In this document: positions 1-51,597 of the stretch, in pieces
How the letters are laid out: each line of letters starts with the position of its first letter
Numbering within the stretch: position 1 is the first letter of the stretch
Assembly: GCA_001938485.1 (NCBI GenBank)
Contig: MQRK01241907.1
Location: 1-51,597, forward strand
Direction of reading: 5' to 3'
DNA from: Girardia tigrina
Lineage: Eukaryota
Length of the DNA stretch: 51,597 bases
Notes under the pieces: generated by a model
What the model was told of the DNA's origin: nothing
The model's input: only the letters and a program-made list of their open reading frames with translations
The model's database searches: none
Position numbers and translations under genes: made by a program

Positions 1-2
1 TT

Positions 3-242
3 GGTCCATTTATGATTGAGAATTCGGTCAACCATCTTTTCGATTTTATTGCAAAATATAATAGCTGAATCTTCGCCTTTCCTATAGTTGATTATTTCTT
101 GCAGATCTTGAATCAGCGATGTTGGTCTTTTGAATGCTTTCCTGAGTCTGTCAACGAAATTAAAAATCTTACTGTCCACATTTTCATACGTGGCAAGCAA
201 ATCACGGTGTATAAATGCTTTAACCACCAGTGGTTGTAATGT
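3..242 (-). mobile_element. Open minus-strand frame running off the window start; possible LTR-retrotransposon gag fragment
   Basis: 80 stop-free codons (TLQPLVVKAFIHRDLLATYENVDSKIFNFVDRLRKAFKRPTSLIQDLQEIINYRKGEDSAIIFCNKIEKMVDRILNHKWT) between the gap and the window edge. The helical pattern with RKGEDSAxxFxxKIxxM resembles gag capsid motifs; the family call is tentative. Confidence 0.35.
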
Positions 243-1094
243 CTNNNNNNNNNNNNNNNNNNNNNNNNNNNNNNNNNNNNNNNNNNNNNNNNNNNNNNNN
301 NNNNNNNNNNNNNNNNNNNNNNNNNNNNNNNNNNNNNNNNNNNNNNNNNNNNNNNNNNNNNNNNNNNNNNNNNNNNNNNNNNNNNNNNNNNNNNNNNNNN
401 NNNNNNNNNNNNNNNNNNNNNNNNNNNNNNNNNNNNNNNNNNNNNNNNNNNAAACACAATATTAAAACAAATCAGGAGTTTATAAAATTAATCTGGATCC
501 AAATTACAATTTAATATATATATGCAATATGATAATTTAATATAAATAGTAATATATAGTTAATTTTCCTTACATGTAGGAATTGAAAAACATCGATAAA
601 TGGCGTTGTTGAAAGTTTAAAAACGTGGTAATATAAAAAGCTCTTTTTATACATGTAATTATTTACAATACAATTTGCATTAAATAAATATAAAAGTCTG
701 ATGCTTTATAAATTACATATCTCCAATAAAAATCAAATTAATCAAGTGTCCTACCGATATGCAGATTTTACATATTCGTACTGATAATCAAAATATGAAA
801 AAATGAGATCTTCAACGAAGTAATAAGAATCGATAATAATTACTCAAATATTTATTAATTTCATCAAAACATTTATTATCCAAAAATCCATATAATATAA
901 ATGTGTGATAAATTCAATTTTGTTTATATATTTATCGTTAGTCAATTCAGTTTCAGTTTGTTTACGGCGGCACTTTCAAATGCTAAAATTTCATTTCAAA
1001 TTTAAACTGGAAATAATTGACGCCAATTATCAATTAAATTCCATCGAATCATTAATTAAATTATCAAAATAAATTTTAGATTGATTAATTATCA

Positions 1095-1468
1095 ATGAAA
1101 AATAGAGTGCACAGAAACGGTTATTCGACAACGACCGAATCGAATAAGAATAAACATATCTTTTTTGAACAATTCGAAGAGGCTCCCTATGTACACGCTG
1201 TGATCACTTATTTTTGCTATATCATTTTGAATTTGATCGGTCGATTGAGAGATTTCTTGCGGCGTTGGAATTTTGAAAAGAACCACGCTGCAACAGCACC
1301 AATCAAAACCTGTGATTTCGTGCCACTTTATCAGGACTACGAGGCTTTCTACACGAGGAATCTGTATCGGAGGATCCGGGACTGCTGGAATCGACCGATC
1401 TCCAGTGTTCCTGGGGCCACAATGGAGCTGGTCGAGCGGACTTCCGAGGACAACAACTGGACCTTCAA
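1095..1468 (+). CDS. SPTLC2: Serine palmitoyltransferase 2 (LCB2) coding exon 1
   Basis: ATG at 1095. FEEAP...FVPLYQDYEAFYTRNLYRRIRDCWNRPISSVPGA...DNNWTFK matches the LCB2 N-terminus. Donor AA|GTTTCG at 1469, phase 2. Confidence 0.93.
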
Positions 1469-1650
1469 GTTTCGATTTGATTTTTGCAGTTACATGATGA
1501 TTTCTTGGAGTTTTATTAGTTTAAGTAACTCCTACAATTTTTATAAATGATCAATTATCAAATTTATTCTTAATACGTTTAGGGTTAAAATATTATTTTC
1601 ATAGATTATCACCTTTTCTATAGATTATCGTATTTTACTTATATTATCAC

Positions 1651-3337
1651 TGTGAGGGATAATTTGGAATGTTGTAAGTTTGTTGTTTGTATGCTGTTTA
1701 GATTTGTGACTCTCCTACTCAGATGGGATTGATATGTTATTGATTGATTATTTGAATCTAATGATATTAATTTTAAGTACTAATTAATTAAAGTTTTATA
1801 ATTATGAATTTTAATAATATTTTTAGTAAACGATTTTAACTTTTTATGCCCGGGCGCCGGCATGATTTTCTCATAAAAAGCCGAATACCCACGAGATAAA
1901 TTTCCTATGTTGTATCATTCCATGATGCATGTTTCGACTGTCAACTCCCACAATAAAGATAAAATAGCTCTTTTCATTGCATAAGCTGTTTCACAATTCC
2001 AAAAATACTATTTTCCGTTTCAGAAGGTAGCTGTCGACGAAGTAGGAGTTCAGTTCAAGGGGCGCTCAAAATACATCCAATATAATCCTATGAAGCACAA
2101 TAAGTGGCACTTGAAGAGTTACGCCCTTGCTGATAGCATGAATGGGTATGTATGGAATTTGATACCATACTTTGGGAAAGATACAATTTATCCGTCGCAA
2201 GAATCAAAACTAGTTTCAGAAAATATTGTCAAATCACTTGTCCTAAATTTGGGGCAAGGTCACCACATATACGGAGATAGGTTTTATACTTCAGTCAACC
2301 TTGTATCTTCACTGTATGATGATGGAATGTATTATACAGGTACTATCAATACAAACCGCAAGAATTTGCCTGATAATCTGAAATCAGTCAAAATACAACA
2401 ATTGGAACAAAAAATTGGAGATCAAAAGATGGAAAGATATTAGCTATTTGATGGCGTGATAAACATAAAGTCAAATCTACTGCCATATTACTTTCTAGTT
2501 TTCATAATGCTGGTGTTGTGAAAGTTACGAGAAAATTTGAAAGAAACATTGATATACCTGTTTCAGTTGACGATTATAATCGAAACATGAGGGCGGTGGA
2601 TATAGTTGGTCAATATGCTAGCTATTACAGTTTGTGCGAAAGGCGTTCAAAGAAGTGGTGGAAGAAATTGTTTTGGCAATTATTTGAAATATATCAATTC
2701 AATTCGTACATAATTTATTCCATGGTAAATTATTCTAAAATTGGATTTCTGAAGTATAAGCGAAATCTGTTATCCGAATTAGCCAGAAAGTCTTTTGTTG
2801 ATTTAGAAGGAGTTATATCGTATGAAAGAAAAACGCCTGGCATACCAGTTACAGAACCATTGCCTTTCCGACTGAAAAAAGACTGCATGCATCTAGTGGA
2901 TTGCGATGACAAATCTAGGGAGTGTAATGTATGCAGTAGCCGTTCTCAAAGTTGCAGGAAAGAAACAAACTACTATTGCATAAGTTGCACAGATCATCCA
3001 CATCTGCATGCAAAAACATGTTTTGCAAAATATCTCCAACATTTGAACTATAAATCATAAACTACGGATTTCATTGTGTTATAATGACTGAACACGTAAG
3101 TACAATGTGTAATTATAATGACTAAATGTTGTAAAATGTTGTCCTAAAATAAACTGGTTACCTAAAATAACCCTTAAAATATATCGTTACAAAAAAATCT
3201 TTTTTTCAAAATTTTTGGTATTTCATTTTTATTTGAAAAATAATTCCGGACATAAAAGGTTAATTTATTAAATTTAATGTATTTTAAAAATTAATGTTCA
3301 TTTTCAAAAATTACGTAATGCCCTTTATCCAATAACA
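1651..3337 (+). repeat. Dispersed ~260-bp repeat (TGTGAGG...CCAATAACA), interrupted by the piggyBac; related copies at 6580-6865 (-) and 23618-23874 (-)
   Basis: Shared TGTGAGGRA start and TCTCCYACYCAGATGG core in all three copies; TTATCCAATAA end shared with the 23.6-kb copy. TG...CA ends suggest a solo LTR, but no TSD was seen. Confidence 0.5.
1840..3259 (+). mobile_element. piggyBac element, internally deleted, with a decayed PGBD4-like transposase
   Basis: TTAA at 1836-1839 and 3260-3263. TIRs CTTTTTATGCCCGG / CCGGACATAAAAGG. Motifs VAVDE..FKGR, GDRFYTS, DYNRNMRAVD, KKWWKKLF and a C-terminal Cys-rich domain (CxxC...CxxC...H..C). Frameshift near 2430. Confidence 0.92.
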
Positions 3338-3708
3338 TTTAAGAAATTAAAAGTTAATATTAAAAAATTTCCCATTGATGTTTTTTTTAGATTTGAATAC
3401 AGAAACAAAAACTTTATCAATCAAAGAAAGATGCTCTCTGAAAATTGTTGTGAAGAATCTGTTTGTGTTGTCAATAAATTGTTTGCATTCAAATTGTGAT
3501 GTTGTTAATAATCACTTTATAGATAATGGCTTTTCCATCGATCATCACTTTTATAAAAAATAAAACAAAATAACAAAACAGATTGAAGATATACTTATTA
3601 ATAACATCAATATGATTTTTCGAACATTCGTTAATATCACAAGCAGAATTGTCATTGCAACAATTCTTCAAATCACTTTCACTATTCGACATTCTTTCTT
3701 GATTAATA

Positions 3709-3778
3709 CCGTGTTTCTCGAAATATAAGACACTGTCTTACATTAATTTTGATGGAAAAATTACCAGTAGGTCTTATA
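3709..3778 (+). mobile_element. Single end of a pogo/Tigger-like MITE
   Basis: TA|CCGTGTTTCTCGAAATATAAGACACTGTCTTA resembles Tigger-type termini; the partner end was not found. Confidence 0.4.
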
Positions 3779-4080
3779 CGAGCACTGTTCGGTTTCGTTA
3801 AGATTAGAATTTAAATAAGTTAATTTTATGTTTCAATAAATTTAGAATTTTGTAAATTAATTTTGAGTAAATTAAATAAAAATAAAAAAAAACTAGTTAA
3901 AAATTTAACGATATATATATTTATATGGAGAAATTGAGTGTATATATATATATATATATTTATATATTTCGTTTAAGATTTGGTTTTTGTTTAAACCAAT
4001 TACGGTAACTCCGTAATTGGGTAATTGTTATAATTTAATGAATCAATCAAATAATTATATACTGAATTGCATTCTGAATT

Positions 4081-4961
4081 TTGATAATAGTGGGAGAAAA
4101 GTATGAGCGACTGGGTACAACCGATTTTGATACCCCAATAAAAAATGAATGTTTTGTTAAGAGAAGAAAAATTACTGATAAAAACTCATTGGAAATTGAC
4201 GGATACGAAAACGTAAATAACATTCAAAATAATTCCGAAAAAACTTCTACTGCAGATTCTAAGTCATGCCAGAAATATAACAAGCATATAAATGAATATG
4301 AAGTGACCGGATTGTCGGATTGTGAACATCGGTTCTGTTCTGAATGTATTCGAACATCAGGCGACGAAAAACGTTTTAGACGTTCAATTTGTAATGTCGA
4401 ATATTTCTGGTTCTTTCACGTTTCAAGGGGAAATCGATTATTTATCGGATCTTTTGATCCGCTACGAGCAGCAATAATAGAAACGGTCAACCAAAGCAAA
4501 GATTTTATTACTGAATTCCAAACGAAAATAAATTCGAAAAATCCGTNNNNNNNNNNNNNNNNNNNNNNNNNNNNNNNNNNNNNNNNNNNNNNNNNNNNNN
4601 NNNNNNNNNNNNNNNNNNNNNNNNNNNNNNNNNNNNNNNNNNNNNNNNNNNNNNNNNNNNNNNNNNNNNNNNNNNNNNNNNNNNNNNNNNNNNNNNNNNN
4701 NNNNNNNNNNNNNNNNNNNNNNNNNNNNNNNNNNNNNNNNNAATAGAGATAAAAACAATAATAATAATAAATTAGAGAACATCATTATCGAACCCACTTC
4801 CCTCTCCTTGATGACCCGCGGAGATGATATAAGCTTCCACTGCGCTGCTACTGCAACAAGCACATTTATTAAGATCGATATTATCAATAAATTTATTGTA
4901 CTCAACAGCACGCTTAACTATTTCAGAGTCTTCAATTTGTCTATGAGGACTATAGATGTAT
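4081..4961 (+). pseudogene. Intron-nested degenerate C3HC4 RING-finger ORF crossing an assembly gap
   Basis: CQKY...CEHRFCSEC...RSIC: two expected Cys codons read TAT (4276) and CGT (4381), each one substitution from TGT. A further open + frame follows the gap (4742-4961); continuity across the gap is unproven. Confidence 0.5.
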
Positions 4962-4989
4962 AAATAAAAATTATTCTGTAAATTATATA

Positions 4990-5831
4990 CCGGTTTGGCT
5001 CAAAAGTTTATACTTGTTGGTGAAATCCTGGAAGAATTGCTGCGGTTTTGAGTTAGCCAATTATTGAATATCGTATAATACAGCAGATGAACTGGCGTAA
5101 TCCTTTCCTTGAAAGGCAGATTTCTTTGGTCGAAAAAGGTAATAATCCGAGGGGACCAAGTCTGGCGAGTAAGGTATATGTTCAAAAATGTTGAGACGAA
5201 GCTGAGTAATCTTCTCTTGTGTGATGGTAGCACTATGGGGCCTCGCATTGTCGTGCTGGAGGTTGCACAAATAGCGCTTTCCCATTTGAATCAATCGTCT
5301 TCTCACAGTCTCCTTTTCACTCCCAATGCACTCAGCAATTTTTCTTGTTGTAGCTCGCGGATCTTCTTTGAGAACAGTTAGTATCTCCTCTTCCAAATTG
5401 TATGACAACCGTCCACTGCGTGGCTCATCCTGACAGATAAAGTTTCCACTATTGAATTTTGCTACCCAGTTCTAAAGCCTACTGTACCTTCACCAAGAAT
5501 CCAGTTGATTTCATTATGATTATTGGCAGTTGACAGTCCTCTCTTACAGTTGTAATAAATGATTTTTCTAATATCTTTTCGAGAAAACTGCATTTTCAGT
5601 ACGAATACTCACTAGAAAAACGAAAAACATTCGTAATAGATTTAAACAATGTTTAATTTCATACAAATTAAGTATTTTATTATAAAAGTTCTGTTCCAAT
5701 TGTGAAAATTTTAACATATATTGTTAACAAAACTACTGAAGAGTACATGGTAAAAATTTCATTAACCGCAAATGCATTGAACTAATTTTAGAAAGCTTTA
5801 TTCATCTGCAGAAACTTTTGAGCCAAACCTG
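4990..5831 (-). mobile_element. mariner element, internally deleted
   Basis: TIRs CCGGTTTGGCTCAAAAGTTT / AAACTTTTGAGCCAAACCTG with a left TA. Minus-strand HTH (EDPRATTRKIAECIG) fused directly to QHDNARPH...PYSPDLVPSDYYLF. Confidence 0.88.
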
Positions 5832-6579
5832 TTTTACATGAACATGTTTGTCATATTTATATTTGTACAAAAGTATATATGAAACACCAATATGGGTTTT
5901 CCACACATTTATTTTCATCACAGCTTGAATTGTCTTTTGGACAATTCATAGTAAAGCTTTCGTAGTTGGACATTGATAAGATTTTGTTAATGTATCGTTA
6001 AAAAACAATTATTAGAACAAATTTTCATCTCAAATGTTTTTTTTGTCAGATTTTATTTTGAAAATTCTACTTTTAATTTCGTTAATAATTTTTTCTAAAA
6101 ATTAATTAAATTTTAAAATTAATTTTATTCAAAGAAACACATTTATTTAATCAATTTAAAAATGAGTAATAAATTATTTAAATTATCAAAATTTTTAATA
6201 TTCAAATGTTTAACATTTTAGTTTTTTTTAAAATTTTTATGTTGTAATTAAAAATTCAAACTATTAAGAACATTTAGACAAGTCTCGTTTGAATTTTTAT
6301 TACAATCACATTTAAAATCATTATGACTCTCAGAAAGTCTTTCATCGTTTGCCATCGTTCTAATTGGTTTTCTTATTTTTACTTTTAATCATGATTATTC
6401 GAACAATTTTTCTAAGTCATTTTTTAGAATATTTAACTTCTAAAAATTATTAATTAAAATAATAATTTTTACCATTTCTCAATAAATCCCAAAATAATAA
6501 AAATGTCATCAAATTATTAAAAATACATTTAATTTAAATTTTACTAAAAAATATTAAACTTAATTTTAATTGATAAATT

Positions 6580-6865
6580 AAAAAATATGAACTTATAAAA
6601 TGATTATTTTAATTATGTTCGAATAGTCAATCACTTTAAATTTAAATAAAAAATACCAATTTCCATCTGGGTGGGAGAATCACCATTCTAAATTCAACAT
6701 ACTTAAATCAACATACAGCATCCATACATTTACACATTCAAACAATTTAAAATATTCCTCACACAAACTATGCTCGATTCAATGCGAACATCAAAATACC
6801 AATTTTCCGTCATACTAAACTCAATATACAACATTTAACATATTAAATTTAAAATACTCCTCACA
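6580..6865 (-). repeat. Copy, with partial tandem duplication, of the TGTGAGG/CCATCTGGGT repeat
   Basis: CCATCTGGGTGGGAGA at 6663...ATTCCTCACA at 6763, followed by a second partial unit AAAATACCAATTTTCC...ACTCCTCACA ending at 6865. Confidence 0.55.
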
Positions 6866-7869
6866 GTCTTAATAAATGAAGGCATATAAACTTCTTGAGA
6901 TAAAATGGCTGTTTTAAGTGATGTGTTCTACTTCATTATTGGCACCAAAACATCTTGTCAATGTAAACATGTTCATATTAAGCTCAGTATACTTTTGTTG
7001 AAAGAATCAATTGAATATTAAAGATAAAGAATTCAAAATTAACCTTGAAGAATCTTGGAATCTTTTATAATAATTACCAGCCATCGCCATGTTTATCTAA
7101 ATTGCTTCTATTTTAGTTTCAAATATTAGTGTATGTTAAAATTTGTTATTTCTTCATTTTTCTTTACAATAAATGAGTTGTTCAATGGTAAATTTGAGCT
7201 GTAATTATTCATAATTCATTAGCAAAAATTTATAAGAGCAGCATCTGTTGTCAGTAATCTACGTAACTAACTCAACAATGTTTACAATTTGTTAATCATT
7301 GAGCATCATTGTGGGTGTGTTGATCTTTTGCTGCTGACACGCGACTTGATGATGCGATCAAATGTTTGCAGAATCCATTCTATTATTAACTCATTTTTTT
7401 CTCGCGTAGTCATTCTTAATCACTTATTAATACAGCTTTTGCTTTTCGTCTATTTTTATGTACTACATATATTTTAAAAATTCTATATAAAAATTGTACA
7501 ACAAAAAACATCATGTCAATAACCATTTATTATTTCATAAAAATCCCGACATTTTTTGTTCTTAACAGAACATAATGTTTCGAATTTTAGCGAAATAATA
7601 AATATTTGGTAAATAATAAAGCACAGATGATCGTTCTCCATTATATGCATCAATGTGCCAATCGTTTCTCTTCAATGAGAAATGGAACATTCAAAAAGGT
7701 TGTATAAAAATTGGTCTACCCCTTACTCAAACACCGGCTTTAGTCCTCATGAAGCTGATCGAAGTGCACATAAGTATGTATAAAATGGATATAAACCATA
7801 TATTCTTAGCTTTTCTAGACAAAGTTTACTTAAAACCATTTCCGAATGCCAAGGATTTGATATTCTTAA

Positions 7870-8389
7870 CCCTTCGTAACTCAATATCCTAAAAAACATA
7901 AATATTGTGTGAAACAGTAGCTCTTTGTAAATAATGAAACACGTATTTTTTATTTATTTTTAACATAAACATATAAAAAATTATAAAAAATGGAGTGTTA
8001 CAGTTCAATGTGACAGAACTGTCCCAAACATACATTTCTTTGATACAACAATATTTCAAATTATTTTATATAACTAAGTAAATAAAATCCAAAATAATCA
8101 ATTTATCTTTGTGTTTTTTCAAAAATAACAACAATATCAATAGCACAAATACTTTTATTTTTTAAAGAAATTTGCATGCGCGCACTCCACACAATGTAAT
8201 AGAGAGAACTGTCAAATTCATCATCCTACCACCAACGCCACCTGTAGGTACTAATAAATCACCGATGTTGTATAGATCGGTGTGTAACAGATATGCAACA
8301 GTGATTTAAAATGTGATATGTTAATAGTTAGATATCCTGTAAGAGTTACAATGGTTTGTTACAGAAGTGTAACACCATGTTACGAAGGG
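7870..8389. mobile_element. piggyBac-type MITE
   Basis: TTAA|CCCTTCGTAAC ... GTTACGAAGGG|TTAA; no coding capacity. Confidence 0.8.
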
Positions 8390-10193
8390 TTAAGAAATTT
8401 TTCAATAATAATATGTACCTGAATAATAAAATAGACTAAAATTAGGCAAATGTTGGACAGAAACCAAGGAAAATAAAGGTAAATGCATTTTAAAAATTCC
8501 ATATTCAGAAGGATTTAAAAACTTTAGAATAAAATCAATAAAATGTCGACAATGTTAAAATAGAGTCAGTAACATCTAACGTTAGAGACTTCCTTATAGT
8601 CAAATTGAAAATCGACAATTGAACAAAAGCTAATTTTGTGTTCAAATTTTATTGTACAAGTACCCATATTAGACTTTAATTATCAGTACCCTGTATTAGG
8701 GTGCAACCGATGCAAAGGAAACACATTCAAAACAATAATAAACTTTTATTTAAAGCTAACTTACAAAAAAATTATATAATATTATTTCAGTTACATCTTA
8801 TACAAAGGTATACTAATAAGGACCATTCCATGAAACGGATGCACGAAATAAATGTTTGCATTGTAACGAAATTACAAATGGTTTAAATTATTTTTTTCAT
8901 GGTTATGGTTATAGGGTTAATCATACTTACAAAACTGTCATTACATCAATTCTCACCCTCTTTTGTATTTAACATCTTTCTGGATTGAAAAATCTATACA
9001 TCCTTCAATTTGAAATTATTCATGCAAAATATTAGGTGTATAAGAATTAGGAAATTTTTAATTACTATGCTTGATTTTTAATTATTTAATCTCATAGTAT
9101 CAATAATTAAAAATTAACTATTTAATTCTTAAAAAATATTTAAATCATTAAAAAATTATAGTTGGTTTAAAGTTTTTATTCTTTTTGAATTCTGTATTTT
9201 CTATACTGTGATTCCTACCTTAAAACCTCAGTTTTAATTCACGTATTTTTATAACTATCTTAGTCATTTTTAGACCTATTTAGCTGAAAAAAGACGTGAA
9301 ATATTGGACGAAAAAATATGTACTAAAGAAAATATTTTAAATATCAGTCAACCGTCAGGATATGAAGAGACACCATTTTATAACAATATATAACATACTA
9401 AATACAACATTAGAAAATATTCTTTGAATTATAATAGAAAATGTTTTGTGGAATTTTGTATTTTTCGGAAAATATTTTGCATTCTTCGAGTGCATCGTTA
9501 AGTCAAAATACGAAGAAAATCATAGGAAACAAATCCTAAAATTTGAATCTTGTTCTCATTAGCATTGATCACAAAATAATTCCTGGCTTTCTATCTGTTT
9601 CATCTCAATATAGTTTGTGGGACACGCAAATTTATTAACAAATTTTTCTGATAAAAAAATTAAATGTGTCAAAAATTGGTTAACATAAATCTGGTATTCA
9701 TAAACTTCTTGAAAGAATGTTACAATCTTTTAAGAGAATATCTATTTCAGTTACAAAAATTTCCATTCCTGTTTTTCGATGTCTTTTAAAACATTACTTT
9801 ATGGTAGCTTTTAAACAATAATGTATCAAATTAATGCATTATTTAAGTTATACATGTTCCTTCTGTTACTGTTCTTCATCAAACTACTTTTAAGTATCAT
9901 TTAAGTATTGCAAACATGACGTGTTAATATATTAGACATTTTTAACATCTTAATTTGAAATTTCATCTTCGAAATTATAATTTACGAGTTCCGGAAATAT
10001 GAAAATGTAACCTGAGTCAACAAAGGTTTGTATAGTACCTTTCGCAATCCTATTTTTATAACCTTTCAGAGATAGGAACAGTTCGAGTCATTTTAAGCAA
10101 TAATAAATAATTGAGTTTCCTATCATTTTATAAAAACAAGTTCTAAACTTAATTGTCTTTATTTGTTAATTTTATTACATTTTTTTTGTATAG

Positions 10194-10464
10194 ACATCTC
10201 AATACCACGAGAAAAGTTATAAATTTTGGATCTTACAACTATCTTGGATTTGCTCAAAATGAAGGAAACTGTGCGGACGCCGTGGAAAAATCCATTACAA
10301 AATACGGAATTGGTGTTGGATCACCGCGCCAAGAGAGCGGTACTCATATATTACACCAAAAACTGGAACAATTAGTCGCCAAATTTACCGGACAACAAGC
10401 TTCAATTGTTTTCCCAATGGGATTCGCCACAAACTCACTAAACTTGCCGATTTTAGTTGATAAA
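10194..10464 (+). CDS. SPTLC2: Serine palmitoyltransferase 2 coding exon 2
   Basis: Acceptor TTTTGTATAG|A; VINFGSYNYLGFA...FPMGFATNSLNLPILVDK; donor AAA|GTAATT, phase 0. Confidence 0.95.
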
Positions 10465-10583
10465 GTAATTATTTCATTCATAAAAATCAAAAAGTAATTT
10501 TGAAAGAACAAGAGATAATGCTTTTCTACCCGATATGTTATTCAACAAAACAAAATTTACATTTACATTGTTATTCACTAATA

Positions 10584-11885
10584 TTACGTTGGTCGAAAAA
10601 TAATGGCGGTTTTTGAGTTTTATACTTTGATTATCTACTTTGATATGCATATAAGTTTAAATGCATTAGTGTTAAATATTATTTGAAATCTTATGCCTAG
10701 CTGTATATTCCTACAGCCATTATTAACACATTGCTGTTATTTTTTAGAATATTTACGGTGCTAAATTAATAATGTAAAAAAATTAAAATTCGAGTAATTT
10801 TCTTGTACGAATTTAAACTGGGTCGTAAAGCAGCAGAAACGGCTCGCAATATCAATAAAGCGTTTGGCAAGGGAACAACTTCTGACCGCACAGTGTAACG
10901 ATGGTTCCGAAAATTTTCTGATGGAGATGAGAACCTTGAAGATGAAGAAGGTCGTGGTCGTCCAGTTGCTGTGAATAACGACAATTTGAGGACAATGGTG
11001 GAAACAGATCCCCGTAGAACAATCAGAGAACTTGCAGATGGGTTGGGCATTAGTCATTCAACAGTCCTGGATCATTTAAAACAACTTGGAAAAATCAAGA
11101 AACTTGATAAATGGGTTCTACATGATTTGAATGAAAATCAAAAGAACCGACGCTATGAAATTTGTACTGCCAATCATCTTCGCAATAAAAACAATCCATT
11201 TCTTGATCGTATTGTTACCTGTGATGAGAAATGGATCCTGTATGATAATCGACGTCGATCTGCACAGTGGTTGGACAAAGATGAAGTAGAGAAATACTTT
11301 CCAAAACCGAAACTAACACCCCGTAAGATTATGTTGACAGTTTGGTGGTGTGATGCTGGAATCATTCACTATAGTTTATTTAATCCAGGAGAGAGGAGAG
11401 GTACAGTCATGAAATTGATGAAATGCATAAAAAATTGAAAACCCTTTGTCCGGGATTGGTCAATCGAAAAAGTCCCATCCTTCTTCATGATAACGCTAGA
11501 CCTCATATTTCAAAAGTGACTCTTCAAAAGCTTAATGAGTTGGGCTATGAAACCCTGCTTCATTCACCATATTCACTATATTCACTATATTCACCATATT
11601 CACCAGACCTCTCGCCAACGGACTTCTACTTTTTCAGGCATTTGTACAACTTCCTACGTGGAAAAATTTTCCAAAATTAAAATGATGCTCAAAATGCCTT
11701 CCAAGAATTCGTCGCTTCGAGAACCGATGCATTTTATGCTGATGGAATAAAACAACTTGTTTCTCGTTGGCAAAAATGTATTGATGCCAACGGTTCATAC
11801 TTTGATTAATAATCTTTTGTTTCTGTGAATTTGCACGTCTTTGAAGTTTGTGTCCCAAAACCGCCATTATTTTCGACCAACCTAA
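10584..11885 (+). mobile_element. Full-length cecropia-subfamily (Hsmar1-like) mariner, inactivated
   Basis: TA-flanked TIRs TTACGTTGGTCGAAAAATAATGGCGGTTTT / AAAACCGCCATTATTTTCGACCAACCTAA. Motifs WVLHDL, TCDEKWILYDNRRRSAQWLD, HDNARPH, YSPDLSPTD; stops and frameshifts present. Confidence 0.95.
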
Positions 11886-12439
11886 TATATAGAAATTATT
11901 CGTTTGTATATTGAAAAGATGAGTATCGATTTCTAAATAACTTACGTATATTTTGTATTATTTTAACCCATTACAACACTACAAAAAATACATAATTACT
12001 TAACCTCTCGAAAAACTTATTGAGCGTGTTTAGATGATATATTAATATTATGTGTTTTTATTTATACAGGTTTAAGATTTATAAAACAAATTGTTTCTAA
12101 AAAATAAGTTTGTTTAAATATAAGTGTTAATCTCTTTTTTGGAGAACGTTATTTTATAATAAAATTTTGATTTGATATCGGAATCAACTTTTAGTAATAA
12201 TTCTGAAAATGTTCCAAGAATATCTAACAGTTGTCAATAAATTTTTATACAAAAAAGTTACTCAAAAATAAACCGGTGAATCACCAGCTTAATGGTTTAG
12301 TGCAAAATTTACCTTGACCGGCGTTTCATCGGCTTTTTGTTAAGAGAAAAATTCTATTTTTTCATATTTTCAATAAATTGGTTATTAATATTATCTTATG
12401 TTTGTATTTAATTTTAGAACTGAAGAACTTTATAAATTA

Positions 12440-13954
12440 CGAGGGTAAGTCAACTATTATTCACAATGTGGTTATATATTTTTCTTAATATTAGTAGTAC
12501 TGTCGTGAGGCATAGATGATGCATGCGTGGTTTAATTGTTTTTATATCTGCACACGTTAGATCCTGCTAGGTTAGTTCCATTATCGCTGTCGTGTCGTTA
12601 ACCATGTCTGCTCCGCTCTCTATATGCACCAAAGAAAAACAACGTTCAGTAATCTTTTTTGGGATTAGAAGTTGTACAATGAGCCGGAATTCATCGAAGA
12701 CTTTTAGTACCATATTGGAAGAGTGTGTAGCTTCACTAATGGATTGACAAATTTATAACTAGTCGTATGAGTGTTACGCATCATGAAAGGGCCAGACCAC
12801 CATTTACAGCCACAAAAAGGAAAACATTGACCGTGTACATAACATGATTTTGTTAAACAGGCAATTAATTATTGATAATGTGGCAATTTGTCTGCAGATT
12901 AGTTATGGTTCTGCCTGGTAAATTATCCACAACAGACTTGGATGGAATCTGTGCAGGATGTGCCCAAAAACAACTTACACAGTTGCATAAAAAACAGTAT
13001 TTGGACATTTTTCAAAAACATTTGGTTCATTATAGTAACAAAACCTGGCATCTTCTTAAACTTGATCTTTCACGGGTGATGGCACATGGGTCCCTCATTA
13101 CAAGTCTGAGAGAAAACGACAGAGTAATGAAGGAAAATATCAGAATTTGCCCGTCAATTAAAAGTTCAAAAGTTAACCAATTTCAGGAAAATGGATGCTT
13201 TTATTTTTTTGTGACTCACTAGGTGTAATACTAGACATCATCAGAAATAAGACAACAATAAATAGTGCGCGTTTAAGTGAGATGTTTACTGACAAATTGA
13301 AGCCTGCAATTCATAGCAAACGCCGAAAACTGCTCTCAAACGTATTATGCTGTTGCACAACAAGATCCACATACCGCTGATCACAAGTTGAAACTCATCA
13401 GAAACTGAACTTTGAAGTACTGGTTCATTTTCCATATTTTCTCGACCTTTCTCCATCGGATGTTTAGTTGTTTGATCCACCCAAAGATGCATTAAGGGAT
13501 CGTAAATTTACCACAAATGAAGCAGTAAAAGAATCAGTATAATTCTAATATATAAATATATTTCTGGCTCGCCCTATTAAAAAATTCTTTTAATAGGTCA
13601 TCAAGGAGCTTGTACAACGATGGATCAAGTGCATTCTAAAGCAAGGGGACTTTTTTCTTCTATTTGACATTAGCCATTGGGCAGTGGGTGTACCAAATTA
13701 TGTACAAGCTTTCGCCACATCTCTCTATTTATAGCCTCTTTTCTCAGACATTCCATACTCAATCCACTCCATTCTTTTACATCGTCTGTCCATTGCCTCT
13801 TTGGTCCTTCTCCTTCCACTCTTCCTTCAATCATAACCTTTGCTAGTGCTTGTTTTCTTATCTGGGGACTAGGTTGAAAAGTAATGTATGTATACATTTT
13901 TTGTTTGTATGGCATTTAAATTTTAAACCACACTGTGGATAATAGCTGACTTCG
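12440..13954 (+). mobile_element. Decayed irritans-type mariner carrying a LINE insertion
   Basis: TA|CGAGGGTAAGTCAACTATTATTCACAATGTGGTT ... AACCACACTGTGGATAATAGCTGACTTCG|TA; fragmented transposase motifs (CAGCAQKQLT, LKPAIHSKRRKLLS, C-terminal QGD.VEK*). Confidence 0.85.
13652..13863 (-). mobile_element. 5'-truncated RTE-clade LINE 3' end
   Basis: LAKVMIEGRVEGEGPKRQWTDDVKEWSGLSMECLRKEAINREMWRKLV is typical of the RTE ORF C-terminus. A-rich tail on the minus strand; 7-bp TSD GGGGACT at 13645-13651 and 13864-13870. Confidence 0.85.
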
Positions 13955-14955
13955 TAGTTAATTAAAAATATTTAAATATTTAAATATAGATTTCTTAATT
14001 TCTAAATATATTCTTTCGTATATCATAACATTTTGGAGGACTCTTGTTCACGATTTTAAACATTTAATAAAAATATAATAAAATAAAACCAAACATAAGA
14101 CAAACATTACAAATATTTATTAAAACTCTTCTAGTATTTTGTCCCCATCAAATTTTTGATCGACTTTTTTTTCGCTTTAGTAATTAAATGAATACCGTGC
14201 CATATTATATAATATAAGTCTATAGATTACATTTTTATCATATTTTAATTAATCATATATTTTTTTACAAGTTGAAGAGTTTAAAAGGAATCGTATGTTT
14301 CTATTGTAGTTTTTTTATAATTGATTTATTCTATTGTTACATTGTTAATATTCACCAAAGTCTTCTATTGTCAGAGTAGTCTTTTTCCGTATTCTTTTTC
14401 AGTTATTTGTTGCTACATTGAATCAATAAAAATATGAATCTCTAAAACAGGGGCAACTCAAATGATCTTACTGTCCACTTTGGAAAATAATCATAACACC
14501 ACGGGCCGCCTTTGAAATGATATATCTTCATATTAGATTTAAATTCACAATAGATAATTTTTGGAGAGAAAAAAATGAAACATAATGAGTTATTATTATT
14601 GTGTGTACTAATATTCTTACATATTAACATGGATGTTAAATATTATTATAATGATACTAAACTCACATTACAAAGAAATATATAAATATAATTTAAAATA
14701 AAAAAATCATTAAAAAATATTTATTTTACAAGTGCGATATTTGTTTCTCCATTCTTCCAATTACCTCTTGCGAATCGATTTCAATTTAGGTATTTGCCCA
14801 TTGTAATTGGGTTTGGCGCACGTTATGTTTGACCGTGTTTTGTGTTTAGTCAATTTCATTTTCGAACGATTCGCAGGTGTAAGTTAAATTAAAAACGGTA
14901 ACAACTTTTTGTGCCAGATTTCTAATTTTTTCTTTTTTGATGTACGTATTATAAA

Positions 14956-15751
14956 CGGTTACATGACTAAAGCCCAATGGAAAAATGACATTCGGACAAA
15001 AGCCCAAAACAAAAAGCCTAATTGACAAAAGCCCATGCGGACAAAATCCCAAACGGACAAAATCCCTTGCAGACAAAAACGAAAGAGAAACAAGTACTAA
15101 TTTATAAAAGTTCAATATGACAATAATAATTAATTTTTTTTCGCGAAAGTAAATTACTTCTGACCAAATTCTATAATACTAAAAAATGATGACAAAGAAA
15201 ATATTTTGCAAAGTTTGATAAAGTTAAAAATTTTGAATTATGAAAGTATTTTTTATATTATATACAAACATTGTAAAATTAAAAAGATTCTGTTTCTATC
15301 GATATACTTATATTTAGATTGTATAAACACTTAAAATAATTATTGATTTAATAAAACTTTGCTCAAAATACCAATGAATTATTAAAAAGTAAATTTATAA
15401 AGTTTCATGAATTAAATACCAAATATTTTATAAGAAATTAATTAAATACAACTTTTTATACTTATCCTCAGTTGAAAGATCATTCTATCGCACATTAAGA
15501 GGAATCCACTCGCCAAACCCTTCAAATTCAGATTTCGAAATTCCAGAAAAATATAAAAACATTATTTTGTAGGATTACGGTAGATATGATCCAAACAGAA
15601 TCATTGCTATTGGAAATAAAGATCCAGTTTAACGACTTTTATCAAATGTCCTTTTCGGTGATGGTTCATTGGCAATACATTGTCAATTGGGCTTTTGGTT
15701 TTGGGCTTTTGTCCGAATGGCATTTGTCCATTGGGCTTTAGTCCGGCCACG
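14956..15751 (+). mobile_element. Non-autonomous Mutator-like (MULE) element
   Basis: 8-bp TSD ATTATAAA (14948-14955, 15752-15759). ~70-bp TIRs built from GACAAAAGCCC-like subrepeats. Internal relic PNPSNSDFEIPEKYK..DYGRYDPNRIIAIG...LFGDGS, resembling the MULE region up to the first catalytic D (DGTF). Confidence 0.8.
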
Positions 15752-16311
15752 ATTATAAACATCTATTTTTGATTCTGATGTTTCAAAAATGTATTTTAAT
15801 TCAATATTGCATTGTAAGTCAACCATATCTTTTGTAAAATTATATTTTGTAAATATATTTTGTAAGTGTGATGAATATTGCGGGTCGAAAACATGTTTAA
15901 AGCGGGCCACACCCCTGATCTAAAACATGTTCTGCGAAAGGCTTTAATATGGCTATTAGGAAATAAAAGTTAATTCTAGAATATGTAATAGTATTATAGT
16001 GTATTTATTAACATTAAAAGATAGCAAATTTATTATTTCCCTATAATTACTGTTGTAAAAATATGTAATTAAAGAGAGCACTAATGATGCTATAATAAGC
16101 TCATATTAATCAATAAGTTTAAAGAATTATGGCAAGTAATACATCTGTTTGACTGATCGTGATGAATTTAGCTACCGTAAAATAATTATTATATTAATTA
16201 AATTGTTAAATAAGGCGACATAGTAAAGAATCTGAGATGGGTATACCATTCAATTAGACAGATAAAAAATCATACTTGAAACTTATGTAACTTAAAATAT
16301 ATTATATATCA

Positions 16312-16793
16312 CTAGCGCGCTCGGCCCGCTTCGCGGCCCTCTCTTGCCGGGCGTTCAATGTTATTAGATCACGCGACTTTTTTCTGAAAGCATTTTTATT
16401 GAAAATTTCAGTGTTTCGAGTATAAAAAATCGTATAACAAAAGTTTTTATTTCTGTTTAATGCAAAGTTTGAAAATCATATCTCGAGACAAAATGATATT
16501 TAAGAAATTACGGTTACAAAAATCGCATTCATTCTAATATCTTATCTTATAAAAGCCCAAGTCACTCACTGCCTCACTAACACTGTAAGGTAAATTTTTG
16601 AAATGATTTTATAATCAATAAAGAAATGATTGTATATTAATAAATAAATATTAGACTGATATTAGTCTAATATTTATTTATTAATATACAATCATTTCTT
16701 TATTGATTATAAAATCATTTCAAAAATTTACCTTACAGCGTTAGTGAGGCAGTGAGGCAGGCAGTGAGTGTCTTGGGCTTTTATAAGATAAGA
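16312..16793 (-). mobile_element. Non-autonomous Helitron with an inverted duplication of its 5' end
   Basis: Minus-strand 5' end A|TCTTATCTTATAAAAGCCCAAG followed by a CACT/GCCT microsatellite. 3' end has the GC hairpin GGCCGCGAAGCGGGCC then GAGCGCGCTAG|T. Insertion between A and T, no TSD. Confidence 0.8.
16540..16793. repeat. ~255-bp near-perfect spacerless palindrome
   Basis: Arms 16540-16660 and 16661-16793 are reverse complements apart from about 3 substitutions and a 12-nt microsatellite indel; centre TTAGACTGAT|ATTAGTCTAA. Confidence 0.95.
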
Positions 16794-16949
16794 TGATATA
16801 CACCATGAAAAAGTAAATGCACTGTACAATCATGAGACAAATCAAATGTTTTTGTTATTGCTAGTTTTTGTTAAATGCTAGTAGATTTTATATAGAATGA
16901 TGTGGTATCAATAAATTGATAATTTATTTCATTTTTAAAAAGGGTTTTA

Positions 16950-17500
16950 TACACATTAAGAATTCGATCTTGAAATCAACAAATAATATTTTAAATTTAA
17001 AAATTATTTCTCAATCATTTAAAGTTGAGAATATGTTTTGCAATAAATCACATACTCATTTAGGATTGTGTTCGGACATTGTTTATCAATACTCATGTAA
17101 TGCATGCAATGCCACATACATCGGAGAGACTGGCCGTTATCTCTGCAATCGAGTCCAAGAACACAGTCAAAAAGGGGGAAAGAGTAATATTGTTGAGCAT
17201 AAAAAAACGTGTAAATGTAATATGAACATAAATGATTTTAAGATTTTGTGCAAGCATTTTAAAAATTATTGGGAGAGAGTGTCATGTGAAGCATTGTTGA
17301 TAAGATCACGTAATCCACAAATCAATGTTCAAACAGCACTCTCAACTAATTTGTTAAGAGATTTCAATTAGACTTACGTAAGTGATTGTATAATCATTCA
17401 TTTCTTATATAAAGGCAATAAAAAAGAACATAATCAGTGATCTGATGATGACGGTTAAACCGTCGAAATATATTATCATACAATATATTTTTAAGTGCGT
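16950..17500 (+). mobile_element. Penelope-like element 3' module: intact GIY-YIG endonuclease frame plus hammerhead
   Basis: IVYQYSCNACNATYIGETGRYLCNRVQEH...IVEH...CEALLIRSRNPQINVQ (VY/YIG, R, E, N and CCHH motifs). Stop at 17371; hammerhead 66 nt downstream; no RT upstream. Confidence 0.85.
17437..17479 (+). ncRNA. Minimal type I hammerhead ribozyme
   Basis: GTGAT-CTGATGA-T-GACGG-TTAAA-CCGTC-GAAA-TATA-TT-ATCAT: stem I, conserved core, 5-bp stem II, short palindromic stem III, UH site. Confidence 0.85.
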
Positions 17501-17799
17501 TTATTTGTTTATTTTTAATTTTAATATCATTTGATGTAAAATTAGTCTCCTTAATGAATAAATATTTGTGAGCGTTCGATAATAACTGTAAAATTAAGTT
17601 AACCGGTAAACCGTAATTTAAAAATCGGTGAATCTACTTTTAACAATAAAAAATTAATAAATACTGTAGAATAATATTTGAAATATATAATTTAAAATAG
17701 ACAAAACGGAAGGAAAACAAGACGTTATTAATAAATGAGCGCAATAACAAGAAATTGAGCGGTTGGTGGAGAACAACAATAAATAAGTTACTTTAAATA

Positions 17800-18419
17800 C
17801 TATATTTCCTTGAATAAATGATGCACCGTTTATTAACATGTAATGCTTTTTTGTGAGCACCGTTTAATCGAGGGAGCCGTTTATTTAAATCAAGTCACTA
17901 TGTTATCACAAAAATTGTTTTAATCGTTACTATTTTAAATTGAGATTTTTATTTTTAATGTGAGATTTTATCATTTAAAATTTAGATTTCTTACAAGAAA
18001 GTTATTAACATTTCTAATTGTTAAAGCTTTGTTTAGTTAAAAGAGACATTTTAAATTGATATATTTTCTTTAAATTTAAATTGAAAATTCTTATTTTGTA
18101 TTTGATATTGTAAAATCGATAATTTGAAAATATTGATTATAAAAATATTTTAATCCATAAAAAAAATCAAAATGAAATATTTTGATAAAATGTTTTAATA
18201 ATAAGTATTTATCCAATAAAGTTTTTTAAAATGATTTTAACTTATGATTAAAATAAAAACGAAATTGTAATGGAATAAACTTTTAAATAAAATTATGAAA
18301 AATGAAGTTTTCTTAAAATTTAATTAAATTAAAATGTATTTTATTCATTGGCTAAATATGGGGCACCGTTTATTAAAATGTAAGGTTTTTGTGAGAGCCG
18401 TTTAATCGAGGAAATACGA
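17800..18419. mobile_element. pogo/Tigger-like MITE
   Basis: TA|CTATATTTCCTTGAATAAA ... TTTAATCGAGGAAATACGA|TA, with subterminal direct repeats GCACCGTTTATTAA...TGTGAG..CCGTTTAATCGAGG near both ends. Confidence 0.7.
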
Positions 18420-20539
18420 TATTTTCTATGTTCGAATAATAATAACGTCTTTATTCTTCTGAGGTGGTGAAATTTTTTTAGCAAAATGTTGCAAGAATAT
18501 CATGATCTGTTGAGTAATAGATCTATTATAAAATATTGTTGGTTGTAGGAATGAAATCGTTGAATTATTTGATCGTGGAATTTTATGATTGAGGAATTAT
18601 ATGATTGAACTATTACGACTGTACAATTTCTCGATCGAGCCACCGCAAAAAATAATCCAATTATAGTCAGTAAGCTAACTAATATAATTATTAATTACTG
18701 ATTTTAAATGTTTTTAATTTAAATTTAAATTTTATTTCGTTAAGATGATAATTTATGTGATAAATAATATGTTTAATACTATTAAATAATAACAATAAAT
18801 AAATGATAATAATAAATTATGATTATTTAAAATAATGAATAAAAAGAATAAAGATAAAATGATATTAACTAGTACTAAATAATAACGATATTTACATGTT
18901 ACAAATGAAAATAATATCTTATAAAATAATAATAAGTATGCCTGAATCCATAAAGTTATATAATAAATAATAATACATAATATCTATCATAAGAATATTT
19001 AGAAATGATAATATAAAATTATATATAATCATTTTTATAAAGGGAAATAAAGGGGGGGTTTATACAGTAACTTTATTAATTGAATTGACTTTTTTTCTGC
19101 AGTTATCCTATTATGGTTAAATGTTTTTAAACTCATATGTAAATATAGTACAGTGATATTATAATGTATGGTGTACCTAGATGTCATGGTTCCGAATATT
19201 GTGTCAATACCATCACAATATGTTATGTAAAACATATTAATGAGTAAGATCAAATGTTTTAATCCTAAAGTGTAAATTTAAAAAAATAATCTGAAACAAC
19301 AAACATGTTTTTGTCAAATAATCACTGGTGGCTTCAGTTCTCAATTATATTAATGTCCGCAATTCATATTCTATATTTCCACCAGCCTGCATTATGTGAG
19401 TGACGATTACTTTTTGTTAAAAGATTAAAAAAATATACCTAAAAAGTTATATTATAATACAATTGTCTATAAATACAATCGATAATCATGTCTTCCACAT
19501 CAGTTAATTCAAATTAATTTTGGCATTTAAAGTTAATAAAAATGAAATTGGTATATTATTTGTATAGAAGATGCAACATCTATTTGAGAACGCACAATAT
19601 AGGCGCCACACTTTCCTGTGTGTTATAGTAACAGTTTTTTTCTGTTGCAGGTAGATATGGCAGAACATGCTGTTGTAACATTGAATTAATCAGACTAAAT
19701 ATCGTTACTAGACTAATTCAATGTTACAATTTCGCAAAGTATATATATAACAAATTATTAACGATTATAACAAAAGGATTTAAAAAAAGATTAATTCTTA
19801 AATCACACGAAACAATATTATAGAAGTTTGATGTCAACAAGTCAATACTTAAATCTTCATTTCGGTAAATTGCAAGATATTCTTGTTATCGTTGAATGGT
19901 TTGTAACTTTGACAAATAGATCGTTAATACCGAGGTTTTTTTTCTGTCAGTTATTTTTACGTTTTGTCTGGATTATTCAATACCTGTTGATTCTCTTTTT
20001 GGCTTTGAAGAACTTATTCGAACTAGCAATATTTTCTTCTCTGATAAATATTTTTTGTCAAGCAGTTTCGCGATAAATTATTTCAACAATAAGCAGCAAA
20101 ATATTACTTTATACTAATACATAATATTAATTTCATTATTCATATTTATGAATCAATTTTTTTAATTCATAATTTTAAATTAAATTATCCCATGGTAATT
20201 TTTATTATTATCCATGGGATAATTATAAGCGATATCATCACGAATCGCTGAAACTGGCCATAAGTATAAAAAAATTGAAAGAAGAAATTAAATAAAATAA
20301 AAAAATTAAACACTGCAAAAAAACCGGTAATAATAAAAAAAATCATCGACACATATACTAGGTCCAAGCAACCACATTCACGACGTCACGCAAAGACATG
20401 ACTATAAAATATCGCTTGCTCAATCATATTCATACACACGCAAAAACGCACATATATATTCATACAGTACTTTGTTTACACTTAATCCGAAACACATAAC
20501 TGGTGTAAGAGGGGTAGGACACTACACCTAATCTTACGC

Positions 20540-20900
20540 AAGAAATGAAGAGGTAATTATTGTCGCCTTGACTGCAGGACACACCGATTCAGAAACTGCT
20601 GCATTCTTGAAAGTCACCCGATCATTTGTATTTAAAGTTCTGAGAGAAAGTGGAGCTGCAAAGAGTGATGTGGCGGAAGTTTCCAAAAGGAAAGGACATT
20701 GACGACGTTCTGATAGTATCAGGACGCGAGATTTTATAAGCCGAATCCAAGCTACCATCGAAGAGGACCTTGGTAAGTCGATGAGGGCCCTAGCCAGAGA
20801 GCAACAGGCTGATGATTCTACCATCCGACGTGTGATTCATGAGGACCTTCGTTAAAAGTCATACGTGATGCAGAGAGGAAAGTTCATGTCAGAAAGAAAA
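20540..20900 (+). mobile_element. maT (DD37D)-like transposase N-terminal relic
   Basis: VIIVALTAGHTDSETAAFLKVTRSFVFKV...DLGKSMRALARE..ADDSTIRRVIHEDLR*KSYVMQRG: two HTH motifs with in-frame stops. Confidence 0.6.
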
Positions 20901-21423
20901 TTCATGTTGTTGGTACAATATATTTTGATGTCTACTTTTACCAACTTTACATTTTGTAATTTATCGAAAATTAACTTGTTAATTACGTTCATTCTTGCTC
21001 TTGTATTTAATAAAAGTCTTTCATAATGTGTTGCATCTTTATTTTTATGCTTGGTCTAACTAGCATTTTATTGTACAAAATATTTTCTACTCTCCAATCA
21101 TATCTTCAGATTCTTGAAGGTATCCAATGTAGTGCTGGTCGTCATGTTAGTAGCATTTGCATTATCTTCGATAATGTTTGATCCTAGATTAGAATTGAAA
21201 ATTAAAACTAACTCCTCATAAGTTATATGCGATATTAATTTAAGAGATGTTAAGTTGTCTTTGCAAACGGATCAAAGACAATAGTTGAACTTATGGTATT
21301 AGTAACATTGTTGATCATAGTGGAAAATATAAAAAATAATTTTGAAATAAAAATTTTAAAGTTTTCTGTTCAAATTTTGGAAATTACAGTGAGAGAAAGA
21401 AGCGTGTGAAGCAATTTTAATTA

Positions 21424-22663
21424 TTAGGATGAATCAAAAGTCTTTTCGTATTTTCTACGTCTTTTTGTTCAATTGTTTCTTATTACCAAATAAAGATATT
21501 TTATATACATGTGTTATATGTTTTTAAAGCTCTTGAACTGCTCTATCACAATATATATTAAAACTTTTAATTAGTTGTTAATATAATTTTTATGGTCTTT
21601 TAGAAAAATCATGGAAAATTTTGAAATTCGTGTTCTTTTACGTCATTACTGGAAACATGGCTTAAACGCAACTGCAGCGTCAAAGAAGATATGCGAAGTT
21701 GAAGGCGATAATGTGGTCTCAAATCGTACTGCACAAAATTGGTTCAAAAGGTTCAACGAAGGCGACATTGACCTCGGAGACAATGCACGTTCAGGCCGAC
21801 TTATCACCGTAGATTCCGGAGCAATTCGTGAAGCCGTCGAGACAAATCCGTCAATAAGTACTCGCAGATTGTCGGCCGAACTCGATATTCCTCGATATTT
21901 GAGAAGTGCCTCATGAATTGACACAAATTCAAGCCGAAAAGCTTTTCGAAACTTGTCAAAAATTGCTTGAAAATCCGCGCGATGACCGTTTCATTCGTCG
22001 AATTGTAACTTTTGATGAAAAGTGGGTTTACTTCAGTAATCCAGACCAACAAAATCAATGGTTGGAACCCGGACAAATGGCGATACCGGTAGCGAAACGA
22101 GATCGTTTTTCAAGGAAAGCACTTTTGTGTGTTTGGTGGAATTTCGAAGGCGTGATTCACTTCGAGCTGGTTCCAAATGGTCGTACCATCGACGCTGACC
22201 TTTACTGCGCCCAACTTGATCGAATGTATGCGGNNNNNNNNNNNNNNNNNCCCGCTTTGATCAATCGAAAGCGAGTTCTTCTACAACAGGACAATGCAAA
22301 ACCGCACACCGCCAAACAAACAAAGGAAAAAATCAAAAATCTCGACGTCTTTGAACTTCTTCCACACCCAGCGTATAGTCCGGATCTTGCGCCATCCGAC
22401 TATCATCTTTTCCGCTCTATGGCACACTTTCTTCGTGGTCACAGCTTCAATAATCTGACCGAGGTCGAAAACGGGTATCACCAGTTCTTCGCTTCTAAGA
22501 ACAAGGATTGGTACCGCAGCGGGATCGCACAACTTGCCCATAGATGGGTTCAAGCTATAGATTCAAATGGCCTTTACTTTGAAACCTAAATGTTTTTTAT
22601 TTGTTGTAAAATTATGTTTAAATTTTTAATAAAAAATACGAAAAGACTTTTGGTTCACCCAAA
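21424..22663 (+). mobile_element. Near-intact mariner (one frameshifting deletion near 21900) with D,D35D spacing
   Basis: TA-flanked TIRs TTAGGATGAATCAAAAGTCTTTTCGTATTTT / AAAATACGAAAAGACTTTTGGTTCACCCAAA. ATG 21611, VPHELT, TFDEKW, QDNAKPH, YSPDLAPSDYHLF, stop 22589. Confidence 0.95.
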
Positions 22664-22882
22664 TATGTGATACAATACAAAATTTATTGTTCAAGCGAAT
22701 CTAAACCACTTTAATAAAAACATTTAAATAATAATAAAAATAATATTAAAATCAATTTTTTTACAATACTCCCAACATTAGATGAATCTTGAAATATTGT
22801 CTTAAAATTTAACCGTATTACATTTTAATTATGATTATTTAATGTTTCAAAAATATTTTAATATTATTAATACTTTTTTCAG

Positions 22883-23082
22883 CAATGCTGTGTTATCAGT
22901 GATGAGCTGAATCATACAAGTTTGATCCTAGGAATACGGTTATCAGGAGCTCAAATAAGAAGGTTTAAACACAACAACATGGAAAACCTTGAAGAACAGC
23001 TACGAGAAGCTATTATTGTTGGACACCCTAGAACCCGTCGTCCATTCAAAAAAATTCTTGTTGTTGTGGAAGGAATATATAG
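22883..23082 (+). CDS. SPTLC2: Serine palmitoyltransferase 2 coding exon 3
   Basis: Acceptor TTTTTTCAG|C; [33 protein letters not shown]...[11 protein letters not shown](S); donor AG|GTATAT, phase 2. Confidence 0.95.
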
Positions 23083-23617
23083 GTATATTTTTATATTAAT
23101 ACCACTTTAATTTCTACTTATCAATTATCATTTTCAGAATAAATAAATAATTTTAATTCAAGAATTCAATATATATGTGAAGATCAGACGCAATCTTAAA
23201 CGTTTTGAATATTTCAAATAAGAAAATATCTAAAATCAAAAATTTTGAAGAGTTATAATTATAAATATTTCTAATTAATTTTAAAAGTTATTCTCAAAAT
23301 AATTTAATTTTATTTGCTAAAAATTTAAGTTGAAATTATTTGTTAAATAATTGATTTTTTAAAATAATTGATTTAAAAAATATAAGTCAAGGAAAATTAT
23401 TTGTTTTAAATTAATTTTAAACAGTTATTATTATTAAGAACACCAATTTGATTTTTTTTATTTTTATTTAAACAACAATTTTGATTGTCCTCAAAACAAT
23501 CTTTGTCAAAACTTTCGTACGTTTGCATTCAAAGCGAAAATTGATTACTTGTTTTAATTCTCATTACTTTTTTAGAAAATGGGGAAACAAATATTTAAAT
23601 AAAATATTCACTCAAAA

Positions 23618-23874
23618 CTTATTGGATAATAATTAAAAATGATAATTAATTATTTAAAAAATNNNNNNNNNNNNNNNNNNNNNNNNNNNNNNNNNNNNNN
23701 NNNNNNNNNNNNNNNNNNNNNNNNNNNNNNNNNNNNNNNNNNNNNNNNNNNNNNNNNTATTTTTAGATAATAAGAATTAAAACATTAATCATCCATCTGG
23801 GTAGGAGAGACACATTTCCAAATCAACATACACATTCAAACACAAAACATCAAACATTCAAAATATTCCTCACA
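23618..23874 (-). repeat. Third copy of the ~260-bp TGTGAGG repeat (spans a gap)
   Basis: CCATCTGGGTAGGAGA at 23793, ATTCCTCACA ending at 23874, TTATTGGATAA near 23619. Confidence 0.5.
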
Positions 23875-25097
23875 ATTATGAAAAAATAAATTAATGAAAT
23901 TTTGATTGATAGAAATGTAATTTAAAAAAAAACAGATGATTTTTAATATTAAAGTTAGTTGGAAATTCTGTAAATTAATAATTCGACAAATAGTTAAATT
24001 TTAACAGCTTTTTATAATATAAAACAGCCATTAAATTTTTTTTAATTAATATAAATTGTAGATTGATATTGTAGATAGATATAAATTGTAATTATTTTTT
24101 TGTATTTAAATTATATAAATGTTAAATGGTTTTTAAATTAAATATTGAAATAAAACATTAAAATAATTTTAGAATGATAAATATCTTTTGTTAATTTATT
24201 TAAAATATGTAAAAAAATGAAATGAAATAAATCGTTAAAATAATTTCAGAGTAACAAAATGGTTTTTAAACTGAATATTGATATGAAATAACTCGTTAAA
24301 ATCTTTTGCTAATTAAAACGTTTTACAAATAAAATAAAAACATTTAACTAATTTTAAAGTAATAAAAAATCTTTTGTTAATTTACTTAAAATATGTTTTT
24401 ACAATGGAATTAAATAAATTATGTAGATTTTATATTTTATTTTAAATTAAATTTTATAAAATATTGATATGTTAATCTATAAAATTTACATAATGAAAAT
24501 AATGAATTCAATTTTTAAAATAACGTGTTAATAAATAACTTATCAGTATTTATAATCCGGTGTTTTTATTTATAATTAATCTGGTCAAAAGAAAACGAAA
24601 GAATAGTTCCTCAACAAAAAATTGTTTGAATAACGGTTATTTGTTATAGAAATAAAGTCTTGCGAAGTAATGAATCCTGATTTTAATCTCAAACCCAATA
24701 ATATAAATTTTTACTTGTTTCGGAAATAGTTTTTTTCATCTTGCAAAATATTTTTCAAGGGGGACTTGTCGTTCAGTAAAAAAGCAAATATTATTTAAAA
24801 AAATATAAAGATTTTTAAGCAAATGAAATAAATTCGTTTTTCAAAAAAATGGAGCTTTAATTAATTAATTTTTTGTAATAATTTAAAGATTTTGAATTTA
24901 ATTATGACCAAGTTTCGTTCATGAAGAAATAACTGAATACTTGGATTTTAATTAGTTTTCAATGTCTATTTAAAAATATAACTTTTTTATGTATCATAGA
25001 TGTATATAAAAATTGTCTAATAAATTATTTTTTTGTGTATAATTTCTTCTAAATTGGTACTATTCTCTGGTTGACTGTACTTTTGCTATTTCTTCAG

Positions 25098-25454
25098 TAT
25101 GGAAGGGAGTATTGTACGGTTACCTCAGATCATAGAATTAAAAAAGAAGTACAAGTTTTTTATCTACCTTGACGAAGCTCATAGTATCGGTGCTCTGGGT
25201 TCAAGAGGCAAAGGCGTATTAGATTATTTTAACATTAATTCGGAAGAAATTGATGTAGCCATGGGAACATTTACAAAAAGTTTTGGTTCTGCCGGTGGAT
25301 ATATTGCTGGCAGTAAAAGGTTAATTGATTATATTCGTGAAAAGTCTCACAGTACAATCTACGGAGCGACCATGTCTGCACCAATTTGCCAACAAATCAT
25401 TACCTCCATGAGAATTGTTGAAGGTTTGGAAGCTGGAAATCAGGGAATAAACAA
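25098..25454 (+). CDS. SPTLC2: Serine palmitoyltransferase 2 coding exon 4 (PLP-binding lysine)
   Basis: Acceptor TTTCTTCAG|T; MEGSIVRLP...[11 protein letters not shown]...[17 protein letters not shown]...GNQGIN(K); donor AA|GTATTC, phase 2. Confidence 0.95.
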
Positions 25455-25748
25455 GTATTCATTGTTTATTTATACTATTTCATTGACTTAGTAGCAAACA
25501 TAATCTATTTTAATGAAGATATCGTTCTTATCAAAATTATTTCATTCAAATCTGTTGGAAAATAATTTGGTTTACTTATATTAAAATTTGAATGCTTTAA
25601 ACTCGTGAAATATTGTAAAATAACAAAAATTAATTACAAATTAATTTAATTAAGAATTGATTAAATCAAAGTTTCACAAACAAAAAAAAATTGTATTTTT
25701 CCAAAATTGTTTGATGTACTAATTAAGATTTTTATTTGTGTATGATTA

Positions 25749-26954
25749 CGTCGTTCGATCAATAACCTTTAAGACTTGGTATGAAATAAATAATTCACAC
25801 TGTTCTAACAACTTTTATTTTGAAAAACATTTATTACTAGTATGAAAAATATTTTCTACATCATTTCTCAATGCAGCCTCCTTGGTTATCAACAAGTTTC
25901 ATCTGTGCAACAGATCATCAAAGGCAACAGTAAACAACTTTTGATTCTGTGGTAATAAGAAATTTGATACAAATTCCTTGAGATCATATCTACATGAAAA
26001 GTGACGCCATCTAGGATGTTTTTTAGACGTTTGAATAAATATAAGTCATTTGGAGCGATGTCAAGAATGCACTGCGGGTGTTCCAGGTTCCAAAAACCAC
26101 ATTTCAGGATTGTTTCTTGTTGTGTGGAGTGAATAGGCGTCTTGTAAGTCAAAAATCAAAGTCTAGTATTTTGTGCCCTACGTTTCTTTCTTATTCACTC
26201 AGTAAAAAGAACACTGAAGTATTCTGCATTGATGGTACTATATTTTTGGCAGAAATTCAAATTGGTAACACCCTTTCGTGACCAGAAGTTTTTACTTCCA
26301 ATCTTGAGTGTAGGATTCTCATCTTTGCAATGCCACTCAACAAACTTTTTCTGGTCTCAGGAAGATACATTCAAAATGAAGTCCTGAGTAATAATATTGT
26401 CAAGGAAAGTTGAATTCCATTACTCAGAAATTACCAGGTTGGCGTGCATCTTTCATCACTTCAGGGAAAAACTTCGGCACAAATCTACTGCAAAAAATTT
26501 TGTATCCAAGTTCTGTTACCATAGTATGCAAAGAACCGTAACTAATCTTCAGTTGAACTGCTAGTTCGCGTACTAGTATTTTACGATCACAGTTGAAGAT
26601 TGTTTCACATTGAAATTTTTCTCATCTTAGATTTTTTTTGGTCTACCTACTCTACCGGTATCGTTATCCCTTGCCTTGGTTGAACTCCTTCAGTCAATAA
26701 TAAAACCACCATAACTTTTTCCCATGTCTCTAATAGTTTCGTTTGCACTTTTTCCAAGTTTATAGTAAAATTTAATGATGCTGCAGTACTTCATATTGTT
26801 CAAAATACCGCCAACCAAAATGAACAAAAGTGATCAATTAAAATGAATGTTTTGATTTACTATGAATAAATGTTGTTCAAAATAACAGTTGTTAGAAAAT
26901 TGTTAATCTTTTTATATCATACCGAGTCTTAGAGGTTATTGATCAAACTAGGCA
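25749..26954 (-). mobile_element. Decayed full-length mariner
   Basis: ~40-bp TIRs (GATCAATAACCTYTAAGACTYGGTATGAWATAAA at both ends). Minus-strand MKYCSIIKFYYKLGKSANETI... and EHPQCILDIAPNDLYLF. Confidence 0.85.
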
Positions 26955-27129
26955 TAAAATTACATTTCACCATTCCAAAAGCCTATGATTTCGCTATATA
27001 TTTGTCGGTATTTAAGACTATTAAGATTTATTAATTAATATTTTTACTAATATTATATAATTAATACTTTATATAGTATCCTCTATTCAGTACATGTTAT
27101 ATCTACTTTCAGTCTGTTTAGTGCCTCGG

Positions 27130-27620
27130 TTTTAACAAGTGAGTGGGGAAAAAAGAAGTCATTCTTCATCAAAATAAAAGCTAAAATTCGACTTAACTGG
27201 TTCTAGTTAAACAAACTATTGACCTTTGCTGATTGGGCTAACATATTATGTGATAAGTGGCGCTTTACTTTGTTTAAATCCAATGGATGTGTTTGGATGT
27301 GATGGCAAACGCAAAAGGGACACAATCAGGATTATCTAGTGCTTAGAGTAAAATTTGATGTGGATTTTCAAAGTATGGATCTGTTTTATCACTTATTCAA
27401 TTAAGCCTATTGCAAGTTGCCAAATTTGTAGGTCAACCAAAGATTACCTTCAGATACTACAGAAAGGTTAACTTCAGTTGTACCCAACTGTTCCAGTCAT
27501 TGATTTTCAAGACAATCACAGGTGTTGCTAAATTACCACAGTAGTGAAGTTCTGGTTCCTCACTCAAGATATTTCTTTCATAGACTGGGTTGCAGAAAGA
27601 GAAACCGTTGAACTTGCTGA
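27130..27620 (+). mobile_element. Tc1-like transposase relic
   Basis: DWANILCDKWRFTLFKSNGCVW...DYLVLRVKF..KVWICF...FQDN resembles the Tc1 WxxVLFSDESRF...VWGC...FQQDN pattern; heavily mutated. Confidence 0.5.
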
Positions 27621-28111
27621 AGAAATAAATCAGTCAATGACTCCTTTTACCTTCTTCTTTTACTACTATTTCAACATATCTATTAAAAAAAGTGATTGAA
27701 TATCTTTTTGGATTTCTTAGTCAGTATCGCCAACTGTATTCCAGACAGTGAAAGATATGACAAAGTTCAAGGACACTGTAAAAGTAATAAACGTATAATA
27801 TTGATAAATATATCAATCAAATAATCTTGATTATCTTACATAGAATACATAAGTGAATATATAAGTTGTCATGGACGTTTGATAGAGCGGTATACCCTCT
27901 ATGAAACTAAATATATATACCTGAATTTATAGTGTTCTTCTCTTGAATACCTTCTGTCTTGACTGTTTATTTATTTAGTAATTCAAAGATAATTGATATT
28001 TGTTGTCAAACTTCGAATTTATTGCAATAAAGTTGCCCAAAATTTTATAGTGCTAAATGATGGAGGAAAGTCCCAGTAAAAAGTGCCCTTTTTTGTTATA
28101 ACAAATAAATA

Positions 28112-29339
28112 TTAGGTTGGGGAAAAAGTAATCTATTATTTTAATCCATTATTTTAATTCATTGTTTATCGATCAAACAATTTCCAATTTATGCTCTTTT
28201 TTAAGGTAACATTTCACAGTAATTTCACAAAAATTTTTTGCTTTTTTTTATTCATTTCTGAGTCACAGGATTTTAAAAATGGAAGTCAACAAAGAAAATA
28301 TTCGGTGCATTTTACAGTTTTTATTCAATAAAGGCGAAAATGCAAGCCAGGCGACTGTTATTGTGAATGGTGTTTATGGTGCCAATACTGTAACAGCTAA
28401 TTACACGCTATTTTGGTTTCGTCGATTCCGTGGAGGCATTTTTGATGTTAAAGATGCACCTCGCACAGGCAGGCCTATCGTTGAAATTATCGATAAAATC
28501 TCGGCAATGATCGAAGTTGACCGGTATGTTAGTAGTTGTAGCATCGCACATGAGCTGAAGATCAACCACAAAAACGGTTTTAAACCATTTGGGAAAAGCA
28601 GGATTGAAAAAGAAACTTGATGTTTGGGTTCCACACCAATTAACACCAAAATACATGATGGATCGAATTTCCATCTGCGAAGCCTTGGCCAAACGAAATG
28701 AAATCGACCCATTTCTTAAACGGATGGTTACTGGGATGAGAAATGGGTCGAGCACCTCCAACGGTCGCGAAACCAGGACTAACGGCCAGGAAGGTTCTAC
28801 TGTGTATTTGGTGGGACTGGAAAGGAATCATTTATTATGAGTTGCTTCCGTATGGCTAAACACTAAATTCAGATCTGTAATGTCAACAACTGGACCGTTT
28901 GAAGATAGCAATTGATGAGAAACGATCAGAATTGGCCAACAGAAGAGGTATTGTGTTCCATCACGACAACGCCAGACCACATACGTCTGTAGGGATCACA
29001 TTCGCCAGGAACTCAGGGAGCTTGGTTGGGAAGTTTTAATGCATCCACCATATAGTTCGGACCTGGCACCAAGCGATTACCACCTTTTTCTCGCATTGCA
29101 AAATTTCCTGAGTGATAAGAAATTTGGATCAATAGAAGATGTGAAAATCGATTACTACAGTTATTCGCCAATAAGGACTAAGACTTCTACGAGAGAGGCA
29201 TTATGAAGCTACCTTCAAAATGGCAACTAATTATACAACAAAACGGTGCATATTTGACTCCAAGAGAACAATCAGAAGCATGTTAAATAAAGTTTTGAAT
29301 TTCACGCCAAAATAATGGATTTCCTTTTCCTCAACCTAA
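28112..29339 (+). mobile_element. Full-length mellifera-type mariner, inactivated
   Basis: TA-flanked TIRs TTAGGTTGGGGAAAAAGTAATCTATTATTTT / AAAATAATGGATTTCCTTTTCCTCAACCTAA. MEVNKENIRCILQF...DAPRTGRP, WVPHQLT, HDNARPH, YSSDLAPSDYHLF; several frameshifts. Confidence 0.95.
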
Positions 29340-30184
29340 TATTATCATTTATTTGTATAGACGTGTTACCTTTCAAAAATAAATATTTAATAGCATCACA
29401 GTACTCGATTTTTCTACTTTTTATATTACCGCTTAAAATAACTCACTCAAATGTCTGTCAAACAATAAATATACATCTAAAATGGCCGAAATTTTTGTGA
29501 GTATGAGTTTTCAACTCATACTTCATGACATGCTCAATGTTGACATGGGGTGTCATATTCACGCTGCTTTTGGAAACCTCTCAGACAACCTCGAATATAT
29601 TGGCGGCCTAATCTAATTTATGATTACAAATAAAAATTCTCATTATTATTTGAAGTATTAATGGTCGAGCAACGACATAGGATTAGATTAGTAGATAAGT
29701 GAATTAATTCTAAATTAGTATTTACATGATGAGATTTATTTCTACTAAGATTGTGACAATTTCATTCTAGAATATAATAATAAAATATATTTTATTTCTA
29801 AAATAATAATAGATTTAAATTAATACTAACTCAAATTTTTAAAATATATTTAATACATTTTTCAATGAATAAATTTGATTTCTTTTTGTTCGAGTATTTG
29901 ATGTTTTGAGTATTTTTCAGCGGCTAATTTGATGTCAAAGTCTCAGTTCAATTTATTATTTTTAGTGAAAATAGTAATGTTTGCTTATCTATTGATTATA
30001 TATGAGAATGATTTGCATGAGCACAGTGCAAGACAAGTATCTGCACTTATTGTACACCCTTTGCGGTTAATTATAATCAAGGTTAAAGGTCCGATGATTT
30101 TTAGATTTCATTTTGTTATTGTAATGTTAACACGACGACAAGGAGAAGAATGAGTTAGAATGTATAATAATGATAAGTCTCAGT

Positions 30185-30186
<2 letters not shown>

Positions 30187-30222
<36 letters not shown>
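30187..30222. repeat. (TA)n microsatellite
   Basis: Pure TA run; others near 3941, 36949, 43997, 50664 and 51563. Confidence 0.9.
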
Positions 30223-30225
<3 letters not shown>

Positions 30226-31345
30226 TGCTCTTAATATTAGTCTTATATTTAATCTTCATTAAATTAAAGAATTTTTCACTTCACCTTTTAAATAATTTCA
30301 TAATTATTCTAATTATCCTATAACAAAATGACATTAATTTCCTTTAATCAAAAATATGCGGGATGCAGGATATATTTTATTTATAATAATGATTAAAATG
30401 TGAGGATTAATAACTAAAGTAAAAAAAGTAAAGTTTGACAATTTGTAAAAAGACATTTCCACAAGAAAGAACAATACAATTGGAGTGAAGAGATAATCAC
30501 TGAACGTTGTGATTCTGAATTCGTTAGTTTTACATTTTTCAGTTTGTGCGCCTAATTTAAATAAATGAAAATTTTATTTAAATTTAAATAATAATTACAT
30601 ATATTTTGTGAAGATATATTTGTTGAAATCTAATTCACGTAGTTTTATCAATATGTAAATCATTAGCACAAATGAACTTGTATCACAAAAGATTTGTTTG
30701 ATTAGTTGATAATTAAAGATAATTATGGCATTTGATCGTATCTTTTGCATCTTAAACTTCTTGAAAAGAGTAAATATGGCATCTTTTATATTATAAAGGT
30801 TTATAAAAAGCATGGTATAAAAGCGGTTTTTTATATAAATGTGTCGTGTAATATTTGTGTTGTATTCAATAGAGCATTTAACTTTTTAACTTTTAGAAAT
30901 TGAATAATTTTTGTACTTAGCGTCATCATAAAACTAATTTTCAAAATTGAAAGTCAGAAACGAATTCGTGACATGTATTGTAAATTGGAATAATTATATA
31001 ATAATTATTGTGTATATGTTAAGAAATCTGATTGTATGATATCAACAGTGTGATGAGGGTATGGGTGTGATTATGTGTGTATCAAATGACAAGGCTTTAG
31101 AAATGAGAGTCATTACAACAACACTTTCCCCAACATATTGTATATATAATGACGATTGATTGAATAATAATTATTTATTGAATAATAATAATAAATAAAA
31201 TTTTAAACGTCCAACTTGTGGTGTATTGATTCGATAACTAAAATGTATATTTGTTCATATGCAAAAAATCTAAAAGTACTGAAAATATTAATAGAAAGGT
31301 CAATAAACATGAAGAAGGCACTCCTTTGTCAACTAAATCCTATAA

Positions 31346-32415
31346 CACTGGTTAACATGAAAAAAACTGCAAATATTTCATTATAATTATTTCATAGCAC
31401 ATGCAAAATGAAAAGGTTTTACATGCTTAGTTTGTCTCTATCGCGACAGGTTTTGTGTAACATTAAATAATGGCATTGAGCAATTATTATAATACCATTG
31501 AATAATATTAAAAGTAATGTTTTTTTTGCTTAAACGCTGAAGTCTGTTTATTATTTCAGAGAATTTACTTAATTTAATACGCCAAAGCATTGTATTTATC
31601 GGAAAGTTTTTCTATGTGTGCGAACGCTTTTCCATTGCAGACGAGAAAAAGAAAATATCAGTTCTGACCAAGAAATATTATTTTGCTTATTTGGATGTTA
31701 ACTGAGAGATCAAGACACGCCATTGGCGCCACATAAGGTGTGTAAGTTGTGTGAAGTAACGCTTAGTAAGGGGTTTTAAGGCAAGATTAAATACATGCAA
31801 TTTGGTTTGCCATTGATTATTCAGATTGTGTATCCCAACGTGCCATCAGCTATAAGACCTGTGCAATAATGTGAAGACATTCCTATGTCAAACCCTTCTG
31901 CTGAGCTGGAAAGTATCGATAGTGATGAAAGTACGAGTTCAGAAGCAACTCATGCTGATTACATCTCTGGTCTAGATACTACACCAAAGCTATTTAATCA
32001 AAAGAATCTTGATGATCCAGTTCGCAACCTTAATCATCCAAAGGCATCGACTGAACTACTTGCATCACATCTGCAAGAAAGATATCTCTTGAGTCCTGAA
32101 ACTTCTGTGACTGTGTATAGACGTCGTGCATGAGATTTGATTCCGATCTTTTCCAGCAATCTTAACTTATTTCAACGGAAATGCAATAGCATTATTTCAA
32201 ATGGCACATTCAGTAACCTTGCAAGAAACATATGATAATGTTAATTTGTTGCTCCCCTCATTGAATTACAACAAGCACTAATGCTTGATTCACGGCGATT
32301 TGAAGATCATTGCTATGGTATTAGGTCTGCTGGGTGGATATTTAAAATTCTCATGCTTTCTGTGCCTATGGGACAGCCGTGCGGATTCCGAGCATTACAC
32401 TAAAAAAGCTTAAAG
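31346..32415 (+). mobile_element. DNA-transposon relic of the widespread invertebrate GDQDK-WAPH / LWDSRA family (probably TcMar-m44-like)
   Basis: DQDTPLAPHKVCKLC, IVYPNVPSAIRPV, PKLFNQKNLDDPVRNL..ELLASHLQE, AHSVTLQETYDNV, GDLKIIAMVLG..GGY.KFSCFLCLWDSRA..HY; left end CACTGGTTAACA. The superfamily label is from memory and tentative. Confidence 0.65.
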
Positions 32416-32529
32416 TAAAACCATTTTAATCAGAGATACTTGATCTTAGGACCCAATATTTTATAAATCGTTTAATTCATAAAATTTACATTATTAAAAT
32501 TTTGTTTCTGAGCCAATTATTTGTTTTAA

Positions 32530-33430
32530 TGATACCTTGTCGCTCGAAAGCAACTCGTATACTTCACGAAGGGTCATATTACGATTCACCTTCAAATTTA
32601 TCTGTAACAAACATTTGATAGTTTTCTCAATAAAGCGGTTTCTCTTCTGTGTATACTGCATGAAAGAAAGTGAAAATAAAACTTACACATGTATGCTGCT
32701 GACTGGATTGGTAAAGATGATGCTGATTAGTTTGTAAAAAAGAGGTAAAGTGTCATTTACAGTAAAGATCCATTTGATGTCAGGATCGTCATTGAAAAAG
32801 ACGTGGTTCGGACATTTATCCGACAGATCATTGACATACAATATATCATCGAAAATATTATCCTTATTTGCCGTTTTCCTATCAACATGCTTCAATAGTT
32901 CTTTCATTTCTTTTTACCTAATGCTCCGTTCTCACTGATGTTTACATAATGTTTGTATAATGTTTCTACAAAAAACAATAATGATAGATAATTCTTAAAA
33001 GCTTGACACCAGGAGGCCTATTTTCTCTATTTCCATCTCTCTCAGAAGTTCGGTTGTGTTTCCTAAAAATTTTAGCTTTAGAACTTAAAATTTATGTATC
33101 CATCACGTATCAGTAAGGCTAAAAGTTTTGATGATTTCCGCTAATTCCGAAAGCAAGAGTTTCTTAAAGAGGGAGAAAACTGTGGAGAAAGAATAAAATT
33201 TTTCTAACTAGAAGAAGACCCTCAGCGAGCGATAGTGTTCAATGCTTTTCCCATTGACGACTTGTGTGTAATCAGTGTTAAATAACTGACATCAAGCTTT
33301 TGAAAAATTGCTTGATGCTTTCTGCTCTTCCGGTTTAGCTATTGAAGTGACTACCTGTCTTCATCAAAATGATCTCTATGAGAATCATGAAGTATTTCGC
33401 ATCCTTATCCTTACCAAATTTGCTGTAGGC
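32530..33430 (-). mobile_element. hAT transposase C-terminal (dimerisation domain) relic
   Basis: LPLFYKLISIIFTNPVSSIHV*VLFSLSFMQYTQKRNRFIEKTIKCLLQI matches the hAT pattern P.S.A..ER.FS.....T..RNRL; upstream frames are broken. Confidence 0.55.
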
Positions 33431-33807
33431 AGCCGATGATGATAGAAAATTAATAATACTACAAATATAATTTACTTATTTTAAAAATCTTTTTTAATAA
33501 AAATATCTGAATGTATTTATGGGGGGTTAGTTTAAATTTAAGTTTCGCCAAAATATTTTATTATTTTTTTGATTTGAAAATTTAAAAGAAATAAATGAAA
33601 AAATTAAAATGTAGGGTAAAAATATGACAAATAAATACTTATTTAAAATATGTTTACAGTAATAACAATTGATATATTTTGATAAAAGTTATGGAATAAG
33701 TTTAAATAATTTTAAATAAATAATTAACGGATTAATATTTAAGAAATATTTTTTTTTAACAAAAGGGTCTATTGTAAATTTAAATTAAATAATTTTTTAT
33801 GATAAAG

Positions 33808-33985
33808 TTTCGTAGAAAAATGTAAAATAATTTAAGGTTTAGATTTTGTAAAATTTTCGTAAAAAATATAAATATAATCTGAAGTTTAATTTGAAAAATG
33901 TAAAATAATTTCAAATTTGAATTTTTTAAAATTTTCGTAAAAAAATGTAAATATAATTTGAAGTTTAAATTTCGTAAATTTTCAA
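33808..33985. repeat. AT-rich minisatellite (~40-bp units, TTTTCGTAAAAAATGTAAA...)
   Basis: Four to five degenerate units sharing TTCGTA-AAAAATGTAAAATAATTT. Confidence 0.6.
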
Positions 33986-34654
33986 AATTTAATCGAAAAA
34001 ATTTATGAATTAATTTTGGGTGAAATAATTAAGTTATTGATAATAAAGATTATATGAAAATAAAAAACAAAATCAAAAACCTTGCAATGGTCAAATATCA
34101 AATATCTTCAAAATACAAAAAATGGCTCATTTTAGTTGAGAATATTCTGAATCTGTTGGACGATGAAGGAATAAAGAGTTTGAATAAATTAGCAATTGAA
34201 ACACGTAACAAATTGAATTAATAAGAAATTTGTTTAAGTATGTGAATTGTTGATATTAATAAATTTTGTGGTGTTAAATTATGACTTCAGAATGTGATAA
34301 TAATGAAAGTGGCATAAACGCTACTTACAGTATTGATTCGTGTAGAAATCCAGGGATAAATATCTGAATAAAATGCACGCATGTTTGGGATTATTACAGA
34401 AATCGTTTCTTTATAATCCAATAAAAATTAAAAAAATATGTAAAAGTTATAAAGCATTAACATGTGTTATTTTAATAAACACGGATATAATATAAATGTA
34501 CTTATTTTTCTTAATTTTTAGGCTACTGCAGTAATAAAACTAGTAAATCACAAAAATTCTTTTTTTTAAGACAATACTCTAAGAAAAATAAAAGTCACTC
34601 AAAAATCGATAAATAAAAAAATCAAATCTTCTTAGAACAATTAAATATTCTTAA

Positions 34655-35010
34655 TGGAACCAGTAACCAATCAGAAGCGTTTCTTATTAGGCTTGGGTGA
34701 TCGCGACCGTTGCTGCCTAGGCTAAGGACATGGGAACCGTTTTATTTTTGCACATTTTGCCCTATTGATTTGCACATTTGAAACTTGATTTTGATTGGCT
34801 TAGCACATTTGCATTGCTCGAGAACCGTGAACCAATCAGAAGCATTGTTAGGGTGATCGGAACCAACCAGAAGCGTTGCTAAGGTGATCGGAACTGTTGT
34901 TAGGGTGATCGGAGCCGTTGCTATAGTAACCGGAACAGTTGCCATGGTAACATCGATCGTTGTCATGGCAACGGGTGACCCACCGGGGTGGAGAATACCC
35001 ATTTTCTTAT
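34655..35010. repeat. X-box/CCAAT array element, copy A
   Basis: GTTG units at 34875, 34896, 34917, 34938 and 34959 (exact 21-bp period); the last three are GTTGCTATAGTAAC, GTTGCCATGGTAAC, GTTGTCATGGCAAC. CCAATCAGAAGC at 34667 and 34832; CCACCGGGGTGG; GGAGAATACCCATTTTC. Confidence 0.85.
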
Positions 35011-35649
35011 AGTGAGTTGAAATTTTACCAAAATTGTAAAATAACATCACCTATATATTTCTATACATACATATAAGAAGTAAATTAATATAAGAATTGT
35101 ATTAACTTAAAGGAAAGTAGTCACGACACATTTGAAAGTTCAAGCAGATAAGCAGTAATGTGTTAAAACCAGAATAAATATCTTGAATGGTGAAAAGTTT
35201 TGGTATGTGACAGACAATTTAGGTGAATGCATTTAGTAGAATTAGCTTTATTTAAACTGGAATGAAAACAAATTTGTTTTGCTTCTTCAATTATCATTTT
35301 CTAATTCACAAATGAATTAAAATAATTCTAATTTTATAGTTAGGTTTTTGTTACCTGATTCGCTTAAAAATTAAAGATTTATGTATTTTTATTTTTTGTG
35401 TTGATTGTTTTATTATTCTTTTATATTAAATTTTATTTACTAATGAATGATTCCATTTTATAATGAGTTTTATAATTTTGTTATTTTAAAAATATTCCTT
35501 ATACATAAAAAGAATAGAACAGGGAAGAAGCGAAAATAGTTTAAATTAATTTTAATCTTACTATTGGAATCACAAATAAGTGATTGTGGATATTAAATAA
35601 GAAGGAAGATTCAAATATTTTTCTGACAAATATAATATATCAATTATAT

Positions 35650-36190
35650 TTTGTCCATTTCGGTCATCCTTCATCCATCATTCTACATTTGAACAAATTC
35701 TGATTTTGTAAGCATAAAACTGAATGAAATGAGATTTTACATCATCAGTGTTATTAAAATCTTACATTTAGTGAGTTCTGCATGGAACTAATAATTGGTG
35801 ATTTGATGACACAAGTTCAACGCTATATGGACTGGATGGGACCCCTATCTTAACATCGTTTCTTTATTTTTTTTGCAAATGACGAAAGCTGTGTTGGGCT
35901 TTGCTTTATCATGTATTAAAATAGCATCGTGATGACTTGCCAATTCAAGCCGTTTTTCTTGAAATACATTGCTCATTTGGCGATTTACTGAACGTAAACG
36001 CCTAAATTAATATAATTTTCTTTTCTTGAATTGTAGATTTAAATGTCGTCTGTGCTGGTTCATCTGGTATCAGCCACGGTCTTTTGAAATTAATTGTATT
36101 AAAAACTATCACCTTTGACGTTGGTAAAGGGTGAGGAATGTTTTGAAAAACGGGGTCACCCAGGAATGCAGTTAGACAATGATGCACTGA
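35650..36190 (-). mobile_element. mariner transposase relic
   Basis: KRPWLIPDEPAQTTFKSTIQEKKI and ILIHDKAKPNTA (HDNARPH-like) on the minus strand. Confidence 0.55.
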
Positions 36191-36850
36191 AGGTAACCGT
36201 TGATTCGTATCTATAAAAAAGTTCTCATGACTTCTTGCTAACGTTTATTGTTGCAAAGCAAACAATATTGAATTACTTGACTGAAATCGGTAAAGTGCCA
36301 AAATTGGAAAAGTGGATTCACACGAGTTTAATGAAAAGCAGAAAAAAGCGTTTAGATGCTTTATCGTTATAAATGTGATCACTTTTTGAATCAAACTGTC
36401 ACTTGTGATGAAAGGTGAATCCAATATGATAATCGAAAACATTCAGCAAGCTAGATTGACACGAATGAAGCACAAAAACATAGTCAAAAGTACAACATTC
36501 ATTAAAAGAAGATTATCGTGAGTGTTTTGTAATCTGTCGCAGGTTTAATCCATTATGAATTAATGAAACTTGGTTATTAAATCACAATAGATGTCTACTG
36601 CAACCATTTGGAATATATATGATGTGAAAACTCTAAGAAAAACAGTCGTGTTTGGTAGAAAGGTCGGCTCCCAACTTTCTCCACGACAATGCCAAACCTT
36701 ACTTAAGACCTTGACAAAATTACATGAACTTGAGTTGGGATTTCTCCATCATTCTCCATACTCACCAGACCTAACCTCTACTTACTTCCATTTCTTCCTC
36801 AATTTTAACAATTTTTAGTTATGAAAAAAATTCAGTTTGCAAAGTTTTAT
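36186..36850 (+). mobile_element. cecropia-type mariner relic
   Basis: FLNQTVTCDER*IQYDNRKHSA, AGLIHYE, LHDNA, HSPYSPDLTSTYFHFF. Confidence 0.7.
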
Positions 36851-37097
36851 TCAAAGTCTCAACAAGCTGCCACACAAATAATAAATTGTGTCTGTTCCGG
36901 ATTTACAATAATAAAGAGAAATATTATTTAAAATTTAACTTTTTTCCATATATATATATATATAAACTACATTTAAATTCGAATTCTAAAATCCAAATTT
37001 CAATTTCAATTTTTATTTATTTTTGTTAATTTAATTTTTTATCACTTTATTGCGTGTGGTTATTATCTGCTTAATTCCCAAAACATCATCATCAACA

Positions 37098-37330
37098 ATG
37101 GTCAATTTTACAATTGAACAAATCAATTCATTGATGGACAAAAAGTCATTCAATGTCCACGTCGATCACGGCAATTCCTCCGGTTCTTTGATCAGTAAAG
37201 CTGGAATTATTGCCGGTGCTCGATTCATAGACATCCAAAAAGGCGAAAAAGAACGTTGTATCATCATCATGTCGACTTCAATATCGATGCACAACGAAAT
37301 GACCAAAGACAATTTTAAACAGAGAGACGG
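37098..37330 (+). pseudogene. EEF2: Elongation factor 2 (eEF2) 5' pseudogene fragment, probably a retrocopy
   Basis: MVNFTIEQINSLMDKKS..HVDHGNS..SLISKAGIIAG.ARFID..K.EKERCIII.STSISM aligns to eEF2 MVNFTVDQIR..MDKK...HVDHGKSTLTDSL..KAGIIA...RFTDTRKDEQERCITIKST. The P-loop Lys is lost, three deletions are present, and the copy is 3'-truncated. Confidence 0.88.
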
Positions 37331-37708
37331 TCTGAGAAGAATCAATTTTAAGAGAACGTAAAACGGTCCTCTTTAGGGTCATAAATTTTGATTGGCCATG
37401 GGCAATAACAGTGTCTATAATATTGGCGCATACTTTGATGAATGACAAAAATATTTGTATTGACAAATTATCAATAAATTTTAACTTGAGTTCTTCAAAT
37501 TTCATACTTGACGACTTAACAATAATGACATGTTTTATTGAAATGATAATTATTTAATGATTGGATAATCATGACATCATTCATATTTCAATCATAATTA
37601 ATTTATTTTCATAAATACCTTCTACTGATCAATATAACTCCGATCAATAAAAGAAAAAAATGCATAATTTGGGTAAATTTATACGCAAGTATACCTAAAG
37701 ATCATTAA

Positions 37709-37943
37709 CCTTTAACCGGATAGAATGTTTTTGTAACATAAACGGATAGAAGATTCCGAAGGACTCTTAAGCTGATAATTGAATGTATACATAAGAAATC
37801 CTTGAAAATTCGAACATTCTTTTAATAAAATTCATGATTAGTTAAAAAAAAGTGCTAAAAATTGAATTTGAATTAGTATTTTTATTTTGATTTACGTACG
37901 GTTAATAAAAAGAGTCCAAAAAACTCTTCTATCCGGTTAAATG
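37709..37943. mobile_element. piggyBac-type MITE
   Basis: TTAA|CCTTTAACCGGATAGAA ... TTCTATCCGGTTAAATG|TTAA, with an internal repeat of ACGGATAGAA. Confidence 0.8.
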
Positions 37944-38589
37944 TTAATGAAAGGTTATAAATCAGAAGTGATTACTACTTTATTAACACACGGCAATTAG
38001 CCGTATTTGTGTGGAACCATTGTATTCTTTTGACGCCCTGTCTGACTCCAGGACAAACAAACTTATTATTTATATTCACTAATTTATAATAATTTCAGTA
38101 AATTTGCAACAGACTATTTAATGAGTGGATTAACCAATTCGAAATTAGATTTCAAAATAGCAAAGCACCTTTCTATTAAGACTTATAGAATGAAAGAATA
38201 AATATTCTTTTAGATTTGCTGATGTTCTAGTTTAGTTTTGTTTATTTTTGAAATTCTAAACTTTGACCATTTTAGAATTACTGCAATAATAAATTAAAGA
38301 TTTACAGTCTATGTACTGAATAATGTTTATTTCAGTGTTCAATCAACATAAGACTCAGAATTCTGTTTATCATTTTGAGTGTTTCTTGGTCAACATTGAA
38401 ATAATCGGACTGATATGGTTCTTGTCTAACCCAGTGTATCATAGTAAAATAGGCGATTAGCAGTATAACCTACTAGCTTTCAATCACAGGCAACCTGAAA
38501 ATCAAGGTTTTCTAATTACTTTTGACTCAGAATATGTTCCGATATATTTTGAAATTTTTATGAATTACATTTAATTGAAGTCGCATTCA

Positions 38590-39030
38590 GGTTGACCAAC
38601 GATAATGAATTCTAAAACAATCCGTGGAGCGATAAAAAACTTCCTCAATGAGTACTCGTAGATCTTCTGCAATAAGGCAACATAAAATCCCTTGGCACCA
38701 TACAAACTCAATAAAAGATTTTAAATCTTAACAGAATTGAACTTCTTCTTTACCAAGCTTATCATCCTGACCTTCCGCCATCCTATTATTACTTTTTGGT
38801 TCCGTGGCGCACTTTCTTCCTAGCCTCAACTTCAAAAATCTTCGAAACGGTCACTGGGTTTTTGTATTCTAGAACCTAAGAATGGTACCCCCTCGGAATT
38901 GACCAACCTGCTGATAGAGGGATTCAAGCCATTGATTCAAATGATCTTTACTTTTAGTCTTGATTGATTTTAATTTGTTGAAAAAATTATCTTTGATCTT
39001 TTTTTGAAAAAAATTGAAATAACTTTTAGT
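38590..39030 (+). mobile_element. Old 3' fragment of the same mariner family as 21424-22663
   Basis: Colinear with 22170-22640 (TTGAACTTCTT, CCGCCATCC, GGCRCACTTTCTTC, TTCAAGCYATWGATTCAAATG, CTTTACTTT). Confidence 0.7.
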
Positions 39031-39279
39031 TCAGCATAATAACTAATTTTTGCATTTGCATTATTTCGATTTGAGTGAAGAAAACATTTATCAATTCGAA
39101 TTGAATATAAAATGTTTTGGGTTTTCTAAATCTCACTTTAAAATAAAAAAACGAAGTGCACCCAATAATTAGTGAGTCTATCATTGAGAACATAATCCGA
39201 TTATTCAAATCAAATGTATTTTCCATTACAAACAAAATGTTATCAATGCATCATTTCTCAAAACAAGTTTTATCTACAT

Positions 39280-40320
39280 AGACACAACCAGGCCCTGAAG
39301 TCTTTTTAAAGACAAAATTTCTGCGTCTGTTTCGCAAACCAATTTGAAAACGTATCTTTCAAATCTTGTTTTGTATGAAATTTAGACTTATGAGAATTTG
39401 CTTAATCATTGTGGACACAAACGCTTGTTTCAGTAACATAGGCAAGAATCCAACCTTTTAAATCCAAAAGGTGTTAACAATCTTACCTTCCTTGTCAGGG
39501 ATCAACTGTGCGGCCAGGTAGACATACTTCTACGTAGTGTTCCGCAGAAACTAGATTGGGTTCGACTTCGTCTCTAGGCTAAAGTGTCTGATAAGCTAGC
39601 AGATTTATTGCGGAACAGCCGGCAATATATTGTATTTCAGTGTTGGGTCAGCAATCCATCAACTAGGCTACGCTTTACAATCTGGATGTGAAGGCTGTGG
39701 GGAGTAGTGACCCCGCGGTCGATGGTTGGATTGCAGCGTCATGATTCAGGATGAATCAATCCTTATATACGCATTGAAAAACCGGCTGAGCTAAAGCATG
39801 GATTCCTACACAGGGGGAGTGCTCGTTGAGAATTATCAGCGTCCCAGGTCTCATAGAAAGCCTCAGGCTTAATACCGTAAAGGAGTAGAGGTGCACCTTC
39901 CTTGTAGAATCTTCTTCGGATAGCTTCAACTTTTGAGATTCAAGTCTCAATTCGGGTACATGATGGACAAGAGATACTTCTTTCATGGTTTTAATATTCT
40001 GATAGAAGTGATATTAACACGTTAAAAATTTCAGGTTCTCCTGACAACAAATCAACCTTTGCCTGCACTGAAGCTCATTGTTCGTTCTCTGGTAGTTATT
40101 CATCGTTCATTCTGCATGATTTGTTTATTTTACTAAGTTTTTATAAACTTCACTTGTTGTCGATCTGTCCGGGAAAAATCTTTCAACTCAAATTTGACCG
40201 ACTAGCTATCGGGCTGAAATTTTCAGAGTAAATCAAAACCCGAAGACAATGCGTGAAAAAAATATTTCAAGTTGATCGGACATGTCTAAGTTGTCATTTT
40301 GGCAAAAAAAACAGTTTGCA
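39280..40320 (-). mobile_element. Unclassified decayed DNA-transposon-like segment
   Basis: GC-richer block with broken minus-strand frames and a terminal region (GGGCTGAAATTTTCAG...AAAATATTTCAAGTTGATCGGAC) resembling DNA-transposon subtermini; family not recognised. Confidence 0.3.
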
Positions 40321-40516
40321 TGTAGACAATTTATATGGGTAAATTTTGTATAATAAAATGATTTGAATCTTTGTTTTGATCAAATTTGAATCTCAGTTTT
40401 TGTTAATTAATAATTATTAATAGCTAAAATTAATTTATATCTTACGATATAAATTAATTTTAATTCATCATTTTATTTTATCTATTCTAGTTAACGCTAA
40501 TACCGGTCAATTTAAA

Positions 40517-40770
40517 TATGTAGGAATTGAAGAAGAACATCGATAAATGGCGTTGTTGAAAGTATAGGTATTTTAATAGTTTATGTAAACAGTTGATATC
40601 TAAATTATTTAAATATTTTGTTAAAATTTGCGTATGTTGTGTTTGTTTAGTGAGAATAGAGTGATTAAATATTTTAAAATAGAAAACTGAAATTTTAAGG
40701 ACAATATAGTGGAAAAAATTGATTTTTAAAAACGTGGTAATATAAAAAGCTCTTTTTATACATGTAATTA
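40517..40770 (+). repeat. Dispersed repeat; a deleted copy lies at 574-663
   Basis: ATGTAGGAATTGAA..AACATCGATAAATGGCGTTGTTGAAAGT and TTAAAAACGTGGTAATATAAAAAGCTCTTTTTATACATGTAATTATT are near-identical in both; about 160 bp is missing from the upstream copy. Confidence 0.8.
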
Positions 40771-41558
40771 TTATCCCATATTTCTCAGTCAATTTTACTT
40801 GGTTCATCTGATTTTCTTCGCCAGAAAAAAGTTCGACATTCTCGAAACTGGTTGACTCGTTACTTACCAGCAATCATGGATGACATTTCTTTATCTTAAA
40901 TAGTACTTAGCTTGGACAATGTCTCTTACCTCCTTTTTCCTTTCATAAACAAAAAGAGAAAGGTGCTTCCACATTAAACACTTTGCAAAGATATTTTTGT
41001 AATTTTGTGCTTTGTAACATAATAAAAAATAATGTATTATTATTTATACAATGAATGATGTATTTATAAATTGTTTGTTATGAGAATAGTTGAATAGTTG
41101 AATAGTTGGATTATGTTTTCAATTGAGGGCTCAGTGAAATGTTTTATAATTGAAATAGACCCCACCCTTTGGGAGTTCAGATCCTATTGCATAATTACAT
41201 TATTTTTATTGATTAATCATTGATTAATTAAAACAGGAACAGACAAATTTATGCTAATCAATTCAAAACTCTGAAAAGTAATTTTAGGGTAAAGCAATAT
41301 GTAGGGAATTTTGTTTTTGTAGTGTCTATTTGGTTTTATTCTGGATTTGGTTAAACCAGAGTCCTGTCTCGCTGCATAAGTAACAGTCGCTTCCGATTAA
41401 CCGATATTCAATATTATTTGAAATTTAATGTTATACAAGATGAAAGTGTCGGTTACAAAATACTCTTTATTTAAACAATTCAAAATTCTTTGACTTTTAA
41501 ATCATCGGATTTTCTAATTTTTTGAAAATCTTTTCTATTAAATATTTCATATATTTAA

Positions 41559-41841
41559 CCCGTAACTACTACAATCCTGTTTTCGGTACATGGACACTAC
41601 AATCAGGTCAAATTGACCGGCAACATAATTCATTCAGTTTTCATTGTTTTAACAAGTAATTATCAATAATTATAAGCAAAACAAGTCAAATTAGACCTTT
41701 GCTAAGATGGAGGATGGTATAACACACAAAAATATACCCTTCAAATAATTAAAAAAACATCAAACCTTCAAACATATATCATTTATTATTCACTTATCTA
41801 GAGTTAAAAGGTCAAATTGACCGGCTAATAGTAGTTACGGG
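41559..41841. mobile_element. piggyBac-type MITE
   Basis: TTAA|CCCGTAACTACTA ... TAGTAGTTACGGG|TTAA; the subterminal near-palindrome GGTCAAATTGACC occurs near both ends. Confidence 0.85.
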
Positions 41842-42499
41842 TTAATAATAATCAAACTTATAATTTTAATTATTTAACCTTCTTTTTCAATGACTCGGCA
41901 GCTTATCCTTAACCATAAAAATATTGTGTTTGTTAATTCTGATGATTAAAGTAAACCTTTGAAAAAGAAGATTAACAATTCGAAGAAAGGAAATGTATAT
42001 TTACACATTTCACGTTATACATCAAACTTTGATCATTATAAAAGTTAATGTACTTTTAAATTTCCAGAAATTCAATTTAAAATATATTTTCATGCATAAG
42101 TATATAATAAATATTATGACAATATTTACCGTACCTAAAAAGAGTTTTGTTTTGTCTTGAGTCTACGCAGCTGTTGTAAAAGTAATAGGAGGTATATAAT
42201 TCCAACATTGATTCCTGTCTGTTGAATATTTTATTTCAATCTAAAATTTATGTGGTTAGAACTTTCTTTTTATTAGAATTATTACTTATTTTTATTATTA
42301 CGAATTATATCTTTCTGAAAAACAATAAAAAACGTTTCAGATATTATTAAATTTTAAGAAATTAAAAAAATATTTTATAAATAATCATGTTAAATGTATA
42401 TTTAATAAAAATAATATTATTTTTAGCAATAATTATATTGATAATAATATTCGAAATAATAATAATTTATTTTATAATAAAAAAGGTTTATTTTTTAAG

Positions 42500-42755
42500 A
42501 ATCAGACAACTAGCTTGGAACACTCAGTATTTTCGTGCAAACCTTCACAAAAAGGGTTATGTGGTATTTGGAAACAAAGATAGTCCAGTAGTGCCCATTA
42601 TTATTTATACTCCCACAAAACTAGCAGCCTTCTCACGCGAATGCCTTAACAGAGATGTTGGAACAGTTGTTGTCGGTTTTCCGGCCACCAGCATTATCCT
42701 AGCTCGGGCTAGGTTTTGCATAAGTGCTTCTCACACCAAGGAAATGATTGATTAT
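42500..42755 (+). CDS. SPTLC2: Serine palmitoyltransferase 2 coding exon 5
   Basis: Acceptor TTTTTTAAG|A; (K)IRQLAWNTQYFR...GNKDSPVVP...VVVGFPATSIILARARFCISASHTKEMIDY; donor TAT|GTAACA, phase 0. Confidence 0.95.
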
Positions 42756-43689
42756 GTAACAATTATTTATTTTTTTAAATATTAAATTAATTCTTGCTTT
42801 ATCTATAATCTTGCTTTATATATAATACAAATAATTTTAATTATTTCTTAATTTATTTTTCGGATTTATACTAGATATTTTCAAATTAACAAAAATAAAA
42901 TTAAAAAATTAATTATTCTTAAAAATAATTTGATACATATGAAAATTTGATTAAATTTCATAAATCACCATGTCACTCTCATCCAAGAACCAATAGCGAT
43001 TTTATTAAACTCAATTTTCACTCTCACTCGTCACAGTAAATTATTCAGTCATTGGAATTACAGAGAAATTCATTTTCGTTAAAGCATTTGATTTTTTGGC
43101 AATATTTACCAGCCAAAATGGCTTTTATCGATCATTTCCATCAAAGTTTTCAAATTCAGTTTGATTATATCTGTGACTATACATTTAAGTTTGAAAATAT
43201 TATCTTTGAAATTGACCAAATATCGTGCTACACTTATTGCTCAAATGAGAGTATTTCTAACAATAGCCAAAATATTTATTACAAATTTTTTATTTAAAAA
43301 ACAATCCATTATAACACTTTTTTTAAAGTTTAAAAAACATTTTTAAAACCACTAATTTTTCGTACATTACAAATTCACCATTTTTCAACATTTAATTTAA
43401 AACTTTTTACACCTCATTTTAAAAATTCATTACGCATAATTTTACATAAATTTGAATAAAATTTTAAATATTTCCACATGTAATAATTTTTACTTAATTT
43501 ATTTTCCTTTAAAATAATGTTATTCATTTTACTGCACCAGAATAATAATTCATAAATGTTTCAAAATATTGGTATTTTTTGCCCCAGTGCGTAGTTGAAA
43601 CGGAAACCTAGTCCACGTTCTCCAGAAATGAAATCAGACAGAACCAGTAAATCAAAAAAATTTATGTCCATTCTTTATGCTGGCAGAAT

Positions 43690-43996
43690 TCTATTTTACC
43701 AAGAGAATTTTTTTGTTATTTTTTGTAAAAGCGAAAATTACTATTACATTTATTAATACGTTTTCATCTTTACTTTTTTACATAATATAAACTACTTATA
43801 TTTTATAAGTAGATCATTTTCAGTTAATATTAGTCAGAAACTCCGATGGAACCGTTTTTCCACAATTCTGAGACCTTAACAACTTTTTTGATCAAATTTT
43901 TACATAATCATTTATTGTCATCGAAAATGAGTAAGTGTGCAAAGTTGGAAAAAAATGATTGAAGCCTTCAAAATAGGTTTCTAAATTCCATGGATC
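43690..43996 (-). repeat. ~300-bp microsatellite-associated repeat; inverted copy at 47040-47340
   Basis: Reverse complement of ATCCATGGAATTTCGAAACCTATTTTTGAAGGCTT...GATGACAATAAATGATTATGTAAAAATTTGATCAA...; both copies abut (TA)n/(TG)n, as in Helitron/Helentron-derived repeats. Confidence 0.8.
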
Positions 43997-44178
43997 ATAT
44001 ATATATATATATATATACCTAGAAATAAAAAGAATGGAAAAAAAGAAATAAGCAAATTCAAATCGCAAAATTATTCCTATTCTCGAATATATCTACAAAA
44101 GTAGTTATTATATAATCGATGATCTCATAAAATTCTTTTTGAACATCTGTTGTAGAAAATTTGAGTATGAGGCTTGTA

Positions 44179-45350
44179 CAGTAGGGGACACATTATTATA
44201 AACACCTGATATTTTCATGTTATTTTAGGTTTTCTCATTATTTATAATGTAATTAGCAAATACAGTCATAGTTTTGATACTTTCTGTGTTTGTTTTATCA
44301 CCCCATCAGAAATGTGACAACTTTTAAACCTTATACTGAAAAATTACCACAATTCCATTAGAAAATGATCAAAATAAAAGAAAATCAAAAAGGTAAGAAA
44401 TACATGTTTTATTCCAGAATGCAAAATTTAAATATGTAAATACCTGATTACAAATGTTTTATTGTTCATAGAATAAGTAAAGGGAGTTCAATAAATGATC
44501 AATTAAACAATTTAATATTTTGTTTGTCCTCCTTTAGCGTTTACTACTGCCTGGAGACGTATATGCATGCTATCAATAGAGTTTTGAAGCTTCTGCTGAA
44601 ATTCATCATAACGAAACCAATTGCGGAGGACGCTCGAAATAAGCTGATCCTTTGTTGTATGAGTAATTTGGCTGAGTTTCTATTTCATAATACCCCAAAT
44701 GTTTCTATGGGGTTTAAGTCAGGAGAATTCCCAGGCCAAGGAAGGACATTGATATGGTTGGTCTCCAAAAATTAAGTCACCACCATAGCCTTGTTTCATG
44801 GAGCTGAATCATGCATGAAAGCACAGTTTTCAACTTGGCTTCATATATTTTTTTTCATATTTTTTTTATTTTTTATTTTTCATATTGGCTTCACCGATTT
44901 GCAGCCGGCATCATTCAGTCGTCTGCGAACTGTACGTACTGAAACATTGATACCAAGTTCAACGAGCTGACCCTGTAATTATTTTGCTGACAGAAGGTTA
45001 TCTTTTCTAATCATTCTCACCATTATCCGGTCGTCCTGTTCAGTTGTTTTTCACTGGATGCCAACTCTGGATGTTGAAGGGACACCTGCTGTTATTCGTT
45101 TTTTTGATGTTAATGACACTTACATGATGAATGTTGCACAAAGTGACAATCTGTCTAATTGAAAACTTTCCACTTGATAACAAAGTGTCAACTTTTGTCA
45201 CAACAGTAGAGGACAGATCACAGCATTTACCCATAACTACGAAAGATGTCTTTGTATTCAACAGGATACTGTTGAAATCATCTGTAAGAAGAAATTTAAT
45301 AATCTAGTACTGTCAGATAATTAATTTATTTACCTGTCTGACAGCAACAG
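44179..45350 (-). mobile_element. Tc1 (DD34E) element, internally deleted, 5' end lost
   Basis: TA|CAGTAGGGGACAC terminus; minus-strand MGKCCDLSSTVVTKVDTLLSSGKFSIRQI and WPGNSPDLNPIE. Confidence 0.8.
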
Positions 45351-45353
45351 ATC

Positions 45354-45790
45354 AAGTAAAAAGTTATTGTTTATATAGTTAGATGACCATTATGACACAA
45401 ATTGTTACGTCAAAATACTCTAATATGATTTCACTTCGTACTAGAATTGTAGAACATACCCGATCAAGTAGAAAGAGATCAATTTTGGATCGCATAGTGA
45501 AATGTCATGGAACTCATAGGACGGTATATCATCATGATTCTCCGGTTTTGATTAGTAACTTTGATCACAATTATGAAATGACAATTACTGAAACACTGTT
45601 AATAAAGTTTTGTAAAACTAGTTTAAATGGGCAAAATGATTTGTAGAATCATATTAGAGTATTTTGACGTAACACATTGTGGCGTAATGGTCATCTTACT
45701 ATATAAACAATAACTTTTCACTTAAATACAGAACTTAAGATGCCACAAAACTGGCGAAACATGTTTTCAAATAAAAATTTAAAATTGAAA
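45354..45790 (+). mobile_element. Penelope-like fragment with inverted 5' pLTR copy
   Basis: 77-bp inverted arms (45354-45430 / 45647-45723) enclose the GIY-YIG C-terminus LRTRIVEH...SILDRIVKCH...TITETLLIKFCKTSLNGQ*; a hammerhead-like motif follows at 45731. Confidence 0.75.
45731..45768 (+). ncRNA. Degenerate minimal hammerhead (core CUUAAGA, G5U)
   Basis: GAA-CTTAAGA-T-GCCA-CAAAAC-TGGC-GAAA-CATG-TT-TTC. Confidence 0.65.
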
Positions 45791-45935
45791 TGGTATTATT
45801 TTAGTAAAATTGCAAACTTACCATTTGATTCAATTATTAATATAGTGTCTTATTAATATAAATTCACAAATCTGCCTTTGGTAATGTGAATCAAAAATTT
45901 AAATATTCAAATATACAAATATTCAAATTTTCAAA

Positions 45936-45978
45936 TATTGCTGATGATGATGTATGAAATATCGAAACATGTTCAATA
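45936..45978 (+). ncRNA. Minimal type I hammerhead ribozyme
   Basis: TATTG-CTGATGA-T-GATGT-ATGAA-ATATC-GAAA-CATG-TT-CAATA: complete core, 5-bp stems I and II, palindromic AACATGTT stem III, GUU site. Confidence 0.85.
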
Positions 45979-46447
45979 ATTACATAAATGAAGCCTTCAT
46001 AACATTATATTTTCAAAATATTAAACTTGCGTTAACAAAACTCAACAATATATATATATAATAGTAATAATACTAATACAATAAATAGTAATGAGTGTAA
46101 ATATGGGCCGATATCGTAGGTCAAATGTGTGACTGTCAAACAACGATAATAGTATTCAACTGATATTCGTTAGATTTATCATAATGACAATTCAATTTGA
46201 ACTAGCTATTTTTATTATTACTATTATTATGTCAAAATTTATTATGATTCAAATAGTCGGACAATATTTATTGACAATTTAAACTAGTTCTATTTTCTTT
46301 CAAACATTCTAAATTTCGAAAAAATCTCTATTTCAACATTATTTATTAAAGTGACAGAATAATTTATAATACTCATGATTTATATGAAGGTAATATTTTA
46401 ATTTATTAAATAAAATACGACTATTTCTAAAATTATAATAAGTAAAA

Positions 46448-46870
46448 TTAAAAATAAATTAAGATTAGATCCGTTTGCACATTAATCTTAGGATCTAAAG
46501 ATTTGATATAAAGTGCTTCACAGGCTACCTTCTCCCAATAGTTTTTAAAACGAGTATACAGAATTTTAAAATCATTTATGCTTATGTTTTCGTTCGACTT
46601 ACAACCCTTTCTGTGTTCTGCAATATTACTCTCACCTACATTCCGACCATGTTCTTGGATTCTCCTACAGAGATGACGGGACGTCTCTCCAATGTATTTG
46701 GCATTACACCCATAACATGTAAATTTATATACGAGATCCGAACATAATCCAAATGGGTTTGGAGATTTATTACAAAATACATTTTGTATTTTATATGTTT
46801 GTAATATTATTTTTAAGTTTTTTGTTTTGTGTCTCAATTTTGTTTCGAGAGATTTTATTTGTGTGATAAT
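46448..46870 (-). mobile_element. Penelope-like GIY-YIG endonuclease module (second copy, related family)
   Basis: LVYKFTCYGCNAKYIGETSRHLCRRIQEH...IAEH...CEALYIKSLDPKINVQ; clearly homologous to 16950-17371; no RT. Confidence 0.85.
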
Positions 46871-47039
46871 TAGAGACAATATTACACCAATGAAAACACA
46901 AGTCACTACTTACAGTATACAGTGCATATCTAACAATAGTTAGTCATTTCACAATTTATCTTTCTTCGTTTCTTCTCTGTCTGCAGCGATCTCCTTAGGA
47001 TCTTCCGATGAATGACTACTTATATAGGTGTGTGTGTGT

Positions 47040-47340
47040 ATCCATGGAATTTCGAAACCTATTTTTGAAGGCTTTTAACTCAATCAATTTTCTTCAAACT
47101 TTGCACACTCACTCATTTTTGATGACAATAAATGATTATGTAAAAATTTGATCAAGAAAAAACTTTTTTAAGTCCCAAAATGGAAAAAAAGGAAAATTCG
47201 GAGTTCCGAAACAATATTAATTGAAAAAGATTTACTGATAAATTATAAGTAGTTTATATTACGCAAAAAAGTAAAGATAAAAAATATTAATAAATTTTTC
47301 CTTCTACAATAGAACAAAAGAAATTCTCTTCGCCAAATAG
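47040..47340 (+). repeat. Inverted partner of 43690-43996
   Basis: See 43690-43996; preceded by (TG)n. Confidence 0.8.
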
Positions 47341-47810
47341 AGATTAAAGCGTTGTGAAATCCCCAGTGTGAAATTTAAAAGCTTGTCCGTTATTGTCATG
47401 CGGTTACGGGTCAGAGTTTAAAACAGGAAATGGAGCTATTTATACAGAACTGTTAAATAATAGAGCTTTATTTTTATTGAAAACCTGAAACTTGCTTTAT
47501 GTTTTGAGATATTAGAAAAAGGCTTCGTCGAAAATATGTTTATAAAAAATTAATGTATCCTATTGATTCCATAAAATATTTTCAAGTACAAAATTAAAGT
47601 TTTGATGAATAAATCAAGGTGTAGGGTTTGTTAAAATATATTACATTCCATCACATTTCATATGAAATCAACCGTAAAAAATCCTCTTTTTTTATTATTA
47701 ATTTATTCCTGTTAATTTTTTCAATCATTTTATTCATCATTTAAATATTAAGCCAGAAGTAACAAAAATATTTTTTTATTTTAAAATACTTTTCATTGAT
47801 TTTTTTGCAG

Positions 47811-47924
47811 ACACTCAAAGTGATTGATGAAGTCTCAGACATGATCAATCTAAACTATAGTCGTCTTCCAGTACCGGAGTGGTGTAGCCAGCTTCCTGAA
47901 ACACCGAATTTGATTCCAGACTGA
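47811..47924 (+). CDS. SPTLC2: Serine palmitoyltransferase 2 terminal coding exon 6
   Basis: Acceptor TTTTTTGCAG|; TLKVIDEVSDMINLNYSRLPVPEWCSQLPETPNLIPD* matches the LCB2 tail ALKEIDEVGDLLQLKYSR; TGA at 47922-47924. Not in the ORF track (too short). Confidence 0.92.
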   Translation, partial: TLKVIDEVSDMINLNYSRLPVPEWCSQLPETPNLIPD

Positions 47925-48100
47925 ACCTTTTAACCACACGACTGCGGCCACGCTGATACCATTCCAATATAAATATTTATATCAAACATGTAGTTATCCC
48001 TTTCTTATTTAGTGGTGAGATATGTTAGTTTTTATATTCATATATATGGGTCGTAAAAAAGTGCACAAAATATTTAGAAAATTTAAAAAGTAATTTTGAA

Positions 48101-48106
48101 AATAAA
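48101..48106 (+). promoter_or_regulatory. Candidate polyadenylation signal for the SPT gene
   Basis: First AATAAA after the stop codon (177 nt downstream); weak evidence in AT-rich DNA. Confidence 0.3.
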
Positions 48107-48599
48107 TTCAAAGCAATCCTTATTCTTCAATTTAAATCTTATCATAAATCGACACAAATTTTATAACTCATTTTATGAATGTATAAAAATGCAAAAATGA
48201 TGATTGTGTAATCAATTATATGAAATGACGCAAATAAAAAATTCTGAATAAGTTGCTTGAAACTGCCGATTGATCATTGATTTAAGGACAACGTGACCTA
48301 ATTAACAGTGCTTCACATGACACTCTGAAAAAAACTATTAAAATGCTTATAAATCATCTTGAAATTGTCTATATGGGTTTTTATTCAAGTGCATCAGTAC
48401 ATTTTTGATATTCTGCTTCTTTGTACCTCTAAATATCGATGTGCATTTTGTGTAAATTTTCCCATTATGTTAATTATAGGAAAAAGTAATCAATATATGA
48501 AAATTCTAATTTCACATTCAGATAGAGAATCGAAATGTGCATCAAACACATGATATCGATTTTTTACACTAGTACTTTTAAAAAATTATATGTATTTAT

Positions 48600-49015
48600 T
48601 TTTGCACTTTTGCACATGTGCAACTTAAAAAGCACTAAGCTAGATCATTAATAATGTGCGGCACAATGTGCACTATCGATTAGGACTTTAAAGTATCGAT
48701 TAGCACATTTGTGCACTGTGCAGTGATCGATTAGCACTTTTTCTACTGTTGCTATGGAAAGGGTAACGGTTGCTATGGATACAGTAACCGTTACCATAGT
48801 TACAACCGCCTTGAATCAGTGTATCCGTTGCTAATGGTAACTAAGACCTTGGTTACCGTTGTTGCCTAGGCTAGGGTGATCGGAACCGTTGCTAGGGTGA
48901 TATGAACCGTTGTTATGGTAACCGGAACCGTTGCCATGGAAACCCCGACCGTTTCCATGGTAACGGGTTACCCCCCGGGGGGTCTTTTTGGGAGAATGCC
49001 CATTTTCCCTCTACT
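48600..49015. repeat. X-box array element, copy B
   Basis: X-box-like units at 48748/48769/48790 and 48888/48909/48930/48951 (21-bp period), TGCAC and ATCGATTAG repeats upstream, ACCCCCCGGGGGGT palindrome, GGAGAATGCCCATTTTCCCTCTACT end. Confidence 0.85.

Positions 49016-51597: not shown

What the first reader, a model, noticed from the sequence alone, without database searches (positions are those of the whole stretch)
34655..35010. Mobile cassette of helically phased RFX X-boxes plus CCAAT boxes (copy A)
Seen: five units at an exact 21-bp period (two helical turns), grading from half-sites (GTTGCTAAGG) into full 14-bp palindromes GTTGCTATAGTAAC, GTTGCCATGGTAAC and GTTGTCATGGCAAC. They are preceded by CCAATCAGAAGC repeats, an ATTGG and TGCACATTT repeats, and followed by CCACCGGGGTGG and a conserved GGAGAATRCCCATTTTC. 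Known: GTTGCCATGGCAAC is the RFX X-box consensus (ciliary genes, some viral enhancers), CCAATCA is the NF-Y site, and RFX and NF-Y cooperate at MHC-II promoters. Inference: a dispersed element carrying a ready-made RFX/NF-Y platform that could wire host genes to RFX or recruit host factors to the element's own end.
Basis: partly seen in the sequence, partly recalled or inferred. Interest (0 to 1): 0.75.

Follow-up and report, generated by a model that had tools for sequence, protein, structure and literature searches.

The report
Transposon-end relics carrying phased RFX sites
This is the leftover end of a mobile DNA element, most likely a virus-like Maverick/Polinton, lodged in an intron of a probable flatworm; it carries three evenly spaced look-alikes of the binding site for RFX, the cilia-gene regulator, which probably served the element itself rather than the host gene.

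Summary
The array is real: five units at a 21-bp period, the last three X-box-like; one equals a validated C. elegans X-box. It lies in intron 4 of a serine palmitoyltransferase 2 gene, 33.8 kb from the start codon; a second copy (B, 79% identical) lies just past the stop codon. The host is probably a free-living flatworm (weak). The CCAAT boxes occur in 1 of 4 copies, so the RFX/NF-Y platform is not supported. A scan of prokaryotic genomes returned 4 loci; 2 are eukaryote-like contigs holding a related element with three boxes at 21 bp. All four copies stop at one shared end; L004 ends ACTACT and B ends TCTACT, both documented Maverick end motifs; A and L003 match only partly. Best reading (0.5): orphan terminal inverted repeats of a Maverick/Polinton, whose boxes recruit host RFX for the element, like host-factor sites in adenovirus ends. 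Rival: Helentron end (0.2). No partner end, target duplication or Maverick gene was found; binding is untested.

The parts
34657..35013 (+). Copy A: GC-rich (46%) non-coding relic of a mobile-element end; outer end faces right; lies in intron 4 of SPT2
34657..34741 (+). Inner duplicate block of A (CCAATCAGAAGC at 34667 plus 30-bp-type units; 34706-34741 matches B 48855-48890 at 86%)
34741..34811 (+). GCACATTT-unit block (spacings 22 and 31), with ATTGG at 34794; counterpart in B at 48595-48741
34829..34874 (+). 31-bp repeat carrying CCAATCAGAAGC (34832) and CCAACCAGAAGC (34863); absent from B
34875..34979 (+). Five 21-bp units; two inner half-site units, three outer X-box-like units
34917..34930 (.). 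X-box-like 14-mer GTTGCTATAGTAAC (1 mismatch to validated che-13 and bbs-7 boxes)
34938..34951 (.). X-box-like 14-mer GTTGCCATGGTAAC (1 mismatch to validated xbx-1 and bbs-7 boxes)
34959..34972 (.). X-box 14-mer GTTGTCATGGCAAC (reverse complement of the validated xbx-2/xbx-4 box)
34973..35013 (+). Terminal segment of A: GC palindrome 34980-34991, then GGAGAATACCCATTTTC, then a degraded end (TATAGT) where similarity to B stops
48595..49015 (+). Copy B: same orientation, 0.7-1.1 kb after the SPT2 stop codon; 21-bp units at 48748-48810 and 48888-48971; 8-bp-stem hairpin 48990-49009; ends TCTACT (49010-49015), a documented Maverick end variant
1095..47924 (+). Host gene: serine palmitoyltransferase 2, coding exons near 1095-1466, 10193-10458, 22880-23080, 25093-25455, 42498-42752, 47811-47924 (approximate bounds)

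Best explanation
Copies A and B are orphan ends (terminal inverted repeat remnants) of a Maverick/Polinton, a virus-like self-synthesizing DNA element, or of a non-autonomous derivative of one. SHOWN: two related GC-rich non-coding repeats that share one sharply defined end and differ inside; an array of X-box sequences 41-51 bp inside that end; a related element with the same triple 21-bp array in contigs of another eukaryote; two of four ends equal to published Maverick end motifs. INFERRED: the outer 6 bases are the origin for protein-primed replication; the three boxes on one helical face bind host RFX dimers and act as an auxiliary origin or inward-facing enhancer for the element's own genes, as host NF-I and NF-III sites do in adenovirus ends; the inner half-site units and CCAAT units arose later by local tandem slippage, differently in each copy; the copies now sit as passengers in and behind a housekeeping gene.
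For: Shared end with free interior. A vs B terminal segment: 0 of 1000 shuffles reach the score. Related element in L003/L004, two non-coding eukaryote-like contigs in a bacterial bin (L004 holds a prolyl endopeptidase exon): outside the searched boxes, B matches L004 at the terminus (2 of 1000 shuffles) and L003 and L004 just inside the array (0 of 1000 each), while the two bacterial loci give 337-964 of 1000. L004 ends ACTACT, the commonest Maverick 3' motif (PMC8097293 passages; 712 occurrences in its table); B ends TCTACT, and all 23 occurrences of that word in the table are 3' end motifs. Lengths of A (357 bp) and B (421 bp) fit vertebrate Maverick TIRs (46-1447 bp, mean 402). Orphan Polinton TIRs occur in C. 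elegans (PMC11414722 passages). Mavericks are expanded in Dugesia (10.64898/2025.12.11.693146 passages) and the host is probably a flatworm. Host-factor sites next to a protein-primed origin are established for adenovirus (PMC6410123 passages).
Against: A's end matches the published motif in only 3 of 6 bases and L003's in 4 of 6. 3 of 4 window-versus-contig terminal comparisons are not significant (A-L003 298, A-L004 207, B-L003 596 of 1000), nor is A's inner block against L003/L004 (259 and 118 of 1000); spacers of window units and contig units are unrelated (21% identity), so convergence on an RFX site is not excluded. No inverted partner end, no 6-bp target duplication (for B the 6-mer tested was one base off the end used here), no Maverick gene among 23 + 72 ORFs scanned. 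No Maverick TIR sequence could be compared: two supplements searched held none of the motifs and the table with the C. elegans TIR was not found in the stored, cut file. A 6-base end motif is weak evidence. The last box lies 41-51 bp from the end in A/B, which also fits Helentron geometry. RFX binding is untested.
Confidence: 0.5

Rival explanations
1. A and B are 3' ends of non-autonomous Helentrons (HINE/DINE-1-like rolling-circle elements): the last 14-bp palindrome is the palindromic subterminal repeat, the GC palindrome is the 3' stem-loop, and the X-box likeness is a by-product or a Helitron-borne site array as with heat-shock elements in C. elegans.
For: HINE subTIRs are 12-15-bp palindromes 38-60 bp from the 3' end with a palindrome 8-35 bp from the end, and the elements carry tandem repeats (PMC4067079 passages); in A and B the last box ends 41 and 51 bp from the end and palindromes follow. 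Strict A/B identity stops at CCCATTTTC, next to a T run. L003 has about 180-bp inner repeats, as Helitron2 elements do (PMC12001565 passages).
Against: None of the 4 ends is followed by TT and none shows CTRR|T. No matching subTIR at a 5' boundary. In L003/L004 the last box is 111-112 bp from the end and their similarity runs on past the T run to TACT. The terminal folds are no better than shuffles (z -1.23 to +0.95 for the six terminal folds). No Rep-helicase ORF.
Confidence: 0.2
2. A and B are end remnants of a cut-and-paste DNA transposon (for example hAT or CACTA type) or of an unclassified repeat; the 21-bp array is a subterminal site array for the transposase or a host factor, and the contig element is convergent.
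For: Read from outside, A begins CACTA and B and L004 begin CAGTAG, like termini of several superfamilies (recalled). An 11-bp inverted match to A's end lies at 34577. B has an 8-bp direct repeat TCTACTGT at 48742 and 49010.
Against: The 34577 match is AT-rich, one of many such chance-level hits, and has no counterpart at B; the 8-bp repeat overlaps the first box and homology to A continues 150 bp beyond it. No target duplication fits both copies.
Confidence: 0.15
3. Whatever their origin, the arrays have been kept by the host as RFX (with or without NF-Y) enhancers, here for SPT2, wiring sphingolipid synthesis to the ciliary programme.
For: The boxes equal or nearly equal validated X-boxes. 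Two copies flank the last exons of one gene. Among the three outer units of A boxes are 81% alike and spacers 19% (circular, since units were picked as box-like). Helitron-borne heat-shock elements are functional in C. elegans (PMC6927752 passages); planarian intronic enhancer-like regions and an rfx7 motif are reported (PMC9522251 passages). A role of ceramide in cilia is recalled, from no call.
Against: Position far from any start codon found; CCAAT in 1 of 4 copies; boxes not significantly more conserved than spacers between A and B (p=0.13) and no more than the non-box end (30 of 33); the same array in a foreign element shows the boxes pre-date insertion; the introns hold many other transposon relics, so two copies need no selection.
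Confidence: 0.1
4. A neutral minisatellite whose unit happens to resemble an X-box; 21 bp is simply the unit length and nothing binds.
For: Inner units share their spacers, showing tandem duplication. Two bacterial loci with no RFX also hold paired X-box-like 14-mers, at 22 and 20 bp.
Confidence: 0.05

Closest known systems
Maverick/Polinton terminal inverted repeats (PMC8097293, passages and supplementary table; PMC10748475, passages)
   Same: Non-coding end of about 400 bp; outer 6 bases ACTACT (L004) or TCTACT (B), both listed as 3' end motifs.
   Different: No inverted partner, target duplication or core gene found; A and L003 ends are partial matches; an RFX site array in such ends was not mentioned in the passages read.
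Orphan Polinton_CE_TIR repeats at C. elegans eri-6/7 (PMC11414722, passages)
   Same: TIR remnants left as same-orientation repeats within a host gene locus.
   Different: There the near-identical repeats drive trans-splicing of an inverted gene; here the copies are 79% alike, the gene is colinear, and no role is shown.
Adenovirus ITR with NF-I and NF-III sites (PMC6410123, passages)
   Same: Host transcription-factor sites placed just inside a putative protein-primed end (works-like analogy).
   Different: Different factor (RFX-type), three phased copies, 41-112 bp inside the end rather than nt 23-36; no sequence similarity was tested.
Helentron-associated HINE/DINE-1 elements (PMC4067079, passages)
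   Same: Palindrome 41-51 bp from one end, terminal palindromes, internal tandem units.
   Different: No TT flanks, no 5' subTIR, geometry not kept in L003/L004.
Helitron-borne heat-shock element arrays of Caenorhabditis (PMC6927752, passages)
   Same: A mobile element carrying a tandem array of a conserved host factor's site.
   Different: Different factor and probably different element class; binding and gene control are proven there, untested here.
Ciliary-gene X-box promoters (RFX/DAF-19; PMC3245922, section 7 and passages)
   Same: Box sequences identical or one base away from validated sites.
   Different: Validated sites lie 60-285 bp (one 767 bp) upstream of the ATG; these lie deep in an intron or past the stop codon, inside a repeat.

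Membership tests
Maverick/Polinton | 6-bp end motif (AGT)2//(ACT)2 or listed variant | tested here: inconclusive
   Exact in L004 (ACTACT) and B (TCTACT variant); 3 of 6 in A, 4 of 6 in L003
Maverick/Polinton | Paired terminal inverted repeats around the element | tested here: not met
   A and B are in the same orientation; no inverted copy in the window. Expected for orphan ends, but membership is then not shown
Maverick/Polinton | 6-bp target-site duplication | tested here: inconclusive
   None found within 20 kb inside the ends (B tested one base off); cannot be judged without the other end
Maverick/Polinton | pPolB, integrase, ATPase, protease, capsid genes | tested here: not met
   No such Pfam family in 23 long ORFs and 72 ORFs near A and B
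Maverick/Polinton | Sequence similarity to the TIR of a full-length element | not testable with these tools
Helentron/HINE | Palindromic 12-15-bp subTIR 38-60 bp from the 3' end | tested here: inconclusive
   Fits A (41) and B (51), not L003/L004 (111-112)
Helentron/HINE | Matching subTIR 2-4 nt from the 5' end | tested here: not met
   No inverted match of the end region at an inner boundary; A's inner boundary has no such palindrome
Helentron/HINE | Short palindrome 8-35 bp from the 3' end | tested here: met
   34980-34991 in A; 48970-48983 and 48990-49009 in B; folding not better than shuffles
Helentron/HINE | Flanked by TT / T-rich target | tested here: not met
   0 of 4 ends followed by TT at the shared end; met only if the end is moved in to the T run
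Canonical Helitron | 5' TC, 3' CTRR before T, hairpin near the end | tested here: not met
   0 of 4 ends show CTRR followed by T (CTAG end as in PMC12001565 passages)
Functional RFX X-box | 14-bp sequence matching validated sites | tested here: met
   A 34959 and B 48951 identical to validated boxes; A 34917, A 34938, B 48930, B 48790 one base away (by eye)
Functional RFX X-box | Promoter-proximal position | tested here: not met
   33.8 kb after the SPT2 ATG (A); past the stop codon (B); no Pfam-supported gene after B within the window
Functional RFX X-box | RFX binding and dependence in vivo | not testable with these tools
   Needs EMSA, ChIP/ATAC, knock-down
RFX/NF-Y (MHC-II-type) module | Conserved CCAAT box at fixed short distance from the X box | tested here: not met
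   CCAAT/ATTGG in 1 of 4 copies; 85 bp from the first full box; MHC-II spacing of about 20 bp is recalled

The most novel reading that the evidence does not exclude
Maverick/Polinton ends in distant animals share a conserved triple RFX site at two-helical-turn spacing just inside the protein-primed origin. RFX would then be the host factor that licenses replication or transcription of these endogenous viruses, the counterpart of NF-I/NF-III in adenovirus, and would tie their activity to RFX-rich ciliated and flagellated cells, including sperm precursors; orphan ends would scatter ready-made RFX arrays through host genomes.
Probability: 0.2. Interest if true: 0.75.

Novelty: new variant of a known kind. 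Interest (0 to 1): 0.42.

Why it matters
Mobile elements that carry arrays of host-factor sites are known (Helitron heat-shock elements, adenovirus ends). What would be new is the pairing of RFX with a Maverick/Polinton end and its recurrence, at the same 21-bp period, in an element from another eukaryote. How and in which cells Mavericks replicate is open; a conserved RFX array would name a host factor and a cell type to test. Three searches found no paper making this link (Helitron+RFX, 25 GTTGCCATGG+transpos, 69 X-box/RFX/transposon; listings seen, one paper read in passages); a search pairing Polinton with RFX was not run, and Repbase/Dfam could not be consulted, so the element itself may well be catalogued. 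Practically, such repeats are a source of false X-box calls in motif scans of flatworm genomes.

Tried and rejected
Structured RNA: no Rfam match in the window; none of 9 folds of the ends and inner boundaries was clearly better than shuffles (best 7 of 200). Coding role: no curated Pfam hit in ORFs overlapping A or B. Prokaryotic origin: no blastn match in phages or plasmids; 2 of the 4 loci from the genome scan are bacterial and unrelated outside the searched boxes. A and B as the two LTRs or two TIRs of one element: same orientation, different interiors, intact host exons between them. Inverted match of B's end at 45203: isolated 11-mer without a matching neighbourhood. Box-over-spacer conservation in L003 vs L004 (5 of 42 vs 8 of 21, p=0.02) set aside as circular, since both loci were found by the boxes. 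Host identity: best named hits are flatworms for exons 1, 3, 4 but not exon 5; three single-exon trees gave no starred placement (exon 5 sister to parasitic flatworms at 90/90), so 'planarian' is an inference from this, 28% GC and long transposon-filled introns. Supplements of PMC8502044, PMC10748475 and PMC11414722 gave no Polinton TIR DNA; PMC1450207 was not held. Spacings of 30-31 bp elsewhere in the element also fit whole helical turns, but one is 37 bp and this was not tested statistically.

Full report
Observation. The described sequence is present at the stated place. Unit starts at 34875, 34896, 34917, 34938 and 34959 are exactly 21 bp apart. The three outer units begin with X-box-like 14-mers, each with one mismatched pair. 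Five sites in the window lie within 2 mismatches of GTTGCCATGGCAAC against 0.01 expected, four of them in this element and its second copy. Copy B at 48595-49015 has the same orientation and aligns with A over 138 columns at 79%; no third copy was found. Compared by eye with the 31 validated C. elegans X-boxes (PMC3245922, section 7 read), A 34959 is the reverse complement of the xbx-2/xbx-4 box, B 48951 equals the xbx-1 box, and four more are one base from a validated box.

Setting. The window is 28% GC and is spanned by one serine palmitoyltransferase 2 gene with six coding exons. A lies in the 17-kb intron 4, 33.8 kb after the start codon; B lies 0.7-1.1 kb after the stop codon. The introns hold mariner, piggyBac-like and GIY-YIG fragments. 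Best named hits are flatworms for 3 of 4 exons tested; three single-exon trees give no firm placement, the best being exon 5 as sister to parasitic flatworms at 90/90. A free-living flatworm such as a planarian is likely but not shown.

Anatomy. Both copies run, from inside to outside: a block of GCACATTT-type units, a variable set of 21-, 30- and 31-bp units, three X-box units, a GC palindrome, GGAGAATRCCCATTTTC, and an end 41 (A) or 51 (B) bp after the last box. The interiors differ: CCAAT/ATTGG occurs three times in A and not at all in B. Between A and B, boxes differ at 7 of 56 and spacers at 8 of 28 positions (p=0.13), and the non-box terminal bases match at 30 of 33: conservation belongs to the whole end, not only to the boxes. 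Among the three outer units of A, boxes are 81% alike and spacers 19%; this is partly circular but shows that the outer array is old and that its boxes outlasted its spacers, whereas the inner units share spacers and look like later duplications. The ends do not fold better than shuffles, match no Rfam family and encode nothing recognisable.

Relatives. No eukaryotic genome collection was available. A scan of prokaryotic genomes for two boxes 5-9 bp apart returned 4 loci. L001 and L002 are bacterial, with 22- and 20-bp steps. L003 and L004 are short, largely non-coding contigs in one bacterial bin that look eukaryotic (L004 holds a prolyl endopeptidase exon with a GT donor). They share a 207-bp repeat end (81%) with three boxes at 21 bp, E-box words, in L004 CCGCCATCTTG repeats, no CCAAT, and a common end 111-112 bp after the last box. 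Outside the searched boxes, B matches L004 at the terminus (2 of 1000 shuffles) while the other three terminal comparisons fail (207-596 of 1000); B matches both contigs just inside the array (0 of 1000 each), A does not (259 and 118), and the bacterial controls do not (337-964). The inner match includes a box-like half-site, so it is not fully independent. Spacers are unrelated between window and contigs (21%). The data favour a distant common design or ancestry, without proving it.

What kind of element. L004 ends ACTACT, the commonest Maverick 3' motif (PMC8097293, passages; 712 occurrences in its table). B ends TCTACT; all 23 occurrences of that word in the table are 3' end motifs, mostly paired with AGTAGA. 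A (TATAGT) and L003 (ACTCAT) match 3 and 4 of 6. Vertebrate Maverick TIRs measure 46-1447 bp, mean 402, against 357 and 421 bp here. Orphan Polinton TIRs are known in C. elegans (PMC11414722, passages) and Mavericks are expanded in Dugesia (10.64898/2025.12.11.693146, passages; its supplements were not seen and may bear on copy number). Against: no inverted partner, no target duplication, no Maverick gene, and no TIR sequence to compare. The Helentron reading fits the 41-51-bp distance and the terminal palindromes (PMC4067079, passages) but fails on TT flanks, on a 5' subTIR and on the geometry of L003/L004. I therefore do not file the element as a Maverick; I rate that origin at 0.5, Helentron at 0.2, another DNA transposon at 0.15.

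Mechanism. The likeliest working is element-centred (inferred): a protein-primed origin at the outer bases and, just inside, three RFX sites on one face of the helix that recruit host RFX to open the end or to drive the element's genes, as NF-I and NF-III sites do in adenovirus ITRs (PMC6410123, passages). After insertion and loss of the body, the ends remain as passengers. Co-option for the host gene, as shown for Helitron heat-shock elements (PMC6927752, passages), is possible but has no support here: 30 of 31 validated X-boxes lie 60-285 bp upstream of the ATG, these do not. The RFX/NF-Y pairing is a property of copy A alone.

Novelty and verdict. Searches for Helitron+RFX, GTTGCCATGG+transpos, planarian+RFX+transposable element and X-box/RFX/transposon listed no paper describing X-box arrays in such ends (listings seen; PMC12001565, PMC9522251 and PMC11802806 read in passages only); Polinton+RFX was not searched and repeat databases could not be consulted. 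Transposon ends with host-factor arrays are a known kind; an RFX triple array kept at 21 bp in elements of two different eukaryotes would be a new variant. Interest 0.42; the bold reading (RFX as the host factor of Maverick ends) has probability 0.2 and would deserve 0.75.

Noticed in passing
window 37098-37358 +: Degraded N-terminal fragment of eukaryotic elongation factor 2 inside SPT2 intron 4 (E 1.7e-15 to eEF2); likely a pseudogene.
   Followed up: partly
window 16539-16794: Near-perfect fold-back (96-bp arms at 98%, extending to about 128 bp) whose outer ends resemble a Helitron 5' end (resemblance recalled, from no call).
   Followed up: no
window 16901-17371 +, 46448-46909 -, 48233-48365: Three related fragments; the first has a GIY-YIG domain (Pfam), Penelope-like by recall; the third abuts the region inside copy B.
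   Followed up: partly
window 1985-3060, 5061-5471, 10899-11680, 21587-22589, 28210-29206, 36591-36818: piggyBac-like (DDE_Tnp_1_7) and mariner transposase relics.
   Followed up: partly
window 14965-15743, 25753-26948, 45354-45723, 43690-47341, 50657-51594: Inverted-repeat pairs that look like MITEs or DNA transposon ends; the 43690/47341 pair encloses about 3 kb.
   Followed up: no
window 616-663 and 40725-40772: 48-bp exact repeat 40 kb apart, the first copy close to an assembly gap.
   Followed up: no
window 48609-48622, 48742-48749, 49010-49017: In copy B: a perfect 14-bp palindrome TTGCACATGTGCAA and an 8-bp direct repeat TCTACTGT at the start of the first box array and at the end; three ATCGAT words.
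   Followed up: partly
L004 1849-1962: 26-bp inverted repeat whose outer arm starts right after the 6-bp end motif; B's short hairpin also starts right after its last 6 bases. Meaning unexplained.
   Followed up: partly
L003 and L004 (WPAE01000077.1, WPAE01000165.1): Contigs filed in a bacterial genome bin look eukaryotic (repeats, an exon with a splice donor): probable bin contamination.
   Followed up: partly
L001 2980-3060; L002 3001-3034: Bacterial intergenic repeats made of X-box-like 14-mers (22-bp tandem in Limnothrix; paired palindromes in Methylobacterium), showing that the word arises without RFX.
   Followed up: no
window 25255-25268: An X-box-like 14-mer (2 mismatches) inside SPT2 exon 4; probably chance.
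   Followed up: no

Follow-up and report, generated by a model that had tools for sequence, protein, structure and literature searches.

In a complete Polinton, protein-primed replication by pPolB originates at the outermost hexamer, and the integrase processes the end. Published Polinton terminal inverted repeats (TIRs) range from 46 to 1447 bp, end in (AGT)2//(ACT)2 or (AG)3//(CT)3 and are accompanied by duplications of the target site (TSDs) of 6 bp (PMC8097293). Under 10 copies are reported in Anolis (PMC3014272), and Polintons of planarians are released from silencing when cells differentiate toward epidermis and neurons (PMC8532177). RFX1 and RFX3 bind the AAV ITR and the EF-C sites in the HBV and polyomavirus enhancers (PMC5760533). 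We found no description of a phased X-box array in Polinton ends in the literature searched; Repbase and the original Polinton papers lay outside that scope and may hold the TIR unannotated. The excerpts of PMC8502044, PMC3014272, PMC6431247 and PMC11410931 describe no such arrangement. Literature covered in part also gave no combination of Helitron, X-box and RFX, and paired Polintons with RFX only for protist giant viruses.

Here we analyse a stretch of 51,597 nucleotides from Girardia tigrina (contig MQRK01241907.1), referred to as the window. The reading that we favour, with moderate confidence, is that positions 48370–49015 (copy B) are a decayed, one-ended (solo) copy of an abundant repeat, likely a Polinton/Maverick (adintovirus-type) TIR, in which palindromes phased at 21 bp would likely be bound by dimers of RFX, the host's cilia regulator.

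A phased X-box array in copy B

The sequence-only reading had described an X-box array in 21-bp-phased runs at this place, and the array is there: seven phased units fall into two runs, with two looser units between them (Table 1). Six of the units lie within one mismatch of GTTNCYATRGNAAC, all inside 230 bp. This pattern combines the known X-box with the units of the window itself. Dinucleotide shuffles of 48740–48970 (n = 2000) gave a mean of 0.004 matches and a maximum of 1 versus the 6 observed, and the X-box palindrome match in copy B is above chance. Across the whole window, 16 matches were found at up to two mismatches versus 6.4 expected, a count reached in none of 100 shuffles. Use of RFX through such palindromes would be plausible.

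Table 1. Positions in the window of copy B, its parts and the neighbouring features.
Feature	Position	Strand	Basis and remarks
Copy A, also one-ended, oriented like B	34676..35013	+	79% over 138 bp to B
Last coding exon of SPT	47811..47924	+	Translation; homologues; 47811–48014 matched by contig 17 (RNA-like) of run X3
GIY-YIG (Penelope-type) endonuclease remnant, outside the repeat	48237..48365	-	Abuts the cut left edge of copy B
Inner module, highest-copy part, rich in ATCGAT and TAGCAC words	48370..48745	+	Truncated at its left
X-box run 1, three palindromic units spaced by 21 bp	48748..48803		Units start at 48748, 48769, 48790
Two looser, out-of-phase X-box-like units	48827..48874		15-bp unit at 48827; CCTAGG unit at 48861
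X-box run 2, four units spaced by 21 bp, outer three near-perfect	48888..48964		Units start at 48888, 48909, 48930, 48951
C6G6 palindrome	48970..48983		Sequence; self-match
Short subterminal hairpin	48990..49009	+	Predicted -3.3 kcal/mol, z -1.3, not significant
Putative element terminus	49010..49015	-	TCTACT on +, AGTAGA on -; 5/6 to the Polinton (ACT)2 end

At the outer end, the 17-bp core of the subterminal hairpin is 94% identical in copy A, and the wider end folds no better than shuffles (z -0.03), as does the end of copy A. The minus strand at 49015 begins AGTAGAGGG (AGTAGAG), as had been claimed, and a match this good to the (ACT)2 end is found at 0.5% of window positions. We infer that 49010–49015 is the true terminus of the element. 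Two joints with a short side stopping at 49014 were rejected as evidence for it, the side lengths of 21 and 29 being the commonest in the table of joints.

Extent and abundance of the repeat

The repeat had been thought to start at 48600; it starts at about 48370 and runs to 49015. Its left edge is a cut one, since a GIY-YIG remnant abuts it and relatives of the repeat continue further left. This remnant is 73% alike over 30 aa by tblastn, and 74.6% alike in DNA, to the GIY-YIG ORF at 16901, which matches Pfam PF01541. The window holds three such Penelope-type remnants (16901–17371, 46448–46909 and 48237–48365), with protein likenesses of 63–73%. Within the inner module ATCGAT occurs five times versus 0.07 expected.

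Four sequencing runs were compared with 47700–49700 at 80% likeness, and 60,122 and 72,490 contigs matched in two DNA runs. In these two, summed contig depth was 61–137 on the unique flank, 2.6 x 10^6 to 1.8 x 10^7 over 48370–48905, 1.3 x 10^6 to 3.1 x 10^6 over 48906–48972, 1.9 x 10^5 to 3.2 x 10^5 in the bin 48973–49039, which holds the end, and 1 x 10^3 to 4 x 10^3 in the next bin. The ratio to the unique flank is about 1 x 10^5 to 3 x 10^5 for the inner module and 1 x 10^3 to 5 x 10^3 for the end bin; summed depth is not copy number, being inflated by overlapping short contigs, and is to be read as an order of 10^4–10^5 only. As a rough ratio, depth drops 50–80-fold from the inner module toward the end. 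A third run, under another species label, gave the same profile at lower depth, and in run X17, from another organism and read to 1%, 36 partial reads matched, almost none of them on the repeat. In each of the two DNA samples a locus-specific contig crosses from the interior of the end to the flank on its right; insertion B is therefore present in both. Directly after copy B lies a separate middle-repetitive element (49017–49440; depth 1 x 10^3 to 1.4 x 10^4), at the start of which, 49017, a contig of run X3 joins.

Comparison with a second copy

Copy A lies in an intron of the gene for serine palmitoyltransferase 2 (SPT), between the exons at 25093–25455 and 42498–42767, and has five 21-bp units, three of them within one mismatch of the pattern. 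It is a direct repeat of copy B, 14 kb away, and the two stop at the matching place. The end of copy A at 35013 reads ACTATAAG (ACTATAA), not AGTAG, and agrees with the end motif at three of six positions. About 700 bp to the left of copy A there is an AT-rich tandem repeat with periods of 47 and 78 bp (33800–33987), weakly like the relatives L001 and L002 described below.

Around the looser units, 48855–48890 and 34706–34741 of copy A are 86% alike. Over an ungapped 111 bp, the outer GTT/AAC positions differ between the copies at 0 of 18 sites versus 18 of 93 for all others (Fisher p = 0.04), in one after-the-fact test; whole X-boxes compared with the rest show no difference (6/42 versus 12/69, p = 0.79). 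The claim that the GTT...AAC symmetry is kept despite base changes thus holds, as a modest signal. The GC palindrome, which was said to be kept with a different sequence, is present in both copies, but the MAFFT alignment places a 9-bp gap in copy A there. Its apparent retention with a changed sequence may be a by-product of a deletion, and with this indel it is not safe to speak of compensatory change.

Neither end has an inverted counterpart in the window. The right flanks begin with G, reading GTCGGA after B and GAGTTG after A, and these hexamers recur elsewhere, 2 and 4 times respectively across the window, though at no point ahead of the start of an element, so that no TSD is seen. Its absence is expected, as A and B are cut solo ends. 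Since they are direct and one-ended, and the window has neither a TSD nor a Polinton gene, the two are not a TIR pair, and the inverted pair 10–25 kb apart enclosing Polinton genes with 6-bp TSDs, for which a search had been proposed, does not occur here.

Relatives of the repeat and the link to pPolB

A metagenome scan for the repeat gave two loci, L001 and L002. The former is a string of four or more units, arranged head to tail and cut to varying extents, 82–86% identical to copy B 48370–48860, two of which start at the same word. The latter has one and a half module units, 85–87% identical to B, with 290–652 matching the inner module at 86.8% over 364 bp. It also contains a 336-aa open frame that is the C-terminal part of a pPolB and points toward the repeat, which starts about 600 bp past the pPolB stop. 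Pfam gives no direct match to this piece; it is 55% identical to the protein P0129, which carries Pfam PF03175 at E 8e-28. Of 8000 candidates scored, 7324 reach E<=1e-40, mostly from animal records where these are named. On the strand opposite to pPolB, a 110-aa acidic, Cys-containing ORF (938–1270) starts 50 bp from the inner edge of the repeat and points inward; it has no Pfam match above the cut-off (rve_2 is sub-threshold, E 0.004) and no usable match in the ESM Atlas.

The outer 290 bp of L002 are unlike copy B save for short matches. A single X-box sits at the outer end, facing outward; it resembles several of the units of B, and its last 13 letters with GGG equal the last unit of B plus GGG (13/13). 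The contig stops six bases past this shared word, and no terminus is seen in it. As read from the sequence, this layout of pPolB end, module and outward X-box is that of a Polinton end. The junction may be a recurrent one, as a metagenome in which the animal is a minor part would mostly assemble multi-copy junctions.

An alignment query gave 26 related pPolB loci in viral_contigs, whereas the single L002 protein gave none. In 12 of the 26 no more than 3.3 kb of contig follows pPolB, which suggests that pPolB often lies near an element end; L012 and L014 end in tandem repeats. The L012 contig closes, after pPolB and an ORF labelled by eye as integrase-like, with a 58-bp tandem repeat that includes a C/G palindrome (12983–13221), a further case of a repeat-rich end in this clade, and that record shows no second TIR. 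None of the 26 loci has an X-box cluster, many of these contigs being without their ends, and the two records, out of 15, that were searched whole gave no X-box match. The tandem X-box pattern had no match in viral_contigs, where many contigs lack their ends, and the family patterns none in viral_contigs or genome_contigs; phage records gave none by DNA or by pPolB. The window matched none of 120 full-length pPolBs. The sole match among 496 ORFs of the viral loci, that of an L020 ORF to 33530–33715 of the window, was rejected as weak, out of frame and AT-rich, with a stop.

A tandem X-box scan of genome_contigs returned four loci, L030–L033. Three look bacterial, and the X-box word pair thus also arises without RFX. 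Their X-box-like pairs, 20–24 bp apart, lie in apparently bacterial intergenic DNA (L030 3001–3034, L032 2260–2297 and L033 3001–3035) and could be operators of a bacterial regulator. The fourth, L031 (2254 bp), is probably animal DNA within a bacterial bin. It is unrelated in sequence to the copy B repeat and carries no Polinton gene on its 2254 bp. The element end at 1843–2254 has CACGTG words, four CCGCCATCTTGG repeats, which we take to be YY1-like, and a pair of X-boxes spaced by 21 bp; a long, strong hairpin (z -6.3) and a perfect ACTACT end come next, before unrelated sequence.

The SPT gene and its transposons

GC per kb across the window is 17–37%, as in AT-rich animal DNA. One SPT gene is spread over about 47 kb. 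For one of its exons the best single-domain homologues come from parasitic flatworms (67–68%), with other animals at 62–69%. A scan of the window found no Rfam match and no tRNA. The introns are crowded with mariner, piggyBac-like and GIY-YIG remnants. Mariner transposase remnants lie at 5061–5471, 10899–11438, 21587–22589 and 28210–28620, and a piggyBac-like transposase remnant (Pfam DDE_Tnp_1_7) occupies two frames at 1985–3060, within the first SPT intron seen. Inverted-repeat pairs, 79–94% alike, mark more DNA transposons or MITEs (43690–43995 with 47040–47341; 45354–45723; 25753–26948; 14965–15743). A MITE-like element at 50657–51594 has inverted ends starting CAGTTGTCCC and (TA)n runs on both sides, and 16539–16794 is a near-perfect palindrome without spacer, with 96-bp arms (98%), inside a 43-bp inverted pair. 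A frame at 37035–37361 without a Pfam match, which presumably resembles the start of elongation factor 2, is probably a decayed retrocopy within an SPT intron.

The SPT stop codon is at 47922–47924. Copy B had been placed about 0.7–1.1 kb 3' of it, and this agrees with the X-box runs, which lie 0.82–1.04 kb past the stop. A role for copy B as an SPT enhancer is unsupported, and its position calls for no special explanation, because a repeat so abundant sits near most genes. Taken alone, the single copy beside SPT is an ordinary decayed repeat.

Alternative origins of the repeat

Galileo and Foldback elements are known for long ends whose internal tandem repeats grow and shrink, and for many solo ends; solo TIRs account for 64 of 170 Galileo copies (PMC3573991). 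The repeat could be an arm of another long-armed, non-coding cut-and-paste transposon of this kind, or a free module inserted by or in the Polinton end of L002, its X-box-like words being transposase or RFX sites. Galileo typically shows solo ends and arms made of internal repeats (PMC3573991), and the very high copy number would fit as well, as would a module that B and L002 have in common although they differ further out. However, L002 with its pPolB end, its inward-pointing ORF and its outward-facing X-box is then explained only by chance, and the ACT-type ends of B and L031 are left unexplained. Galileo is a P-superfamily cut-and-paste element (PMC3573991), whereas the sole gene linked to the repeat here is pPolB, and we consider such an origin unlikely. 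A dispersed satellite or minisatellite without a transposase partner, spread by recombination or reinsertion of circles, with palindromes that reflect an ancestral 21-bp unit, would account for the 50–80-fold excess of the inner module over the end, for its tandem units and for the many joints that skip or repeat parts of the array. It sits badly with the end place shared by A and B, the sharp drop in depth there, the ordered, non-repeating anatomy and the outer half-sites conserved between the copies, and is highly improbable.

Were the repeat a non-autonomous Helentron (HINE, DINE-1-like) or Helitron moved by rolling-circle copying, 48960–48971 would be its 3' subTIR, with a stem-loop after it, and its tandem units would be rolling-circle concatemers or central repeats. 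HINE and DINE-1 elements resemble the repeat in their high copy number, their central tandem repeats and the palindromic word and stem-loop near the end (PMC4067079, PMC7492417), and one-ended, very high-copy copies bearing tandem repeats are normal for them (PMC7492417). The head-to-tail cut units of L001, two from the same starting word, could be seen in this light. The word at 48960–48971 is palindromic, lies 44 bp from the end (38–60 bp in HINEs) and has a 9-bp core in common with the reversed subTIR of the D. yakuba element Helentron-Dy-60.1 (PMC4067079), but this likeness is largely that of an X-box half-site. HINEs also have flanks of at least TT, unlike the hexamers after B and A, and neither the window nor L001 or L002 holds an inverted subTIR partner at two mismatches, although none of them need hold the 5' end. 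For a Helitron, copy B ends CTAC then T, one base off the CTRR-T end, yet neither palindrome lies about 11 bp from the end. The canonical Helitron end (5' TC, 3' CTRR, hairpin about 11 bp in, A-T target) is not seen in the two copies, which end CTAC and ATAG before T, with hairpins that end 5 and 31 bp before. No Rep or helicase was seen near any of the four copies seen, and a rolling-circle origin appears improbable to us.

A probable Polinton end as a possible platform for RFX

The Polinton/Maverick assignment draws on the length of the repeat, which is like that of a TIR and stands beside a pPolB end in L002, on the end hexamer and on the position of pPolB near the end in related loci. The sequence-only reading had guessed at a Polinton, and in part this stands: L002 joins the repeat to a pPolB end, and copy B agrees with (ACT)2 at five of six positions. 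The part that fails concerns the window, where there is no inverted partner, no TSD and no Polinton gene. pPolB lies beside the same repeat in one of the two relatives and is absent from the window; integrase, ATPase, protease and capsid genes were likewise not found in the window with the 496 ORFs of related loci, and L002 is short. No complete two-ended element was seen in the window, L001, L002 or the other loci examined. Against the link, the pPolB junction comes from one contig, and a repeat so abundant can land beside anything. In contrast to known Polintons, the window and its relatives present solo ends only, with no TSD, integrase or capsid gene, and an inner module at satellite-like copy number; the copy number is far above the Polinton figures in the papers cited here (e.g. 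PMC3014272).

On the Polinton reading, copy B would be one TIR end, made up of hexamer, hairpins, X-box array and inner module. The X-box run just inside the end may be a platform for a host factor, with two helical turns per site. Epidermis and neurons are RFX-rich ciliated lineages. RFX dimers on the array would likely promote inward transcription or use of the origin where RFX is plentiful, for instance in ciliated epidermis, in neurons or in the germ line. The inner module duplicates head-to-tail, as the tandem units of L001 and L002 show, and so outnumbers the termini roughly 50–80-fold. As solo ends, copies A and B may be what was left after non-autonomous or full elements had inserted and were then broken by deletions and later insertions, and the enzymes of Polintons would be the agent that spread the repeat. 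An X-box-like word is likewise found at viral ends or enhancers, or close to them, in the D sequence of the AAV ITR and in the EF-C/EP sites of HBV and polyomavirus (PMC5760533). There, a single site is bound by RFX1/RFX3 dimers in EMSA (PMC5760533), whereas copy B has seven phased candidate sites and two looser ones in an integrated element.

We would suggest, tentatively and with some doubt, that a Polinton lineage made its ends into phased RFX platforms, which couple its activity to ciliated or germ cells, that derivatives of such an end at tens of thousands of places seed clustered X-boxes across the genome and have a satellite-like inner part, and that capture of RFX may be a general Polinton strategy, since the succession of X-box, hairpin and ACTACT is seen again in L031, which is unrelated. 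Polinton ends have been described by their length and their 6-bp motif, and a phased RFX array would bear on the host factors that they use and on the choice of cell type, for which AAV offers a mammalian precedent. If the repeat is derived from a Polinton, it would represent an unusually large amplification for this class of element and may have supplied an animal genome with clustered RFX sites by the thousand.
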